Shown here: piece by piece, positions 1 through 52,809 of the stretch
How positions within the stretch are numbered: the stretch's first letter is position 1
How the letters are laid out: the number at the start of each line of letters is the position of its first letter
Virus record (IMG/VR): IMGVR_UViG_3300030430_003806
Span: 1 to 52,809 of that record
DNA: 52,809 nucleotides
From: a virus
Taxonomy: Duplodnaviria > Caudoviricetes
Strand: one strand, 5' to 3'
The notes under the pieces: generated by a model
What the model was told of the DNA's origin: nothing
Seen by the model: only the letters and a program-made list of their open reading frames with translations
Database searches by the model: none
Program-made: the position numbers and the translations under genes

Positions 1-67
1 AAAAAAAAGGGCAGTAATAACAGCTACGTTTAGTTATCATTCCATGGCCACACGCTCCTGCCCTTTT
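1..67 (-). terminator. Intrinsic terminator-like structure with a large, internally paired loop
   Basis: AAAAGGGCAG (5-14) and CTGCCCTTTT (58-67) form an inverted repeat with an inner ATAAC/GTTAT stem. On the minus strand it ends in a T8 run downstream of ORF 108-446. Confidence 0.55.
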
Positions 68-107
68 AAATACTAAAGCTCCACTAAAACGCTACATGAC
101 TTTAGTA

Positions 108-446
108 TTATATAGACACAATAGAACCTATTGTATTCTTTTTGTGTCTTTTGTTAAACTTATTTACGACTGCAAAATATCTTTTGATATAAGCTTTTTT
201 GAAAACTTTGTAAGAAAAGTTTAGATTTGATATATACTTTTGAAATAGTTTATATTTACTTTTCTTAAATTTTTCTGTTGTGCCATCCAAAAATGTAATA
301 ACTAGATTTTTATAGTCTACACTTTTGATAATACAATCAGCATTATTTTTTCTGAATGAAGCATGAGCCATGTCATATGGTGTTGCTTGTCTTTGTTTCA
401 TTTGCTTATGTAATTGTTTGAGGTATTGAGAAGATATTTCTTGCAT
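108..446 (-). CDS. Hypothetical basic protein
   Basis: 112-aa ATG ORF with an AT-rich leader, co-oriented with its neighbours; no motif recognised. Confidence 0.6.
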   Translation of the reverse strand: MQEISSQYLKQLHKQMKQRQATPYDMAHASFRKNNADCIIKSVDYKNLVITFLDGTTEKFKKSKYKLFQKYISNLNFSYKVFKKAYIKRYFAVVNKFNKRHKKNTIGSIVSI

Positions 447-458
447 AGTAATAGTTTT

Positions 459-480
459 TATTTATTGTTAGTGGTAAAAA
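459..480. repeat. 22-nt intergenic direct repeat, copy 1
   Basis: TATTTATTGTTAGTGGTAAAAA is 21/22 identical to 1018-1039. Confidence 0.8.
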
Positions 481-497
481 GGGGGAATTGCACCCCC
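476..497 (-). terminator. Intrinsic terminator
   Basis: Minus strand reads GGGGG-TGCAATT-CCCCC-TTTTT immediately after the stop of ORF 502-723. Confidence 0.7.
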
Positions 498-501
498 ATA
501 T

Positions 502-723
502 TTATTTCTTAGGTGTAAAATATGTGAATATTGAGAATAGCACACCTGCCATAACAGCGGTGGCAACACCACTAAATGTGCCAATGAAGATAATCGGCAA
601 AAGCAGAGTGAACAATATGTCCCAGAACACCTGTGTCTTAACCATCCTGCGTCTGCCGAGAGCTTTATATACAATGATATAATAGCCCACAGCAGCGAAG
701 ATAGCAATGAAAAACAAGCTCAT
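502..723 (-). CDS. Small membrane protein
   Basis: 73 aa with 2-3 hydrophobic segments; its start overlaps the stop of 723-998. Confidence 0.7.
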   Translation of the reverse strand: MSLFFIAIFAAVGYYIIVYKALGRRRMVKTQVFWDILFTLLLPIIFIGTFSGVATAVMAGVLFSIFTYFTPKK

Positions 724-998
724 TAGAACGGCAAGTTAGTAGATTCTAACGCTTCTTTAGCAGCTTGTTTAGGACTGAATGTATTTAGTTTCATATACAT
801 AGGTCTTGCAGCATCAGCTTTTTGAGACTTTTGTATAGTTGTTGTAACAAAGCCTTTATCGTTGACATGTTCCTTCATAAAGTTACAGAAGTCTTTTGCG
901 TTAAAGTCAATGTTTATAACACTTGATCCATTGTCAAATGTTTTTTCTCTAATGTATACACCTTCAGCGAAAGTGATAGGGTTTTTAGTTTTAGACAT
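723..998 (-). CDS. Small protein with an SSB-like C-terminal LPF tail (putative ssDNA-binding protein)
   Basis: 91 aa, beta-strand-like N-terminal half, ends ESTNLPF; function is inferred. Confidence 0.55.
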   Translation of the reverse strand: MSKTKNPITFAEGVYIREKTFDNGSSVINIDFNAKDFCNFMKEHVNDKGFVTTTIQKSQKADAARPMYMKLNTFSPKQAAKEALESTNLPF

Positions 999-1017
999 AA
1001 TTAAATTTTTAAATTAA

Positions 1018-1039
1018 TATTTATTGTTAGTAGTAAAAA
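1018..1039. repeat. 22-nt intergenic direct repeat, copy 2
   Basis: TATTTATTGTTAGTAGTAAAAA. Confidence 0.8.
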
Positions 1040-1064
1040 AAAGAGTGACTATGTAGCCACTCTT
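1035..1064 (-). terminator. Intrinsic terminator
   Basis: Minus strand reads AAGAGTGGCTA-CA-TAGTCACTCTT plus a T run. The single mismatch is a G-U wobble only on the minus strand. Confidence 0.75.
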
Positions 1065-1095
1065 ATATATAGTTGTTTTTCAGGTGTGTTAACCA

Positions 1096-1356
1096 TCAAC
1101 ACCATAGGTTGGTTATATTATCGTATTCAAACACTTCAGCCCAGTCAATAAGGTCTGACTGACACATATCTATTAGAGCTTGCTCTTTGGCAATCTCGTC
1201 AAGAGATTTGATAGGATAGTTGCCTTGAATATTGTACTCTTCAATAGCGTCAATATTGTTAGGCGCAGAACATTCGTAGCAGTTAGCTACATTGTATGAT
1301 ACTGGACGCAGTTTAGTGCTTGAGCACGAATCGCATTGCTGAGAAATTATTTCCAT
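1096..1356 (-). CDS. Zinc-ribbon-like small protein
   Basis: Two CxxC motifs (CDSC and CYEC) in an 86-aa ORF. Confidence 0.65.
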   Translation of the reverse strand: MEIISQQCDSCSSTKLRPVSYNVANCYECSAPNNIDAIEEYNIQGNYPIKSLDEIAKEQALIDMCQSDLIDWAEVFEYDNITNLWC

Positions 1357-1690
1357 GATAAATTATTTTTGATTAAACTTATGTATAGTTGTAAAACTGT
1401 GAACACATAAATAATAGAAGTCAAAGATCGTTTGCATAAATCTGATAGCTGGTACTTGACTTTATCAAAAAAAAACACTAACTTCGCAAAGCAGTTGCGT
1501 AAGCATTACAATCAGTTAAATACAATAAGTATATATTATATTTACAATGTAAAGTAAAAAAAGTAGATAACTGTTTGATTATCAATACTTTATATTATTT
1601 GCAATAGTATTTGTATAAAAAAAAGGGTATAAACTAAGGGATTAGATTATATAACACAATCAGGGATAGTTATATTTTTTTCACAATACT

Positions 1691-1724
1691 AAAAAAAAAG
1701 AGAGACTAGTTTGCCTCTCTCTTT
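1691..1724 (-). terminator. Intrinsic terminator overlapping the stop of the upstream small ORF
   Basis: Minus strand reads AGAGAGAGGC-AAACTA-GTCTCTCTTT followed by a T run. Confidence 0.7.
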
Positions 1725-1870
1725 GATTTTTCATATTCTTTATTAACTTTCTTCCAAGACATTATATCAGCTTGAGTAATATTTGTCATGTCTTCTTTCA
1801 TTTGTTTAGTGTTAAAGTAACCATACTTAGTAAGTAGGATAGTAACTATAATAATAATAAGTGTATTCAT
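1706..1870 (-). CDS. Small protein with an N-terminal hydrophobic anchor (54 aa)
   Basis: ATG at 1870 (MNTLIIIIVTILLTKYGY...) is preferred over the track's upstream start; followed by a terminator. Confidence 0.5.
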   Translation of the reverse strand: MNTLIIIIVTILLTKYGYFNTKQMKEDMTNITQADIMSWKKVNKEYEKSKREAN

Positions 1871-2017
1871 AATGATAATAAGTTTAGATTGAACATATAT
1901 ATAACAATGTATAGTCTGTAAAAAAAACAACAGACAAAACAAAGGGTGGGTGTCAAAAAAAAGTAGAAGGGTAGGGGCGTAAAGAGACAAAGCATCCTTC
2001 TCTCACAAATACAAATA

Positions 2018-2033
2018 ATTTTTTTTACTTTTG
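2018..2033 (+). promoter_or_regulatory. Bacteroidota-type -7 promoter box (TACTTTTG)
   Basis: TAnnTTTG at 2026-2033, 15 nt before the first + strand ATG. Confidence 0.6.
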
Positions 2034-2048
2034 TATTAAAATCTTACA

Positions 2049-2978
2049 ATGATTGAAAACCCATACAATACACTAACAGAAAATCCAACAGGTGAAAGAC
2101 CAATTAGAATTTTTGATGATCCAGATCTACCAGGGGGGCTTAATCCAGGATCTACAGGCGGAGGGGGTATTAACCCTTATGGTGGTAGTAATCCTACAGC
2201 CGCTAGTCAGCTTAATAGAATGGTAAGACCTAGTGCTAATGTGATGATGGCCGATAGATCTACGTCTAGTAGAATGGGTGGAGGCTTTTTACCTAGTGAA
2301 AAATTTGATCCAGAACTATATTTGAATCAAGGAATGCTTGGAGATAATGTTATGCAATACGATGATGGTGGATTCTTTGGTGCTTTAGGTAGAGGTATTG
2401 TACAACTTGGTGAAGGTCTTGGTAATCTTTTTGACGATATTTATTCTGGTATTACAGGTTATGATGATCAGTATTATCAAGACAGAGGTGTTGTAGATGA
2501 AGACGGTAATAAAGTATATTCAATCAATCCAGACGGTTCCCTAAATCTTGAAACAGGTCAAGAGGGCACAGTAGATCTTTTAGGTAGAAAATTGTCTGAT
2601 GAAGGAAGTGGTCTTCAGTTACTAAAACCTGGAACTCTTCGTAAAGATCCAAGTCCACCAATTGAAAGAAGTATAGACATGAGGCAACAACAAGACATGA
2701 TGCCTACAGGACAAAGAAGAGTAGTCAATCCTTTTGGTTTCAATGCTTTTACTGGTTCAGGAGATGCAACAGCAACAGAGTCTAATCCATATGGTAAGCA
2801 AGATCTTGACAATCCATACATAAGAGAAAATGTAAATGTATTTAACAAAGGGGGTATGGTAGATAAAGAAATGACATATGAAGGTAGCGGTAGCTTTAAT
2901 GAGCTTGCTAACAGAGTCATTGCTAAAAACCAAATAAAAAAGATAAGACAAAGATTTACTAACGGAGGTATATTCTAA
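2049..2978 (+). CDS. Low-complexity Gly/Asp-rich protein, putative internal virion (cargo) protein
   Basis: 309 aa; contains YDDGG, FNKGG and FTNGG motifs and an amphipathic FFGALGRGIVQLGEGL segment. Confidence 0.6.
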   Translation: MIENPYNTLTENPTGERPIRIFDDPDLPGGLNPGSTGGGGINPYGGSNPTAASQLNRMVRPSANVMMADRSTSSRMGGGFLPSEKFDPELYLNQGMLGDNVMQYDDGGFFGALGRGIVQLGEGLGNLFDDIYSGITGYDDQYYQDRGVVDEDGNKVYSINPDGSLNLETGQEGTVDLLGRKLSDEGSGLQLLKPGTLRKDPSPPIERSIDMRQQQDMMPTGQRRVVNPFGFNAFTGSGDATATESNPYGKQDLDNPYIRENVNVFNKGGMVDKEMTYEGSGSFNELANRVIAKNQIKKIRQRFTNGGIF

Positions 2979-3208
2979 TGAGAGAAATAGAAACAGTATT
3001 CACAACAGTCAATGCAACTGAAAGTATTTATCAAATAGAAAGAACATATGTTGATATGTACGATCTAATAATGGATGAAGATAAAATCATAGCAAATATG
3101 ATTAAATCAGGTTTTGATGTAACTGAAACTGCCTGGAGTATTCAAACCCATGACTTAGACGACAATTGTTTATACAAACTATCTTTGACTGTAGAATACA
3201 ATGGCTGA
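2978..3208 (+). CDS. Hypothetical acidic protein
   Basis: 76 aa with stop/start overlaps on both sides. Confidence 0.7.
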   Translation: MREIETVFTTVNATESIYQIERTYVDMYDLIMDEDKIIANMIKSGFDVTETAWSIQTHDLDDNCLYKLSLTVEYNG

Positions 3209-3738
3209 TGTATTTATTAAAATTAAATCGTAAAGGTGATATATTCAAGGACGATGATGGGGTAACGGGGGTGCCTGAGTTCTTGGGTATTATCAAAAAA
3301 GAAAAATTCGGGCCTACGGCCCTCAAGTGGATTGCATTAGTCTACGACTATGAAAGTCCATACAGACATTACTCAGAACAAGAACGCAAGAAAGCAGTCA
3401 GTAAAGATCTGTACGATACATACAATTGGAAAGGACAGAATGATCCCACCTTACTTGCAGCTTGTGATAAGTATGTGAAGCTACAGTTTGATCCGCTAGA
3501 CGAGCAACTTATAGCTTTCAACAAAAAAATTAATCAGTTTACTGAGCTCATTGACGTAATGCAACTTAATGAGGAGAATGCAGAGCTGTTACAAAAACTT
3601 ATGATTGGTGTAGAAAAAATATTGAAAACCAGACAGACACTACTTGACGCTATAGAAAGAAGGGGAGAGCGACAAAAGATAGCTGGCAACAAGGGGCTTA
3701 GTTTCTTAGAAAGAAGAAAAGAGATGCAAAGTGGCTAA
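3208..3738 (+). CDS. Putative terminase small subunit
   Basis: Start re-assigned to ATG 3208 (TGATG overlap). Helical protein with a YDYESPY motif and a coiled-coil-like C-terminus, two genes upstream of TerL; function is positional inference. Confidence 0.5.
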   Translation: MYLLKLNRKGDIFKDDDGVTGVPEFLGIIKKEKFGPTALKWIALVYDYESPYRHYSEQERKKAVSKDLYDTYNWKGQNDPTLLAACDKYVKLQFDPLDEQLIAFNKKINQFTELIDVMQLNEENAELLQKLMIGVEKILKTRQTLLDAIERRGERQKIAGNKGLSFLERRKEMQSG

Positions 3739-3949
3739 TGGTCCTGTATACAAATTAGATTATGTATACAAAAGATACATTAAACACTATAAGCAAGGAG
3801 ACTTGAAACGTGCACAAGAATATAATAAGATAGCACAAAAGTTTCACGGTGTAGACTTAGATATAAGATATCACAATAAGTTGGCCAACCAAGAACAAAC
3901 TAAAGGCTTGTATGGTATTGGTAAAGTGAAAAGAATAAAGTATGGGTAA
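3731..3949 (+). CDS. Hypothetical basic protein
   Basis: 72 aa, overlaps both neighbours. Confidence 0.6.
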   Translation: MANGPVYKLDYVYKRYIKHYKQGDLKRAQEYNKIAQKFHGVDLDIRYHNKLANQEQTKGLYGIGKVKRIKYG

Positions 3950-5762
3950 GATAAAAAAAGATCCACAAAGATATAGACCTATTGCTAATAATGGGCATCC
4001 AGATCTAAATCCAGACTCTGTACAATATCAAGAGTATTGGGCACAAGAAATGGATAGGTGCGTCAATGGTTTTAAACCAAAGGGCATGAAGAAAATATCA
4101 GGTAAATACTATTTCTACCTTAACTATTATATGATTCTAGGTAATGACGGTACAAGTGGTAATCGTAAAACTTTAATTAATCCGTGGTATAGAGCTATGG
4201 ATCACGAATACTTTGATACTATTGAAACCTGTAAAGAAGAAGGTAAGGGTATGATTGTAATCAAAGCCAGAGATAAAGGTTTTTCTTATATGAACTCTGG
4301 TGCAGTAGCACACGAGTATACATTCTTTCCATTCAATGATGTAGGAGTTGCAGCAGGATTACAAGCTACGGCAGATGCATTCTTTGATAAAGTAAAAAAA
4401 GGATTAAATGGTATACATCCTAACTTTAAACACTCAGTTCTTAAAGACACAACAGACATTATGCGTAGTGGATACAAGCAAAAGAACAAAGACGGCAAGT
4501 GGGAGATAGGTGGCTATCAATCTACTATTATCTGTCGTACTATGGACAACCCAGAAGTATTCAAAGGAGAACGTGTGAGTCTTATGGTGTTTGAAGAAGC
4601 GGGTGAATTTAAAAAACTTAAGAACGCATACATGTCATCCAAAGCATGTTTTATGGATGGGGACATACAATTTGGTGTACCCATAGTTGGAGGAACTGGT
4701 GGTGATATAACCAAAGCATCAAAAGACTTTATGGATATGTATTATAGTTATGACGCTTATAATCTCATACCTATGTTTATTCCAGCATCCAGGGCGTACT
4801 ATGGATTCTTTGATATCAATACTGGTGTAGAAAATGAGAAGGCAGCAATAGAAAAACTTACAGAAGAGCGTGACAATATACAAAAGTCTGGCGATAATGA
4901 CGCTTACAATTTACATGTACAAAACTATCCGCTTACTGTTGAAGAAGCATTTTTAAATACTAAATCATCACGATTTGATATATCATTACTTAATGCTCAA
5001 AGGTCTAGAATATTGTCTAGTATTGATTTTAGATCACAAATACAAAGAGGATATTTAGATTGGGAGTTGGGCAACGAAGAGTTTGCCGTAAAGTGGAGAC
5101 CACACCCAGATGGGCCATACAGAATACTAGCACACCCTATGACAGAGTTTCGTTTTTTAGATATAGGTGGGGTAGACTCTTATGATCAAGACACTGCTGG
5201 TGCATCAGATTCTTTGGGTAGTGCGATAATTTATCGTAGATTTGCAAATACAGATGTACCAAGCGATTATGTAATCGCAGAGTATACTGATAGACCACCT
5301 AAAAAAGAAGATTTTTGGGATGGTGTGTTGAAGCTAGCAGTTTACTATAATGCAAAAATGCTAGTTGAATACACAAAGATAGGTATATTAGATTATTTCA
5401 AACGTATGAATGCATTGAAATATTTAAAAGAAAAGCCAGAGTCTGCACACAACCCTGGCACAAAAACTAGAAACAGATATGGTGTGCATATGAATAAGCA
5501 AGTCAAGTCTTTACTTGAAGATTTGATTGATGATTATATAAGAGAAAATGTTGAAGACATATGGTTTATGGATTTGATAGATGAGTTAGCAGTTTATGGT
5601 AGACAGAATACTGACCGTGCCATGGCTTTTGGATTATGTTTGATACACAACATAGATAATTACAGATTACAAGTAAGTGATCAGCAAGAAGAAAAGGATT
5701 TAGGTTTTAGGTATTACAAAATGGGTTGGAATGGTATACCCACACAAATGAATAAAATATGA
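3942..5762 (+). CDS. terL: Terminase large subunit (crAss-like)
   Basis: Walker A KARDKGFSY, Walker B LMVFEEAG, GGTGG coupling motif, nuclease motifs GGVDSYD and NTDRAMA. Confidence 0.95.
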   Translation: MGKIKKDPQRYRPIANNGHPDLNPDSVQYQEYWAQEMDRCVNGFKPKGMKKISGKYYFYLNYYMILGNDGTSGNRKTLINPWYRAMDHEYFDTIETCKEEGKGMIVIKARDKGFSYMNSGAVAHEYTFFPFNDVGVAAGLQATADAFFDKVKKGLNGIHPNFKHSVLKDTTDIMRSGYKQKNKDGKWEIGGYQSTIICRTMDNPEVFKGERVSLMVFEEAGEFKKLKNAYMSSKACFMDGDIQFGVPIVGGTGGDITKASKDFMDMYYSYDAYNLIPMFIPASRAYYGFFDINTGVENEKAAIEKLTEERDNIQKSGDNDAYNLHVQNYPLTVEEAFLNTKSSRFDISLLNAQRSRILSSIDFRSQIQRGYLDWELGNEEFAVKWRPHPDGPYRILAHPMTEFRFLDIGGVDSYDQDTAGASDSLGSAIIYRRFANTDVPSDYVIAEYTDRPPKKEDFWDGVLKLAVYYNAKMLVEYTKIGILDYFKRMNALKYLKEKPESAHNPGTKTRNRYGVHMNKQVKSLLEDLIDDYIRENVEDIWFMDLIDELAVYGRQNTDRAMAFGLCLIHNIDNYRLQVSDQQEEKDLGFRYYKMGWNGIPTQMNKI

Positions 5763-8017
5763 AAAAAGATTACTCTCCAATGCCACCACTGGTATTGTCT
5801 GAAGCAGAAAAGACTCCAGAGTGGTGCGAACAAGTTTTAGATTCTATTATAAGTTATATGTCATATGATGATGGATTTTATCTGTCAGGCAGAACAAAAG
5901 ATATTAGAAACTATTTGATATATAACGGACAAGTTAATCAACAAGATTACAGCTATATCACAGAACAGTATGGATTGACATATCCTGCAAGACTTGTAAA
6001 CTATCCAATCATCACACCTAAAATTGATTTATTAGTTGGAGAAGAGATCAGGAGACCACTTGATATGAAAGTTACTACGATCAACAAAGACGCTATCATA
6101 AGAAAGCTGGATCATAAAGTAGCTATTACAATGAGAGCTTTGTTGCAAGACATACACGATGAGTTTGAACAACAACAAGGTGTAAGCATTATAGAGCAAG
6201 GAACAGGTATGCCTGTGCCAGAGGATATTGAAACATATATGAAATACAACTATCGTGAAATGGTAGAGGAAACTGCACAAGATGGTTTGGAGTATGTAAT
6301 AAATAGATACAATGTAAAAGATATATTCAAAGAAGGATTTAGAGATTTACTTGTTACAGGTAAAGAGTTTTACAAAGTTGAAATAAAAAATGGTGATCCA
6401 TTTGTTAGGCGTGTAGATCCAAGACAAATTGTATTTGATGCTTCTGCACACTCAGACTACATAGATGAAGCAAACTGGGTTGGTGAGGAAAGATATATGT
6501 CAGTTAATGAAATTAATGATGAATACAAAGACGAGCTTACAGAAGAAGATCTTTTGGAATTAGAAAACATGCGTAATGCGTATTACAATTCTGATCAGTA
6601 TAGTGAGTATAATGCGAGCTTTGATTGGATTGACGCAGGTTATGGTAAAGAAACCAGAATACGTGTGATACAGTGTGAGTGGAAATCACTAAGAGCTATC
6701 AAGTACAAAGTATCTGAAAATAAATATGATCCTAATAGACCATTTAGAAAAATAGTAAAAGATACATACAAAGCAAGAAAAGGTGAAGTAGTTGAGGTAA
6801 AATATGTAGATGATATATGGGAAGCAACTAAGATCGGAGGCAAAATTTTAATTAGAGCTAGACGTAGAAGTAATCAAGTGCGTAGCGTAGACGATCCAGG
6901 AACAACACCTTTATCATATGTGGGATGTATATATAACAATACTACAGGTAAAAGTGTATCTATGGTAGACTTACTAGACAATATACAAATGCTTTACAAC
7001 ATTGTTATCTATCAGATTGAATTAGCAATGGCCAGATCAGGTGGTAAAGCTGTAGTATATGATGTATCTCAATTACCAACTAATGCTGGTATGGATATAC
7101 AAACCGTACTATATCATCTAAAAACTGATGGTATTATACCAATCAACTCAAAAGATGAAGGTAATCAAGTTAGCTCATTTAATCAATTTCAGCAAATAGA
7201 CTTTACACTATCTCAATCTGTACAGCAGTTGATCAATCTTAAAATGATGCTGGAAGAAATGGCTGGTCAAATATCTGGAGTATCTAGACAAAGAGAGGGA
7301 GCGGTAGGTCAGTATGAGTATGTTGGTAATGTACAGAGAAGTGTAGTTCAGTCAGCAACAATTACAGAGAGCTGGTTTAAATCACACGCAGAAGTAAAAC
7401 AAAGAGTATTAGAAAGACTTTGTAATCTAATGAAAGTGTGTTGGGCTGGTGGTAAAAAAGCTGCAATGATATTAGGTGATGGAGCTTACAAGTTTTTGAA
7501 TGTAATGCCAGATATAGCTTTACAAGACTTTGGATTATATGTAGGAGACAGCGGTAAAGATGATGCAATGAAACAAGTAGTTCAGCAATTATCACAAGCA
7601 GCCTTACAATCAGGCAACATTGATTTACTTAATGTTATCAAAGTATTAAAAGCTGATACACTTACTGAAGCTGAAAAAGTTTTAGAAAAAGGTATGGATG
7701 TAATGAAGCAACAGCAAATGCAACAACAGCAAATGGCTATGCAGCAACAACAAGTCCTGCAACAAGCTCAGCAATCTGATCTGCAGAAACAAGCGCAGCT
7801 TAAAGAAATTGATAATCAAGCAAAAAGAGATGTGGCTCAGATTAGTGCACAATCAAGAGTTGATGTAGCTAAGTTACAAACAGATGCACAGCGTGATATT
7901 AATGATGCAAAAGAATCATCAGACAGAACTAAAAAAGCTCTTGATGTTTCATTAAGTCAAGAAACACCACGTACATCAACAGTAAGGCAAGTAGAAGAGG
8001 CAAAAGAAAGAATATAA
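5759..8017 (+). CDS. Portal protein
   Basis: 752 aa directly after TerL; NYPIITPKIDLLVGEE and ISGVSRQREG motifs typical of crAss-like/P22-like portals; Gln-rich C-terminal barrel. Confidence 0.9.
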   Translation: MKKDYSPMPPLVLSEAEKTPEWCEQVLDSIISYMSYDDGFYLSGRTKDIRNYLIYNGQVNQQDYSYITEQYGLTYPARLVNYPIITPKIDLLVGEEIRRPLDMKVTTINKDAIIRKLDHKVAITMRALLQDIHDEFEQQQGVSIIEQGTGMPVPEDIETYMKYNYREMVEETAQDGLEYVINRYNVKDIFKEGFRDLLVTGKEFYKVEIKNGDPFVRRVDPRQIVFDASAHSDYIDEANWVGEERYMSVNEINDEYKDELTEEDLLELENMRNAYYNSDQYSEYNASFDWIDAGYGKETRIRVIQCEWKSLRAIKYKVSENKYDPNRPFRKIVKDTYKARKGEVVEVKYVDDIWEATKIGGKILIRARRRSNQVRSVDDPGTTPLSYVGCIYNNTTGKSVSMVDLLDNIQMLYNIVIYQIELAMARSGGKAVVYDVSQLPTNAGMDIQTVLYHLKTDGIIPINSKDEGNQVSSFNQFQQIDFTLSQSVQQLINLKMMLEEMAGQISGVSRQREGAVGQYEYVGNVQRSVVQSATITESWFKSHAEVKQRVLERLCNLMKVCWAGGKKAAMILGDGAYKFLNVMPDIALQDFGLYVGDSGKDDAMKQVVQQLSQAALQSGNIDLLNVIKVLKADTLTEAEKVLEKGMDVMKQQQMQQQQMAMQQQQVLQQAQQSDLQKQAQLKEIDNQAKRDVAQISAQSRVDVAKLQTDAQRDINDAKESSDRTKKALDVSLSQETPRTSTVRQVEEAKERI

Positions 8018-8032
8018 AATTTATTATATTTG
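8017..8032 (+). promoter_or_regulatory. Late promoter motif AAATTTAT-TATATTTG
   Basis: TAnnTTTG at 8025-8032, upstream of ATG 8052. Confidence 0.65.
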
Positions 8033-8051
8033 CAAATAAAAATAAAACAAA

Positions 8052-9077
8052 ATGGCAGAAGAATCAAAATTAGTTGCAGAGACTACTGAGTCTACTGAAA
8101 CACAAGAGAAATTTAATCCACTAGCATTCACAACGGATAACTATGTGGCAAAAAAAGAAACAGAAGTAACAGAAGAATCAAATGAAGAAACTGAGTCTAC
8201 TGAAGCTACTGAAACTGAAACCAAAGAAGAAAACGAAACTACAGAAGAAAAGGAACAAGAAGAACAAGAGGAAGGGTTTTCTTGGGATTCTGTTAAGGTA
8301 GAAGAAGAAAATAAAGATGAAGAAGAGGTCTATAATTGGGATCAAGAAGATGTTGATGAAACAAAAGAAAAGATTGAGACTAATGAATTAGATTGGGAAA
8401 AAGTTTCAAAAGAACTTAATCTTGAAGCTAAATCAAAAGACGAGCTCCTTGAAATAATAAATGGTTTTGCAAATCAAACACCTGTTGCAGATACATCACA
8501 GGTTGCAGAACTAAGACGATATCTATCATTTAACGATAGAGATCTAGTTGCTGAAGAACTTAAGGCGGACGGTATGGATGCTGGAGAAATAGAAGAGTCT
8601 TTAGACAAACTAGAGGATGCAGGTATGATTAAAATAAAAGCAAAAAGCATTAGAAGAGTAATCAACAATGCTATTGAAACTCAAACTGCTCAAACAAAAA
8701 AACAAGCTGAGGCTGAACAAAAACAAAGAAAAGAGGGTGCAGCAAAAGCTAAAAAAGAATTACAAAACACAATCAAAAACATGAATGAGTTCATGGGCGG
8801 GAAAGTAACTAAAAAACAGAAGGAAGAGGTATATAAATATGCCACAGGTAAGATGATGAATGACATTTACAGCAGTCATGCCAATGTAGCTGACGTTGCA
8901 ATGTTTATGCTCTACCGAAAGCAAATTGAAAAAATTCTTCGTTCTCAAGGCTTGGAAGATGGCAAAGCCGCTATCATGGATAGCATTGTATCTCCAAGTT
9001 TGAATACTGGAAAAGGCAAACCGAAATATAAAATAAAAGACGGTTCGTTTGATCCAAAAGCGTTCATGGGCAAGTAG
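8052..9077 (+). CDS. Acidic scaffold-like protein
   Basis: Glu/Thr-rich N-terminus and helical C-terminus; lies between portal and MCP as in crAss-like phages. Confidence 0.7.
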   Translation: MAEESKLVAETTESTETQEKFNPLAFTTDNYVAKKETEVTEESNEETESTEATETETKEENETTEEKEQEEQEEGFSWDSVKVEEENKDEEEVYNWDQEDVDETKEKIETNELDWEKVSKELNLEAKSKDELLEIINGFANQTPVADTSQVAELRRYLSFNDRDLVAEELKADGMDAGEIEESLDKLEDAGMIKIKAKSIRRVINNAIETQTAQTKKQAEAEQKQRKEGAAKAKKELQNTIKNMNEFMGGKVTKKQKEEVYKYATGKMMNDIYSSHANVADVAMFMLYRKQIEKILRSQGLEDGKAAIMDSIVSPSLNTGKGKPKYKIKDGSFDPKAFMGK

Positions 9078-9161
9078 GCTTACATGAGATAGTCAAAGAC
9101 TGCTTAGAGTTGAAAGTTAATTGGACAAAGTAAAATGTTTAATTAATTTAAAAATAATAAA

Positions 9162-10703
9162 ATGGCTAGAGTTTATACAGGTACCTATGGTTCAGGTACT
9201 ACGGCCGAGAATGCGTTGAACACAGCTCTAATGCAATACCCAGAGATTGCTAGAACTTTAATTCAACAGTATCCTCGTTATGCTGCTACATATCTATTAG
9301 AAAGAACTGGTAGATTTGCAGCTGAAAAAGTCCTTGGGGACAATTCGTTTGAATGGAAGGTTATGGGAAGATATAACGCTCCATCATTTTCTACTGGTTT
9401 CTTTAAAGGGGTATCTGCTGATACATCATTTACAAGTTCACCAACATCTACAACTGGAATTATATTAGATGCTGCAGATGCTAATGGTGATGTATTTGAA
9501 GTTATCATTGATGGTACAGCTGGATCAAGAACTGGTAATTTCTTAAATAAATTTGATATGGTTAGATTTCAATCAGGAGCTGTTGCTGTTGTATTGGAAG
9601 ATCCAGTAGCAAATACATCAGGTTCTGCTGCTTCAACTGATTTCATCGTAAAATTTGAAATGGTTGATGCAAGCGCACAGCCTTTGTTGGAAACTGATGT
9701 TGCTGATGAGGCTATTATTGCTTCAATTGGATCTGCATTTCCAAATGGATCTAACGGTTCAGACGTAGGTGAAAACTACGTATATCCTTCAACACATAAG
9801 AACTATTTAACTACAATGAGAAAGAAAGTTTCTGTTTCAGGTAAAGACCTAACAGATGTTTCTTGGATTGAAAATAATGGTTCTAGACTTTGGTACTTTA
9901 CTAAAGAACAAATGATGATGGATGAATTTATGTACCAACAGGAATTACAAAGATGGTACGGTAGAAAATCAATCACTAATGAAACTTCTGGGGTTGCAAG
10001 ACCACAGTCTATTGCTAGTTCAATAACTGGACTATCAGGAACATTAGCAACTTCTATTGTTACTGGTGATGGTTTATTAGCACAGATTGATTCATCTAAC
10101 CAAGCATCTTATACTCTAGGATCTTTAACTGAAGACATCATTACTGAGTTTATCGCTAAGATATCTCTTAATGCAACTTCTGCTGAAGGAAATGAGTATG
10201 TTGTAATGACTGGTACAGAAGGAAGATTAGCATTTCATAGAGCTATGAAAGACCTTATTGTTGCACCTGCTGGTTCGTTTACTGGTGGTTCAATGCAAGG
10301 TGTTAGTGGTGATATTGATTTAGGTGCTAACTTTGTTTCTTACAGCGCATTGGGTAATAAAATTACTATTGCACACTGTCCTGTATTTGATGATCCAAAC
10401 TTGCACTCTGCTGCTGGTGGAACTAATTCATTTGGTGACAACAGATTAAAAGAGTCTGCAAAAATGGTATTCCTAGACTTCGGAAGAACTTCTGGTGTTT
10501 CTAACATTGAGATGGTTACTAAAGGAGCTGAAGGAGTAAATAGAAGTATGATTAAGAAGTATGTAGCTGGTATGGTAAACCCATATGACCAACAAGCAAT
10601 TTTGGCTGCTAATGCTGATGACAAATTTGAAGCACACGTGCTTTCAGAAACTGGAATCGTAGTTAGAAACCCATTGTCTTGTGGTATCTTAAGTGCATCG
10701 TAA
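9162..10703 (+). CDS. Major capsid protein (HK97 fold, crAss-like)
   Basis: 513 aa in the expected position; FEWKVMG, GDGLLAQI, TGTEGRLAF and HCPVFDD motifs resemble crAss-like MCPs. Confidence 0.9.
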   Translation: MARVYTGTYGSGTTAENALNTALMQYPEIARTLIQQYPRYAATYLLERTGRFAAEKVLGDNSFEWKVMGRYNAPSFSTGFFKGVSADTSFTSSPTSTTGIILDAADANGDVFEVIIDGTAGSRTGNFLNKFDMVRFQSGAVAVVLEDPVANTSGSAASTDFIVKFEMVDASAQPLLETDVADEAIIASIGSAFPNGSNGSDVGENYVYPSTHKNYLTTMRKKVSVSGKDLTDVSWIENNGSRLWYFTKEQMMMDEFMYQQELQRWYGRKSITNETSGVARPQSIASSITGLSGTLATSIVTGDGLLAQIDSSNQASYTLGSLTEDIITEFIAKISLNATSAEGNEYVVMTGTEGRLAFHRAMKDLIVAPAGSFTGGSMQGVSGDIDLGANFVSYSALGNKITIAHCPVFDDPNLHSAAGGTNSFGDNRLKESAKMVFLDFGRTSGVSNIEMVTKGAEGVNRSMIKKYVAGMVNPYDQQAILAANADDKFEAHVLSETGIVVRNPLSCGILSAS

Positions 10704-10730
10704 TTATTAACCTTTAAAAATTTAGAAACT

Positions 10731-11033
10731 ATGCCTAGAGCTTTTTTAGGATTTATTAAAGACGCAGTGGATGGTGCTTATATATCTGTTGAAAAAATAC
10801 ACCACATTGAAATATTAAGCCTAACCGCAGTTGATGTTCATTTCGCAGGAGATGACGGAGGTGCGGGTAGTATTGAACTGACATGTACTTCAGGCAAGGC
10901 TGATGACGTAGCTAAAGAAGTAGCAAGAATTGCTGCAACTGCAAGCGGTGTTGTTACTATAGCTGATGGTCTGAATAGTGCGTTTGCTCACCCAGATATT
11001 ACCGCTGTTGCGAATTATAGTAATACCGCATAA
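10731..11033 (+). CDS. Putative capsid auxiliary/decoration protein
   Basis: 100 aa, Ala/Gly/Asp-rich, immediately after MCP and before a terminator. Confidence 0.5.
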   Translation: MPRAFLGFIKDAVDGAYISVEKIHHIEILSLTAVDVHFAGDDGGAGSIELTCTSGKADDVAKEVARIAATASGVVTIADGLNSAFAHPDITAVANYSNTA

Positions 11034-11049
11034 CAATAAATAACTAACG

Positions 11050-11091
11050 GAGGTCTGTAGAAGATCGTGCCTTTATGCAGGCCTCTTTTTT
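11050..11091 (+). terminator. Intrinsic terminator of the capsid transcript
   Basis: GAGGTCTGTA...TGCAGGCCTC stem followed by T6. Confidence 0.7.
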
Positions 11092-11115
11092 AATAACTAT
11101 TATAAATTTAGAAAA

Positions 11116-11676
11116 ATGGCAATAAAATTTGATTTTAATAAATTAAGAACTGCAATCAAAAAGTTTACAGCAGGAGTTGATACTTCTAACGGTGCTTTAG
11201 CTGCTGGTGATGAAGCAAAATTTGCTCCACACATGGTGCTAGCAAGACCTGTTGAAGCATTAACAAACTCTGCTGCTGTAACTAGAACACTAACAACAGC
11301 AGAATCTGGAACTTTATATACAGTAGATTTGTCTACAGAAGATAATGATATTACAATAACATTACCTACGGCGGCTACATCGGCTGGTGTATTTTATGAT
11401 TTCTGTTTTTTAGTAAACTCTGATGATGATGCAGACTTTATTTTAACAACAGGACTTGATGCTACTGATATATTTGGTGGTATTATTTCTACTGCTGCTA
11501 ATGATGATGTAGATGCATTCAACGGTGTTTCCAAAATTACTGTTGATGGATCTGTTGCACAATCAGCAGAAGGTCTTAGATTAGGTGTTTTATGTGACGG
11601 TGTAAACTGGCACTTATCTGGTCAAATACCAACTGCGATAGCAACTGTTCATTTAGTTGGATCTGCATCTGCATAA
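11116..11676 (+). CDS. Putative head fibre/decoration protein
   Basis: TLTTAESGTLY...ITLPTAATSAG..YDF...CDGVNW pattern seen in small phage fibre domains. Confidence 0.55.
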   Translation: MAIKFDFNKLRTAIKKFTAGVDTSNGALAAGDEAKFAPHMVLARPVEALTNSAAVTRTLTTAESGTLYTVDLSTEDNDITITLPTAATSAGVFYDFCFLVNSDDDADFILTTGLDATDIFGGIISTAANDDVDAFNGVSKITVDGSVAQSAEGLRLGVLCDGVNWHLSGQIPTAIATVHLVGSASA

Positions 11677-11697
11677 TAAATGTAGATATTGAATTAA

Positions 11698-11718
11698 GGG
11701 GGAGCTTTATGCTCTCCC
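11698..11718 (+). terminator. Stem-loop (terminator-like, weak U tract)
   Basis: GGGGGAGC-TTTAT-GCTCTCCC. Confidence 0.5.
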
Positions 11719-11719
11719 A

Positions 11720-11735
11720 AAATTCTTTATATTTG
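11720..11735 (+). promoter_or_regulatory. Late promoter motif AAATTCTT-TATATTTG
   Basis: TAnnTTTG at 11728-11735, directly after a hairpin. Confidence 0.6.
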
Positions 11736-11739
11736 TGAT

Positions 11740-11946
11740 ATGAATTTAGTACAATTTTTAAAAAGCATAGCTAAAGATCCAGAAGCCTGGGAAAAAAAGC
11801 AAGTTGAAAATGCAAATAAAAATAAAGTTAGATTCAACATTGGTGGGCAATCAGGTTTTAAATGGAAGACTGAATCTTCTAATAAAACTTGGATTGAAGA
11901 TGGAAAAATAGTGAGAGATAGAAAAGGTAAAACAATAACAAAATAA
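11740..11946 (+). CDS. Hypothetical small basic protein
   Basis: 68-aa ORF filling the gap, co-oriented. Confidence 0.55.
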   Translation: MNLVQFLKSIAKDPEAWEKKQVENANKNKVRFNIGGQSGFKWKTESSNKTWIEDGKIVRDRKGKTITK

Positions 11947-11951
11947 ATAAA

Positions 11952-12674
11952 ATGAAACACGTAGTAATAATTAAATCAAACAATCCAAGCAAGTTTAATT
12001 ACTGTAAGTTTGGAAACTATAAAGATAGAGAAGGTAGAATAAGAGAACTAGTAGACATTAATGGAATAACAGTATCAGGTTTTGAAATGTTTCAAGCTGT
12101 AGTTTCTTTAGATATTAACAAAGATCACGATAAGAGACTATATGAATTTTTAAAAGACCACCCATTAATACAGGGTAAATTTACAATTGAAGACGTATCA
12201 AGTAAAGAGCAAAAAATTGCTGAGCAGTCCATAAGATCAGCTGAAGCAGTTACAACAGCATCTGATCTTAAAGATAAAGATTTACGAGATTTAGCTCTAC
12301 TTATGGGTATAGATGCTAACATGCAAGAAATGTTACTTAGAGCAAAAGTAATTCAATTTGCTAATGAGCAGCCTGAAAACTTTATGAAATCAATTGAAGA
12401 TATAGATAAAGAACACAGAGTGTTTTTGAAAAAAGCATTAGCTCAAAATGTCTTACAAAAAGTAAATGGAGTTTGGAAACATAATACGCTTAATATTGGT
12501 CTAACAGATGATCAAGCTATTGTATGGTTAAAAGATAACGGAGACTCTTATGCTTTACTTAAGCATCAACTTAGAACTGGTAAAAAAGAAGAGCCAAAGA
12601 AAGTAGAGTTAAGCGAAGTAGAAGAGCATCCAATGAGAAAAGGATCAGTTATATCTGAAATAGAAAATAGCTAA
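11952..12674 (+). CDS. Conserved crAss-like structural-module protein (gene 75-like position)
   Basis: 240 aa, helical, FLKKAL..NVL.K.NGVW...LNIG motif; assigned by synteny after MCP. Confidence 0.55.
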   Translation: MKHVVIIKSNNPSKFNYCKFGNYKDREGRIRELVDINGITVSGFEMFQAVVSLDINKDHDKRLYEFLKDHPLIQGKFTIEDVSSKEQKIAEQSIRSAEAVTTASDLKDKDLRDLALLMGIDANMQEMLLRAKVIQFANEQPENFMKSIEDIDKEHRVFLKKALAQNVLQKVNGVWKHNTLNIGLTDDQAIVWLKDNGDSYALLKHQLRTGKKEEPKKVELSEVEEHPMRKGSVISEIENS

Positions 12675-13273
12675 TGACACAACAAGAAGCATTTAATTAT
12701 ATGGACTTGCTTTTAGACAAAGCAGATCAACCTTATTTTTTAGATACTGAAAAAGAAAAGTTTTTATTACTTGCTTCTTATGAATATGTTAATATGTACT
12801 ACCCAACATTTGGTGTTAATCAAAGTAGTAGAGATAAGTTAAGAAGTTTTATTAAAACAGATAAGATAGAAGATGTTTCTGATGAGGTAGGTGGAACGTC
12901 TATTTCTGATTATTATCATTTGATATCTGTGAATCATTCAGTAGATTTAAATAATTTCTATAAAGCTGAAATATTAAGCTCAGAAGAATTTATGAGTCGT
13001 ATAAATAATACAGATCCATTTAAAAAAACTGATCTTAATAATCCTGTTGCTACTATAGAGAATGATGAATTATTAGTCTCACCGCCAACGACATCAAATG
13101 GGATAGTTGAAATAAAATATATTACAGATCCAAAATCAGTTATGGGTAGTATTGAAAATTTAAATGAAGGGCAGGCACTTGAGATAATCAAGATAGCAAT
13201 TAGAATTATGGGTGCAAGTATTGAAAGCTCCAATTATGAAGTTTTTGATAACGAAGTAAAAACAAACATGTAA
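12674..13273 (+). CDS. Neck/ring (head-tail adaptor) protein
   Basis: LLLDKADQPYFLDTEKEKFL N-terminus and IKYITDP; synteny with crAss-like ring proteins. Confidence 0.65.
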   Translation: MTQQEAFNYMDLLLDKADQPYFLDTEKEKFLLLASYEYVNMYYPTFGVNQSSRDKLRSFIKTDKIEDVSDEVGGTSISDYYHLISVNHSVDLNNFYKAEILSSEEFMSRINNTDPFKKTDLNNPVATIENDELLVSPPTTSNGIVEIKYITDPKSVMGSIENLNEGQALEIIKIAIRIMGASIESSNYEVFDNEVKTNM

Positions 13274-13299
13274 GATTTTCTTTTGCTCCCTGCTTCAAG

Positions 13300-13336
13300 A
13301 ATAGGCGGAAACTAGAAATAGTAGATGCCTATTTTT
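13300..13336 (+). terminator. Terminator-like hairpin with an internal loop and GAAA tetraloop
   Basis: AATAGGC-GGAA-ACTA-GAAA-TAGT-AGAT-GCCTATT followed by TTT. Confidence 0.65.
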
Positions 13337-13347
13337 GTTTACTAGAG

Positions 13348-13364
13348 AAATTTAATTAATTTTG
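13348..13364 (+). promoter_or_regulatory. Late promoter motif AAATTTAAT-TAATTTTG
   Basis: TAnnTTTG at 13357-13364, upstream of ATG 13386. Confidence 0.6.
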
Positions 13365-13385
13365 CAATAAGCATAAATATACCCT

Positions 13386-14345
13386 ATGGCAACATTAAAT
13401 GAAATAGCATATAATATTAAAAATTTAGCTTACGGGGGCAGCCACTCTATAGAGGAGTCTATGGACATTAGACAAATAAAGTTTTGGATAAATTATCACA
13501 GAGCAAATATTATTACAGAAAACATAGATAGAGGTATATTAAATCATCATAATTTATATCAGGAACAAGAACTCAGCTTATACAATATATTTAATGATAG
13601 CATTATAGAGTTTGTTAATAGTTATATAGATAGTGGATACACTCAGCTTACATCAACTACAATACAATCGTATCTTGATAATATAATAATTCCAGATGGT
13701 AAATTTAGCCCACTATCACCTATTACACTTAGAACAGTAAATGAAAGCTATAATCTTGATCCATATGGCAGAAGCTATGAAACTCAACAAGCTACAGATT
13801 ATTGGAGAAACAATGGTTATGTAGATTTTAGTATACCACAAATATTATCAATAGATAATCACAAAGCTGTTAAACATATTAGATTAAATAGATCTGTTTA
13901 TGATGGCACAACCGAAGGTAATCAAACAAATGTAATTAATGTTGCAATAAACACAGGGGCAGGATCAAAGTATAATAAAGCCCCTTTAGCTGAAATAAAT
14001 AGAAAGAAAGGAACAGATTTACTTGACAGAGAACAAAGCATATTATCTGTATATAATCTACAAGTAAAGCCACTATTAGAGCAAGATGCTTATTGGCTAT
14101 ACAAAGGAACAATAAAGGCTATATTTAATGATCCAACTAAAGTTGTTCACTTAAGAAATTCTCAAATATATAATACTATACAATGGGATGATGATAAAGA
14201 TTATTATCCATTACCTGACCAGTATATTAAAGAGCTTATAGAAAGAGTGTTGAATGTTGAAGTAAGAACATCAATGGGTATGCCGTCTGATATAGTAGAT
14301 GATGCGGCTGACACAACAAAAATGATGAAGCAAAGTGGGGCTTAA
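13386..14345 (+). CDS. Neck/ring protein (crAss-like)
   Basis: MATLNEIAYNI...RQIKFWINYHRA N-terminus and IFNDP...YPLP C-terminus. Confidence 0.7.
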   Translation: MATLNEIAYNIKNLAYGGSHSIEESMDIRQIKFWINYHRANIITENIDRGILNHHNLYQEQELSLYNIFNDSIIEFVNSYIDSGYTQLTSTTIQSYLDNIIIPDGKFSPLSPITLRTVNESYNLDPYGRSYETQQATDYWRNNGYVDFSIPQILSIDNHKAVKHIRLNRSVYDGTTEGNQTNVINVAINTGAGSKYNKAPLAEINRKKGTDLLDREQSILSVYNLQVKPLLEQDAYWLYKGTIKAIFNDPTKVVHLRNSQIYNTIQWDDDKDYYPLPDQYIKELIERVLNVEVRTSMGMPSDIVDDAADTTKMMKQSGA

Positions 14346-14727
14346 ATATAAAGATAGATATGTATCTGTAAAAGACATTTACAGTAATGTAAATCATAAT
14401 TTTAATAGAAAAATTAATTACAGTATATTTTATAAAGTGATAAAAAAATTTTTTGAAATAGTAGTTAGAGATATTGTTGAAAGAAATAGAAGAGTGTTTC
14501 TACCTAATAGTATGGGATATATTTATTTGGCTGAAAAGCCACACAAAAGAGCGTTTCATACAAGAGTAGATCATAAGGCATCTAAAGAAACTGGTAAGTT
14601 GGTAACATTCAAAGTACCAATACTAAGTGACTTTTATAAAAAAATAGTTTGGGTAAGACCAAACAAATATAATACCTGCAAAATATTACCGCTAGGGTAT
14701 TCAAAAAAAATAATTAAAAATAATTAA
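14335..14727 (+). CDS. IHF/HU-like DNA-binding protein
   Basis: Basic 130 aa with FFEIVVRDIV...VFLPNSMGYIYL; sits where the IHF-like gene lies in crAss-like tail modules. Confidence 0.65.
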   Translation: MGLKYKDRYVSVKDIYSNVNHNFNRKINYSIFYKVIKKFFEIVVRDIVERNRRVFLPNSMGYIYLAEKPHKRAFHTRVDHKASKETGKLVTFKVPILSDFYKKIVWVRPNKYNTCKILPLGYSKKIIKNN

Positions 14728-14728
14728 T

Positions 14729-15190
14729 ATGGGTACAGAATTAACAGCACAAACCTTAACAGTAACAGTAACAGAAGCGTTAGCTGTAGATCATGCAAAT
14801 GGATCAACAAATGATATTGACTTTGCACAAACATACACACATACATATGGTAGTATTGCAAATGTAAATAAAAGAATTATTAAGCTAGCTAACACTAATT
14901 TAACAGAAATAGCTACACTAGGTTCTGACACGGCAGATGGTGCTTTTGTAAGAGCTGACATAAGATATATTAGAGTAACTAATTTAGATTCTTCAGATAC
15001 GCTACAAGTTGGATTAGATGATGAGGCTTCGGATGCAGCTTATGTAGAAGTAGCTGCGGATAGCAGTATTATATTTACAGGTACAAAATGTGAAGGAGAC
15101 AATGGTGGTACAACTTTAGATAATGCGACAGCAATAAAAGTTAAAGGTAGTGCAAATCAACAATTAGAATTGTTCATAGCTTCAGTTTAA
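14729..15190 (+). CDS. Small beta-rich structural protein
   Basis: Thr/Ala/Asp-rich; YIRVTNLD motif shared with 47070-47459 and 47470-47898. Confidence 0.6.
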   Translation: MGTELTAQTLTVTVTEALAVDHANGSTNDIDFAQTYTHTYGSIANVNKRIIKLANTNLTEIATLGSDTADGAFVRADIRYIRVTNLDSSDTLQVGLDDEASDAAYVEVAADSSIIFTGTKCEGDNGGTTLDNATAIKVKGSANQQLELFIASV

Positions 15191-16263
15191 TGTATATAGA
15201 ATTAGAAAACGTATTTCAGTCGGTAAGCAGAAACTTAGGTATAAAAAACTACGATCATCATATTGATGAGTGGATTGAATGGTCTTTTGAGGCAGAAAAG
15301 TATATAGGTAGTTTAGATACTTTTAGAATGATAGAAGCTACTTATACAACAACAGGCGCACAAGCTACAGGTACACTTACGTTTGCGGCAAATCCTACCG
15401 ATGGCGACTGGATTGAATTAAACGGCACTAGATTATATTTCAAAGACACAAATAGTATAGGTGGAGCTCAGGCATCAAATGAAATACTTATAGGATCTAC
15501 ACTAGCGCTTACTCTAAGCAATGGAACTGTAGGATTAGAGCAAAATTTATCTACAACTGTAAATTCTAACGCAGCTTTATTTAATTATCCAGAAACTCTC
15601 AACGTTGCTACATACGCTGTTGATACCACAGCAGGTACTCTTACTATAACATATAAAGATATTGGACCAGAGGGTAATAATTATGCCATTTCATCTAGTT
15701 CATCTAATGTTACATTTAGTAATACTACATTGACTGGTGGTAAACATATGTTTAGAAATCAACAATTAACTTTACCTAAAAATATGATAAAGTTATTAGC
15801 GGTTAGAGCAGGTGGTAACGATCCACAAAATAAACATGCTGAATTTAGACCAACATCTACGACACATAGATCAAGAGTTGGGCAAAGTGAAGACGGTACA
15901 CAACAAAGGCATTTCAGATACTACGTTGATGGTAATAGACTAAATATTACTCATGATCAAGTAACTGAAATTACTATAACATACTATGAATATCCTACAG
16001 ACGTAAGAGGATGGCCAATGATTAAAGATAGTCATATTACAGCAGTAGCTCAGTACATAATGTGGCAACACAAACTAGTAGGCTACTATAATGCTGAAGT
16101 GCCTCAGTACATAATCAAAGATTTAGAAAAAAGGTGGTACTATTTATGTGCAAAAGCAAGGGGTGATGACAGTATGCCATCATCAGATGATATAAAACAA
16201 ATTGGTAAAATGTGGAATAATTTAGTTCCTATACGTAGTGGTAATGATTTATTAGACTTCTAA
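15190..16263 (+). CDS. Tail tubular/ring protein with an inserted beta domain
   Basis: IDEWIEWSFEAEKYIG N-terminus and YEYPTDVRGWPMI...AVAQYI C-terminus; precedes the tail stabilisation gene. Confidence 0.7.
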   Translation: MYIELENVFQSVSRNLGIKNYDHHIDEWIEWSFEAEKYIGSLDTFRMIEATYTTTGAQATGTLTFAANPTDGDWIELNGTRLYFKDTNSIGGAQASNEILIGSTLALTLSNGTVGLEQNLSTTVNSNAALFNYPETLNVATYAVDTTAGTLTITYKDIGPEGNNYAISSSSSNVTFSNTTLTGGKHMFRNQQLTLPKNMIKLLAVRAGGNDPQNKHAEFRPTSTTHRSRVGQSEDGTQQRHFRYYVDGNRLNITHDQVTEITITYYEYPTDVRGWPMIKDSHITAVAQYIMWQHKLVGYYNAEVPQYIIKDLEKRWYYLCAKARGDDSMPSSDDIKQIGKMWNNLVPIRSGNDLLDF

Positions 16264-16264
16264 T

Positions 16265-19200
16265 ATGGCGCAGAAAAAACAAGTAAGCAAGCCACAAGGA
16301 TTTACACATGGGTTAGTATCAGATCCAGATCCAAGATTTCAAATCAAAGGTAGTTACACTGATGCTCTTAATATACGACTTACGAACGATACAGGTGATA
16401 CGTTTACTGTAGAAAACATCAAAGGGAATACTTTACTTATAGATTTATTTGGAGTCCAGTTTCAATCATATATTGATGCTGTTGGCGTTTCATCAGGAAT
16501 ACTTGAAACAAGACCTGATATTCAAAATAGCGCTAATACTCCTGGAGCAAGTACTTTAATATTTTCTGAAATATATGCTGATCCAAAAACTATTATAAAT
16601 AATCAAGAGGTTGGATCTAATTTTCCAAGTCCACAAAATCCATCGCCAGGTTCTGGCCCTGATTTAACTCTTACAAATCAAACGGGTTATCAAGGTTTGT
16701 TTCCGTTTTTTGAACCAGGAACATTACCAGAAACTATAACAAATGTGGACTCATTTGAATCTATTGCTAGAAAAAATCATTCTAACATAGTCGGATATGT
16801 TTCTGTTGGTAAAGAACTAATTTTAATTATTGTAGTAGCTACAGTAAAAGAAATAAAGCCTGACTTAACAGCTATTGATAATCCCACAACAAGAACGGTC
16901 TTTCTAAGACTTACTATAGACGATGAAAATAAAGTTGAATCTGTTGAAGATTTACTTGTAAGTTATAGTTTTTTGAACGGCAACTATCCAGATCTTAACA
17001 TGAATATTGATAACCCTGTTCGTGTTGAAGCTATAGTTGAAAATGAAAGTATAACAAGAATTTATTGGACAGATAATAAAAACCCACTTAGAACATTAAA
17101 CACAAGACAGTCTGGTAAAAATTTATTACCACCTTCTAGTTTAAATCTAACACCACTTGTAAATGCATCACAACCTGTGTTGGATCTTACACTTAACGGA
17201 TCTTTACCTGTAGGCACATATCAGTATGTATATAAATATATATCTGCAAATGGAGGAGAATCTTCATATTCACCACTTAGTAACTTTTACCATGTAAGTG
17301 AAGAGGGTTTTGCTACATCAACTGATTATGGAGGATCTCCAAAAGGTGAAATTGGATCACAAGGTTTTAGAATAGTAGTAGAAGATTTAGATACAAACTT
17401 TTCATATATAGAGCTATATGCTTTATTGTACGAAGATCTTAATATACCACCTAGGGTTGGTTTGGTAGATAGAAAACTAATAACAGATGGTGCTACAAAT
17501 GTTGTTTTTAATCATCTAGAATTTACTAATGAAATATCAAATGGATTGGAAGAAGTTCTAATTGAAACCAATACGTGGGACGTTTGTAAAGATATTGCAA
17601 TAAAAGATAATATATTATTTGCAGGTAATTTAAGACAAAAAAGAAATTTTATATCTGAAAAAGAATGGAATGTAAAAATTTTACGACATAATATAAGTTC
17701 ATCATACAGTCCGCCAGTATTAGATCAAACAGCGATGCTTACATCAACTGATCCAGAAGTACCTGTGTATTTTAAAGAGTCAAGTAATTCTCCAACTGTA
17801 AAATTAATACCAGACGATGATTATCTTTTGGGTAAGCTCAACGATGGTGATCCAGCAGAACCACAATATGCAACAAGATACTTACAAAGAAAAATGAATG
17901 GTAATGCATTTTCTTTAGCCACTAAAACACAAGATGAATATAGATTTTTAGATGATGGTATGACGCTTGGTGGTCAAAGCTATAAATTTGGTCAAAATTA
18001 TTTAGGTGGCTGTAGAGTTACTTTTGGTATAAAAGAAAAAGTTGCTGACATTACTACTAATGATGGAAATGTACCATATATAGAAAGCGTATCTAATTCA
18101 ATAGATAATTTTCAAACAGACAATATAGCAGGTGAAATAATAGAAGTTGGAGGCGTGCTGACTACACAAACATTAATAAATAATAATACTGAAGTAACAT
18201 ATAGTGCTTCAATGAATCTAGGGGGTAATAAAGATCCGCATCTTGCGGGAGATCAAAGAGGTTATCAAAGAGGCGAAATATATAGATTTGGAGTACAGGT
18301 GTATGATTTAAATGGCAGCCCTGGTAATGTACTTTGGATTGGTGATATACAAACGCCAGAAATGTATGATTTATTAAGAATGATGAATGTAGATTCAGTA
18401 GCTTATGATCCATTACAAGTTGATTCAACATATTTAAATGGGGATCATAAAATAATAAGTTTTGATAAAATAAAAGATCATAGAATATCTACAGTTTGGG
18501 GGCATTCTATACCTCCTGTGGCTTGTTCGTGGTTTAATGATAATACTAGCGTACAGGATAGTCAAGCAAAACCAGAAGCTTATATTAATGCTGATGGGAC
18601 GCGGGTAGATACAAATACAGATAATTTAAATCCTGGGCTTGGATTAAATGCAACAAGAAAAAATAAATGGTATCCTGGATATATAGCTAACACATTGCCT
18701 CAATATCCTGACAGTCTTAATAACTACGATAGCAGGCATTATCTTTTTGATTTGTTTGTAAACTTTGAGTTTTTAATACCTCAAGAAGTGTGTGAAAAAA
18801 TATCAGGATTTAGAGTAGTAAGAGCAGAAAGAAAAGAAATAGACCGTAGAGTTTTACAACAAGGTTTGTTAAATCAAACAATGAAGTATGGTAGAATTGA
18901 TCAAGGGTTGCAAAGGGGTTATTATCAAGATGCTAAATTTTCTGTAGATGATAATGAAAACTATTCGGGAACTACAGATTTTCCATTTTCAAATGCGACG
19001 AACACTGATCCACAATTTTTAGAATATGATACATTTTTAAATGGATATGTTGGCTTAGCAGAAAACTCACACATTGCAAGATACGAAGATGGAATTACAA
19101 CAGGTAAACTAACAGTTGGCGGGGTTACAGAGGGACAAGTTTATGTAATGCAAGAAAATGAAAATCAAGTAGGTTTTTACGGATCATATCCATATAGAGA

Positions 19201-21961
19201 TAATTTAGCAGGATCAAGAAGTGCTAACAGCCTTCATGTAGGTATGGGTGCTCCTGGAGAAAAAAGTATGCATAGTGCATATTTTGGATCATATGAAAAA
19301 TGTCAAAATGGACAAGTTTTAGGTGGTGGTGCTGCAAAACTTAATAGACATGCGTGGATAACTGATAATATATTTACTTTAGATTGCCCTGATAGTTCTT
19401 TTGGTACATATAGATATGCTACAAAAGAAGGTGATATGTTAAGAATAGATAGTTTGTTAAAACTTACTGATGAATTAAGATATACAGCAGATTTGAATCA
19501 ACCTAACTATCCTTCAGGCTGGTATAGAAACGGAGTAGGTGAAGCAAGTAGTGGAAATACAACAAGCTGGCAATCACCTGATAAGTCAATAGAACTGTCA
19601 CAAGCTTTAAGATTTAGTAGTAAAAGACAAACAGAGTTAAATGAAAAAAATGGAATTTTAATTGGTAAATATTATGTTTATGATCCATCCTGGGGTATTG
19701 ATTTTGAAATATCTGGAGGTAATACTTTTGTTACAAGAGATTTTAGTAACTCTGTATTTAATGTCGCAAACCCTAATAGAGATTACAGGCAAATGGGTAC
19801 TATAGTTGCGGCAAAAGAAATTATTGCAGGCGAAATATTATCAAGCACATTTTTTGAAAATGATGATTCTATGACAAGTGGACAATATTCAGGTTTTTCA
19901 AACAACACATTAGGTTTTGTCGGAGACTATGTTTGGTATGCTCAATTTTCAAGTATAACAAATGACATACAGGCAGGATATGCAACGGCTAATGCTGATG
20001 ATTTTAACTATGATACAATTTCTACAATGCAACAAGGTTTAAGGTCTATAGTCATTGAGGTTGGCAGAGATCTTAATGGTAATACACTTAGTATGTATAA
20101 CTTTCACCCAAGAAATTTAAGTATGATTTTACAAAATCAATCATTTCTTTCAAGACAAGATAATGGGACTTTTTATTCAGATGCAGATCAACAATACAAT
20201 TATGTTTTAGGTAATAGTAAAAGTGCACAAACAATAAAATCTTATATACCATTTAAATATCTATGTTCTATAGTTAGAAAGTCTGTAGCATATGGCGGAA
20301 GTTCAAAGTCGTCCATTGAATCAACTAGATTTATACCGTGTGGTAATTTTCATCCAGTTGTATTTACACCTGGACCAGAAACTATTATGCAGTTTCATAA
20401 TTCTAAAGTATTTGGTGGCGATACATTTGTAAATTTATATTCACATCAAAAAACAAACATACCCTACTCAAGAATTTCATTTGCAAGATGGCAAGTGTTT
20501 CCTGTAGAATCATTTACTAATACAGATATGCGTGGTTTATTATCATTGAACGCAGGTGATACTACACTAGGTACAGATAAAAACTTACCACCATTTAGTA
20601 ATGATTGGGTATATAATTATGTGTACTCACAAGAAAATAATATTAAGTCAGGCTTGATGATAGATGAAGAAAGAACAAATGATCCGCTTGATTTACCGTA
20701 TGAGTTAGCATATTCAAGAACAAAAATATTAGGTGAGCTAGGTGATGCATTTAGAGTGTTTCCTATTAACCAATTCCATGACATGGAAGGTAAATATGGA
20801 CAAATCAATAGAGTAATAAACTTTAAAAATGATATTTACGTATTACAGGATGAGGCATTTGCAAAAGTTTTAGTTAATCCAGTATCTATGATTACAGACG
20901 ATACAGGTTCAAGCTTATTTACTGGTACGGGTGAAACTTTAGAAAACCATCTGTACATAACAACAAAGTTTGGTACACGCCATATGCATAGTGTAACAAC
21001 TAGTGAACAGGCTATATACTATGTTGATAGCAGATATGGTAAAATATATAAATATGATACAGAAACATTAATGTCATTAGGTGATACATTAGGATTAAGA
21101 GCTGCCTTACGATCTACGATCAAAGAAGAAGGTCGTTTGGATTCATTTAATCAAACAGCAATTGGTGATCTATCTCAGGTGCCATTTCAAGTAGGTGCTA
21201 GCAGAAACTACGTGTCTGATAATTATCTAGATTTTTTAGGCATACAAAGTACGTTTGATCATATGAACAAAGAGTTAATTGTCACTTTTCATAATTCAAC
21301 ATTATTAAATAATACCAGAACAAGACCTAGAGGCGTTACTGATATTATTAGCACTACAGTAGCATACAATGAAGGTGTCAATGCTTTTACTTCATATTAC
21401 AGCGCATCACCAAGCCAATGGCTTTTACATGATCCAGCTTTGATACATGTAGGAGATCAATATCCTGTAAGCTCATACTTACATTATGAACAACTTGATA
21501 GCACTTATAGATATAACCCATTACAATTATGGTTATGGGATAGTAACCCCTTAAGAAATGTATACTATCAAGACTCATCAACAGATGAATTACCAACTGC
21601 AGATAAAACTGTATTAGAAAAGGTTATTAATGAGCAGGCACAAGATACAAAGGTTTTTGACAATTCACTAATTCCAATGACAAGTGATGGTGATGGAGGT
21701 ATGGACCAATTTTCTAATGATGTCAAACTATCTTTTCAAACTGAGAACATGAATACACCACAAGAAATAGATAATGCTCTTGTTAAATATAGAGAAAATA
21801 TATTAAGGTATCCGATTCGTGGAAGTGTAGAACATGAAAGCGGTAATCAATTTTTTGGAAGAGCAAGAGGAACATATTGTAAGCTAAGATTAGAAATAGA
21901 AACATCAGAAAAATTTAATATCTTTGCAATAATGGCGAAGTATCGCAAATCTTATAATTAA
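16265..21961 (+). CDS. Tail stabilisation / muzzle protein (P22 gp10-like, crAss-like)
   Basis: 1898 aa; GLVSD...YTDALNIRL, IYWTDNKNPLR, GYQRGEIYRFG, FGGDTFV and RARGTYCKL motifs. Confidence 0.85.
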   Translation: MAQKKQVSKPQGFTHGLVSDPDPRFQIKGSYTDALNIRLTNDTGDTFTVENIKGNTLLIDLFGVQFQSYIDAVGVSSGILETRPDIQNSANTPGASTLIFSEIYADPKTIINNQEVGSNFPSPQNPSPGSGPDLTLTNQTGYQGLFPFFEPGTLPETITNVDSFESIARKNHSNIVGYVSVGKELILIIVVATVKEIKPDLTAIDNPTTRTVFLRLTIDDENKVESVEDLLVSYSFLNGNYPDLNMNIDNPVRVEAIVENESITRIYWTDNKNPLRTLNTRQSGKNLLPPSSLNLTPLVNASQPVLDLTLNGSLPVGTYQYVYKYISANGGESSYSPLSNFYHVSEEGFATSTDYGGSPKGEIGSQGFRIVVEDLDTNFSYIELYALLYEDLNIPPRVGLVDRKLITDGATNVVFNHLEFTNEISNGLEEVLIETNTWDVCKDIAIKDNILFAGNLRQKRNFISEKEWNVKILRHNISSSYSPPVLDQTAMLTSTDPEVPVYFKESSNSPTVKLIPDDDYLLGKLNDGDPAEPQYATRYLQRKMNGNAFSLATKTQDEYRFLDDGMTLGGQSYKFGQNYLGGCRVTFGIKEKVADITTNDGNVPYIESVSNSIDNFQTDNIAGEIIEVGGVLTTQTLINNNTEVTYSASMNLGGNKDPHLAGDQRGYQRGEIYRFGVQVYDLNGSPGNVLWIGDIQTPEMYDLLRMMNVDSVAYDPLQVDSTYLNGDHKIISFDKIKDHRISTVWGHSIPPVACSWFNDNTSVQDSQAKPEAYINADGTRVDTNTDNLNPGLGLNATRKNKWYPGYIANTLPQYPDSLNNYDSRHYLFDLFVNFEFLIPQEVCEKISGFRVVRAERKEIDRRVLQQGLLNQTMKYGRIDQGLQRGYYQDAKFSVDDNENYSGTTDFPFSNATNTDPQFLEYDTFLNGYVGLAENSHIARYEDGITTGKLTVGGVTEGQVYVMQENENQVGFYGSYPYRDNLAGSRSANSLHVGMGAPGEKSMHSAYFGSYEKCQNGQVLGGGAAKLNRHAWITDNIFTLDCPDSSFGTYRYATKEGDMLRIDSLLKLTDELRYTADLNQPNYPSGWYRNGVGEASSGNTTSWQSPDKSIELSQALRFSSKRQTELNEKNGILIGKYYVYDPSWGIDFEISGGNTFVTRDFSNSVFNVANPNRDYRQMGTIVAAKEIIAGEILSSTFFENDDSMTSGQYSGFSNNTLGFVGDYVWYAQFSSITNDIQAGYATANADDFNYDTISTMQQGLRSIVIEVGRDLNGNTLSMYNFHPRNLSMILQNQSFLSRQDNGTFYSDADQQYNYVLGNSKSAQTIKSYIPFKYLCSIVRKSVAYGGSSKSSIESTRFIPCGNFHPVVFTPGPETIMQFHNSKVFGGDTFVNLYSHQKTNIPYSRISFARWQVFPVESFTNTDMRGLLSLNAGDTTLGTDKNLPPFSNDWVYNYVYSQENNIKSGLMIDEERTNDPLDLPYELAYSRTKILGELGDAFRVFPINQFHDMEGKYGQINRVINFKNDIYVLQDEAFAKVLVNPVSMITDDTGSSLFTGTGETLENHLYITTKFGTRHMHSVTTSEQAIYYVDSRYGKIYKYDTETLMSLGDTLGLRAALRSTIKEEGRLDSFNQTAIGDLSQVPFQVGASRNYVSDNYLDFLGIQSTFDHMNKELIVTFHNSTLLNNTRTRPRGVTDIISTTVAYNEGVNAFTSYYSASPSQWLLHDPALIHVGDQYPVSSYLHYEQLDSTYRYNPLQLWLWDSNPLRNVYYQDSSTDELPTADKTVLEKVINEQAQDTKVFDNSLIPMTSDGDGGMDQFSNDVKLSFQTENMNTPQEIDNALVKYRENILRYPIRGSVEHESGNQFFGRARGTYCKLRLEIETSEKFNIFAIMAKYRKSYN
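21911..21926 (+). promoter_or_regulatory. Late promoter motif AAATTTAA-TATCTTTG embedded in the end of the muzzle gene
   Basis: TAnnTTTG at 21919-21926, upstream of ATG 21961. Confidence 0.55.
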
Positions 21962-23529
21962 TGGCATATTCTGATATTATAAAAGCAATAAATACTTATG
22001 GTGGGTTTTACAATCAAGGTAGAGAATATCAAGCTACAAATCCATATTCAAGTTTAGCTTTTCAACCTTCATTAGAAAATATATATGCAGAAAATCCAGA
22101 ACCAATAAATCCTGTAACACAAGCTAGAGAAATGCAAGATGAAATGACAGGAGCTGACAAAACACTTATGGGTTTAAGTCAATATGGATTAGGAGCTGGT
22201 GTAGGTAAGGGGCTTGCATACGCTGAAGGTAAGGCTCCAGAGTTTCTTACAAAAATATTTAAAGAAGCAACACCCACATCATTTAACCCTGCAGCAGCGT
22301 TAGGAGTATATGCAGCAACAAGAGATCAAAACCCTTATGAATATAGTAATGTAGAGCTTGGGGGTGATATAGCTAGTGGGGCATTACTTGGTACACAAAT
22401 AGCTCCTGGAGTGGGAACAATTATAGGTGGTTTAGTTGGTTTAGGTAAGGGTTTGTTTAGTCAAAGTCAGGCCAAGAAAAAAAAGGACAAAGCAGAAACT
22501 AAATTTCAAAAACAATTAGAAAAAAGACAAGACGCTATTAATGAAGCCGTGATTGACCAAAGAGAACAAATAGCTAACATGAATACAGCTTTAGCATATA
22601 GCGATGAAGCTGGTAAATATCAAAATATATATGGTGGTAATTTATCATTTGAAAATGGTGGTATTTTACAAGCTTTTGGTATGCCTATGGATAGTATTAT
22701 GAATAGACAGATATTTGTTGAGTCTAGTTTTGATCCTTTAGCTAGAAGCAAAAAAAACGCTTTAGGACTAACACAGATCATACCTAAGACATTTGAAGAT
22801 ATGAAAAATCGTGGTTTTGTTCCAGAGGGTAAAACCTTTGAAGATTTAAAAACCGATACAGATTTGTCTATGAATTTGCAAAGTAAATATATGGACGCAT
22901 TACTAAATAGAAGTTGGAATCAGACGGGTAGTGAAGAAGTAAGAGTAGCAAAAGCATTAGCAGCATATAATCTTGGGCCAACAGGATTAGTTGATAGGCT
23001 TAATAAATTAAAAGATAAAGGTGTTGATATATATGGTGGTTTGTCATGGGTAGATAAATTACCTGAAGAAACTAAAAATTATGTAAACAAAATATTAGGA
23101 ATGACAGGTGAAGAGTTTGAGCAAGATTACAAAAAAGGGTTTAAAGAAAGGGGCTCAAAGTTCAATGACGGTGGTAGAAAAAATATTGTAGCTGAATTTA
23201 CTGGAAATGAATTGATAGTAAATGATCAAAATGAAGTAGAGGCTGGACTTAAATCTGGTGATTTTAAAAGAGCTGCTGCCCCTATTAGAAGAGCAATGCA
23301 GGGTGGTATGATTACACCAGGCAAAGAAACTCATGTAAAGAATCCTATGCCTGTAGATGCAGATGGTAATATCTTTTCAAAGAAAGGACAATTGAACTTT
23401 CGCGTGCGTGCGGGCGCGGGCGTGTACGACCATGCAACTGATCAGTTTAAGTCTAATATGGATGATAAAGAAATTGCTATGGTTGCACAAAAAAATATAA
23501 ATAAGTGGAAAAAAAATAATATGGCATAA
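21961..23529 (+). CDS. Ejection/cargo protein with a lytic transglycosylase (SLT) domain
   Basis: VESS, ALGLTQI, ALAAYNLG and ETKNYVNKI SLT motifs; Gly-rich hydrophobic segment APGVGTIIGGLVGLG followed by a coiled coil. Confidence 0.85.
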   Translation: MAYSDIIKAINTYGGFYNQGREYQATNPYSSLAFQPSLENIYAENPEPINPVTQAREMQDEMTGADKTLMGLSQYGLGAGVGKGLAYAEGKAPEFLTKIFKEATPTSFNPAAALGVYAATRDQNPYEYSNVELGGDIASGALLGTQIAPGVGTIIGGLVGLGKGLFSQSQAKKKKDKAETKFQKQLEKRQDAINEAVIDQREQIANMNTALAYSDEAGKYQNIYGGNLSFENGGILQAFGMPMDSIMNRQIFVESSFDPLARSKKNALGLTQIIPKTFEDMKNRGFVPEGKTFEDLKTDTDLSMNLQSKYMDALLNRSWNQTGSEEVRVAKALAAYNLGPTGLVDRLNKLKDKGVDIYGGLSWVDKLPEETKNYVNKILGMTGEEFEQDYKKGFKERGSKFNDGGRKNIVAEFTGNELIVNDQNEVEAGLKSGDFKRAAAPIRRAMQGGMITPGKETHVKNPMPVDADGNIFSKKGQLNFRVRAGAGVYDHATDQFKSNMDDKEIAMVAQKNINKWKKNNMA

Positions 23530-25541
23530 TGAGTAGAGAAGAATTTTTAAATCAACCAGGCGTAAAAGAAAAGTTAGAAGAAATTGCAAAAACACATAAT
23601 TTTTCAGTTGAAGATTTATTAAATGTTATAAAATTTGAAACTGCTAATACATATGATACTACTATAAAAAATCCTAATAGCCCAGCAACAGGGTTAATAC
23701 AGTTTTATCCTGATAAAGGACAAACTTATAAAACTATTAATGGAGTTAAATATGAAATGGAGGACATTAAAAACATGTCTGTTCTTGAACAGCTTGATTT
23801 AGTAAACTCATATTTTATTGAGAATCACACAAAAGGTGAACACCCCTATATTACTGTTGCATTACCTGGTAAAGCAGACTCTGGATTAGATGATATAATA
23901 GCAACTCCAAATGATTCTATTGCTAAAGCAAATCCAAGCTGGACTGATAAAGATGGTAATGTAACAAAAAGAAATATTTTAAAAAATGTTTTACCAGAAG
24001 CAGAAATAGACAACTATTATAGTAAAAAGAAAACTGATGAAATGGAATTTGTTGACGTGCCAGAAGAAGATGATCCAGATATACCTTTAGGTAAAATACC
24101 AACAAAAAAAATAGAACCAAACGCTTTTAGTGCTGGCGTTAAAACAAAGCATACAATTCAGGTAGGGCTTGGTGGATTGCGAGATGGCGTTTTTGTAGGG
24201 GGGTTAACAAAGGAACAAGAAGAAAAATTAGAAGAGCTGGGTATACAAGTTTCAAGCAGACAACAGGGTAATGTTGTTATTTATGAAATAGAAACAAAGA
24301 GTTTAAATGAAGCTAATGAATTAAGAAAAAAAATTGATGATACAAATCTTTTTCGTAGTGTTTTTACAAAACACTTTAAGGTAAACAAAGACGGAACTGA
24401 AGATAGAATTTCTGCTGATCAATTGTATAGATTTACAGGTAAAAAATCATATAAATATGATCCTGCAAAAGATGAAAAAATAAATTTACCTGGAGAAACA
24501 CCACCCTTACCAGAAAGTTATGATGATCTTGCTAAAGATTATGATTATGATGCGGAGGAAGCTCTAAAATATGGCTACAAAGCTGAAGATTGGAAAGCCT
24601 TAAATCCTGGACAAAAACAAGACATAAGAAACATGATGGATCCAATCATGCAAATGCTTCAGGAAGAAAAAGAAATGATTGATAACTATTTCAAAGAAGA
24701 AGCAAAACCAGAAGAAGAAACAAAACCAGAAGAAAAAACTATAAATTTAGAGGGTGACATGAAATCTGTAGATGTGCCAGAATCTGATGATAAAGATCCA
24801 GTTGACACAAAAGAAGTTCTTAGGCAGACAAATCCTGAAGAATTCGCAAGATTGTATCCTGAAGATACGCCTGGAAAAAAAACAATAACGGATGCAATAG
24901 GTGGGGCGGCATCATTTGCCGATTCAGCATTTACTACTGCATCAAAAGTATTAGATGGTATTGGAGGTCCAGGAGCATTAGTTTCATATGTATTAGGTAA
25001 AAGAGCATTGAAAGATGCTATGCAAGAAGTGCAGCCACAAAAAAGAGCCGATCTATCTCCATTGTTTTACGAGCAATATAGACAATCAAAAGAACTTGCT
25101 AAACAAGGATTTGCTCCTAATGAAGAAAGAGCAATTAGAGAGCGTATTGACGATGCATATCAAGTAGGATTAGAAAATGCAGTAAGAGGTACTGCAGGTA
25201 ACAGGGCTAGATTTTTAGCACAGTCTGGAGTATTAGACTCTGCTAGATCTTCGGCACTATTAAACTTTGCAGCACAAGATGATCAACTACGTAGACAGAA
25301 TCAAAAAGAGTTTACTGATCTTATGATGTTTAAAGAAAATTTTGATCAACAAAGATCGGAACAACAAAGAGCAGAAGATATGAGATTACAACTGCAAGAT
25401 AAATCAGCAGCAGGTCAATTTGCTGCACAAGCATTTAGTAATGTATTAAGTGGCTTGTCAGGCAACAATGCTTTATTAAAACGTGCATTTGGAAATTTAC
25501 AATCAGGAGGTTTTTCACCAACAAGTATATTTACAGGTTAA
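23529..25541 (+). CDS. Ejection/cargo protein with an N-terminal lysozyme-like domain and a possible SPOR-like domain
   Basis: VIKFET...ATGLIQFYP...EQLDLVNSYF; helical Gln/Ala-rich C-terminus. Confidence 0.7.
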   Translation: MSREEFLNQPGVKEKLEEIAKTHNFSVEDLLNVIKFETANTYDTTIKNPNSPATGLIQFYPDKGQTYKTINGVKYEMEDIKNMSVLEQLDLVNSYFIENHTKGEHPYITVALPGKADSGLDDIIATPNDSIAKANPSWTDKDGNVTKRNILKNVLPEAEIDNYYSKKKTDEMEFVDVPEEDDPDIPLGKIPTKKIEPNAFSAGVKTKHTIQVGLGGLRDGVFVGGLTKEQEEKLEELGIQVSSRQQGNVVIYEIETKSLNEANELRKKIDDTNLFRSVFTKHFKVNKDGTEDRISADQLYRFTGKKSYKYDPAKDEKINLPGETPPLPESYDDLAKDYDYDAEEALKYGYKAEDWKALNPGQKQDIRNMMDPIMQMLQEEKEMIDNYFKEEAKPEEETKPEEKTINLEGDMKSVDVPESDDKDPVDTKEVLRQTNPEEFARLYPEDTPGKKTITDAIGGAASFADSAFTTASKVLDGIGGPGALVSYVLGKRALKDAMQEVQPQKRADLSPLFYEQYRQSKELAKQGFAPNEERAIRERIDDAYQVGLENAVRGTAGNRARFLAQSGVLDSARSSALLNFAAQDDQLRRQNQKEFTDLMMFKENFDQQRSEQQRAEDMRLQLQDKSAAGQFAAQAFSNVLSGLSGNNALLKRAFGNLQSGGFSPTSIFTG

Positions 25542-25543
25542 TT

Positions 25544-27646
25544 ATGTCAGATTTTGGATACTATAGCGCTTTACTAGGACCACTAAAAACGGCAGGTAAT
25601 TTAGGTCAACAAAGACAAAGAAATGAATTGCAAGCGTTTCAATTGCTTAATACTGTTAGAAACCAACAGATTCAAAACTTCAAAATAAATGAAGCATATC
25701 AAAAACAGTTATTGAATGCAGAGGAGGCTGCTAAAAGCACCTTATTTACTGAAGTAGGTCAAGGTCAAAATAAATTTACATATGGTAGAAAAAAAGATGT
25801 TGATGATTTTAGAGCATGGATGCAAGAGAACTCAAGTTTTGAAGATATAAAAAATGTTTTAAGAGAATATAATGGAAATGTAATGAATGCAAAATTATAT
25901 GGAAATTTAGATCACTATATGGCTCAATATAAACAACAATTACAGAATAATCCAATTCAACAAAGAACACAAAAAAATTTACAAAATCTTAAATCTTTTT
26001 ATAAACATGCACTTGATGTAAATGGTAATGCAAGATTACTTACAAAACAAACGCTTCAAAATTTTGATGCATTTACTAAAGGAGAAATAGATAATTTTAA
26101 GTTTCATGGTTTACGAGGAGATTATTTACCTGCTAACGATGATGCGTTTAAAGCAAAATACGGAGAACTAGCAGCAGGACAAAATTTAACTGCAGAAATG
26201 ATAGTAGCCTTGAATCAAGGTGCAATATTGAAAGATATGATGAATGATTATTATGGAAGCGATTTATCACCACAAGAATATCAAGAAAAAGCATCTGCGT
26301 TTACAAATGAAATGATGATTGCTTATGTTAATAAAGAATTAGGCGGTGAAATGTCAGCAACTGGTGTTCAGTATTTTAATGGTGTACCATTGTATGGTGT
26401 TAAAGAACCACAAGTTGCTATGTCTCAAAGAATATACAAAGCTTTAGAATCAATGAAAGCTATTAGCCCACAGACTGTAGAAGATTATTACACTGGTCTT
26501 GAAGAGGGATTAACAACAAGAAATAGATTTACACTTGGTCAAGATGGTGGTGTTTTTGCTGAATTTGAATCTATAGGTGGCGTTGAATCTGGCACTGGTC
26601 CAGAACGTATAGGAAAAAATGTTCCTTACTTTATTAAAAATAGACAATTAGCTGGAACAGATAAAGTATTTGCAGATCCAAACGTAGAGGCTGGTATTAC
26701 TGAATCTTGGGCACCAAAAATAAGGGTAGATGAAAATAAATATATATCTAAGTATAATAGAACCAAAAAAGAAATAGAAGACTTTGATCCTATTGGAACT
26801 TATAACGATTCTGGTACTTTAATAAAACAAGATGATCAAGGTTTGTTTGGAGAAGAAACTAATATTGATGCAAAACTGCAAGGATATTTTATTGGATATA
26901 AAGTATCTGGTAAAGTTAATGGCATGCCTGAAAGTTTCTTGCTTTTTGATAGTAAAGAAAATACAGATAAAATACTTGATAATTATAAAGATAAAGTTAT
27001 AGAGCCTGTATTATTGGCTGAACTTGTAGACAAAGAATTTGCAAATGATTATTACTATAAAGAAGTAGATATAAAAAATGATGTTATAGCATCTGCAATA
27101 GATGAAAAATTCCCTTCTGAAAATCTTAAAAATGCTGCAATAAGTAGAATATCTGCGGATAAACAAATAGAGTTTAATGCAAATCTTGCAGAAAAAACAG
27201 AAAGTCTAAAAAGAAAACTGACAAAAAGTTTAGAGTTACCAGAAGGATCTGATGTAGATCAGTTTATGAATATGTCAGATAAAAATTTATCTGTATCTTT
27301 AAGACTTAATGATGTTCCAACTAATGTTATAAATTCAGTCATGCCTTACATTATTGGTGATTTATATTCTAATGCAAAAGCAGACAGGCAGTATCCTGTT
27401 GTAATGTCAAGAGACGCTAATGGTAGTCCAGTAGATGTAGCTAATAATCAAAATGAATATTTACAGCTATCAACAAAACTATTCTACAATAGTATATCAA
27501 ATCCAAATAATAGAGATATGCTAGAATCTATTAAGCAAGGGCCAAGTGCATATGATCAATGGAGACAAAGAAATATGCCTAAAAAAGATTATAATAAATC
27601 AAAGACAATAATTAGAGATATAGCAAAGTATTATCATACTCAATGA
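25544..27646 (+). CDS. Putative ejection/cargo protein
   Basis: 700 aa between the cargo genes and RNAP; Gln-rich helical N-terminus. Confidence 0.55.
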   Translation: MSDFGYYSALLGPLKTAGNLGQQRQRNELQAFQLLNTVRNQQIQNFKINEAYQKQLLNAEEAAKSTLFTEVGQGQNKFTYGRKKDVDDFRAWMQENSSFEDIKNVLREYNGNVMNAKLYGNLDHYMAQYKQQLQNNPIQQRTQKNLQNLKSFYKHALDVNGNARLLTKQTLQNFDAFTKGEIDNFKFHGLRGDYLPANDDAFKAKYGELAAGQNLTAEMIVALNQGAILKDMMNDYYGSDLSPQEYQEKASAFTNEMMIAYVNKELGGEMSATGVQYFNGVPLYGVKEPQVAMSQRIYKALESMKAISPQTVEDYYTGLEEGLTTRNRFTLGQDGGVFAEFESIGGVESGTGPERIGKNVPYFIKNRQLAGTDKVFADPNVEAGITESWAPKIRVDENKYISKYNRTKKEIEDFDPIGTYNDSGTLIKQDDQGLFGEETNIDAKLQGYFIGYKVSGKVNGMPESFLLFDSKENTDKILDNYKDKVIEPVLLAELVDKEFANDYYYKEVDIKNDVIASAIDEKFPSENLKNAAISRISADKQIEFNANLAEKTESLKRKLTKSLELPEGSDVDQFMNMSDKNLSVSLRLNDVPTNVINSVMPYIIGDLYSNAKADRQYPVVMSRDANGSPVDVANNQNEYLQLSTKLFYNSISNPNNRDMLESIKQGPSAYDQWRQRNMPKKDYNKSKTIIRDIAKYYHTQ

Positions 27647-30600
27647 TAGAAAAAGATACATACAATACAGATGCAAAAAAAGCTATTTCAGAATATGACA
27701 ATTCTGAAACAAATAGAATTAATAGTTTATTTGATAATATTGTTGTAGGGGAAATACCTAATCAAGAAGCGTCTAATTATTTTAGAGGTCTTGGTGCATT
27801 GGGTTCTGCACAGGCATCACAACCACAAGAACAACCATTGCAAGAAATGCTTGATCCAAGAGCTGCAATAGGCACAGGTAGACAAAGATTTGTAAGAGGT
27901 TTTAAAGCAGGTTGGGGTGATTTGTTGTATGGATCAGGTGACACATATGACTTTATAAAATCATTTTTAACACCAGGAGAACCACAGCCAGACAGTAAAA
28001 TAGGTAATTATTTAAGAAACATAGGAGAGCAATATCAAAACGATAATGTATTAGCTTTATCAAAAGATTTTGATGATATGTCATTTTCTGATTTATTCAA
28101 AGGTGAATTTTATAGCTCTAAGTTTTCTAGACTATTACCATATGCTTTATCATTTGTAGTGCCATATGGAACAGGATCTATATTAGCAACAAGAGCTATG
28201 GGTAGGTATGGTGTGAAAGTTTTATCAAAGTTTGGTAAAGCTGGAAAATTTGCTACACCTGGTACTGGTTTAGCTGGAAAATTTGTATACGATGCAGGTA
28301 AAAAAGGATTAAAGGCAACAAAACTAGCAAAAAAGACTTCTGGTTTAGTAGGTGGTGGTTTAACAGCAAACTTAGTAGAAGGTGCGTATTTATCTGGAGA
28401 AGCATATAATACTATGATTAACGAAAAAGACGCAAACGGTAATCCATTATTTACACCAAAAGAAGCCTCTAGACAAGCTGTAGGCGTTATGGGTGACAAT
28501 ATGAAATGGGCTGGTCTTGATATTTTACAATATGGTTTGTTATTTGGTGGTCTTGGTAGAACGGCAGGTTTTAACATAGGAGCAGTAATGAAAAATGTAA
28601 GACCGCAAAAAATTAAATTTTCAACTAATATTAGAACACTATCAGCTTCATTAATGAAAAAAATATTACCCAATTTACCTGCTGCAGGATTATATGCAAG
28701 TCTTGAGGGATTAACTGAAGGGTTTCAAGAAGTATATCAAGAATGGGCTAAATATGCAAATATACAAGAAGCAAAAGGATTAGAATATGATGACTGGACA
28801 GACTGGTTAAAAACCGCACCAACTGATCAAGCACCTAAAGAGATCAAAGATATTTTTTGGTCAAGCGTAGGTTTAGGCGGTACATTAGGTGGAGTCAGAG
28901 GATATTTTGATTCTGCTGCAGAAAGAACAAAAGCATTTAATGATAAATCTGATCGTGTAAATAAACAAATAGATTTATGGGAACAAAGTTATGAAGATAG
29001 TGCTGCAGGTCAAAGAATGCAAGATGCAATTTTAGCAGAACAAGTTTGGAACTACTATGGTGATGGAACGTATTCAAAAAATCAAATACAACAACAAGTA
29101 GATAGCGGTAAAATGACACAAGAAAGTGCAGACATTTTATTTGAAGCTATAGATAATTTAGAAACTGCATATGAAAAACATACAATAAATTCAGGCCTTA
29201 CTGAAAGTGGAGCGCAGGCAGCTTTCTTCTATGAAGTTGAATTATCTAGAATAAAACAGGAAAAGAAATCTTTAGAAGAATCAAAAAATGAACAAATAGA
29301 TAAAATTTCTAAGGTTATAAAAAATAAAGAAAATCTACAAGAAAAAGTAGATGCAATAGAAAAAGAATACAATGAATTAGTTGAGAAAAAAAATCAAGAG
29401 GAAGCACAATTAAATCAAGAAATTGAGTTTTTGTATACAAGAAAAAAAGACACAGCGCCTAAAACAAAAGCAGGCGCTAGAGATAAAAGATTTAAACCTG
29501 CAGGACTCACTGACCAAGAGTTTGAAACACTTACACAGGAAGGTGAACAACAAAGACAAGAAAGAGAAGCTCAAGAAAAAAAAGATCAACCATCAAGATT
29601 ACAAAGAGTAACAGAAACAGCTAAGAAAGCTGGGGCAGCTGTTGTGACTGGCGCACAAAATGTTATTCAGGCTGGTAGAGATCGTATTAAATCTATTCAA
29701 GACAAAAGAGCAGAAAATAGAAAAATAAAAGATGCGGTAAATCAGATTGATGAAATGGAAAACATTACATCTAGCGCAAAAACAAAATTAAAAGAAGCAG
29801 TTGAAAATGGTGAAGTTACTGTAGAGGATGCTTTAAATATAAAAGGCACTGGTAGAGACGGCAACATCAACAACAAAGATGTTAATTTACTTAAAAAACG
29901 ACAAGAAAGGAAAGATACACAAGCCGAAGAAACGTCTCCTGAAACTCCAGAAGACGTAAAAAAAAAAGACCAAAATAGAGTAGTTCCTAAATCAAGGGAC
30001 TATCAAGAGGTAGAATCTAAAGGTTCTAGAACTCTTGAAAAATCAAAAATAGAAAAAGGTAGAGGTAAGTCATATTACACTATTGTTAAGGATGGTGAAA
30101 AAATATCTTACGTTGATCAAGAAGGCAGATCAGATGTGTTTGTTTTAGAAGATCAAGATGTAGATATAGAGCTAGAAGTTCGTAGTCCACAAAAAGGTCA
30201 AGAAAATGTAGTTAACATTGACGGTCAATTATTTTTTGAGTTTAATAATAAACTATATGAGTCTGAGATTATTGTAAAAGCGAATGGAGTTGAAATCGGT
30301 AAAGTAGCACAAAGAGATTTTGCAAAAGGATTTAAAAGAAAAGCTAAAAAGACTTCAAACAAATCTGTACTTGATAAAGTAAAACAAAAAATTAAAAAGA
30401 AACAAAAAGATGTCAAGGATTATGTTTCTGCAATAAAAGATACAAGGCAAGATCCAGATGAATATGTAGGACTAAAAGCATATGCGCAAAGCGGTGGTAG
30501 AACATCTTTGTATGAGTATAGCTATATTAAATCTATAGTTGATAAAAAGTTTCCTGGCTTCAAAGGTATTCTTATGGATAATCTTATTGATGACTATGGA

Positions 30601-33600
30601 CAAAAATCAGTAGCGCTTGCATTTGGTAATATAATACTTATAAATAGAGATCAAGTTACGCAAACAACGGCTGTTCACGAGGCTGGACATATATACTATA
30701 CGTTACAAAAGAACACGCCATTAATGAAGCGTATACGTAAACTATTATACAGAAGTAAGATCTATGAAGATATTAGAAGAGAGTATCCAGAACTTATACT
30801 TATTAATTATAAAGGAGATAAAATTACTTTAGGAGAACTGTATGATAGAATCAAAACAGATCAATCTCCTAATGTAGATAATGCCATGGTCAGTTTAGCT
30901 AATGAACTTCAAGAAGCAGAAATAGCAAACGATAATACTAAGATAAATGAATTGTTTAATGGCTTATTGTTATTAGCTAAAGGCGACGGAGCTAAAGAAG
31001 TTAGAAGAGATTTGCAAGACCATGTTATAGAAGAAGCATTTGTTAGAACTTTAGAAAATTATTCAAATGGTACAGCTGATTCTGTAATTGAAGGTACATT
31101 AGCTAGAGAACAATTAGAAAAAGACATTATAGAGTTTTATAAAAAAACTAAAGATATAGCTACTGATGAAGAGGCTAGAGAGTTTTTGAACATAGCGGTA
31201 GCTGACATTGAAAATTTAAATCTTGAAACTGCAATAAAGTATGTATTAACTAATTTTGAAGCTAACAATGGTAAGATACCTAAGATTAGAAATAGTGCAT
31301 ATGGGGCAAGAAAAAGAGCATCTAAAGACAAAACAAGACGTATAAGCGGACATTCAGTAATATATTCACACATTAGTAAGTATATAGGTAAAGCACAATC
31401 AACAGATCAGATTACTGCAAGTGTATTGAAAGACCTACAAAAAAACTACAATTTGAGTGAAGAGCAGGTAGCCGATATAAAAACATACATAGAGGCTACA
31501 GTTGAAAAATCAAATAATAAGATACAGTATAAGCAAGGAAACAAAAGGTTTGAAAAACTTTTAGATGATGTAAGTCAAGAGTCTGAAACTCTTAATGATA
31601 TAGAAGCTAGAGAAGAAAAAGATCTTGCAATGTCTACTACCATGTCAAATGTTATGTCAAATATTGTAAGCATATATAATGGTAGAAATCCAGATAATCC
31701 AATGTCACTTAAAAAATTAATGGCAAAGTTAATAGGATTAGCAAAAGACAATAAATATGATTCATATCTGTTTATAACTGCAGCCAGACAAGAAACAGAT
31801 GAAATAGCAAACATGTTTAGCGTATTGGATCAAGTATATCTTAATCCAAGACTAAGTAACGCAAAGCTGCTAGAAATGAAAATGTTTTTTGATAATGTAC
31901 AAATAGAAAACTTTACAAAAAATGCATTAGTTATAGAAGATAAAGGTGTTAGAAGTTGGAGGCAATTTGATGCAACTAGTAGCACACTTGAAAATAGAGT
32001 TGTTACATCTTTACTTAATAAAATAAAAAAAGATCAAAATAAAATAGGGCCCAAACTAGCAGCAGTATATAACGAGCTGTTTGATAAAGATGCTAATAGT
32101 ATATACAACAGAAGAATAGCTGCAAAAAAATATTTAGATAATTTATTTGAAGATGTTGAAAATGCAGGACTTATAGATAAAGATGCTGTATTAAATAACT
32201 TACTATATTTTGATGGCAGAAGAGATTATTTACACAATATATTATTTGATCATACAATAAATAAGTTTGGTAATCCAGATCTTAAAACCAAAGGTCTTAT
32301 GGCTTTTGCAAACAAAAAATTTGTTTTCAAAACAAAAGCATTTACTCCAGGTATATTCAATAAGCAAATAGAACTAAGACAAATACTTACACAATCTTTA
32401 ATACTGTCTAGAGCATCAAACTATTTATCTATAGTTGATAATGTAGAAAATCAAGGTGTAAGTATTCTTAACAAAGAAAATAGCTTACACAATAAGTCTA
32501 TGCGTATAGCAAATAGAGTAAATAACAATGAAGAGTTTTCTAAAAAAAATATATTACATCCTGACAACAATATATTTACAGCTATACTTGAGCAAAGAAA
32601 AAAGAATGGAGAGCTTGTAAATGACAACAAAGATATAATTACAAACCCACTAGGAATAAGTATAAATTCAGGATTGATGACTTATCTTAAAAGTGGTGTA
32701 GAAGCAGAAAGATATGTTGATAAATCATTAGCATATACAAGAATGTCATCTATAGAACTACTAGCAAGTGATTATTTTCAATTTATTTCTCAGTACAATA
32801 AAAACAAAAACAAAAAATCATTTTTCTATCAGCAACCAATAGCTGTATTTTCAGATAAAAGCAGAAGGTATTACGTTGATGCATTAGCTGCACATAATGA
32901 TACTACTACAAAAATTATATTAGATAAAATTAAAAACAATCCTGCGTATAAAGATACATATACAGATGGATCAAGAGTTTTTCCTTTTGATATAACTAAT
33001 AATCAAATTAGTAATATTAAACAACTTGAAAAAGAATTTAATAATTATATAGAAAAAAACATAGAATTATTTAAGGGTAATAAAGACTTTGTAAAAAATA
33101 ATCCTGCTAATAAATTTTTCTTAACATCATATATTGCCAATAAGTTTATGGCACAACAGTTTTTTATACATGATCATAGACAATCTAAAAATGAAATAGA
33201 TTATATAAAAAGAACTGCTGGTGCAATAGCTAGCGGTACACCATATGATAGAAATGCTCAAGTAGAAATGATTATATACAAAGATACTTTTGATAACGAA
33301 GGCAATATACAAAATGATGCTATGGGGTATATGTTACCAGAACAAATACAAGAGGTTTCAGAAAAGTTTGGTGACATTCAAAAGGTTGGTAGTGTATTGA
33401 AGTTTGTATATTATCATACAGACATAGACACAAACGAAACAGTGTATTTAAAGTTTGCTGTCCATCCTATTACCAAAACCATGGAAGATAACAGTGAAGC
33501 GTTTAAAAAAATAGCTGATGATCTAAGAGCTAGACATACAGAAATATCTGAAGTAGTTATAAAAGATTTTGATGGAGAAAATATTTTTTTACATGGAAAC

Positions 33601-36600
33601 TTAGTTCTAGCAGTATCAGAATCATCTACCAAAGTATTTAAAAAAGGTGTAGAAAATAGTGAGTATGTATATGATATTTTTGAAAATACAGAAACTATAA
33701 ATCAAAAACAAAATGAGCTTTATTTAGGAGATGACTATCAAGCATTATCTGGCGAGGGTTTACGTATTCAGTTGGAGCTAGACAAACAATCTAACGAAAG
33801 ATTTTATCCATCACAATTATTTTATCATTTACATACTAACATTGATAGAGATGGTAAACCATTTATTGATAGCATGACTAATAGTCGTACAGAAGTAATG
33901 AATGAAAATAACGAAAGTCGTAACAGAAATATAATAGAAGTTGGTGATAACAAAAATGTATATAAAGAAAGAGATGAGCTTTTGTCATCCGTTAGCTCTA
34001 ATATATATGGACCGCTTATAGAAAACTTTTTTTCATATGCAGATCCAAGATATCCATATATAAATGGTCCTTACAATGCAGCAGCATTAGGAAGGGTGGC
34101 GCATAAGGGTACAAAGATGTATACAAAAGGTAGTATTGCATATCAGTCATCTGATCTAGGATTAAATTTAGAATCATACAAAAAAGTTTCTGACTATTAT
34201 GATGATAATGGTAATTATACTGGAGAAACCAATACGACATCACAAAAAATATTCAAAAGAAAACTAGACCTATTACTAGAAACAAAACCAAATACTATTG
34301 TTTCTGAAGCGTGGATACCAAGCTATATGAAACAACAGGGTGTAGAGATCGGAGATTTGTTTATTGGTACAAGAATACCTGCTCATGGTAAAGTAAGTAG
34401 TTCTGTTTTTATTATAAAAGAGTTTCACGAGAAGGTTGCTAACACACCTAGTAGTAATATTACAATACCTGCAAAGGTAAGTGCAGCTTGGGGTGCAGAC
34501 TTAGACGGAGATAGTGTGCATATGAATTTTAAATATACAGAAGAAGAGGCTAGAAAAACAAATTGGAAAAGAGCAAGCAATTTATTTTTTGACAACTATG
34601 TGCAATTAGTAAGTAATGATAATAAAACAGGTGAAACACAGGCGGTTATAGATATTAAAGATACAGTAGAAAAAATATTAGGTACAGAAACCCCAACCAC
34701 AGATAGTCAATTATTACCAACTGGTGATGCTTTAGTGTTTGAAAACAATGTTCCAGGAAAAAAATTAGTTGGTATTATAGCAGCATTGCAAAGAACATAT
34801 AATATATTTTCACACAATAATGAACCAACTCCTGTACCTATAACAATAAATGGTAAGCGTGTAACAAACTTTAATGATCAAAACAAAGACGAGTGGTTTG
34901 GTGTAGCGCAGTTATTGAACATTGCATTAGATAATGCTAAGTTTCAATACACAGAAAGATTAGGACTTACTTATCAAAGTGTTTTTTCATTTGTAACACT
35001 TAAAAGATTAGGATTTGATCTTAATGATATTGTTCAGATATACAATAGTGATCTTGTTAAAGAATACATGGAGTTTAAAAAATCTAGAAGTAGAAACTAT
35101 TTATCTAGAAATAGTGATATTGAAAAACTTTTTGATAAAGAATCGGATATTAGCTATAATGAATTAGTTGAGTTTTTAAGAACTAGATACAAGGGTATTG
35201 TACTAGGTAAAAAATATAATGCAGTTGCCTGGAATAAAATAACAGATCGTATAAAAGATGGACTATCTATTAATACCAATCAACTTAATGAGCAAGCACA
35301 ATTAGATGCTGTGCTTTTAATCTATACATTAGAACAATTCAATAAAGATGTTGTTAGGCCGTTTGGTAAAGCATTTACTATTCATCAAAATATAGAAAAA
35401 AATCCTGTTGAGTTAAAATCTGTGTATGAACAGATTGAAAAAATTAGAACAGAGTCAATAGTAATTAATGAAAAAAAACAAGGTGGTCTTAATATAGAAT
35501 ATAAACTTGGTAATAGTGCAAACAATAACATTGTAACACATGCGCAAAGTATATTTCAAAAAGTTTTGAATAGAGCCAGTATAACTGATTTAAGATACAC
35601 ACCATATGTGCAAAGTATTATTGCTACTGAAATTGGACAAAACTATTTAAATGATGAAAAAAGAGCTTCTAATAAAACTGAAATTATAAATCAAGTTATT
35701 ACTAACAATCTTATAAATAAATTACCGCAACTTCAGATTTATGATAGGCAAACTTTAATAGCTGAACTAGAAGATATGAAAACTAGATACATAGGTAATG
35801 GTTTTCTTAATATTTTAGAAATAGTAAAAAATGCAGATGGAGTAGAATTTATTACTCTATCTAGTAAAATTAACGATCTAATCAGTAAAACAGAAATAGA
35901 AAACATACAAAGTGAATTTGCTAAATTAAGTATTGAAGATAAAAATAAAATATTTAGCATGGAGGCGGAGTTCAATAAGTTTGGTTATACAGGCTATCCA
36001 AAAGCCATTTCTTTTGCACCATTTTTTGATGTACAATATATGGAAAGCATTAATGATGATATTGATGCTATGGTTGAATCAGAAAATAAAATTGAAGAGG
36101 ATCAGATTTTAGTTAAGCTAGATGAAGCGGCTAGATTAGTTTCATTTAAAAAAGATAAATATAGTCTAAATGATAGAGTAGACAATGCTAGCAAAAAAAG
36201 CAGAGATATACCAATAACAAGAAAAAAAGCTAAAAAAGCATATGGTTCACGTACATCATTCAACAGAGATGCGCTATCTGGTGAAACAAAAAAATATTCA
36301 TTTAATCAGTGGGTAGCTGATAAGGGTATAGATAAGAAAAAAATATCTAGAGATTCAATGACATTTAAATTATTGAAAGATAGATATGCTACATATGAAC
36401 AAGACTATGATATTGTAAAAGAATTTGAAGGTAGTTTAAAGCGTAAGCCACTTTCAAGATATAGTTTTGCAGATTTAGAAAAAACAATAAGAAAGTTTTA
36501 TAAACTTGATAATGCAGCTAGTCAATTTGTATTATACAAAATGGAGCTACAATTAGGAAAACTTGTTTTTCGTAAACAAGCAGAGTTTTTAAGATCAAAA

Positions 36601-38739
36601 GCAGGTCAACAAAACTTTAAGTACAATATTCCAGGTGAAGATGGTACGCCACAAAGCGATATATCTGGCTTTAGACTATGGTTAGGATCTAATAATATGA
36701 CATCTGATAGACCAGAAATACAAGAGTTAATAAATACAGCAGAAAGAGAATATACTTCATATGTAAATAGATTTAGAGAATATAGAAAAGCAATAAATGG
36801 TGCATATAATAAATTATATAATTCAAAAGTATCAGATCTAACAATAATTGAAAGAGTAAAAAAAGAATTTTTACTACAACAAAAGTATGAATTTATATTT
36901 GGTAATATAATCAAAGTAGATAATGGTAAGATAAGATTACTTAATAGTAAAGAATACAATAGAGCAAAAGCATCACTATCTAAAGAAGAAAGAGATTATT
37001 ATGAAATGTATAGAGATGTAACGGCTAGACTATTTAGAGGTCAGCAAAGAGCTGGTAATGATGCGTTGTTTTCATATGTACATGGAGCAAGTATGAGATC
37101 TTTAGAAGCTATGGATAAGAATGGCATGTTTGGTTTGTATGATATGATTATAGATTCAACTGATTATAATCGTGTAAAAGTAAGGGGTAAGGATCTAGAT
37201 GGTAAAATAAAACTTAAAACATTCTATGAGTGGAAATATGATGTGTACAAAAACAAAAGCACATTCGGTGGATTAAGAGAACTAAATAAACTTAGAGCAA
37301 AAGCTAAAAGATTTAAAAAACAAGGCATCAATGAGGATGGATCAAAAATACTATTGTCAGATGTAGAAATAGATGCACTAATAAACAACGGTCAGCTACT
37401 ACAAAAGATGTTGGATAAAAACATTAAAGGAGCATCTGATATAGATCTTGAAATAATTAAAGAGTATGAAAGACGAAGAGGTGCAGCTTTAGAATTTGCT
37501 ACTATGGATATCAATACAGCTTTACTTGAGTTTGCCAGAGGTAGTTTATTTTCTAATGGCGATTCTGAGTTTGGAGGTATGAAACAAACTAGTATACTTA
37601 CTAATGCTGCTATAGCATATAATAAAAATCTAAACAACGAGAATGCAGTCAAGTATTTGACTGAGTGGTGGAAACAAGGCTTTTTAGGTAAACAACAACA
37701 AACAAGTATATTTGGAGAAACAGGCGACAAGGTGATAGATGGATTTGTAAGTCTTACGTCATTAAGATTATTAGGATTTAATTTATCAGTTGGTGTAGGT
37801 AACTTATTAGCTGGTAAATACCAAGAATTACGTAAGCGTGGTGGTAGACAATTTATTACAGGAGAAGATAGATATTTTAGAAATAGAGGTAAGTCATTAG
37901 AAATACTTAAAAAATATAGGGTTATACAGCATAGCTTTGATGATTTTGTTCATTTATCTGAAGGTAAGGGTTTATGGGGTAAAATAGAAAAAGCATCATT
38001 TATCTTTATGGATAAAACGGAACACTATATACAGGGTGCTGCATTTTTAGGATTTCTTACAAATCAAGAGTTCAACACTGGTGAGATCAGTGAGTTAAGG
38101 GTTAGAGAAATAAATAACAGAATAGCAACATTACATGGTGAGGGTTATACGGCCTTAGACGCATCACTATTATCTATGTATTCATATGGTAGATCTTTAC
38201 TACAATTTAAGAAATGGTGGCTAACATTATTTGCTGATCGTTTTGGATCAGAGCAGATTAATAGATTTGGCGAAGTAACTATTGGAAGTTATACTGCAGC
38301 CACACAATATACAAGAGACATCTTTCAAAAATATTTTAGAGGTGAGATTACTATGGTAGACTTTTTTGAAGAGTATAAAAAACTATCACCTGCACGTCAA
38401 GAAGAAATAAAAAGTTTTATGCGGGGTATTGGTATTACTGTAGCAATACTATCTATGATAGCTATATTGGAAGACGATGATGATCCAGATACAGAGGTTA
38501 TCAAAGCTCTTAAAAAACTAGAAAATGATATATATGCAGCTACAGATATAGATAGATTTATTGGGTATACTATTATACCTGCATCTATTGCTACTGGTGA
38601 AACAGCAGTTGATTTTATAGGTGAAGTTGCGTTAGACAAAAAAGATAGACTAGGTAGAAGTAAAGCTTTACGTACACTAAAAACAGAATTGATTCCTGGT
38701 TCTAGTTTAGTTGAAGGAATAGAAAACCTTATAGATTAA
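27643..38739 (+). CDS. Virion-packaged two-barrel RNA polymerase polyprotein with a zincin-like domain
   Basis: 3698 aa; RIPAHG...GADLDGD catalytic loop (34492-34512), DYIKR, NDAMGY, KFVY and YLKF motifs; VHEAGH plus a downstream EE (about 30670-31040); hydrophobic segments at both termini. Confidence 0.9.
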   Translation: MIEKDTYNTDAKKAISEYDNSETNRINSLFDNIVVGEIPNQEASNYFRGLGALGSAQASQPQEQPLQEMLDPRAAIGTGRQRFVRGFKAGWGDLLYGSGDTYDFIKSFLTPGEPQPDSKIGNYLRNIGEQYQNDNVLALSKDFDDMSFSDLFKGEFYSSKFSRLLPYALSFVVPYGTGSILATRAMGRYGVKVLSKFGKAGKFATPGTGLAGKFVYDAGKKGLKATKLAKKTSGLVGGGLTANLVEGAYLSGEAYNTMINEKDANGNPLFTPKEASRQAVGVMGDNMKWAGLDILQYGLLFGGLGRTAGFNIGAVMKNVRPQKIKFSTNIRTLSASLMKKILPNLPAAGLYASLEGLTEGFQEVYQEWAKYANIQEAKGLEYDDWTDWLKTAPTDQAPKEIKDIFWSSVGLGGTLGGVRGYFDSAAERTKAFNDKSDRVNKQIDLWEQSYEDSAAGQRMQDAILAEQVWNYYGDGTYSKNQIQQQVDSGKMTQESADILFEAIDNLETAYEKHTINSGLTESGAQAAFFYEVELSRIKQEKKSLEESKNEQIDKISKVIKNKENLQEKVDAIEKEYNELVEKKNQEEAQLNQEIEFLYTRKKDTAPKTKAGARDKRFKPAGLTDQEFETLTQEGEQQRQEREAQEKKDQPSRLQRVTETAKKAGAAVVTGAQNVIQAGRDRIKSIQDKRAENRKIKDAVNQIDEMENITSSAKTKLKEAVENGEVTVEDALNIKGTGRDGNINNKDVNLLKKRQERKDTQAEETSPETPEDVKKKDQNRVVPKSRDYQEVESKGSRTLEKSKIEKGRGKSYYTIVKDGEKISYVDQEGRSDVFVLEDQDVDIELEVRSPQKGQENVVNIDGQLFFEFNNKLYESEIIVKANGVEIGKVAQRDFAKGFKRKAKKTSNKSVLDKVKQKIKKKQKDVKDYVSAIKDTRQDPDEYVGLKAYAQSGGRTSLYEYSYIKSIVDKKFPGFKGILMDNLIDDYGQKSVALAFGNIILINRDQVTQTTAVHEAGHIYYTLQKNTPLMKRIRKLLYRSKIYEDIRREYPELILINYKGDKITLGELYDRIKTDQSPNVDNAMVSLANELQEAEIANDNTKINELFNGLLLLAKGDGAKEVRRDLQDHVIEEAFVRTLENYSNGTADSVIEGTLAREQLEKDIIEFYKKTKDIATDEEAREFLNIAVADIENLNLETAIKYVLTNFEANNGKIPKIRNSAYGARKRASKDKTRRISGHSVIYSHISKYIGKAQSTDQITASVLKDLQKNYNLSEEQVADIKTYIEATVEKSNNKIQYKQGNKRFEKLLDDVSQESETLNDIEAREEKDLAMSTTMSNVMSNIVSIYNGRNPDNPMSLKKLMAKLIGLAKDNKYDSYLFITAARQETDEIANMFSVLDQVYLNPRLSNAKLLEMKMFFDNVQIENFTKNALVIEDKGVRSWRQFDATSSTLENRVVTSLLNKIKKDQNKIGPKLAAVYNELFDKDANSIYNRRIAAKKYLDNLFEDVENAGLIDKDAVLNNLLYFDGRRDYLHNILFDHTINKFGNPDLKTKGLMAFANKKFVFKTKAFTPGIFNKQIELRQILTQSLILSRASNYLSIVDNVENQGVSILNKENSLHNKSMRIANRVNNNEEFSKKNILHPDNNIFTAILEQRKKNGELVNDNKDIITNPLGISINSGLMTYLKSGVEAERYVDKSLAYTRMSSIELLASDYFQFISQYNKNKNKKSFFYQQPIAVFSDKSRRYYVDALAAHNDTTTKIILDKIKNNPAYKDTYTDGSRVFPFDITNNQISNIKQLEKEFNNYIEKNIELFKGNKDFVKNNPANKFFLTSYIANKFMAQQFFIHDHRQSKNEIDYIKRTAGAIASGTPYDRNAQVEMIIYKDTFDNEGNIQNDAMGYMLPEQIQEVSEKFGDIQKVGSVLKFVYYHTDIDTNETVYLKFAVHPITKTMEDNSEAFKKIADDLRARHTEISEVVIKDFDGENIFLHGNLVLAVSESSTKVFKKGVENSEYVYDIFENTETINQKQNELYLGDDYQALSGEGLRIQLELDKQSNERFYPSQLFYHLHTNIDRDGKPFIDSMTNSRTEVMNENNESRNRNIIEVGDNKNVYKERDELLSSVSSNIYGPLIENFFSYADPRYPYINGPYNAAALGRVAHKGTKMYTKGSIAYQSSDLGLNLESYKKVSDYYDDNGNYTGETNTTSQKIFKRKLDLLLETKPNTIVSEAWIPSYMKQQGVEIGDLFIGTRIPAHGKVSSSVFIIKEFHEKVANTPSSNITIPAKVSAAWGADLDGDSVHMNFKYTEEEARKTNWKRASNLFFDNYVQLVSNDNKTGETQAVIDIKDTVEKILGTETPTTDSQLLPTGDALVFENNVPGKKLVGIIAALQRTYNIFSHNNEPTPVPITINGKRVTNFNDQNKDEWFGVAQLLNIALDNAKFQYTERLGLTYQSVFSFVTLKRLGFDLNDIVQIYNSDLVKEYMEFKKSRSRNYLSRNSDIEKLFDKESDISYNELVEFLRTRYKGIVLGKKYNAVAWNKITDRIKDGLSINTNQLNEQAQLDAVLLIYTLEQFNKDVVRPFGKAFTIHQNIEKNPVELKSVYEQIEKIRTESIVINEKKQGGLNIEYKLGNSANNNIVTHAQSIFQKVLNRASITDLRYTPYVQSIIATEIGQNYLNDEKRASNKTEIINQVITNNLINKLPQLQIYDRQTLIAELEDMKTRYIGNGFLNILEIVKNADGVEFITLSSKINDLISKTEIENIQSEFAKLSIEDKNKIFSMEAEFNKFGYTGYPKAISFAPFFDVQYMESINDDIDAMVESENKIEEDQILVKLDEAARLVSFKKDKYSLNDRVDNASKKSRDIPITRKKAKKAYGSRTSFNRDALSGETKKYSFNQWVADKGIDKKKISRDSMTFKLLKDRYATYEQDYDIVKEFEGSLKRKPLSRYSFADLEKTIRKFYKLDNAASQFVLYKMELQLGKLVFRKQAEFLRSKAGQQNFKYNIPGEDGTPQSDISGFRLWLGSNNMTSDRPEIQELINTAEREYTSYVNRFREYRKAINGAYNKLYNSKVSDLTIIERVKKEFLLQQKYEFIFGNIIKVDNGKIRLLNSKEYNRAKASLSKEERDYYEMYRDVTARLFRGQQRAGNDALFSYVHGASMRSLEAMDKNGMFGLYDMIIDSTDYNRVKVRGKDLDGKIKLKTFYEWKYDVYKNKSTFGGLRELNKLRAKAKRFKKQGINEDGSKILLSDVEIDALINNGQLLQKMLDKNIKGASDIDLEIIKEYERRRGAALEFATMDINTALLEFARGSLFSNGDSEFGGMKQTSILTNAAIAYNKNLNNENAVKYLTEWWKQGFLGKQQQTSIFGETGDKVIDGFVSLTSLRLLGFNLSVGVGNLLAGKYQELRKRGGRQFITGEDRYFRNRGKSLEILKKYRVIQHSFDDFVHLSEGKGLWGKIEKASFIFMDKTEHYIQGAAFLGFLTNQEFNTGEISELRVREINNRIATLHGEGYTALDASLLSMYSYGRSLLQFKKWWLTLFADRFGSEQINRFGEVTIGSYTAATQYTRDIFQKYFRGEITMVDFFEEYKKLSPARQEEIKSFMRGIGITVAILSMIAILEDDDDPDTEVIKALKKLENDIYAATDIDRFIGYTIIPASIATGETAVDFIGEVALDKKDRLGRSKALRTLKTELIPGSSLVEGIENLID

Positions 38740-38751
38740 CAATATAAGAAG

Positions 38752-38767
38752 AAATTTATTAACTTTG
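38752..38767 (+). promoter_or_regulatory. Late promoter motif AAATTTAT-TAACTTTG
   Basis: TAnnTTTG at 38760-38767, upstream of ATG 38780. Confidence 0.65.
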
Positions 38768-38779
38768 TAAAAAATTCAA

Positions 38780-39187
38780 ATGGCAAATATAGACGATTTA
38801 TATAGCAAAAGTTTTGGACAATTAGGTTCAGTTTATGTATCAAGTGGTGGAGCTATAACACCACCCACAAATAAAGTATTTATAGCATTTACTGTGTTAG
38901 AAACTGGCACCACATTTGCTAATCATGGCGGTTTAATAGCCGATACAAATAAAGGTGAAATGCAATATGTTACTACTGAAGATAATTCTGGGGGTGATGT
39001 TTATTCGGGTGGAGCAAATGGTGGCTCACATTCAATTGCAATTGGTTCAGAAACACAAGTGTTTGGTGGAGGTGGACAAGAGTTGGTAGTTGGTCAAACA
39101 TTTCCAGCAGGAGTTACTATATTTGGTAGATATAAAAGAATAGAATTAGGTAGCACAGGGGCGGTCATTGCATATATTGGTGACTGA
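38780..39187 (+). CDS. Small Gly-rich structural protein
   Basis: FPAGVTIFGR...G.VIAYIG C-terminus typical of small virion proteins. Confidence 0.55.
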   Translation: MANIDDLYSKSFGQLGSVYVSSGGAITPPTNKVFIAFTVLETGTTFANHGGLIADTNKGEMQYVTTEDNSGGDVYSGGANGGSHSIAIGSETQVFGGGGQELVVGQTFPAGVTIFGRYKRIELGSTGAVIAYIGD

Positions 39188-40323
39188 TGTTAGGTTTAGC
39201 TACAGCATTAAACTCAAGTAGTCTTAAGAAAAAATCTTCTCTTACAAATAAATTTTCAGCAGAACTTGATGGTACAGGTGATTACATAGATGTTAGCAGT
39301 CTATCAAATGAAATAGATAAAGCTGCAGGAACAATATCTATGTGGATAAGACTTCAAGCTACAAGCGGTAATGAATCTTTTTTTAATTGTAGTGATGGCA
39401 CTAGCAGTGATAATAAGCTTGTTTTAATGTATAATACGGGTAGCGCTAAAATTGAAGCTAAGTACAGATCTGGTGGCACAAGCATGGTAGCTGAGTATTC
39501 TATAGCTGGAGACGATATTACAGCGTTAGGCTGGTTTCATTTAGCTATGACATATAATACAAGCACACCTTTAATACAGTTGTTTTTAAATGGAACAAGA
39601 GTTGCGCAAAAAACATCATCATTTACTCAAATGAGTGAAGATGTAGCAATAGATAGAGTAAGATTAGGATCTAATTCTAATGCAGATAATACATATCACC
39701 ATGGTCATCTAGATGAGTTTATATATATAGGCGGTAAAGATTTAACAGAATCAGAAATGTTATTATTATATAATAGTGGTAAACCAGACGATATAGGTGA
39801 TTTACCATCAGCAATATATAGTGCTATAAGGTGTTGGTTGCGTTTTGGAGATGGACAGATTGATGGAGATGCAGATCAATTGACAGCTATTTTTGATAAC
39901 AAAAATCTTTCAGTGGATAGTGATATTATAGATAACGGTGATTTTAGTAATAATCTTACAAATTGGACAGATAATGGTGTTGATGTTTCTAATGGTGTTG
40001 TAAACTTTAATCATAATTCAGATTATATTTTTCAAAACCATGGCGCATCATTTACAGTTGGAAAGATTTATAGAGTTAAAACAGAAGGATCGGGTTCTTT
40101 AAGATTTAGATATGGTTTTGCTAACACAGCAGGCACACTTAGACCATTTACTGTTGGAACTGTGTTATATTTTACAGCAGATAGTGACAGTAATAGAATA
40201 CAGTTTTATGGTAGTGCTTCACCCTCAAACGCTACACTATCTAATGTTATAGTTCAAAAATTAAATGGAAATACTGGTTTTTGTGTAGCAGACTCAACAG
40301 TAGGAAATAATAATGTACCATAA
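39187..40323 (+). CDS. LamG/concanavalin A-like domain protein with a C-terminal carbohydrate-binding-like module (putative receptor-binding protein)
   Basis: LDGTGDYI, TISMWI, WFHLAMTY, LFLNG, GHLDEF and LYNSG, then IIDNGDFS. Confidence 0.8.
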   Translation: MLGLATALNSSSLKKKSSLTNKFSAELDGTGDYIDVSSLSNEIDKAAGTISMWIRLQATSGNESFFNCSDGTSSDNKLVLMYNTGSAKIEAKYRSGGTSMVAEYSIAGDDITALGWFHLAMTYNTSTPLIQLFLNGTRVAQKTSSFTQMSEDVAIDRVRLGSNSNADNTYHHGHLDEFIYIGGKDLTESEMLLLYNSGKPDDIGDLPSAIYSAIRCWLRFGDGQIDGDADQLTAIFDNKNLSVDSDIIDNGDFSNNLTNWTDNGVDVSNGVVNFNHNSDYIFQNHGASFTVGKIYRVKTEGSGSLRFRYGFANTAGTLRPFTVGTVLYFTADSDSNRIQFYGSASPSNATLSNVIVQKLNGNTGFCVADSTVGNNNVP

Positions 40324-40325
40324 TT

Positions 40326-40583
40326 ATGTATAATAATAAAACATATGTAATATTAGATGCATCTGATTTAGAAAAAGTAGATTCAAATGGTGATCCATTA
40401 TTTGATTTTTCTGATGTTTTAAACATTTCTAAATATTATTTAAGGTATAATTTAGCTGGAGATAAAGCTTTAGTTAAATACGAAGGTGATACACCTGAAT
40501 CATTAAAAGATAAAGTAAAATATACACATGAAGAAATATTAACTATTGTTAGTGGATCAGATTGGTTAAGCAACGATGAATAA
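40326..40583 (+). CDS. Small acidic protein associated with the LamG gene
   Basis: 85 aa; DFSDV...LRY...KALVKYEGDTP...YTHEEIL. Confidence 0.65.
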   Translation: MYNNKTYVILDASDLEKVDSNGDPLFDFSDVLNISKYYLRYNLAGDKALVKYEGDTPESLKDKVKYTHEEILTIVSGSDWLSNDE

Positions 40584-41604
40584 ACTTATATTTATATTAT
40601 TGATAATTAGCTTTTCTACTGAAGCTCAGATAAATAAATATTTAAAATTTTCTACATTCTATGTAGCTGCAAATGGAGGGACATCAATATCTGATGTTGA
40701 TGTATATTCAATTCAAGACGGGCTACAAACATCTACAATACAGACACCATATGACTATAATTTATCACTAGGAGTAAGAAAGATAGCAAGGTTTGGTTAT
40801 GAAAATAGAGCTCAAACTTTTTATGATGGCACAGAAACATCATGGTCTGATGCAGCTACACTTGGCAAGGTTAGTGGTCTAGAGTTTTTATTTGAGTTCA
40901 ATAAAAAAAGACAAGAAGGTGATGATTATCTAGATCAACACTATTTTATAAGATATGTTGACAATGATTGGCTAACAAAAGTAGAGTATCTACAAGACGG
41001 ATTTGCAGATATACAATACTATGAAGCATCACAAAGATATAGATATAAATACAACAAACACTTATCATTTAATATTGGTGCTGTTCAACGTATAGCAGAA
41101 CCCTATGGTTATGATCCGCTTTCTGAATGGTTACTTGATAACGGAGATATACATTACACATATTTAGCAATACAAGAGGGATACACAATAGATGTTCATA
41201 ATAGCGAGTATAAAGATCCAAATGGAAATATAGTGGCAACATCATCAGATGTTTGGAAAGAAATAATAATACCTGGAGTATTAAGAGATTATGTTGAAAG
41301 AAAAAGAGATGAATTACCTGCACAATGGAATCACTCTTTAGTTGTTGGATATGATTATTATTATTATACAAAAATGTTTTGGTTACATTCTTGGGCTAAC
41401 CTATTACCATGGCACTATGATGCGGGTAATGAATATAGCTATCATAAATATAATAATGGTCAGTGGTTAGATTATTCTGGTGGAGTAATATTTGGTTATA
41501 AGTATAGTAAACAATTAGGATTATTTGCTGAAGGTAAGTATAATAAATACTGGAATAGGGAATGGTATGATTTTAAATTAGGTGTTAATTATATATTATT
41601 ATGA
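40576..41604 (+). CDS. Exported, aromatic-rich, beta-barrel-like outer-membrane protein
   Basis: Signal peptide ending TEA-Q; alternating hydrophobic strands; C-terminal YDFKLGVNYILL resembles a BAM beta-signal. Confidence 0.7.
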   Translation: MNKLIFILLIISFSTEAQINKYLKFSTFYVAANGGTSISDVDVYSIQDGLQTSTIQTPYDYNLSLGVRKIARFGYENRAQTFYDGTETSWSDAATLGKVSGLEFLFEFNKKRQEGDDYLDQHYFIRYVDNDWLTKVEYLQDGFADIQYYEASQRYRYKYNKHLSFNIGAVQRIAEPYGYDPLSEWLLDNGDIHYTYLAIQEGYTIDVHNSEYKDPNGNIVATSSDVWKEIIIPGVLRDYVERKRDELPAQWNHSLVVGYDYYYYTKMFWLHSWANLLPWHYDAGNEYSYHKYNNGQWLDYSGGVIFGYKYSKQLGLFAEGKYNKYWNREWYDFKLGVNYILL

Positions 41605-41771
41605 AAGTAAATTGGATAAATGGCTACAAGGCCAATAATAAAAAAGAAGTATACAGAATAGAATTTAGACTTGGTACAATGACATTATTTTATGTTCATT
41701 ACTGTGCTTGTGTCGGTGGAACGTGTTCAAGATTTAGATTAATGTTGTTTAACTTTGGAATAGAATTATAA
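41601..41771 (+). CDS. 56-aa Cys-containing microprotein (absent from the ORF track)
   Basis: Hand translation MKVNWINGYKANNKKEVYRIEFRLGTMTLFYVHYCACVGGTCSRFRLMLFNFGIEL; ATGA overlap upstream and TAATG overlap downstream. Confidence 0.7.
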   Translation: MKVNWINGYKANNKKEVYRIEFRLGTMTLFYVHYCACVGGTCSRFRLMLFNFGIEL

Positions 41772-42052
41772 TGTCAAAAGAACTAAATGAAGATACTAGT
41801 TTTAAAGTAAGTGTAAAAACTTTAATAGCAATAGGGGCTGGTCTATCAGCTTTAATAGGCATGTGGTTTACGTTACAGGCAGATATAGCTGAAGCTAAAG
41901 AACTACCTGTATCTACACCAGAAGTTACTCGCATGGAGTTTGATATGAAAGATCAAATGATTAGACAATCAATAATCAACACTGAGGCTAATGTTAAAAA
42001 ACTTGAAGAAAGAATGATAAGAATGGAGGATAAAATAGATAAGCTGAGATGA
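41771..42052 (+). CDS. Single-pass membrane protein with a C-terminal coiled coil
   Basis: LIAIGAGLSALIGMWFTL TM segment; VKKLEERMIRMEDKIDKL heptads. Confidence 0.75.
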   Translation: MSKELNEDTSFKVSVKTLIAIGAGLSALIGMWFTLQADIAEAKELPVSTPEVTRMEFDMKDQMIRQSIINTEANVKKLEERMIRMEDKIDKLR

Positions 42053-42387
42053 AAAAATGTTTGAAATTTTTATTTGTATTATTTTTATTTACGGTATATA
42101 CAGAATGTTGTTTTTCACAGATCACAGCGATTTACTTTAATGCATCTTGGAATGCTGCGAATGAAGTTGTTTGGTTTGATAAATTAAATGATGTAGAAAA
42201 AGAAACTATGGATATTGGTAAAGGTGATTGTCAACAGAAATATAAAATAGCAGTAGTTCCTACGATCTTACTTATGAAGGACGGAGAGGAAGTTAAAAGA
42301 TTTCAGGCTGATTTAAGCTTTAAATTAATGGCTACTAAAAAAGAAATACAGAATATAATTGATGAACTATTAATGGAAGATTTCTAA
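42049..42387 (+). CDS. Exported thioredoxin-fold protein lacking CxxC
   Basis: Signal peptide ending CFS-Q; YFNASWN in place of FxAxWC; KYKIAVVPTILLMKDGEEVKRF matches the thioredoxin cis-Pro region. Confidence 0.75.
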   Translation: MKKCLKFLFVLFLFTVYTECCFSQITAIYFNASWNAANEVVWFDKLNDVEKETMDIGKGDCQQKYKIAVVPTILLMKDGEEVKRFQADLSFKLMATKKEIQNIIDELLMEDF

Positions 42388-44720
42388 TGAAAAAATTTAT
42401 ATTTATATTATTGATATTACAAGCTTGCGTTGCACCAAAAGAATGTTGTGGTCAAAATACGTGGGTTAACTTCAGAGTAATGTTTGATTTTTATGGACCA
42501 CAAGAGTCTAATTTCTTTATGGTATCAAACACCAATGGCGATACTGCAATGTATCATCAACCAACAACACCTTATGAATATATAGATACAATAATATTTT
42601 TAACTTCAGGACAATATACAGTTACACTAAACGATTCTTATGGTGATGGGTGGGTATCAAACCAACCTTCTTGGTTTGAAATGCGTAATCCATGTCAAGG
42701 TCAGATAATAAATTGGAATCCATTAGTTGATCCATTTTTTATCAGAGATACTGTCGTAAATATTTTACCTTGTCCCCCACCTAATCCACCTGCTCCACCA
42801 GTATGTGAGCTTACAATAATTAATATAAACCTAGATCAGTTTCCAGAAGAAACATCTTGGGATATTGTAGATAGTTTAGGCAATACAATTATATCAGGAG
42901 GTACATATCCCAACGCACCAAACTATCAACCACAATTTATTCTTAACTGTTTACCAGTGGGTGAACTTACATTTACTATTTATGACACATATGGCGATGG
43001 CCTTCAAGGATCTCTTTGGGGTGGGCAAGACGGATCGTATTATGTAATACAATGCGAAGACACCCTTGTATACGGAACAGTAGCTAACTTTGGTAGTGAT
43101 ACAAGTCATGTATTTATAAGCGATACATGTATACCACCACCACCTGTATATGGGTGTACAGATGATGATTATGTAGAATACAATCCTCTTGCAACAATAG
43201 AAGACAGTAGCTGTGTTACTTTAAAAATATATGGATGTACAGACAGCACTATGTTTAACTATGATAGTTTAGCTAATACAATAGAAAATATAGATCGTTG
43301 TACATATGATCTAATATTACATGATTTAGTAGGGAATGGTTGGGTTGGAACAAGACTTGAAATTTATCAAGAAGATGATACATCATTATTTTTTATGACA
43401 AATGGTTTTAATCAATACTTTACTATTGATTTATATGCTGTAGAAGAAGTAAGTGCAAAACTATTTGTAAGTCAACAAGCGCAAAACACTGCTCTTGAAT
43501 GTGGTTTTACACTAATTAATCCATACGGGGATACTGCATTAAGCATTAGACCACCTTTTGTTGTTCCATTTAAACTATACGAAGGCGAAACATATTGCGG
43601 TAATACATGTGAAGAAAAAATTTATGGGTGTATAGATTCTCTTGCATTTAACTATGTGGATACAGCAAACGTAGGAACAGCATGTTACTATTATCCAGGA
43701 TGTATATCGCCTGCCTATCTTGAATATCATGTAGATACAACAAATGGATATTTTACGGACATAAATATACAAGATAGCTGTATAACATTAGCTGTATTTG
43801 GATGTATGGACGACACTATGTCAAACTATAATATATTAGCTAATGTAGATAATGGCGGATGTATACCTTATGTATATGGGTGTATGGATCCTTTGATGTT
43901 TAATTATAACGCTTTAGCTACAGCGCCAGATACATGTATACCATATCTTTATGGGTGTACAGATCCAACTATGTACAACTATGATCCGTTTGCAAATACA
44001 GATAATGGATCATGCGAGCCCTATGTATATGGTTGCACAGATAGTACAATGTTTAATTATAATCCCTTAGCCAATGCTGACAATAATACTTGCGTGCCTT
44101 ATATCTATGGTTGCACTGATCCTAGCATGCTCAACTACAACCCACAAGCGAATACAGAAGATTTCAGTTGCATACCTTACATTTACGGTTGTACTGATAG
44201 TACTGCCTTTAATTATGATTCAACAGCTAATACTGATAATGGTTCGTGTGAAGCTGTTGTACAAGGATGTATGGACCAATCAGCATATAACTATGACGTT
44301 ACGGCTAATGTTAGTGACAGTGCTAACTGCCTTTTTGATGCTGGTTGCATCACTGGTCCTGGTTCCCCTTATTGGTTGAACGATCCTTGTTATGCTTGGG
44401 TAATAGATGTAGATGAATATTGTTGTGAAAATGAATGGGACACTATTTGTCAAAGCACATATAATTATTGTTATAATAATTGGAGTGGTCCGATACTAAC
44501 TAGACAAATAGCAGATCTTGATATATATCCTAATCCAACAAAAGGTAAAATATATTTTAGTAAATTTGTAAATGTTGTATTATACAACATATCAGGACAA
44601 GAGCTCAAAAGAAAAAAGAAAGTACAGGAGTTAGATTTATCTAACATGGAAGAAGGACTATATTTAATTGAATTAGAATACAATGAAAATGTATTCATAA
44701 ACAAAATTATTAAACGTTGA
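42387..44720 (+). CDS. Secreted Cys-repeat protein with a type IX secretion (T9SS) C-terminal sorting domain
   Basis: Signal peptide; three DxYGDG-like domains; 11 GC(T/M/I)D-type repeats; C-terminal IYPNPT...LYNISGQ...LDLSN...GLYLI...KIIK. Confidence 0.85.
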   Translation: MKKFIFILLILQACVAPKECCGQNTWVNFRVMFDFYGPQESNFFMVSNTNGDTAMYHQPTTPYEYIDTIIFLTSGQYTVTLNDSYGDGWVSNQPSWFEMRNPCQGQIINWNPLVDPFFIRDTVVNILPCPPPNPPAPPVCELTIININLDQFPEETSWDIVDSLGNTIISGGTYPNAPNYQPQFILNCLPVGELTFTIYDTYGDGLQGSLWGGQDGSYYVIQCEDTLVYGTVANFGSDTSHVFISDTCIPPPPVYGCTDDDYVEYNPLATIEDSSCVTLKIYGCTDSTMFNYDSLANTIENIDRCTYDLILHDLVGNGWVGTRLEIYQEDDTSLFFMTNGFNQYFTIDLYAVEEVSAKLFVSQQAQNTALECGFTLINPYGDTALSIRPPFVVPFKLYEGETYCGNTCEEKIYGCIDSLAFNYVDTANVGTACYYYPGCISPAYLEYHVDTTNGYFTDINIQDSCITLAVFGCMDDTMSNYNILANVDNGGCIPYVYGCMDPLMFNYNALATAPDTCIPYLYGCTDPTMYNYDPFANTDNGSCEPYVYGCTDSTMFNYNPLANADNNTCVPYIYGCTDPSMLNYNPQANTEDFSCIPYIYGCTDSTAFNYDSTANTDNGSCEAVVQGCMDQSAYNYDVTANVSDSANCLFDAGCITGPGSPYWLNDPCYAWVIDVDEYCCENEWDTICQSTYNYCYNNWSGPILTRQIADLDIYPNPTKGKIYFSKFVNVVLYNISGQELKRKKKVQELDLSNMEEGLYLIELEYNENVFINKIIKR
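43148..44330 (+). repeat. Intragenic array of about 25-aa YGCTDxxxxNYxxxANxDxxxC repeats
   Basis: 11 copies counted in the translation, seven of them back to back; boundaries approximate. Confidence 0.85.
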
Positions 44721-44938
44721 GTTTTCTAAACATCTTTAAAGACAATAATAATTATAATGAAAAAACTATAATTGGGTTTATAGCTTTTTTAATAATGTGT
44801 GTAATTATGATTGCTGACTTACTTACAGGTTGGTTTGGTAAAGATCTTATCATTAACGAGTTTGTATATGATTCATTTACTTTGATCGTATTAGGGTGTT
44901 TCGGAATAGCTGGACTAGAAAAATTTGCAAAAAAATAA
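44717..44938 (+). CDS. Two-TM membrane protein, holin-like
   Basis: 73 aa with two hydrophobic helices and a basic C-terminus; TTG start overlaps the upstream stop. Confidence 0.55.
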   Translation: MSFLNIFKDNNNYNEKTIIGFIAFLIMCVIMIADLLTGWFGKDLIINEFVYDSFTLIVLGCFGIAGLEKFAKK

Positions 44939-45099
44939 TGGCTAGAAAAACAGTAAAAGCACCTGCAGGATTTCATTGGATGAAAAAAGGTAATAATACA
45001 TATAAGTTAATGAAACATACAGGTAAATTTAAAGCACACAGAGGAGCTAGTTTAAGCGCTAGTTTTGATGTACAGAAGGTTCACAGAAAAAAAAGTTAA
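44938..45099 (+). CDS. Basic microprotein (53 aa)
   Basis: Start re-assigned to ATG 44938 (TAATG overlap): MARKTVKAPAGFHWMKKG... Confidence 0.7.
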   Translation: MARKTVKAPAGFHWMKKGNNTYKLMKHTGKFKAHRGASLSASFDVQKVHRKKS

Positions 45100-45100
45100 T

Positions 45101-45265
45101 ATGCCAAAAGACGCTTGTTATTATAAAGTAAAAGCTAGATATGGACCAAAGACTTCCGCATACAGGAGTGGTGCAATGGCTAAATGTAGAAAAGTTGGTG
45201 CAGCTAACTGGGGTAATAAATCCAAAAAGAAAGCATCACAAGGTATGAGATTCCAACACGATTAG
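45101..45265 (+). CDS. Basic microprotein (54 aa) of the DACYxKVK...SAYxSGA...CRK type seen in marine phages
   Basis: Start re-assigned to ATG 45101; ends RFQHD. Confidence 0.7.
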   Translation: MPKDACYYKVKARYGPKTSAYRSGAMAKCRKVGAANWGNKSKKKASQGMRFQHD

Positions 45266-45266
45266 T

Positions 45267-45524
45267 ATGGCTGTAAGAAAAACAAAAGCTGGACTAAGAT
45301 TAAAGCGTTGGTTTAAGGAAGACTGGAGAACACCTTCAGGTGAAAAAGATTATAGTAAAGGAGAAAATACATTTAGACCTACTAAACGTATAAGTAAAGA
45401 TACACCAAAGACTTGGAGTGAGTTAAGTCCTGGAGAAAAAAGAGCAGCTGCAAGAGAGAAAAAGAAAAAAGGTAGAGTTAGTAGATATAAAGGTGGAGGT
45501 AAATTTTTAAGACAACTAGATTAA
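45267..45524 (+). CDS. Basic protein, DUF5872-like (LKRWFKEDW)
   Basis: LKRWFKEDW...FRPTKRISKDTPKTWSEL; ends LRQLD. Confidence 0.7.
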   Translation: MAVRKTKAGLRLKRWFKEDWRTPSGEKDYSKGENTFRPTKRISKDTPKTWSELSPGEKRAAAREKKKKGRVSRYKGGGKFLRQLD

Positions 45525-45534
45525 ATTTAATATT

Positions 45535-45849
45535 ATGAAACATAAAATGAAAAAAAAGAAAATGTATAAAAAAGGCGGTATGCTTAAACCAGTTGATAAA
45601 AAAAAGAATCCTGGTTTAGCAAAACTTCCTAAAGATGTTAGAAATAACATGGGCTTTATGATGTATGGAGGTAAGGTTAAGAAAGCTCCAGGCGGCATGA
45701 TGATGAAAAAAAGAATGATGAACTATGCTGGTGGTGGTAAAATGCTTAACGGAATGTCTATGCAAAAAGCCGCTAAAGGAATGAAAATGGACTATGGTCA
45801 TGGTGGTATGATGAATAAGCCAGGACAAGGTTTGAAACAGCTTGACTAA
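45535..45849 (+). CDS. Met/Lys/Gly-rich basic protein with repeated xxxGG motifs
   Basis: YKKGG, MMYGG, APGG, YAGGG and YGHGG; NPGLAKLPKDVRNNMGF core; ends LKQLD. Confidence 0.75.
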   Translation: MKHKMKKKKMYKKGGMLKPVDKKKNPGLAKLPKDVRNNMGFMMYGGKVKKAPGGMMMKKRMMNYAGGGKMLNGMSMQKAAKGMKMDYGHGGMMNKPGQGLKQLD

Positions 45850-46196
45850 TGCCAGAGAACCCTATTAGACGTACAATAGGTAAGGGTGGCAACTATCGTA
45901 AAACAAAGTCTGGAGCTGGCATGACTCGTAAGGGTGTTGCTGCATATAGGAGAGCAAACCCTGGTAGCAAGCTGAAGACTGCAGTAACAGGTAAGGTTAA
46001 GCCTGGTAGTAAAGCTGCTAAACGTAGAAAGTCGTATTGCGCTAGAAGTTTAGGGCAACTAAAACGTAGTAGTGCTAAAACTAGAAATAATCCAAACTCA
46101 AGAATAAGACAAGCAAGACGTAGGTGGAAATGTGAACATGGTTGTGCAATGCCTGCAAGATCAGGATCTAGAGCTATGTATAGACAATTAGACTAA
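45849..46196 (+). CDS. Basic protein, DUF6321-like
   Basis: GMTRKGVAAYRRANPGSKLKTAVT...RRKSYCARS...RRRWKC; ends YRQLD. Confidence 0.75.
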   Translation: MPENPIRRTIGKGGNYRKTKSGAGMTRKGVAAYRRANPGSKLKTAVTGKVKPGSKAAKRRKSYCARSLGQLKRSSAKTRNNPNSRIRQARRRWKCEHGCAMPARSGSRAMYRQLD

Positions 46197-46396
46197 TGGC
46201 AGTATTAACAACAATAAATAATATACCAGTCTTTAGTACAGTACAAGAAGCTTTGAACTGGGCAGCATCTAATAATTTATCTGGATATCATACACATATG
46301 GTGAATGGCCAGATAGGATATATGGGTGGACCAACACATGGACAGGCTGCAGGATCGTCACAAGGATTAAGAGGTAGTAATCAATCTAGTTACTAA
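46196..46396 (+). CDS. His-motif microprotein
   Basis: GYHTH...GYM...H, a possible metal-binding module; TAATG overlaps on both sides. Confidence 0.65.
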   Translation: MAVLTTINNIPVFSTVQEALNWAASNNLSGYHTHMVNGQIGYMGGPTHGQAAGSSQGLRGSNQSSY

Positions 46397-46788
46397 TGAG
46401 TTTATTAGGTAAAATTTTTAGTTCAGGTGCTAGTGATTTGGTAAAAAATGTAGGTGGTGTAATAGATAATTTACACACATCTAAAGAAGAAAAATTAGAA
46501 GCACAGCGTAAACTTCAAGAGTTAGTTGCTAACTATGAGGTTGAAATGGAAAAAAATGTAACTGACAGATGGAAGTCAGATATGAATAGTGACTCTTGGT
46601 TAAGTAAAAATGTAAGACCATTAGTTTTAATATTTTTAGTAGTAAGTACAGTGCTTATGATATTTATAGATGCAGGAAGTATAAGTTTTTCTGTTGAAGA
46701 AAAATGGACTGATTTATTACAAATAACTTTAATTACAGTAATTGGTGCATATTTTGGTGGCAGATCATTGGAAAAGCGTAAGAGATGA
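46396..46788 (+). CDS. Holin, GTA 3TM holin-like family
   Basis: IDNLHTSKEEK...RWKSDMNSDSWLSKNVRP, two TM helices and YFGGRSLEK. Confidence 0.75.
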   Translation: MSLLGKIFSSGASDLVKNVGGVIDNLHTSKEEKLEAQRKLQELVANYEVEMEKNVTDRWKSDMNSDSWLSKNVRPLVLIFLVVSTVLMIFIDAGSISFSVEEKWTDLLQITLITVIGAYFGGRSLEKRKR

Positions 46789-47057
46789 AATTCAAATGGT
46801 TAGTGAAAACAGATGATGAAATATATCATGAGTCTATGCAAAATGCATATATATTACTAACACAACAAATTACATTTGATGAGCTTATAGATTACAATGG
46901 TTGCAACCTTCCATTTCATCCAAGAAAAAAAATAACAAAAAAAATATATAGTTCACTTATTAATTATTTTTGTGAGCTAGAAGAATACGAAAAATGCGCT
47001 CAACTAAAAAGCGTTATGGATTCAGATAACTATGATAAAAATTTATTAAATTTGTAA
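46785..47057 (+). CDS. Small protein with a UVR-like C-terminal helical hairpin
   Basis: YFCELEEYEKCAQLK. Confidence 0.6.
   Translation: MKFKWLVKTDDEIYHESMQNAYILLTQQITFDELIDYNGCNLPFHPRKKITKKIYSSLINYFCELEEYEKCAQLKSVMDSDNYDKNLLNL
47039..47054 (+). promoter_or_regulatory. Late promoter motif AAATTTAT-TAAATTTG
   Basis: TAnnTTTG at 47047-47054, upstream of ATG 47070. Confidence 0.65.
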
Positions 47058-47069
47058 AAACTTAAAAAA

Positions 47070-47459
47070 ATGGCTAAAAACTATACATTGAATTGTTCTT
47101 TAAGCATGGCAGCTAATTCAGCTACTGGATATTCACAATCACAAAGTGGTAACTATCAACTTAATATTACTGGAGTAGATCAAATAGCTTCAGGTAGAAT
47201 TGATGTTGCACATGATGGTGATGCTACAATTATGGCGGCACCAGGACATGGAAGAGTAATTTACGTAAAAAACTTAGATGATACTAACTTTGTAAAAGTA
47301 TATGATGGTGCATCAAGTGCAAACGATTTAATTGGTATACTTGAGCCAGGTCAATTTTTAATGACAATAATTAGAGGAACAGGAACTACAACAGCAAGAG
47401 CTGATACAGCAACTGTTACAGTAGAATACGCAGCAGTAGAAATAGATTCAAACGCATAA
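47070..47459 (+). CDS. Small beta-rich structural protein (paralogue A)
   Basis: IYVKNLDDTN...ILEPGQF. Confidence 0.65.
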   Translation: MAKNYTLNCSLSMAANSATGYSQSQSGNYQLNITGVDQIASGRIDVAHDGDATIMAAPGHGRVIYVKNLDDTNFVKVYDGASSANDLIGILEPGQFLMTIIRGTGTTTARADTATVTVEYAAVEIDSNA

Positions 47460-47469
47460 AAAATAAAAT

Positions 47470-47898
47470 ATGGCAACTCAATCATTATCAGTAACAGTAT
47501 CAGGTACACTTACACTAACAGATTCAGATGGTAATCAAGTGTTTACTTTTTCACCATCTTTTCAAACAGCATCTACTACAGTAGATTCAGCATTAATATC
47601 AACTGGTGAAATATTAACTAACGGAACTAGTGACACTACTATTAATTTAGCAAGACACAATAAAGATATGATATTTACATTTATTAAAAATGTAGATACA
47701 GATTATCCTGTAGCAGTAAAACCAGATGGTGATGTAATTGCTGATCTTAAACCAGGTGAGTGTATGTTTTCACCAATACATGTTGATGGGGCAGGTGATG
47801 GATCGGCTAACTTAGATTTAGCTGCTACGACAGCTGCACAAAAAGTTCAATATCTTATTTGTGATGGACCTGACACTGGAATAAGTTCAGATGACTAA
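47470..47898 (+). CDS. Small beta-rich structural protein (paralogue B)
   Basis: TFIKNVDTDY...DLKPGEC. Confidence 0.65.
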   Translation: MATQSLSVTVSGTLTLTDSDGNQVFTFSPSFQTASTTVDSALISTGEILTNGTSDTTINLARHNKDMIFTFIKNVDTDYPVAVKPDGDVIADLKPGECMFSPIHVDGAGDGSANLDLAATTAAQKVQYLICDGPDTGISSDD

Positions 47899-47904
47899 AA
47901 TATA

Positions 47905-47943
47905 GGGGGAAAGGCATACATGTAAAAGTCCTCTTAGTACCCC
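47905..47943 (+). promoter_or_regulatory. Intergenic structured element upstream of the lysin gene
   Basis: GGGG-GAA...AGTA-CCCC closing stem with a loop E-like internal loop. Confidence 0.4.
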
Positions 47944-47958
47944 ACAAAAATGTAAAAA

Positions 47959-48435
47959 ATGAAACTTAAGGTTTTAAGATTTAGTAGCCAGGAGGATAGC
48001 ACTTCTGGCTTACTTTTTTTAGACCACAATGATGGTCTTGAATTTCTATGTTATACTCTTGAAGATGAACACAGATCAAAAAAAGTAAGAGGAGAAACAA
48101 GAGTACCTGCTGGTACATATAATTTATCACTTAGAAAAGTAGGAGGCTTCCATGAAAGATACAAAAAGAAATATGGTGCGTTTCATAAAGGGATGTTACA
48201 AGTTATGGATGTACCAAACTTTGAATATATTCTTATACATACTGGTAACACTGATGAACATACTGCTGGATGTTTACTTGTTGGTGACTCTCAAGAAAAC
48301 AACATCATTATCAAAGATGGATTTATTGGTAAATCAAATAATGCGTACAAAAGAATATATCCAGATATTGCAAAAGAGATTAAGAAAGGCAATAAGGTAA
48401 CAATTCAGTATATTGATTTAGATAACAATGATTAG
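47959..48435 (+). CDS. DUF5675-like protein, putative endolysin (L,D-transpeptidase-like His/Cys motif)
   Basis: FLCYTLED...GETRVPAGTY...VPNFEYILIHTGNTDEHTAGCLLVG. Confidence 0.8.
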   Translation: MKLKVLRFSSQEDSTSGLLFLDHNDGLEFLCYTLEDEHRSKKVRGETRVPAGTYNLSLRKVGGFHERYKKKYGAFHKGMLQVMDVPNFEYILIHTGNTDEHTAGCLLVGDSQENNIIIKDGFIGKSNNAYKRIYPDIAKEIKKGNKVTIQYIDLDNND

Positions 48436-51400
48436 AAAACTTGGAATCAATCAATTTGAATATGATGTAGAGTTTAAGGGAGATGTTAGGTTTCCTGAAA
48501 TTACAAGCACATCAACATCTCTTGATACAATTGTTATTGATTCTACAGGTAAACTTTTCAAGAGCACAGGATCAGAACCTGATGGTATAGGTTTTGATGG
48601 GTCTGGTGATTTGATAATACAGCAACCAACTTCTGATAAAGATATAATATTTATAGCGCCTGGAACATCTGATTTAGGAGACACCGTAACATATATTACT
48701 ATTGATTCAAGTGTTGCTAGAATATTGTTTAGTCAAGAAGCAAGATTTACAGATAATGTTAATTTAAAGTTTGGGAGTGGTGGCGATACGATGATCTATC
48801 ATGATGGTAGCGATTCATATATAGATCACACTGGAACTGGACATTTATATATCAGACAAGGTAATGATGATAGTGATATAGTATTTCAGTCAGATGACGG
48901 ATCAGGTGCTTTAACCACGTACTTTAAAGTTGATGGTGGTGAAGAAAGAGTAATATTTGATAAAGAAATAAGAGCTAAAGATAATATAAAAATAAATGTT
49001 GGTAATTCTACTGATGGTAGATTTTTACACGATGGAACTGATACTAAGTTAGTTACTATTACTGGAGATTTAAGATTAGAAAATACAAACGATGATGGCA
49101 ATATAAAATTTATTTGTGATGATGGTTCTGGCGGAACAACTATTTATATAGAAATACAAGGTAATAATACAAGAACTGTTTTTAGAAAAGATTTAAATTT
49201 ACAAGATAATGTTAATTTATATTTAGGTACAAGTAGTGATTTAAGATTAGTTCACGATGGTTCAGACTCAGCAATATCAAACGCTACAGGTGATTTAGTT
49301 ATAACAAATGAAGCTGATGATAAAGATATAATTTTTAAGTGTGATGATCAATCTGGTGGACTAACAACATATCTAACTATAGATGGTAGTAACGGTTATA
49401 TTAGATTAGAAGATGATAGAAGATTAACTATAGGTAGCGGTAATGATTTACAATTAAGACACAACTCAAATAATTCTTATATAACTAATTTTACAGGTTC
49501 GTTTAATATAGTTCAACAAGCGGCTGATCAAGATATAACTTTTCAATGTGACGATGGTTCTGGAGATGTAGCTACGTATTTTAAATTAGATGGTAGTTCA
49601 GCAAATAGTGGAACTTTGTATACTCAATTTCCAGATAATTCAAATTTAACTTTTGGCTCTGCTGATGATTTACAGATAAAGCACGACGGCACTGATAGTA
49701 AAATAACTAATAGCACTGGTGATTTAATAATAAGAAATCTTGCAGACGACAAAGATATAATATTCCAAAGTGACGATGGATCAGGTGGTGTTACTGATTA
49801 TGTAAAAATAGACGGTAATAATCAATTTATTCGTTTTGATAAAAACACATATCATCCTACAGGTAAAAGAATTACTATAGGTAGTGGTCAAGAAGGTAGA
49901 ATATTTTATGAAAGTAGTACTTTAAAAATTACACAAACAGAAGATGATGCTGATATATCATTTCAGTGTGACGACGGTTCGGGTGGTGTTACAGAGTACT
50001 TTAGATTAGACGGTGGTATTGTTGGTACAGTTTTTAGTAAAGATATATTTATTAATGATAGTGTAAAATTAAAACTAGGTACTGGTTCTGACTTTGATAT
50101 GGAACATGATGGTAGCAATACTACATTAAGAAATATAACTGGTAATTTAACTATACAAAACAATGCGGATGACGCTGATATTATATTTAATTCAGACGAT
50201 GGAAGTGGTGGTGTAACAAATTATTTTGTAGTAGACGGTAGTGCAGAACAAACAAGGTTTTATAAAGACACAAGGCACACAGACGGTATAAAAGCAAACT
50301 TTGGTAACAGTGATGATTTTTCAATACATCACGACGGCGGTAATACTTTAGTTCAAAATATTACTGGTCATTTATATTTTTATCAAAAAGCAGATGATAG
50401 CGATATATCATTTTTCTGTGATGATGGTAGCGGCGGAAATACTGAATATTTTAGAGTTGATGGTGGTGCTGAAAAAATAATTGTATCAAAACCTTTTAAT
50501 ATAGTAGATGGTATTGGTTTAAAATTAGGTACTGGTGGTAACGATTTTTCAGCTTATCATAATGGCACTGATACTTTTTTAGATAATAACACTGGTCATT
50601 TAAACATTAGAAACACAGCTGATGATAAAGAGATTAGGTTTGTTTGTGATGATAATAGCGGTGGAGTTGAAACATACTTCTTTTTAGATGGTTCAATTGA
50701 CAGTTCTTTTCCAAACACACAATTTCCAGATCAATCAACTTTAAGTTTTGGTAATAGCAATGATTTAAGAATGTTCCACAACGGTACAGATTCATATTTT
50801 TTCAATAATACCGGTGATTTATATATTATAAGTTATGCTGACGATAAAGACATAATCTTCCAAAGCGACGATGGCTCAGGAGGTGTAGAGACATACTTTT
50901 TCTTAGACGGTAGTGGTAATACAGGGAATATTCCTAGAACAGTATTTCCTGATAATTCTAATTTAGTTTTTGGTACTGGTAATGATTTATTTATAAGGCA
51001 TAACACAGCAAATTCTGAAATAAAAAACTTTACAGGTGATTTAATATTACAAAACAATGCTGATGATAGTGATATTATATTCCAAAGTGACGATGGTAGT
51101 GGTGGAGTTCAAACGTATTTTTTCTTAGATGGATCTTCTACATATACTAGGTTTCCAGATGATTCTAGATTAGTACTTGGTAATAGTAGTGATTTACAAT
51201 TAAGACATAATGGTACTAATTCATTTATTGAAGCTACAAACGGAGACTTGTATATTAAAAACTCTGCCGATGACAAAGACATTATTTTTCAGTCAGATGA
51301 TGGTAGTGGAGGAACTATGACTTATTTCTTTTTAGATGGATCATCTGGTGGTTCTCAAGCTAGAACTGTATTTCCAGATAATTCAAGATTATGTATTGGT

Positions 51401-52809
51401 ACAGGTCAAGATTTAAATATTTCTCACGAAGCTGGAGATAGTTTTATTCAAAATATAACAGGTGATTTATATATAAAACAAAGAACAGATGATGGAGATT
51501 TAATATTTCAATGTGACGATGGTTCTGGAGGTGATACTGAATACTTTAGATTAGATGGTGGTGGTGTTTTTATGGTTGGTAGTAAATCTTTATACATGCT
51601 TGATAACAATCGTTTGTATTTAGGTAGTGCTGGTGATATGGAATTAAATCACAACGGTACTAATTCTTTTATATATAACCACACTGGCAACTTAACCATA
51701 CAAAACAATACTGATGATGGTGATGTAATATTTAGATCTGATGATGGCAGTGGTGGTGTAACAAATTATTTTAAACTAAGTGGTGCTAATACAAATATAG
51801 AGGTTAGTCAAAACTTATACGCTAAAGATGATGTTAAAATTGCTGCTGGAGATGGTTTAGATTTAAGAATGTATCATGAAAGTAGTAGTAATGATAGTTT
51901 TATAAGAAACGCTACAGGTGATTTATACATAAGAAATGTAGCAGATGACAAAGATATTATCTTCCAATCAGACGATAGTAGCGGTGGCGTAGAAACTTAT
52001 TTTAGATTAGACGGTAGCGCTAACACTGCTGGTAATCCTGTAACTTTATTTCCTGATAATTCTTTGTTAGGTTTTGGTGAAGGTTTTGGTGATTTACAAT
52101 TACATCATGATGGTTCAAATTCATATATAAAAAATAGATCAACAGGTGATTTATATATCAGGCAAGATGTAGATGATAAAGATATAATATTTCAAGCTGA
52201 TGATGGTAGTGGTGGTATTCAAACTTATTTAACTATAGATGGTAGTTTAGAGTCTGTAACTGTTCCAGACACTATATATTTAGCGGCTGGTAATAGTTTA
52301 GATTTAAGTCTTAGGCATGATGGTACTAATTCACATTTTCAAAATAACACAGGTGATTTAACCATTAAAAACGCTGCTGATGATAAAAATATAGTGTTTC
52401 AAGGTGATGATGCGAGTGGCGGACTTACGACTTATTTTCAACTATATGGTAATCACTCTGGCAATCCTGTAACACAGTTTCCTGATAACTCACAAATACA
52501 TTTTGGTGATGGCTTTGATTTTAGAATTACACATGACGGTAGTCAAAGTATATTAAATAATCAAACAGGTAATTTAGAAATTGTACAAAATGCTGACGAC
52601 GCTGATATAATATTTAAATGCGATGATGGATCAGGAGGTACTACAGCTTATCTTACGTTAGACGGTGGTCTTGGCAGAACTAATATTCATAAAAGAGTTC
52701 GTGTTGATGATAATATACAGTTTCAACTTGGTAGTGATGGTGATATACAGTTTTCTCATACTGGTAGTATAGGTTATTTATATAACAACACTGGTGATTT
52801 TCGTTTCAG
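48428..52809 (+). CDS. Long repeat-rich tail fibre-like protein, truncated at the window end (more than 1460 aa; absent from the ORF track)
   Basis: ATG 48428 (MIRKLGINQFEYDVEFKGDVRF...) overlaps the lysin stop. The repeats at the window end are in the same frame, and no stop was seen in the parts translated by hand. Confidence 0.85.
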   Translation, partial: MIRKLGINQFEYDVEFKGDVRFPEITSTSTSLDTIVIDSTGKLFKSTGSEPDGIGFDGSGDLIIQQPTSDKDIIFIAPGTSDLGDTVTYITIDSSVARILFSQEARFTDNVNLKFGSGGDTMIYHDGSDSYIDHTGTGHLYIRQGNDDSDIVFQSDDGSGALTTYFKVDGGEERVIFDKEIRAKDNIKINVGNSTDGRFLHDGTDTKLVTITGDLRLENTNDDGNIKFICDDGSGGTTIYIEIQGNNTRTVFRKDLNLQDNVNLYLGTSSDLRLVHDGSDSAISNATGDLVITNEADDKDIIFKCDDQSGGLTTYLTIDGSNGYIRLEDDRRLTIGSGNDLQLRHNSNNSYITNFTGSFNIVQQAADQDITFQCDDGSGDVATYFKLDGSSANSGTLYTQFPDNSNLTFGSADDLQIKHDGTDSKITNSTGDLIIRNLADDKDIIFQSDDGSGGVTDYVKIDGNNQFIRFDKNTYHPTGKRITIGSGQEGRIFYESSTLKITQTEDDADISFQCDDGSGGVTEYFRLDGGIVGTVFSKDIFINDSVKLKLGTGSDFDMEHDGSNTTLRNITGNLTIQNNADDADIIFNSDDGSGGVTNYFVVDGSAEQTRFYKDTRHTDGIKANFGNSDDFSIHHDGGNTLVQNITGHLYFYQKADDSDISFFCDDGSGGNTEYFRVDGGAEKIIVSKPFNIVDGIGLKLGTGGNDFSAYHNGTDTFLDNNTGHLNIRNTADDKEIRFVCDDNSGGVETYFFLDGSIDSSFPNTQFPDQSTLSFGNSNDLRMFHNGTDSYFFNNTGDLYIISYADDKDIIFQSDDGSGGVETYFFLDGSGNTGNIPRTVFPDNSNLVFGTGNDLFIRHNTANSEIKNFTGDLILQNNADDSDIIFQSDDGSGGVQTYFFLDGSSTYTRFPDDSRLVLGNSSDLQLRHNGTNSFIEATNGDLYIKNSADDKDIIFQSDDGSGGTMTYFFLDGSSGGSQARTVFPDNSRLCIGTGQDLNISHEAGDSFIQNITGDLYIKQRTDDGDLIFQCDDGSGGDTEYFRLDGGGVFMVGSKSLYMLDNNRLYLGSAGDMELNHNGTNSFIYNHTGNLTIQNNTDDGDVIFRSDDGSGGVTNYFKLSGANTNIEVSQNLYAKDDVKIAAGDGLDLRMYHESSSNDSFIRNATGDLYIRNVADDKDIIFQSDDSSGGVETYFRLDGSANTAGNPVTLFPDNSLLGFGEGFGDLQLHHDGSNSYIKNRSTGDLYIRQDVDDKDIIFQADDGSGGIQTYLTIDGSLESVTVPDTIYLAAGNSLDLSLRHDGTNSHFQNNTGDLTIKNAADDKNIVFQGDDASGGLTTYFQLYGNHSGNPVTQFPDNSQIHFGDGFDFRITHDGSQSILNNQTGNLEIVQNADDADIIFKCDDGSGGTTAYLTLDGGLGRTNIHKRVRVDDNIQFQLGSDGDIQFSHTGSIGYLYNNTGDFRF
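48730..52809 (+). repeat. About 18 tandem repeats of roughly 70 aa
   Basis: Consensus FxDxxxLxxGxxxDLxxxHxGxxSxIxNxTGDLxIxNxADDxDIIFx(S/C)DDGSGGxxxYFxLDG, recurring every 200-230 nt. Confidence 0.9.

Follow-up and report, generated by a model that had tools for sequence, protein, structure and literature searches.

The N-terminal part of a giant tailed-phage polyprotein carries a mini-domain that is a genuine relative, both conserved and diverged, of the peripheral subunit-binding domain (PSBD; Pfam E3_binding, PF02817) of 2-oxoacid dehydrogenase E2 subunits, a conclusion that rests on profile, profile-profile and predicted-structure comparison and that bears out the PSBD likeness first proposed for this site in the initial annotation of the DNA. 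To our knowledge, the PSBD has until now been known for two things only, holding 2-oxoacid dehydrogenase complexes together and serving as a model of ultrafast folding. We hold it to be moderately probable that the domain is a captured PSBD, tethered in the N-terminal part of the polyprotein and docking on a co-evolving phage protein rather than on host E3 or E1. All coordinates given here refer to the window, that is, the whole stretch of 52,809 nucleotides that was analyzed (IMG/VR record IMGVR_UViG_3300030430_003806).

The carrier of the mini-domain is a 3698-aa ORF that is a fused crAss-like virion polyprotein, in which an RNA polymerase module stands between an N-terminal part bearing a zincin-type motif and a C-terminal part (Table 1), and its gene stands in the structural block after those for TerL, the portal and the major head protein. 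It has 28 homologues of 2269-4231 aa at 25-55% overall identity; no PHROGs family is assigned to it, and megablast of window positions 29000-31000 against the phage record collection gave no match. The peptide quoted in the initial annotation, NITSSAKTKLKEAVENGEVTVEDALNIKGTGRDGNINNKDVNL, is indeed encoded at 29761-29890 on the plus strand (frame 1), where it forms residues 707-749 of the giant ORF. On the opposite strand the single reverse frame that was translated has stops throughout the site, and the ORF list of the window holds no minus-strand ORF of at least 100 aa overlapping it. A search of the window in six-frame translation for G[ST]G..G.[ILV]...D[ILV] gave a single match, at amino-acid index 9948 of frame 1, and 300 residue shuffles gave none.

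Table 1. Features of the giant ORF and its mini-domain (residues numbered in the 3698-aa protein, positions in the window)
Feature	Residues	Position	Strand	Basis
Giant ORF, 3698 aa, fused crAss-like virion polyprotein		27643..38739	+	ORF list, translation, 28 homologues
Upstream charged linker or coiled-coil	~551-700	29293..29742	+	charge count, alignment indels
PSBD-like mini-domain (ENITSS...KKRQER)	706-756	29758..29910	+	translation, A2 profile, model overlay, hhalign
Helix 1, AKTKLKEAVENG	710-721	29770..29805	+	DSSP helix 15-26 of model
GTGRDGNINNKDV, Gly-rich loop and start of helix 2		29845..29883	+	regex match, Pfam and PDB profile coverage
Downstream charged linker	757-800	29911..30042	+	charge count, consensus, alignment
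HEAGH, zincin-type HExxH motif	1012-1016	30676..30690	+	translation, conservation
Two-barrel RNA polymerase module	1580-2470	32380..35052	+	AF2 model, Foldseek
DLDGD, putative catalytic metal-binding motif	2286-2290	34498..34512	+	translation, conservation

The mini-domain motif is kept in 19 of the 28 homologues, and the query together with the homologues that retain it makes up the 20-sequence domain alignment A2, the profile of which matches window positions 29728-29910 at E 3.7e-26. Helix 1 (AKTKLKEAVENG) contains the A-K pair and the Leu that are invariant in A2 and is one turn longer than in canonical PSBDs, owing to a 3-residue insertion in the hhalign alignment. The flanks are rich in charge. 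Upstream, the linker has 21-23 charged residues per 50 across residues 551-650 and differs in length among homologues, as seen from large alignment indels; downstream, 26 of the 50 residues from 751 to 800 are charged and 6 are hydrophobic, and the linker there includes a conserved DVKKKDQ..V.PKTK motif.

In the Pfam comparison proposed as a check in the initial annotation, a relative exceeds the cut-off and the query itself does not. Against a gathering cut-off of 23.7 bits for E3_binding, the 43-aa query scores 14.2 bits (E 0.051), over profile positions 20-35 of 36 only (window 29836-29883), and a 61-aa query piece 12.9 bits, but the homologue P0004 reaches 26.4 bits, the one domain copy of eight scanned individually to exceed the cut-off; seven of the 20 copies match at E <= 1. 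With the A2 profile, 29 PDB sequences were matched at E <= 10, the matches spanning A2 positions 36-60 and the best being 1w4h (E 8.6e-4); 25 of them are named as E2 or 2-oxoacid dehydrogenase components, and 8qp6 is named after a PSBD entry. An 83-aa query fragment searched against the PDB sequences returned noise only, for example designed ankyrins. Among 1.84 billion representatives the A2 profile gave 49 matches at E <= 1e-3, of which 25 sequences were retrieved and 10 scanned with Pfam. A genuine E2, P0052, with lipoyl, three E3_binding and catalytic domains, is matched at E 1.2e-5, and the 10 scanned sequences include five short proteins with above-threshold E3_binding, of which four have 2-3 separately scored repeats; in P0046 and P0047, canonical repeats are accompanied by a last repeat of the phage-type longer spacing. 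A PHROGs search with the 10 PSBD-bearing matches gave nothing informative, no relative of the three-PSBD acidic-tail protein P0045 was found in viral contigs, and tblastn against the phage record collection found no match for the two-PSBD protein P0057 and none at E <= 1 for the 61-aa domain.

Profile-profile comparison points the same way. Aligned by hhalign with 15 PSBDs that the Pfam model had selected in five flavobacterial genomes, A2 gave a probability of 93.1% (P 3.2e-7, 23 columns), which together with the match to P0052 amounts to significant profile-level homology to genuine PSBDs; against separate E2 classes the probability was 76-87% each. Comparison with 47 PSBD repeats covered the whole PSBD, with 3- and 4-residue insertions and over query positions 11-60 of the mini-domain, at a probability of 97.5% (E 5.4e-12), this comparison being circular in that the repeats were chosen from the A2 profile's own matches. 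As a negative control, the segment that takes the place of the domain in the outgroup polyproteins, and has no homology to it, gave 0.1-0.6%. That segment (outgroup at 35-39% identity, with 'GK.NGTI') had been considered as a degenerate PSBD and was rejected on this result. Most of the sequence matches span only the second half of the mini-domain, in which GTGRDGNINNKDV is the part that best matches PSBD profiles, and the first half gives weak matches to SHOCT-like (5 of 20) and GatB_Yqey (11 of 20) models.

An AF2 model of the mini-domain built on A2 (pLDDT 88.9) has the predicted fold of a PSBD, two roughly parallel helices with a short helix or turn and a Gly-rich loop, in the order helix, short helix, Gly-rich loop, helix. 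In a structure search against 48,161 chains, six of the nine chains at Z >= 5 are PSBD or E3-binding domains, each aligned with the model over its full length or close to it (42-49 of 42-54 residues; 1.4-2.0 Å; identity 21-30%), and residues 11/12-61 of the model superpose on whole PSBD chains at 1.4-1.7 Å. The matches include 3rnm_F (Z 5.8, 1.4 Å, 43/43 residues), 2f5z_K (Z 5.5, 1.5 Å, 43/43), 4qoy (Z 5.1, 1.6 Å, 44/46) and 1w85_I (Z 5.1, 1.7 Å, 42/42), Z-scores of 5-6 being, according to the search tool, in a range common for small helical models. Foldseek gave E ~1.4 for the model, which is not significant, and the BFVD viral fold library gave no match at E <= 0.001 (best E 1.0). A likeness to the RuvBL AAA+ lid domain, at Z 5.5-6.8 but 2.7-3.0 Å and without sequence support, was set aside as a generic small helical arrangement. 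The AF2 model may itself lean on learned PSBD motifs.

It could be argued from these data that an ordinary helical hairpin, SHOCT-like in its first half, has acquired a G-x-G turn by convergence or chance, with no descent from a PSBD: the query lies under the Pfam cut-off, its first half matches the SHOCT-like repeat proteins P0044, P0049 and P0050, the Z-scores are modest and the Foldseek E-values are not significant. We regard this as quite improbable, since the Pfam HMM scans, the PDB profile search, the profile search of 1.84 billion proteins, the controlled hhalign comparison and the fold all agree (all of them, the Pfam HMM scans excepted, being built on the same alignment A2), all seven invariant residues fall at PSBD signature positions, and proteins that combine canonical and long-spacing repeats exist.

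The PSBD signature reads [ST]-P-x-A-[RK]-[RK]-x-A ... G-[ST]-G-x-x-G-R-[IV]-x-x-x-D-[IV]. Checked against it, the 15 flavobacterial PSBDs have R-[IV] in 15 of 15 and G-R-[IV] in 14 of 15, and they read SPxAKK; their Lys, in place of Arg, matches the A-K that is invariant in the phage copies. The signature residues A-K, L, G-x-G, I and D are present in all 20 phage copies, as A17, K18, L21, G40, G42, I47 and D51 of alignment A2. At the position equivalent to the Arg of 'G-R-[IV]', however, one copy has Arg, one Lys and 13 Ile or Val, and the second basic position of helix 1 is Lys in four. Of the GTGxxG-x-I-x3-DV pattern, for which conservation had been set as a test in the initial annotation, the G-x-G, Ile and Asp stood in every copy, but the second Gly, which precedes the Arg position, is retained in only seven. 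The domain core has a mean net charge of +3.85 over the 20 copies.

Nine of the 28 homologues do not show the mini-domain, eight having unrelated sequence in its place and one (P0028) lacking the N-terminal part, so that the core function of the polyprotein does not depend on the domain. Wherever present, it occurs in one copy per genome. In record G007 (L022) the 4000-aa polymerase ORF lacks it, and the domain lies instead in a GH108 lysozyme protein of 1194 aa, encoded two genes upstream of that ORF. It thus moves between virion or ejection proteins and is not tied to the polymerase. The C-termini of this lysozyme protein and of window ORF 23529-25541 are homologous. The A2 profile recovered the domain in three of five IMG/VR relatives, the window included, as a positive control, and in none of five reference phages that share the TerL family with the window (Elemovirus elemoA, Cellulophaga phi46:3, Fpv3, Azobacteroides ProJPt-Bp1 and cr10_1). 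Among the matches listed, the window TerL is 22-30% identical to TerLs of Bacteroidota phages, many of which are classed or named crAss-like. Judging from these TerL relatives, the hosts are likely Bacteroidota, which have E3 and three E2s with PSBDs.

Where the mini-domain lies within the polyprotein differs from what the initial annotation had supposed, namely that it is inside the virion RNA polymerase. It belongs to the N-terminal part that bears HEAGH and is situated about 870 residues upstream of the polymerase fold. H1012, E1013, G1015 and H1016 are at least 90% conserved among the giant-ORF homologues, and this part, a putative zincin on the strength of its motif, matches no Pfam or PHROGs family. 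A zincin domain in gp65 orthologues and fusions of gp65, gp66 and gp67 are described in the accessible part of a preprint (10.1101/2020.03.07.982082), to whose gp65-like component, as given there, the N-terminal part with the mini-domain corresponds. For the polymerase module, an AF2 model (pLDDT 70.5) has as its best Foldseek match 6vr4_A, the virion RNAP of phi14:2 (E 1.6e-15, probability 1.00, TMq 0.59), followed by QDE-1 and RDR2. D2286, D2288, G2289 and D2290 are invariant in 29 sequences, and the abstract of the preprint gives the catalytic Asp motif of the crAss-like virion RNAP as DFDxD (10.1101/2020.03.07.982082). The Atlas offers RNA_pol_Rpb1_2 and LEF-9 clusters (0.88-0.89) for the module, as a lead only. 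Neither the whole protein nor the whole-protein profile A1 matched a polymerase among PDB sequences, tblastn with the polymerase region found no match in 50,697 phage records, and the 3698-aa protein has no Biotin_lipoyl or 2-oxoacid_dh match at E <= 10. Its gene position in the structural block and analogy with phi14:2, whose gp66 is ejected through the tail according to the accessible preprint text (10.1101/2020.03.07.982082), suggest that the polyprotein may be packaged in the virion and translocated.

In the explanation that we favor, residues 706-756 would form a small, autonomously folding domain that diverged from an E2 PSBD and was probably captured from a bacterial E2 gene. Held between two highly charged, length-variable linkers of the gp65-like part with the putative zincin, it could serve as a tethered knob that docks the polyprotein, or an N-terminal cleavage product of it, onto a protein partner. 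As such a partner, a phage protein that co-evolves with the domain and belongs to the virion cargo or ejection set would be more likely than host E3 or E1, because the E3/E1-contacting Arg has been lost and the equivalent surface positions vary.

The opposite choice of partner, docking on or mimicry of host E3/E1, had been suggested in the initial annotation. After ejection, the domain would dock the polyprotein on host E3 (dihydrolipoamide dehydrogenase) or on E1 of the pyruvate, 2-oxoglutarate or branched-chain complexes, or would compete with host E2 for them, tying early transcription to central metabolism or disturbing that metabolism. Such a role agrees with homology to, and a fold shared with, a domain that has E3/E1 binding as its only known job, with the net basic charge, with a helix-1 Lys that is invariant in all 20 copies and equivalent to the main PSBD binding Arg (Lys also in flavobacterial PSBDs), with the GTGR.G and second helix-1 Lys retained in the query's own subgroup, and with the PSBD-bearing E2s and the E3 of the likely hosts. 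Yet the 'GRI' Arg of all 15 flavobacterial PSBDs survives in a single phage copy, which makes host docking look unlikely, and the preceding Gly and the second helix-1 Lys are kept in only seven and four; a conserved host target would be expected to hold the interface constant. The domain is moreover lost or replaced in several related lineages; in one phage its carrier is another virion protein, where it follows a peptidoglycan hydrolase domain whose site of action is outside the cytoplasm; and its 3- and 4-residue insertions in helix 1 and the inter-helix segment set it apart from canonical PSBDs. A predicted complex of the domain (A2) with two copies of Polaribacter lipoamide dehydrogenase, represented by alignment A4 of six flavobacterial Lpd, scored 0.01 against a mark of 0.32, in a prediction run without controls that weighs neither for nor against binding. 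The suggested docking found no support, and we consider it unlikely. We would give little credence to its fuller form, in which a crAss-like lineage captured the docking domain of a host E2 and the ejected polyprotein latches onto host E3/E1 at infection. If true, such a latch would give the incoming transcription machinery an anchorage on an abundant megacomplex of the cytoplasm or, alternatively, displace E2 and throttle pyruvate/2-oxoglutarate oxidation, and the two-PSBD proteins in the head modules of other phages would be a second instance of the strategy.

A partner of another kind would be nucleic acid, with the domain as a basic helix-extended loop-helix module by which the polyprotein stays attached to the genome, whether packaged or ejected. 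The positive core charge would suit this role, as would a carrier that travels with the DNA, as far as the accessible preprint text goes, and helical modules that bind DNA, KorB for example, show a weak structural likeness (Z 4.7-4.9). Those matches, however, are at 3.2 Å, worse than the 1.4-2.0 Å of the PSBD chains, no sequence or profile match to a DNA-binding family rose above noise, and the basic residues other than K18 lack positional conservation, so that we find this reading very improbable.

The domain might also have no specific partner and be a tiny, very fast-folding bead in a charged linker, acting as a spacer or as a refolding ratchet through the tail channel. PSBDs are standard examples of ultrafast folding, as stated in the titles of PDB entries 1w4e to 1w4k, conservation falls almost wholly on residues of the core or of turns, the charged flanks vary in length, and carrier proteins are ejected via the tail (stated for gp66 in the part of the preprint accessible to us). 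This is nonetheless pure inference, it leaves unexplained both the invariant surface Lys and the occurrence of exactly one copy per genome despite the change of carrier, and its probability seems to us slight. The invariant residues other than K18 do look structural, and in that respect the domain may lack a specific partner.

Under the favored reading of docking on a phage protein, the mini-domain would mark an assembly or ejection interface; were the partner host E3/E1, it would represent a new kind of phage-host metabolic contact. A conserved, diverged PSBD in a phage polyprotein of the ejected kind widens the range of the family, as do canonical copies in the head module of another phage, and the mini-domain provides a small, easily expressed handle on the uncharacterised N-terminal parts of crAss-like virion polyproteins. 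In searches of the full-text literature we found no paper linking PSBD or E3_binding to phage virion proteins or crAss-like phages, an earlier listing in a supplementary domain table being possible.

Compared with the PSBD of E2 and E3BP, the phage domain is alike in length (about 45-50 residues), in its succession of helix 1, short helix, G-[ST]-G loop and helix 2, in the shared A-K, L, G-x-G, I and D, in a predicted model that overlays whole PSBD chains at 1.4-2.0 Å, in the helix-1 Lys found also in flavobacterial PSBDs, and in being tethered between flexible linkers. Unlike those PSBDs, it is carried by a protein that is no E2 and has no lipoyl or acyltransferase domain, its helix 1 is longer by 3 residues and its inter-helix segment by 4, 18 of 20 copies have lost the 'GRI' Arg and 13 the Gly before it, and the query scores under the Pfam cut-off. 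The central module of the giant ORF shares the fold of phi14:2 gp66 (PDB 6VR4), with the invariant DLDGD, and has an HExxH upstream of it, like the gp65 orthologues in the accessible preprint text, but its sequence is too distant from gp66 for detection by phmmer or profile; the genome is also estimated at ~67 kb (52.8 kb at 79% completeness) instead of ~100 kb. Small two-PSBD proteins of other phages, exemplified by the 147-aa ORF L184:2852-3295, likewise place PSBD-family domains in a phage structural module. They differ in that their PSBDs are canonical, in tandem and above the Pfam cut-off (51.5 bits), that the small protein has the major head protein and the head-tail adaptor as its neighbours on either side, and that they come from unrelated tailed phages, with no polymerase and no single copy embedded in a linker. 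The presence of canonical PSBDs in the structural module of unrelated phages indicates that phages have recruited the PSBD more than once.

The peptide NITSSAKTKLKEAVENGEVTVEDALNIKGTGRDGNINNKDVNL is read from the forward strand within a giant open reading frame (ORF), and the reverse strand at the site is closed in the one frame translated, with no minus-strand ORF of at least 100 amino acids overlapping it in the ORF list. Within the window's six-frame translation there is a single match to G[ST]G..G.[ILV]...D[ILV], and none of 300 residue shuffles contains one. Against the Pfam model of the peripheral subunit-binding domain (PSBD; E3_binding, PF02817) the query fragment gives a weak match (14.2 bits, the cut-off being 23.7; E 0.051; profile positions 20-35 of 36), and a SHOCT-like model matches its first half just as weakly, so that the case for a PSBD from the query sequence alone is suggestive and no more.

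Coordinates of the features discussed (window positions unless a locus is named; residues are those of the giant ORF)
Feature	Position	Residues or length	Strand	Remarks
Giant ORF	27643-38739	3698 aa	+	
Gly-rich N-terminal region	27643-29230	1-530		conserved; many near-invariant Gly and aromatic residues
PSBD-like peptide	29761-29890	707-749	+	translation and ORF list
DVKKKDQ..V.PKTK.Y	29950-30010	~770-790		strongly conserved
HEAGH (HExxH motif)		1012-1016		near-invariant in homologues
Polymerase module		1580-2470		invariant DLDGD
Transmembrane-like segment	38407-38475	3589-3611		Kyte-Doolittle 1.94 over 19 residues; followed by acidic run EDDDD
Modular virion protein of the window	23529-25541		+	peptidase and baseplate-hub-like PHROG matches in N-terminal part
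Large ORF running off record end	48428-52807	at least 1460 aa	+	tail-fibre and repeated structural-protein PHROG matches
Mini-domain carrier in L022	L022:8717-12301	1194 aa	+	
Two-PSBD protein	L184:2852-3295	147 aa	+	51.5 bits
Major head protein	L184:1649-2779			
Head-tail adaptor	L184:3299-3790			

A word-indexed search gave 28 homologues of the giant ORF (2269-4231 aa, 25-55% identity). The mini-domain is kept in 19 of them, unrelated sequence stands in its place in eight, and one (P0028) is without the N-terminal part. In an alignment of these copies with that of the window (A2, whose numbering we use) A17, K18, L21, G40, G42, I47 and D51 are invariant (n=20), and conservation reaches 90% or more at I4, I13, T14, G28 and I38. 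Both flanks vary much in length, and their charge density is high (per 50 residues, 21-23 are charged in residue windows 551-650 and 26 in 751-800). A profile HMM of A2, run over all six-frame ORFs of 50 aa or longer from the window, 36 related IMG/VR loci and L001 (a piece of the window), found one copy in the window, one in each of 21 related loci and none in further ORFs; the 15 loci without it include some that leave out the N-terminal part of the gene.

The A2 profile has 29 matches among PDB sequences at E <= 10 (best 1w4h, E 8.6e-4), all restricted to profile positions ~36-60; 25 carry the names of E2s or of 2-oxoacid dehydrogenase components, one (8qp6) that of a PSBD entry, and three are unrelated. 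Scanned singly at E <= 1, the A2 members match E3_binding (7 of 20), GatB_Yqey (11 of 20) and SHOCT-like models (5 of 20), and one of eight individually scanned copies, that of homologue P0004, reaches the Pfam cut-off (26.4 bits, with 20.4 for P0003 and 17.1 for P0024); it is also the only phage copy retaining G-R-I. Among 1.84 billion representative sequences the profile has 49 matches at E <= 1e-3, of which 25 were retrieved and 10 scanned with Pfam. P0052, matched at E 1.2e-5, is a genuine E2 with a lipoyl domain, three E3_binding domains and a catalytic core; five short proteins among the 10 carry E3_binding above threshold, four of them as 2-3 separately scored repeats, and the SHOCT-like repeat proteins match the first half of A2 only.

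Aligned by hhalign with 47 PSBD repeats cut from these matches, A2 covers the whole PSBD (probability 97.5%, E 5.4e-12) with insertions of three residues within helix 1 and of four behind the conserved Gly. Since this template set is circular, having been picked by the A2 profile itself, a second was built from 15 PSBDs of five flavobacterial genomes using the Pfam model alone, and here the probability is 93.1% (P 3.2e-7, 23 columns), or 76-87% for three sequence groups taken separately, which we take by eye to be the PDH, OGDH and BCKDH types of E2. The segment of the outgroup polyproteins at the same position, our negative control, scores 0.1-0.6% with all three template sets. That the mini-domain shares no homology with PSBDs is quite improbable. 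The flavobacterial PSBDs read SPxAKK; their Lys replaces the Arg of the textbook PSBD and agrees with the phage domain's invariant A-K. In the presumed BCKDH type the inter-helix segment is already longer, and in the database proteins P0046 and P0047 canonical repeats are followed by a final one with phage-type spacing. These details favour descent over convergence.

The AlphaFold2 model of A2 (pLDDT 88.9) has helices at 2-8, 15-26, 32-36 and 49-60. Its top two Foldseek matches in the PDB are PSBDs (1w4e, 2coo), at E 1.4, and VIA-align against 48,161 chains returns nine at Z >= 5. Of these, six belong to PSBDs or E3-binding domains (3rnm_F, 2f5z_K, 1zy8_K, 4qoy_F, 1w85_I, 8oqj_A), each covered in full or almost in full by the alignment (42-49 of 42-54 residues), with 21-30% identity and a fit of 1.4-2.0 Å; RuvBL AAA+ lid domains make up the remaining three, at 2.8-2.9 Å. 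Because Z < 8 is, by the tool's own warning, common among small helical models, the predicted fold counts only jointly with the sequence evidence. Taken together, the mini-domain is probably a divergent PSBD-superfamily member whose first half is lengthened, and it lies below Pfam's own threshold for membership.

Its proposed location inside the virion RNA polymerase did not hold. The giant ORF is most conserved in its central part (model pLDDT 70.5), whose best PDB match is 6vr4_A, the virion RNA polymerase gp66 of the crAss-like phage phi14:2 (E 1.6e-15), followed by QDE-1 and RDR2. The preprint on phi14:2 describes gp66 as translocated into the host, gp65, gp66 and gp67 as fused in some phages into one, probably cleaved, polyprotein, and a zincin-like protease domain in gp65 orthologues (10.1101/2020.03.07.982082). 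Given the near-invariant HEAGH, the mini-domain, ~260 residues before this motif and ~870 before the polymerase module, therefore belongs to the gp65-like part. Just downstream of the mini-domain, in an otherwise variable charged linker, lies DVKKKDQ..V.PKTK.Y, which might mark a site of processing or serve as a short linear motif for docking. The N-terminal region has no family, PHROG or PDB sequence matches, and the sole strongly hydrophobic segment of the protein lies near its C-terminus. Upstream of the giant ORF are TerL, portal and major head protein genes, and immediately before it come an SLT-domain protein and two more large ORFs; TerL shares 22-30% identity with TerLs of Flavobacterium, Bacteroides, Cellulophaga and Tenacibaculum phages among the matches listed, many of them classed or named crAss-like. 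The window is a whole, linear IMG/VR record estimated to be 79% complete.

The carrier is the giant ORF in every positive locus except L022. The record of this locus (G007) has a 4000-aa polymerase ORF without the mini-domain, which sits two genes upstream in a 1194-aa protein, flanked by a GH108 lysozyme domain at the N-terminus and by a region aligning with the MORN-repeat part of P0038; three representatives among the database matches share this architecture (P0038, P0042, P0043). The C-terminal ~200 residues of the L022 protein are homologous to the C-terminus of a window ORF, and the two belong to a modular virion protein family in which this conserved end is joined to interchangeable N-terminal parts, such as GH108 lysozyme (L022, P0038) or phage lysozyme (P0042). 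Whole-record searches with A2 gave one match each in the window, its relative G006 (100% complete) and G007, and none in two more distant relatives (84% and 96% complete). The mini-domain is therefore single-copy, carrier-changing and dispensable in some lineages, and belongs with the large virion or ejection proteins, not with the polymerase.

The known task of a PSBD is to dock E3 or E1, and in the Geobacillus complex the contacts reportedly come from the G-R-[IV] arginine together with two arginines of helix 1. Docking on host E3 or E1, as first suggested, would agree with the first helix-1 position, an invariant Lys as in flavobacterial PSBDs, and with a net basic charge (mean +3.85), so that the electrostatic character is not lost. 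The other two positions vary: the second has Lys in 4/20 phage copies, and that of G-R-[IV] has Arg in 1/20, Lys in 1/20 and Ile/Val in 13/20, against Arg in 15/15 flavobacterial PSBDs. A conserved host target should fix the interface, so we regard host docking as unlikely; variation of this kind would suit a phage partner that co-evolves, or the lack of any specific partner. The latter would make the mini-domain a fast-folding spacer or ratchet, which is unlikely too, and nucleic acid binding is very unlikely. We lean towards a PSBD-derived docking module, which may serve as a tethered knob for a protein partner in the virion cargo or ejection set.

Full-text searches of main articles found no literature that connects either PSBD or E3_binding to virion proteins of phages or to crAss-like phages; tblastn of the mini-domain against 50,697 phage records gave no match, and the A2 profile did not find the mini-domain in five reference relatives. 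Canonical PSBDs do occur in other phage proteins. In L184 and other unrelated tailed-phage contigs (L180-L183, L185) a small protein with two above-threshold E3_binding domains is encoded between the major head protein and the head-tail adaptor, a slot often held by head decoration or accessory proteins; its relatives in the representative library are P0057, P0063, P0066 and P0073. Nine further database proteins of ~200 aa (P0040, P0045, P0048, P0051, P0053, P0055, P0056, P0059, P0060) show, by eye, three repeats of PSBD type and end C-terminally in a poly-acidic tail; Pfam scored three repeats in P0040 and two in P0045, the two scanned, and no relatives of P0045 were found in IMG/VR contigs. 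The mini-domain of the giant ORF is a moderately interesting find, and would be more so if the host-enzyme reading were true: the domain family is known, but its form here is altered and its context new.

What the first reader, a model, noticed from the sequence alone, without database searches (positions are those of the whole stretch)
40576..44720. Phage-encoded envelope cassette: OM beta-barrel, microprotein, membrane coiled coil, exported thioredoxin fold and T9SS cargo
Seen: five genes joined by stop/start overlaps, three with Sec-type signal peptides whose likely cleavage exposes Gln (TEA-Q, CFS-Q, CCG-Q), in the late region of an apparently lytic phage. Established: N-terminal Gln after signal peptidase I is typical of Bacteroidota exported proteins. 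Inference: a dedicated system that remodels the infected cell surface through host Sec, BAM and T9SS, for example superinfection exclusion, receptor masking or decoy, adhesion or aggregation of infected cells, or outer-membrane disruption. This is the best candidate for an undescribed system here.
Basis: partly seen in the sequence, partly recalled or inferred. Interest (0 to 1): 0.85.

Follow-up and report, generated by a model that had tools for sequence, protein, structure and literature searches.

The report
Phage envelope module using host secretion
A large group of uncultured marine crAss-like phages carries a conserved set of genes that should place phage-made proteins in every layer of the infected Bacteroidota cell envelope, for a purpose still unknown.

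Summary
Five tightly packed ORFs lie at 40576-44720 in a crAss-like phage record.

Four of them form a conserved, phage-only module:
- A342 is an outer-membrane beta-barrel of an unannotated family.
- C93 has one membrane helix and a charged helical tail.
- D112 has a signal peptide and a thioredoxin fold without the CxxC site.
- E777 has a signal peptide, three beta-sandwiches, Cys-rich repeats and a type A T9SS sorting domain, shown by sequence and by fold.

All four occur together in 60 of 80 related viral loci. The other 20 loci are cut at a contig end. B56 is a real but accessory small protein with no export signal.

A signal peptide followed by Gln marks A, D and E and almost nothing else. 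Only 14 of 42 E tails pass the Pfam T9SS model; the rest carry a shortened tail. The module lies close to a holin and candidate endolysins.

Export through Sec, BAM and T9SS is well supported. The function is inferred only: surface masking or binding is most likely, and a role in outer-membrane lysis is the main rival.

The parts
40576..41604 (+). A342: exported outer-membrane beta-barrel of a phage-only, unannotated family. Signal peptide residues 1-17, 12-14 strands, and a conserved about 70-aa helical insert at residues 181-246.
   Evidence: ORF. AF2 model pLDDT 72, pTM 0.63. Foldseek against PDB gives NanC, KdgM, OmpG and BamA barrels, best E 1.5e-6. VIA-align gives CymA Z 13.2, TamA barrel Z 12.8 and PorV Z 11.0. 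No Pfam, NCBIfam or PHROG match. 406 viral contigs and 3699 protein clusters hold relatives.
41601..41771 (+). B56: small conserved Cys-containing protein with no signal peptide and no hydrophobic segment. An accessory member that usually lies after A.
   Evidence: ORF. Alignment of 17 relatives at 40-95% identity. Detected in 21 of 80 loci. 0 of 21 meet the signal-peptide rule. No KD segment.
41771..42052 (+). C93: bitopic membrane protein. One hydrophobic segment at residues 11-36 (nt 41801-41878), a Pro-rich linker and a charged helical C-terminal part. The N-in/C-out topology is inferred.
   Evidence: ORF. KD hydropathy and flanking charges. Alignment of 33 sequences with mean column identity 63%. 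Only sub-threshold coiled-coil hits. No PDB relative.
42049..42387 (+). D112: signal peptide or signal anchor (residues 1-23), then a thioredoxin fold without a CxxC active site (W-N-x-x-N where thioredoxin has W-C-G-P-C) and a conserved C-terminal ...M-[SE]-D-F.
   Evidence: ORF. A profile of 36 sequences matches PDB thioredoxins, best 2vim_A at E 2.8e-9 and 40 bits. The single sequence is below the Pfam cut-off, 17.6 against 23.5 bits. Alignment. 67 of 69 meet the signal-peptide rule.
42387..44720 (+). E777: exported, disulfide-rich modular protein. It comprises a signal peptide (residues 1-22), three beta-sandwich domains (24-126, 140-245, 304-401), at least 9 copies of a two-Cys repeat of about 26 aa, a conserved Cys-rich helical module and a sorting domain.
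   Evidence: ORF. AF2 model with pLDDT 75-88 in the sandwiches. 40 Cys, 37 of them in the mature part. Repeat positions. 2734 related clusters.
44511..44717 (+). T9SS type A C-terminal sorting domain of E777 (residues about 709-777).
   Evidence: PF18962 at 37.6 bits against a cut-off of 27. TIGR04183 at 37.1 bits against 23. VIA-align gives Z 10.6, rmsd 1.6 A over 68 residues to the NucA sorting domain in the F. johnsoniae translocon (8glk_D), and Z 10.5 to the FspA sorting domain (8glj_D). Foldseek TMt 0.79.

Best explanation
This is a conserved, phage-specific envelope module of a very large clade of uncultured marine crAss-like phages that infect Bacteroidota.

Proposed route, all inferred from sequence and predicted structure:
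- During infection the host Sec system exports A, D and E. Their signal peptides follow the Bacteroidota rule of Gln at +1.
- Host BAM inserts A into the outer membrane as a 12-14 stranded barrel that carries a conserved helical insert.
- C sits in the inner membrane with its helical tail in the periplasm.
- D is a redox-inactive thioredoxin-fold protein in the periplasm.
- E, a Cys-rich lectin-like protein made of beta-sandwiches and repeats, is taken across the outer membrane by the host type IX secretion system. This is clear in the window and in about a third of lineages, which have a canonical type A sorting domain. It is uncertain where the tail is shortened.

My committed functional reading: the module puts E on, or releases it from, the surface of the infected cell, with A as its conserved outer-membrane partner and C and D as periplasmic helpers. 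E then binds or covers a surface structure, so that further phages, or the phage's own progeny, do not adsorb to infected cells and debris.

Localisation is supported by sequence and fold. The partnerships and the masking function are inference.
For: - The genes are real and linked. All four families are present in 60 of 80 related viral loci, and the other 20 loci end within about 2.4 kb of A. The order is ACDE in 39, CDEA in 19 and EACD in 2. The span is 2.4-6.2 kb.
- The flanking genes differ between lineages. The end of the giant ORF, g135 and LamG were found in only 6-8 of 80 loci.
- Export signals. A signal peptide plus Gln is met by A 76 of 81, D 67 of 69 and E 52 of 74, against 7 of 592 other ORFs. 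The Q-rule is a Bacteroidetes trait (PMC5837995, abstract in the listing).
- A is a barrel. Its C-terminus ends ...N-Y-x-I-[F/R/L], with F in 49 of 79.
- D has a thioredoxin fold without CxxC.
- E777 has a type A sorting domain above both curated cut-offs. Its best structural matches are sorting domains caught in the T9SS translocon.
- 37 Cys in mature E fit an extracytoplasmic protein.
- The A family is phage-only as far as searched. 3699 clusters are all 'hypothetical', on contigs of at most 105 kb. 8 loci were found among 185,579 species genomes, all in MAGs of inconsistent taxa. 1 of 401 sampled genomes of one Bacteroidota class has a match, and that is the MAG itself.
- Not a chimera. Contigs of four runs from four studies bridge the junctions.
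- A's insert and E's Cys-rich module are the best conserved parts of each protein, which fits a conserved partnership.
Against: - No function was tested and no cultured relative exists in the phage collection.
- Exclusion genes are usually accessory and variable. Here A is among the most conserved genes (62-97% identity) and the module is core, which fits an essential step such as lysis better.
- The module lies 0-3.5 kb from a holin, an M15 peptidase or DUF5675 in 39 of 59 loci.
- Only 14 of 42 E tails pass the Pfam T9SS model, so T9SS export is not established for most lineages.
- The E repeat also occurs in a cyanophage 'virion structural protein' and in a 1527-aa protein without a signal peptide in some relatives.
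- The host is unknown, so the presence of a T9SS in it is only inferred.
- No fused forms of D were found (weak evidence).
Confidence: 0.55

Rival explanations
1. The module is linked to lysis and serves the outer-membrane step of host lysis in phages that lack classical spanins. C would act like an inner-membrane spanin: one N-terminal membrane helix and a periplasmic helical rod. A would be the outer-membrane component in place of a lipoprotein o-spanin. D would be a periplasmic adaptor. E would loosen or mark the surface layer.
For: - The holin (phrog_3427, E 1.2e-32) lies 1.7 kb downstream in the window and directly after the module in some relatives.
- A Peptidase_M15_3 gene (49.8 bits) or DUF5675 lies nearby in many loci.
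- Core status and strong conservation fit an essential step.
- C has the size and predicted topology of an i-spanin or antiholin, and the gene after it overlaps it as o-spanin genes often do.
- A crude lipobox scan found no other o-spanin candidate in the window.
Against: - D has no lipobox in most lineages and is a globular thioredoxin fold, unlike o-spanins.
- The periplasmic part of C is only about 55 residues.
- A beta-barrel is not known to fuse membranes.
- A 777-aa T9SS cargo has no place in known lysis systems.
- The window is only 79% of the genome, so spanins could lie elsewhere.
- The lipobox scan is home-made.
Confidence: 0.22
2. The module is auxiliary and serves adhesion or substrate capture. 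E is a secreted or surface lectin-like protein that makes infected cells stick to particles, algal polysaccharide or other cells, which raises the contacts of progeny with new hosts. A, C and D only serve its export and folding.
For: - E consists of beta-sandwiches. One of them gives a weak match to a calcium-dependent carbohydrate-binding module (2xhh, Z 6.8).
- The whole-model Foldseek hits are multi-sandwich adhesion-type proteins.
- The number and type of N-terminal domains and the length (630-1134 aa) vary between lineages.
- The upstream gene is a Laminin_G_3 lectin-fold protein.
- Published phage T9SS cargoes are glycan-active (PMC7468147, passage read).
Against: - No enzyme or curated binding domain is detected in E.
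- The fold matches outside the sorting domain are weak.
- This reading does not explain a dedicated, highly conserved barrel and an inner-membrane protein.
Confidence: 0.15
3. These are virion parts, for example E as a fibre or decoration protein, and the apparent signal peptides are something else.
For: - The genes lie among structural genes: a tail-fibre-like 1460-aa ORF and a LamG protein.
- The E repeat occurs in a cyanophage 'virion structural protein'.
Against: - Signal peptides with Gln at +1 are conserved in three families, although the N-terminal sequences themselves vary.
- A has an outer-membrane barrel fold with a barrel-type C-terminus.
- E carries a T9SS sorting domain.
- 37 Cys argue for oxidative folding outside the cytoplasm.
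Confidence: 0.06
4. The cassette is host DNA joined to a phage by misassembly.
For: None found.
Against: - The same module lies between phage genes in 60 independent viral loci.
- Contigs from four runs of four studies bridge the junctions.
- G+C content is even across the window.
- No cellular homologue of A was found.
Confidence: 0.01

Closest known systems
T9SS type A cargo proteins of Bacteroidota (F. johnsoniae NucA, FspA and RemA; P. gingivalis RgpB)
   Same: An N-terminal Sec signal peptide and a C-terminal beta-sandwich sorting domain of about 70 aa. E777 passes PF18962 and TIGR04183. It superposes on sorting domains bound in the translocon at Z 10.5-10.6 and rmsd 1.6 A.
   Different: E is encoded by a lytic-type phage. 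The passenger has no known domain. Two thirds of its orthologues carry a shortened tail that fails the Pfam model.
Phage-encoded T9SS cargo of 'Cryophage' (Bellas et al. 2020, PMC7468147; passages read)
   Same: A phage of a Bacteroidota host encodes proteins with type A sorting domains that are presumed to use the host system.
   Different: Those cargoes are variable, island-borne glycoside hydrolases and a PA14 protein. Here the cargo is one member of a core four-gene module that also has its own outer-membrane barrel, and the module is conserved across hundreds of contigs.
Q-rule signal-peptide proteins of Porphyromonas gingivalis prophages (Matrishin et al. 2023, PMC10367356; passages read)
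   Same: Phage proteins of unknown function whose signal-peptide cleavage exposes Gln. That paper reads this as adaptation to the host Sec pathway and as potential to modify the outer membrane.
   Different: Those are temperate phages of another family. The passages I read describe no barrel, no T9SS domain and no conserved module.
Two-component spanins (lambda Rz/Rz1; recalled from general knowledge)
   Same: C has one N-terminal membrane helix and a helical periplasmic part. The next gene overlaps it and encodes an exported protein. A holin lies nearby.
   Different: D is not a lipoprotein in most lineages and is a globular thioredoxin fold. The outer-membrane member is a barrel.
Phage-encoded outer-membrane proteins and receptor-blocking or exclusion proteins (lambda Lom, T5 Llp, T4 Imm and Sp; recalled). 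Porin-like proteins of uncultured phages appear in BFVD.
   Same: Phage proteins are exported into the host envelope during infection. BFVD holds viral barrels, and one unnamed 342-aa viral protein (A0A516LKJ4) matches A at E 1.5e-22 and TM 0.68.
   Different: There is no sequence relation to any named one. The known examples are single genes, mostly accessory.
PorP/SprF-type partner barrels encoded beside T9SS cargo (recalled)
   Same: An outer-membrane barrel of about 340 aa is encoded next to a T9SS cargo.
   Different: A matches no Pfam or NCBIfam model at E up to 0.1-1. The known partner barrels serve type B sorting domains, whereas E777 has type A.

Membership tests
T9SS type A cargo (E777) | C-terminal sorting domain recognised by the curated models PF18962 and TIGR04183 | tested here: met
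   37.6 bits against a cut-off of 27. 37.1 bits against a cut-off of 23.
T9SS type A cargo (E777) | Sorting domain has the beta-sandwich fold of solved CTDs | tested here: met
   8glk_D at Z 10.6, rmsd 1.6 A, 68 aligned. 8glj_D at Z 10.5. Mirolase, RemA and RgpB CTDs at Z 7.8-9.0. Foldseek TMt 0.79.
T9SS type A cargo (E777) | N-terminal Sec signal peptide | tested here: met
   Hydrophobic segment at residues 4-22. The rule-based signal peptide plus Gln is met by 52 of 74 in the family. SignalP was not available, and SPII cleavage cannot be excluded.
T9SS type A cargo (E family as a whole) | Sorting domain present in the orthologues | tested here: inconclusive
   14 of 42 tails pass PF18962. 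28 of the 120 listed relatives have it precomputed. The other tails align to the last strands of the domain only.
T9SS type A cargo | Host has a T9SS, and secretion depends on it | not testable with these tools
   The host is unknown and no culture exists.
Outer-membrane beta-barrel protein (A342) | Closed antiparallel barrel fold | tested here: met
   AF2 model pLDDT 72. The listed Foldseek hits are almost all membrane barrels. The top VIA rows are membrane barrels, Z up to 13.2.
Outer-membrane beta-barrel protein (A342) | Signal peptide and a C-terminal beta-signal ending in an aromatic residue | tested here: inconclusive
   The signal-peptide rule is met by 76 of 81. The last residue is F in 49, R in 22 and L in 8 of 79. 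The window's copy ends in L.
PorP/SprF family (A342) | Match to the family's sequence models | tested here: not met
   No NCBIfam or Pfam family for A at E up to 0.1-1. None for 23 distant members.
Thioredoxin (D112) | Thioredoxin fold | tested here: met
   The family profile matches PDB thioredoxins, best at E 2.8e-9. The single sequence is below the Pfam and TIGR cut-offs.
Thioredoxin (D112) | CxxC redox-active site | tested here: not met
   W-N-x-x-N stands at the position of W-C-G-P-C, and there is a gap there in the HMM alignment. D is therefore thioredoxin-fold only, not a thioredoxin.
Two-component spanin (C93 with D112) | i-spanin: N-terminal membrane helix with a periplasmic coiled coil | tested here: inconclusive
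   One hydrophobic segment at 11-36 and a charged helical tail. The topology is inferred. The tail is only about 55 residues. No spanin family matched.
Two-component spanin (C93 with D112) | o-spanin: small outer-membrane lipoprotein with a lipobox | tested here: not met
   Most D sequences end their signal peptide in small-x-small|Q without Cys. No other lipobox ORF was found on the + strand except E777.
Known anti-phage defence or exclusion proteins | Match to PADLOC models | tested here: not met
   0 families for A, B, C, D, E and F73.

The most novel reading that the evidence does not exclude
An abundant clade of marine phages builds its own trans-envelope assembly in the infected Bacteroidota cell. 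It would consist of an inner-membrane rod (C), a periplasmic thioredoxin-fold adaptor (D) and a phage-specific outer-membrane barrel (A). The barrel would receive a phage cargo (E) delivered by the hijacked host T9SS, taking the place of the host's own attachment step. This assembly would be an essential late function, either a new way to breach or release from the Bacteroidota outer membrane at lysis, or an obligatory mask of the receptor.
Probability: 0.25. Interest if true: 0.85.

Novelty: new variant of a known kind. Interest (0 to 1): 0.68.

Why it matters
- Lysis, release and exclusion in phages of Bacteroidota are poorly understood. This holds for crAss-like phages, the group this phage is related to.
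- This module is core to a clade with thousands of protein clusters in ocean metagenomes.
- It is phage-only as far as searched.
- It appears to draw on three host envelope machines at once: Sec, BAM and T9SS.
- If the proteins go where their sequences say, the module offers a tractable handle on how a lytic phage rewires the surface of marine Flavobacteriia-type hosts. It can be expressed in Flavobacterium johnsoniae and its T9SS mutants.
- It also adds a new family of outer-membrane barrels and a natural test of how short a T9SS sorting signal can be.

Tried and rejected
- Complex prediction with A (18-342), C (37-93) and D (24-112), with D as partner, gave no answer: score 0.00 against a mark of 0.32, and the controls were not run. 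It says nothing either way.
- No DNA match of the cassette or of C-D in the phage collection. No tblastn match there for A or for two distant A relatives.
- E's only phage hits are the short Cys repeat.
- Pfam, NCBIfam, PHROGs and PADLOC gave nothing for A and B. Pfam gave nothing for 23 distant A relatives.
- The C profile found no PDB relative.
- The Atlas look-ups for E 23-260 and for C gave only viral 'hypothetical' clusters, with named leads under 0.9.
- D in 'longer' proteins: no fused form was found, which is weak evidence.
- The idea that A is a barrel enzyme with a Ser-His pair (S254, H271, both nearly invariant) was dropped. By strand register they are not neighbours. I could not check this in three dimensions because no coordinates were available.
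- E777 shares nothing with the other proteins of the window, so it is not a copy of this phage's own fibre.
- The giant 3698-aa ORF matched no PHROG.
- The look-up of sequencing runs listed no RNA holder, so nothing can be said about expression.
- The depth spikes reflect conserved stretches shared by many strains and were not interpreted.
- The first genome scan with alignment A2 failed for lack of a conserved stretch. A1 was used instead, which reaches close relatives only.
- Paper searches found no description of this module. Supplements were not seen.

Full report
**Context.** The window is a linear IMG/VR virus record of 52,809 bases, estimated 79% complete. It encodes a large terminase (phrog_6681, E 7e-93), a portal (phrog_6547, E 5e-118) and a major head protein (phrog_11589). 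The head protein is 26-29% identical to those of gut crAss-like phages, and it also matches Flavobacterium psychrophilum phages and an Azobacteroides phage (62 records). Nearly all long ORFs lie on the + strand. No tRNA was found. G+C content is even at 0.28-0.36. This is a distant crAss-like phage, presumably of a Bacteroidota host.

**Observation.** They are joined by ATGA or TAATG overlaps. The same tight packing continues into the flanking genes, so the overlaps alone do not delimit a unit.

I label the ORFs as follows:
- A342, 40576-41604
- B56, 41601-41771
- C93, 41771-42052
- D112, 42049-42387
- E777, 42387-44720

**Is it a unit?** A scan of IMG/VR with A342 found 406 contigs encoding a relative. 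The best 80 loci are 62-97% identical.

- tblastn of the window's proteins against these 80 loci found A in 80, C in 72, D in 68, E in 62 and B in 21. The window's flanking genes (the end of the giant ORF, g135, LamG, g85, F73) were found in only 6-8.
- All of A, C, D and E are present in 60 of 80 loci. Each of the other 20 loci ends within 2.1 kb after A or 2.4 kb before it, on the side where the missing genes would lie. So no informative locus lacks a member.
- The order is A-C-D-E in 39, C-D-E-A in 19 and E-A-C-D in 2. The span is 2.4-6.2 kb.
- C and D are adjacent except in two lineages where small g129-type genes lie between them.
- Small mobile-looking genes are often inserted. One example is a staphylococcal-nuclease homologue (PF00565, 47 bits), whose cluster occurs in 30 loci.
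- B56 is a real conserved small protein (17 sequences at 40-95% identity), but it is accessory.

The conserved unit is therefore four genes, not five.

**A342.** No Pfam, NCBIfam or PHROG family matches it, nor 23 relatives down to 25% identity.

- AlphaFold2 with 28 sequences gives an all-antiparallel sheet of 12-14 strands with a helical insert at residues 181-246 (pLDDT 72, pTM 0.63).
- Foldseek against PDB returns outer-membrane barrels: NanC at E 1.5e-6, then KdgM, OmpG and BamA.
- VIA-align against 48,161 chains ranks CymA (Z 13.2, rmsd 4.5 A, 211 aligned), the TamA barrel (Z 12.8), EspP (Z 11.1) and the T9SS shuttle PorV (6h3i_F, Z 11.0) on top. These values are too close to single out one barrel family.
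- The N-termini are variable but always signal-peptide-like. The C-terminus is conserved and ends in F in 49, R in 22 and L in 8 of 79.
- The family is very large: 3699 clusters at 90% identity, all unnamed, on contigs of at most 105 kb, many from ocean surveys. It has 411 representatives at 50% identity.
- It appears to be phage-only. A pattern scan of 185,579 species genomes gave 8 loci, all in MAGs labelled as unrelated taxa (Parvibaculum, Nitrosopelagicus, Rickettsiales, Maricaulis, Flavobacteriales, Sphingobacteriales). This is what mis-binned phage contigs look like.
- A profile search of 401 genomes of the class of one such MAG matched only that MAG (1 of 401).
- BFVD holds one unnamed 342-aa viral protein of the same fold (E 1.5e-22, TM 0.68, 20% identity) and several porin-like proteins of uncultured phages.

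**C93.** It has one hydrophobic segment at residues 11-36. Net charge is 0 on the N side, with two Lys next to the helix, and -3 just after the helix. The tail is highly charged. By the positive-inside rule I infer N-in/C-out. The family is well conserved, including the short N-terminal part. Only sub-threshold coiled-coil hits appear, and nothing in PDB.

**D112.** A profile of 36 family members matches solved thioredoxins (2vim_A, E 2.8e-9, 40 bits; 196 sequences at E up to 1). The cis-Pro region is conserved. Where thioredoxin has W-C-G-P-C the family has W-N-x-x-N. D is therefore a redox-dead thioredoxin fold behind a signal peptide or signal anchor (hydrophobic segment 4-25).

**E777.**
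- The C-terminal 65-70 residues pass both curated T9SS type A models.
- In the AlphaFold2 model this domain superposes best on sorting domains caught inside the F. johnsoniae translocon: NucA (8glk_D; Z 10.6, rmsd 1.6 A, 68 residues, 24% identity) and FspA (8glj_D; Z 10.5, 33% identity). The mirolase, RemA, RgpB, PorZ and PorU domains follow (Foldseek TMt 0.79).
- The passenger has three confident beta-sandwiches (residues 24-126, 140-245, 304-401), with only weak, generic fold matches.
- It also has at least 9 copies of a two-Cys repeat, which recurs in a cyanophage 'virion structural protein', and an invariant Cys-rich module just before the tail.
- The mature protein has 37 Cys. A342 has none.
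- Across the family (2734 clusters), lengths run from 630 to 1134 aa and the N-terminal domains vary in number and type.
- Only 14 of 42 tails pass PF18962, and 28 of the 120 listed relatives have it precomputed. The others have a tail of about 38 aa that aligns with the last strands of the domain. Whether this tail is a minimal T9SS signal is open.

**Signal peptides.** By my ad hoc rule the signal peptide plus Gln is met by 76 of 81 A, 67 of 69 D and 52 of 74 E-cluster proteins. The E cluster includes truncated ORFs and a second, non-exported repeat protein. The rule is met by 0 of 71 C, 0 of 21 B and 7 of 592 other ORFs, and those 7 look like further exported inserts. Gln at +1 is the published Bacteroidetes Q-rule (PMC5837995, abstract in the listing). 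Together with the T9SS domain it points to a Bacteroidota host. Many A proteins and E777 itself carry a lipobox-like Cys motif instead of a plain SPI site, so some may be lipidated.

**Neighbourhood.**
- A holin (phrog_3427, E 1.2e-32; Pfam GTA_holin_3TM just below its cut-off) lies at 46396-46788.
- DUF5675, with a weak Tlde1 likeness, lies at 47959-48435.
- In relatives a Peptidase_M15_3 gene (49.8 bits) sits nearby.
- In 39 of 59 loci with the full module, at least one of these four gene families (the fourth is an unannotated 203-aa family that follows the holin) lies in the locus, mostly within 3.5 kb.
- A crude lipobox scan finds no o-spanin candidate in the window.

**Not an artefact.** Near-identical sequence occurs in marine, estuary and seawater runs of 11 studies. 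Contigs from four runs of four studies cover all bins of 38000-47500 and bridge LamG/g85/A, A/B/C, C/D/E and E/F73.

**Interpretation.** Shown by sequence and predicted structure:
- three exported proteins and one membrane protein;
- an outer-membrane barrel;
- a thioredoxin fold without a redox site;
- a T9SS type A cargo;
- strict co-occurrence of the four genes;
- a phage-only distribution as far as searched.

Inferred: the proteins act together, A partners E at the surface, and C and D act in the periplasm. The one complex prediction I could run gave no answer.

For the function I commit to surface masking or binding by E, at about 0.3 of the total probability within the 0.55 given to the exported-surface-module reading. 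The main rival is a role in the outer-membrane step of lysis (0.22). Core status, strong conservation and the lysis neighbourhood favour that rival. The thioredoxin-fold D, the barrel and the large T9SS cargo fit it poorly.

**Prior art.** Phage-encoded T9SS cargo was reported once, as 'a unique occurrence', in an Arctic cryoconite phage (PMC7468147, passages read). Phage proteins obeying the Q-rule were noted in P. gingivalis prophages (PMC10367356, passages read). My five literature searches found nothing on this module or on the A family. Supplements were closed, and subscription journals are not covered.

**Verdict.** This is a new variant of a known kind, namely phage proteins exported into the host envelope and phage T9SS cargo. 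It is notable for being a core, multi-layer, phage-only module in a very abundant marine clade.

Noticed in passing
window 27643-38739 (+): A giant 3698-aa ORF lies directly upstream of the region. It matches no PHROG family. Its translation contains a D-x-D-G-D-type motif, which recalls, from memory and untested, the virion RNA polymerases of crAss-like phages. In most relatives the module follows the equivalent giant gene directly (cluster f5).
   Followed up: partly
window 46396-46788 and 47959-48435 (+): A holin (phrog_3427, E 1.2e-32) and a DUF5675 protein (96.8 bits, weak Tlde1 likeness) that could be the endolysin. Relatives carry a Peptidase_M15_3 gene instead or in addition.
   Followed up: partly
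window 44896-46196 (+): A run of small, very basic ORFs of 66-115 aa, one with DUF6321 (45.5 bits). In four metagenome runs two stretches here (44974-45290 and 45925-46241) and C93 (41804-42120) show depth many times that of their neighbours. This suggests sequence shared by many co-occurring strains.
   Followed up: no
window 47070-47898 (+); related loci, e.g. L014, L028, L033, L042: g129 and g142 are small beta-rich proteins without signal peptides, 82-86% identical across lineages. They are present in up to three tandem copies next to the module and twice lie between C and D. No family and no PDB relative was found.
   Followed up: partly
N-termini of A homologues (e.g. L008, L009, L028) and of E777 (window 42387-42455): A lipobox-like motif C-x2-[PT]-K-x-C-C-x-Q follows the hydrophobic core in 37 of 80 A proteins and 3 of 59 E proteins of the loci. 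In the protein lists it occurs in 27 of 120 A and 11 of 120 E. In the window's lineage E has it and A does not. It may mark lipidation or a shared sorting signal.
   Followed up: partly
L040:3435-8018 and the 'f19 E f20' genes of L006, L013, L047, L052, L055: Some relatives have a second, much larger protein without a signal peptide that carries the same two-Cys repeat as E. It lies among tail-fibre-like genes. The repeat also occurs in cyanophage S-CAM3.
   Followed up: no
window 44717-44938 (+): F73 is a 73-aa ORF with a TTG start that overlaps the E777 stop. It has two strong hydrophobic segments and is conserved in 8 of 80 loci. It could be a second holin-like membrane protein.
   Followed up: no
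window 21961-23529 (+): A 522-aa protein with an SLT lytic transglycosylase domain (47.1 bits) lies among the large virion or cargo genes. It is probably a virion-borne wall-degrading enzyme for entry.
   Followed up: no

Follow-up and report, generated by a model that had tools for sequence, protein, structure and literature searches.

D777, a predicted secreted, cysteine-rich protein of 777 aa, is encoded at 42387..44720 (plus strand) of an uncultured marine crAss-like phage fragment of 52,809 nucleotides, the whole of which is called the window here, and it ends in a genuine type A C-terminal sorting domain (CTD) of the Bacteroidota type IX secretion system (T9SS). D777 is probably a phage-encoded cargo of the host T9SS, displayed on the cell surface or shed from it, and working with a set of envelope proteins encoded beside it. 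The conserved cassette consists of an outer-membrane (OM) barrel, A342; an inner-membrane coiled coil, B93; a thioredoxin (Trx) fold lacking CxxC, C112; the D777 cargo; and often a two-TM protein, E73.

Phage origin of the window

The first-pass annotation had assigned the DNA to a phage, and this is supported: terminase and portal genes were found in the window by a PHROGs search, and crAss major capsid, ring and muzzle proteins and a holin are encoded on the same strand and the same contig as D777, in a viral record to which CheckV gives a completeness of 79%. D777 therefore sits in the phage genome and not in a bacterial flank. A tRNA scan of the window found none. Sigma-70 promoter-like sites in the window show no excess (46 vs 49.4 +/- 5.5 in shuffles), and there are 4 terminator-like sites (2.8 +/- 1.8 in shuffles), none of them at the end of any cassette gene. 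A promoter-like motif of the Bacteroidota -7 type, TAACTTTG, lies at 41750..41757 (plus strand); it falls within the 166 nt that separate A342 from B93, 14 nt ahead of the B93 start. The -7-type motif TANNTTTG is slightly enriched in the window, 103 matches vs 82.8 +/- 9.5 in shuffles, which is a weak signal.

Domain architecture of D777

The reading frame begins with ATG, closes with a stop codon at 44718-44720 and is the sole long open frame at 42387..44720. The signal peptide, the three DxYGDG-like domains, the 11 GCxD repeats and the CC..WD..C module described in the first-pass annotation are all present, with coordinates and counts as given there, and do not represent a chance pattern.

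The signal peptide (residues 1-23, 42387..42455, plus strand) was read by eye from the N-terminus, MKKFIFILLIL QACVAPKECCG followed by Q24, in which MKK precedes a hydrophobic core. Cleavage would occur either at an SPI site before the Q or at the lipobox-like LQAC. A signal peptide starts every complete homologue of D777; in most of them a Q stands just past the hydrophobic core, and some show the form S/A-C-A-A-P-K-x-C-C-G/S-Q. D777 carries 40 Cys (5.1%) in regular pairs, and because of these pairs and of the signal peptides in all complete homologues, an extracytoplasmic fate is indicated.

Three D-x-[YV]-G-[DN]-G motifs, DSYGDG at 83, DTYGDG at 200 and DLVGNG at 313, each fall in a beta-sandwich of their own in the AF2 model. 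The first sandwich, head 1 (residues 24-126, 42456..42764, plus strand; block pLDDT 75-88), is a swappable domain: between D777 and its counterpart in a near-identical phage only 31 of 101 residues are identical here, compared with 90-98% in the other regions. Domain 2 (residues 140-245, 42804..43121, plus strand; block pLDDT 85-94) gave a weak profile match to the Ig-like repeats of the Lap adhesin 6xi3 (E 1.1e-4), and the best score of an ESM Atlas search with residues 139-250 was 0.80, under lead level. Domain 3 (residues 304-401, 43296..43589, plus strand; pLDDT mostly 86-93, one block 72) has weak VIA matches to 2xhh (Z 6.8), a Ca-dependent CBM, and to 3o8y (Z 6.2), a PLAT domain; its profile found no match among PDB sequences.

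GCxD repeats 1-2 (residues 254-303, 43146..43295, plus strand), recognised by regular expression and Cys spacing, separate domains 2 and 3. Repeats 3-11 (residues 412-654, 43620..44348, plus strand; block pLDDT 48-78) form a probable disulfide-stapled stalk. Ten strict GC[TIM]D units lie at residues 256, 283, 414, 472, 498, 523, 549, 575, 601 and 627, and the degenerate GCIS at 438 brings the number of units to 11; each contains two Cys and spans about 26 aa. The Cys, Gly and Asn columns of the repeat are invariant or nearly so across 49 sequences, while the number of repeats differs among the homologues, which measure 611-1117 aa. The stalk is followed by a Cys-rich helical module (residues 655-705, 44349..44501, plus strand) with CCENEWDTIC at 679-688 and modelled helices at 667-675, 678-681 and 686-696. 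Twelve of its columns are invariant among 43 sequences, and 27 of the 43 members weakly match the Pfam family DUF5672 (best E 0.0029).

No catalytic family was found in D777 with Pfam, NCBIfam or PHROGs, in agreement with the earlier description of the protein as non-enzymatic, and PHROGs holds no family matching it. Besides the CTD match described below, a Foldseek search with the whole model returned generic multi-sandwich proteins (ferlins, laminin, neuropilin; query TM about 0.08). As modelled, the build of D777 is adhesin- or fibre-like, with exchangeable N-terminal beta-sandwich heads, a repeat stalk, a conserved Cys-helix module and a C-terminal tag; the adhesin-like nature proposed at first pass is thus upheld as far as the predicted build goes, that of variable heads on a repeat stalk with a conserved C-terminal anchor.

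The C-terminal sorting domain

The T9SS type A CTD occupies residues 713-777 (44523..44717, plus strand). Both HMMs named in the first-pass annotation pass their curated cut-offs, PF18962 with 37.6 bits (cut-off 27, E 2.7e-9, residues 713-775) and TIGR04183 with 37.1 bits (cut-off 23, E 2.3e-9, residues 713-777 of 777), and a six-frame search of the whole window for the CTD gave exactly one match, at 44523-44717 (E 1.9e-12). In 15 phage CTDs, that of D777 among them, the positions P18-N19-P20, G40, G60, Y62 and K79 do not vary; D777 has the motif B Gly, the motif D GxY and the motif E basic residue (motif names as in PMC11969387). The AF2 model places strands at 713-716, 721-733, 739-750, 757-765 and 768-776 (block pLDDT about 71-84). 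It superposes on solved CTDs of T9SS substrates, FspA with Z 8.4 and NucA with Z 8.3; the VIA matches include 8glj_D (Z 8.4), 8glk_D (Z 8.3), 5ag9_B (Z 7.7), 8gl8_D (Z 7.6) and 8qb1_A (Z 7.4), T9SS CTDs making up 7 of the 11 best rows, and Foldseek matched 8glk_D with a target TM of 0.73 and an rmsd of 2.6 over 75 columns. The CTD is considered genuine because both curated cut-offs are passed, the PNP, Gly, GxY and Lys positions are kept and the model matches solved T9SS CTDs; HMMs, conserved motifs and fold agree with the type A assignment made at first pass.

A short tail in place of the long domain

Among 59 classified viral homologues of D777, 17 end in the long CTD and 42 in a tail of about 38 aa, so that the short tail replaces the long CTD in about 70% of them. 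Two marine Bacteroidota MAGs have ORFs that end in the same tail (19 and 28 matches), and a signal peptide starts each of the four complete bacterial ORFs with the tail that were checked. These two MAGs, which belong to the candidate host lineage and in which the T9SS was seen, share the D777 repeats, have SprA (TIGR04189, 1303 and 600 bits) and contain 36 and 44 long CTDs. The short tail was found in 27 of 81 genomes sampled from Flavobacteriales, and all 27 are 1.0-2.3 Mb in size. Aligned by hhalign, the short tail and the long CTD match with a probability of 64% (E 6.5e-5), a weak result to which a shared upstream flank contributes; the marine tail has no clear GxY, and an NCBIfam search with five short-tailed homologues returned no family at E<=10. 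Since the long CTD alternates with a tail that ends tens of bacterial proteins, the C-terminus of D777 most likely acts as an exchangeable address. The alternation also points to small-genome Flavobacteriales as the likely host group of these phages.

A conserved envelope cassette

A342 (40576..41604, plus strand) has a signal peptide and a predicted 14-strand outer-membrane beta-barrel (AF2 pLDDT 76, pTM 0.71) that closes with an OMP-type beta-signal; its homologues end in REWYDFKFGVNYVIF or similar. The model matches generic OM barrels of 12-14 strands, namely EstA (Z 13.3), Tsx (12.6) and NanC (12.5), and FadL at Z 7.0. No NCBIfam or Pfam family was matched at E<=10, and so neither PorV nor PorP/SprF; neither is among the listed Foldseek and VIA matches, an absence that in itself proves nothing. 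A342 has 3785 homologue clusters, and among the 120 listed none is named and none has a Pfam family. B93 (41771..42052, plus strand) combines an N-terminal TM helix, a Pro-rich linker and a C-terminal coiled coil, as seen in 56 homologous sequences, and matches phrog_12220, of unknown function (E 6.5e-5). Its stop overlaps the start of C112 (42049..42387, plus strand), whose own stop overlaps the start of D777. C112 has a signal peptide and a thioredoxin-like fold, with weak matches below cut-off to TIGR01068 (E 1.7e-4) and PF00085 (E 3.9e-3); the CxxC is absent at the corresponding place (FNASWNAAN) in 57 of 57 homologues, which are 106-127 aa long and mostly carry an SPI-type signal (AFGQ, AFSQ) followed by Q, with no lipobox. 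PHROGs has no family matching A342 or C112. The frequent fifth member, E73 (44717..44938, plus strand), is a 73-aa protein from the ORF list with two hydrophobic helices and a holin-like build.

D777 homologues form 3542 clusters (90% identity) at E<=1e-3. In 70 loci picked by D777, 67 of them viral and 3 bacterial, the barrel is present in 57, the coiled coil in 56 and the Trx fold in 57. Conversely, D777 is present in 67 of 80 and in 72 of 79 loci of two sets picked by the barrel. The cyclic gene order is kept in 139 of these 159 barrel-picked loci, and in the remaining 20 the sequence breaks off on the side on which D777 would lie. The cassette is found in both crAss-like and non-crAss phages, and because a crAss capsid occurs in only 13 of 50 cassette records, it moves between phage lineages. 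The D777 family was found in marine, seawater and estuary metagenomes from 11 studies (2014 to 2025), and none of the 23 listed runs carrying it is RNA data. Against a cultured-phage collection, the D777 gene gave no DNA match and A342 and B93 no match; the D777 protein gave a repeat match only, to one uncultured marine virus record.

A complex of the A342 barrel with D777 residues 655-777 was predicted with a median score of 0.58 (runs 0.62, 0.58 and 0.00; best control 0.00), the runs agreeing in at least 0% of contacts at a partner pLDDT of at least 66. Of 157 solved complexes 116 come up to the mark used for such scores, as do 2 of 215 mismatched pairs; at 0.60 or under these are only 18 of the 157, together with both of the passing mismatches. 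Binding of the C-terminal part of D777 by A342 is thus weakly suggested by the model.

Comparison with known systems

Phage-encoded T9SS type A cargo, varying between phage variants, has been described in the 'Cryophage', whose authors proposed a change of the surface or superinfection exclusion (Bellas et al. 2020, PMC7468147). D777 is likewise a product of a Bacteroidota phage that ends in a type A sorting domain. In that glacier phage the cargos comprise an endoglucanase, a PA14 protein and a GH39, whereas D777 is a Cys-repeat fibre of marine phages with no enzyme family, locked into a 4-5-gene envelope cassette and alternating between long and short tail. ORFs annotated with a T9SS sorting domain occur also in gut crAss-like phages (de Jonge et al. 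2019, PMC6949934). As presented there in passing, they are BACON-repeat ORFs or neighbours of such, upstream of the head genes, and unlike D777 they appear in that account without Cys repeats and without barrel, coiled-coil or Trx partners.

The tail of about 38 aa is a possible analogue of the short, three-strand CTDs of Prevotella intermedia, which are proven T9SS signals of roughly 40-55 residues that keep the Gly-containing motif B and the last two strands and occur beside long CTDs in the same genome; according to that report, short CTDs have been observed in no species other than P. intermedia (PMC11969387). By comparison, D777 of the window has the long CTD, and the marine tail, without a clear GxY, is tied to the long CTD by the hhalign match only. 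Type B CTD cargo has been paired with a cognate PorP/SprF-like OM shuttle, type A being recognised by PorV (Paillat et al. 2025, PMC12618676). D777 resembles that system in the linkage of a cargo gene to a dedicated OM-barrel gene but differs in that its tag is type A and that A342, with generic fold matches, fits no PorP/SprF or PorV model.

Proposed role of D777 and alternative explanations

In the proposed route, the Sec signal peptide would take D777 into the periplasm, where its cysteines would form disulfides, possibly aided by C112. The 65-residue type A CTD would then pass the folded protein to the SprA/PorV translocon of the host, and D777 would end up on the surface of the infected Flavobacteriales cell or be shed from it. 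There it would work with the phage envelope set of A342 in the OM, B93 in the inner membrane (IM) and C112 in the periplasm, often with E73. As to its purpose, we infer surface remodelling in the first place, which could serve to exclude rival phages, to protect progeny from debris or to adhere; a role linked to lysis comes second. It is conceivable, if rather doubtful, that the five proteins build a phage-made surface organelle, in which D777 is exported by its long or short tag, the invariant Cys-helix module docks on A342, B93 and C112 tie the barrel to inner membrane and periplasm, and the exchangeable heads bind a varying external target, be it rival phages, progeny-trapping debris or fresh hosts. 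If so, a binding fibre made by the phage would be put on display through a hijacked secretion system, and the short tail would be a T9SS signal widely used by streamlined marine Flavobacteriales.

In two-component spanins of the Rz/Rz1 type, an i-spanin with a TM helix and a periplasmic coiled coil is paired with an o-spanin, an OM lipoprotein. B93 has the i-spanin build, and the cassette, D777 included, might act at lysis by opening or detaching the outer membrane. It would then replace spanins in Bacteroidota phages, with B93 as IM arm, A342 as OM arm and D777 as surface accessory. A holin homologue is found no further than 10 kb away in 20 of the 70 D777-picked and 22 of the 80 barrel-picked loci, sometimes abutting A342 or D777 (L141, L032, L106); surface display accounts for this vicinity no better than a lysis role does. 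In the second barrel-picked set, the holin-like E73 adjoins the cassette at 49 of 79 loci, and it stands directly upstream of a holin homologue in L043, L053 and others. Exchange between unrelated phages, as seen with this cassette, is typical of lysis cassettes. However, a holin homologue is near only 5 of the 79 loci of that second set. An OM lipoprotein partner is missing, since C112 is a Trx fold with mostly an SPI-type signal plus Q and no lipobox, so that B93 and C112 do not make a two-component spanin; what the cassette offers in its stead is the A342 barrel, the Trx fold of C112 and, in D777, a very large protein predicted to be secreted. Moreover, no known lysis mechanism needs a protein of 611-1117 aa with exchangeable heads and a host export tag. 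A lysis device is held to be unlikely. Still less credence is given to the option raised at first pass, that D777 saturates or blocks the T9SS or the gliding apparatus and so removes the receptors of competing phages. A large disulfide-rich cargo with an authentic CTD would suit such a block, and phage resistance in Flavobacterium psychrophilum is reported to be linked to mutations in gliding-motility genes (PMC9804748), but exchangeable distal heads and a stalk of variable length point to binding outside the cell rather than to a plug, and the barrel and the other cassette genes would be unneeded, which makes the block very improbable.

D777 lies on the structural-gene strand in the late region, downstream of a LamG-like protein, and virions often carry Ig-like sandwiches; the weaker VIA fold matches include the tail tip of phage lambda (8iyk_J, Z 6.7). 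That D777 is a virion part, a tail fibre or decoration whose 'CTD' is an Ig-like sandwich with a structural role only rather than an export signal, is nevertheless hardly to be expected given a Sec signal peptide on all complete homologues and 40 paired Cys that would not oxidise in the cytoplasm, where virions assemble. The swapping of the tag for another host-type tail, the membrane and periplasmic nature of the neighbours and the presence of the cassette in phages with and without a crAss capsid argue likewise. Equally slim is the chance that D777 comes from a host surface-protein gene which the phage captured recently and carries along as a passenger, without any role specific to phages. 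Host-like features are its repeats and the two kinds of tail, the repeats recurring at three bacterial loci and the short tail in bacterial proteins; against this stand the 3542 homologue clusters and the conserved synteny of 67 viral loci, and the bacterial-genome scan gave only partial repeat matches at these three loci (query residues 214-676). The Cys-helix module had no match in five bacterial genomes rich in the short tail, an empty result that carries little weight.

Significance

That phages encode T9SS cargo has been published, though only in passing (Bellas 2020, PMC7468147; de Jonge 2019, PMC6949934). What is new is D777 as a member of a conserved phage envelope cassette, in crAss-like and non-crAss phages, with alternation of a long and a short tail; beyond the cited papers, neither cassette nor family was found in the literature searched, which covered print outside subscription journals. 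The D777 family is large and abundant, and it is tied to a set of envelope proteins that moves between unrelated marine phage lineages. The alternation of the long CTD with the tail of about 38 aa provides a natural experiment on the minimal T9SS signal. In conclusion, if D777 is exported, some of the commonest heterotrophs in the ocean have their surface remodelled by these phages while infected, which would bear on superinfection, aggregation and particle attachment.

A T9SS-addressed protein of a crAss-like phage

D777, a 777-aa protein, is encoded by 777 open codons at 42387..44720 (+), according to the ORF list and translation. Regular-expression searches located D-x-x-G-[DN]-G motifs at residues 83, 200 and 313, CCENEWDTIC at residues 679-688, and ten strict GC[TIM]D units plus a degenerate one (GCIS at 438), which makes 11 repeats, each ~26 residues long and containing two Cys; Cys number 40 in the whole protein. 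The last 65 residues (nt 44523-44717, + strand) form a T9SS (type IX secretion system) C-terminal sorting domain (CTD) of type A. In the hmmsearch that the first-pass annotation had proposed, PF18962 (37.6 bits, cut-off 27) and TIGR04183 (37.1 bits, cut-off 23) both scored above their cut-offs, and a six-frame search found this to be the sole CTD match in the whole window (E 1.9e-12). The ORF, three motifs, 11 repeats, CC..WD..C module and CTD described in that annotation were all recovered, and its view of D777 as non-enzymatic agrees with searches of Pfam, NCBIfam and PHROGs, none of which turned up an enzyme family. According to Paillat et al. 2025 (PMC12618676), PorV recognises every type A CTD, and cargo of type B frequently has a linked PorP/SprF-like shuttle.

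An AlphaFold2 model of D777, built with a 49-sequence alignment (mean pLDDT 76.2, pTM 0.33), consists of three beta-sandwich heads (residues 24-126, 140-245 and 304-401; pLDDT of 10-residue blocks mostly 75-94), the repeat region (412-654; 48-78), three short helices (667-696; about 60-66) and the CTD beta-sandwich (713-776; about 71-84). Foldseek superposed the NucA CTD (8glk_D, from an F. johnsoniae T9SS substrate complex in the PDB) on the model with a target TM of 0.73 and an rmsd of 2.6 over 75 columns at 21% identity. In VIA-align the D777 CTD matched the FspA CTD 8glj_D (Z 8.4, rmsd 2.1, 68 aligned, 32% identity), NucA (8.3), RgpB (7.7), RemZ (7.6), the mirolase CTD (7.4), PorZ (7.3) and RemA (7.2). 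T9SS CTDs thus fill seven of the top 11 rows; the scores of two DUF3244 sandwiches were 9.1 and 8.5. All of 15 phage CTDs share PNP, the Gly, GxY and the last Lys without variation. The heads gave weak leads, to Ig-like repeats of the Lap adhesin 6xi3 by profile (E 1.1e-4) and to Ca-dependent CBM and PLAT domains by structure (VIA-align Z 6-7).

The window is phage. PHROGs identified a large terminase (3942-5762), portal (5759-8017), major head protein (9162-10703) and holin (46396-46788), and Pfam a muzzle protein (16265-21961, E 2.8e-120), the Crassvirus capsid, tail ring proteins 1 and 2 and an SLT lysin domain; nearly all long ORFs lie on the + strand of this linear viral contig, whose CheckV completeness is 79%. 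The region 40576-44720 occurs whole or partly in 20 runs from 11 studies (2014-2025) labelled marine, seawater or estuary metagenome, with at least half of its sampled words in only four of the 20. A giant 3698-aa ORF (27643-38739), with neither a PHROG nor a Pfam match, has homologues in 8 of 70 loci picked with D777, and stands at the usual crAss-like place for giant virion proteins. The octamer TAACTTTG is identical at 38760-38767 and 41750-41757, each time 12-14 nt upstream of a start (38780 and 41771); the motif, promoter-like for Bacteroidota, shows only a slight enrichment over the window (103 matches vs 82.8 +/- 9.5 in shuffled sequence). Three consecutive genes at 45267-45524 (DUF5872), 45535-45849 and 45849-46196 (DUF6321) encode small, very basic proteins, all three ending in [RK]-Q-L-D, a possible common signal for processing or packaging.

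Exchangeable C-terminal tags

Tails were classified in 59 of 69 D777-type rows; the ten set aside were three bacterial, four with ORF calls spanning stop codons, two cut by a locus end, and one distinct 3017-aa protein. The long CTD is present in 17 of the 59, and a ~38-aa tail with the consensus KxLxxVTDxLGRPxKxxKNKLLxFIYSDGTVEKKxIK in the other 42. This short tail had no NCBIfam match; hhalign, at a probability of 64% and E 6.5e-5, aligned it with the long CTD by way of two internal deletions, a score to which the shared upstream flank adds. A survey of viral records for CTD-bearing genes, also suggested at first pass, found TIGR04183 in 14 of 50 related records, one match each. In the related record G049 the match (4430-4624, -; in a 963-aa frame) lies outside the locus with D777-like repeats and thus marks another CTD-tagged phage protein.

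The short tail is also found in bacteria. In two marine MAGs, both encoding SprA, a tail-only profile gave 19 and 28 matches (E<=0.1) and TIGR04183 gave 36 and 44 long-CTD matches, at other sites in spot checks. The tail formed the extreme ORF end in all six MAG loci checked, and all four complete ORFs began with a signal peptide, the other two being open at the 5' end. Among 81 genomes drawn evenly from the order of these MAGs, 27 carry the tail at E<=1e-3 (genomes G051 and G052 and 25 more, e.g. loci L151-L156), the highest copy number being 52. The sizes of the 27 all fall within 1.0-2.3 Mb, and none of the 81 that reach at least 2.4 Mb has it. The pattern in these small-genome Flavobacteriales, ..VTDxLGR..LLFYIYxDGxVEKK.., is one to which curated models are blind. 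Prevotella intermedia has short three-strand CTDs of 40-55 aa that support cleavage and glycosylation, and is called the sole species observed with short CTDs in a section of PMC11969387. The tail of the marine genomes seems analogous to these, and by this analogy is probably a short T9SS signal of the same kind. Judged from sequence, the D777 family appears to toggle between two host-type export tags, as expected of a C-terminus that serves as an address rather than as part of the structure.

A conserved envelope cassette

Every window protein was compared by tblastn with the 70 D777-picked loci (67 viral, 3 bacterial). The three genes upstream of D777, encoding the barrel A342 (40576-41604), the coiled-coil protein B93 (41771-42052) and the Trx-fold protein C112 (42049-42387), matched in 57, 56 and 57 loci and co-travel with D777; flanking genes do so far less often (LamG protein 6, holin homologue 20, DUF5675 protein 16). 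As a counter to the bias of D777-based picking, loci were also picked by the barrel: D777 lay within 10 kb in 67 of 80, the top-ranking ones of 566 or more viral matches, and all 13 others end on the side where it is expected. With a divergent barrel D777 was present in 72 of 79 loci; in six of the seven misses the barrel is <=700 bases from the locus start, and in one the locus ends 243 bases past it. The gene orders A-B-C-D, B-C-D-A and D-A-B-C are cyclic permutations, and B93, C112 and D777 show start-to-stop overlaps. The crAss capsid occurs in only 13 of 50 cassette-bearing viral records (7 of 21 when only records with a completeness of at least 90% are counted), from which it follows that the cassette moves between phage lineages. 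Phage-encoded cargo with a type A sorting domain was described by Bellas et al. 2020 (PMC7468147), who proposed that it alters the host surface or excludes superinfecting phages, and de Jonge et al. 2019 (PMC6949934) noted T9SS-sorting-domain proteins within a single cluster of crAss-like phages from the gut; our literature search found no description of the Cys-repeat family or its cassette.

A342 has a signal peptide, its homologues finish with an OMP-type beta-signal (REWYDFKFGVNYVIF or similar), and its model (pLDDT 76, pTM 0.71) is a barrel of 14 strands into which a helical region is inserted, resembling generic outer-membrane barrels (EstA Z 13.3, Tsx 12.6, NanC 12.5, KdgM 12.3). It fell in no Pfam or NCBIfam family even at E<=10, and among the 120 matches listed from its 3785 clusters none had a functional name or Pfam family. 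B93 consists of a TM helix and then a coiled coil, and C112 has a signal peptide ahead of a thioredoxin-like fold, whose CxxC position reads W-N-x-x-N in 57 of 57 homologues. E73 (44717-44938), of 73 aa with two hydrophobic helices, lies next to the cassette in 49 of the 79 loci picked with the divergent barrel; its start overlaps the D777 stop, it directly precedes a holin homologue in several other loci, and it may be a holin or antiholin.

Complex prediction for A342 residues 20-342 with D777 residues 655-777, using custom alignments, scored 0.62, 0.58 and 0.00 (median 0.58; returned as 'weak support'), with the best of three controls at 0.00, contact agreement of at least 0% and partner pLDDT of at least 66. 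Of 157 solved complexes 116 reach the mark, as do 2 of 215 mismatched pairs; at <=0.60 it is reached by only 18 of the 157 and both passing mismatches. The model is only a hint that A342 takes D777 as a partner.

Exchange of the distal head

D777 has homologues in 3542 clusters (E<=1e-3), many from contigs of 50-87 kb; among the 120 matches listed none has a functional name. A viral-contig scan gave 67 loci, and a prokaryote scan (one genome per species) only three matches, partial and confined to the repeats, in a Bacteroidetes MED-G21 MAG and a Cryomorphaceae MAG. Every complete homologue starts with a signal peptide, most with Q directly after the hydrophobic core. Some have a lipobox-like S/A-C-A-A-P-K-x-C-C-G/S-Q, found on the cassette's own barrel protein as well. 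In its wider form, [ST/QA]-C-[AV]-[AT]-P-K-x-C-C-[GSA]-Q, the stretch lies between hydrophobic core and mature protein (42426-42455 in the window) and is common to many D777 and A342 homologues (for A342, e.g. L011:5658-6737), while in others the signal is plain and finishes with Q; the stretch could reflect either lipidation or an extended c-region. D777 is 90-98% identical to its nearest relative, in locus L005, outside head 1 (residues 24-126), in which only 31 of 101 residues match, while this head is ~65% identical in homologues more distant elsewhere. The distal head has therefore been exchanged by recombination.

Proposed mechanism and alternatives

The T9SS address of D777 is real, and that part of the first-pass interpretation stood; its suggestion that D777 jams the T9SS found no support and is very improbable. 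About equally implausible are that D777 is a part of the virion or a passenger gene. A role linked to lysis, favoured by the position of the cassette near lysis genes, is unlikely, if clearly less so than these.

The analysis establishes the domain identities, the tags, the phage origin, the conservation of the cassette and the swapping of tags and heads; export, partners and purpose are inferred. We consider it probable, on balance, that D777 is a secreted cargo of the infected cell. It would be exported by Sec, acquire its disulfides in the periplasm and be driven by its CTD through the T9SS, to be displayed on, or released from, the surface of infected Flavobacteriales, where it would work together with phage-encoded envelope proteins. 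A variable distal head, a variable stalk length and a conserved anchor end fit a binding fibre, which might shut out other phages, protect progeny or serve in adhesion.
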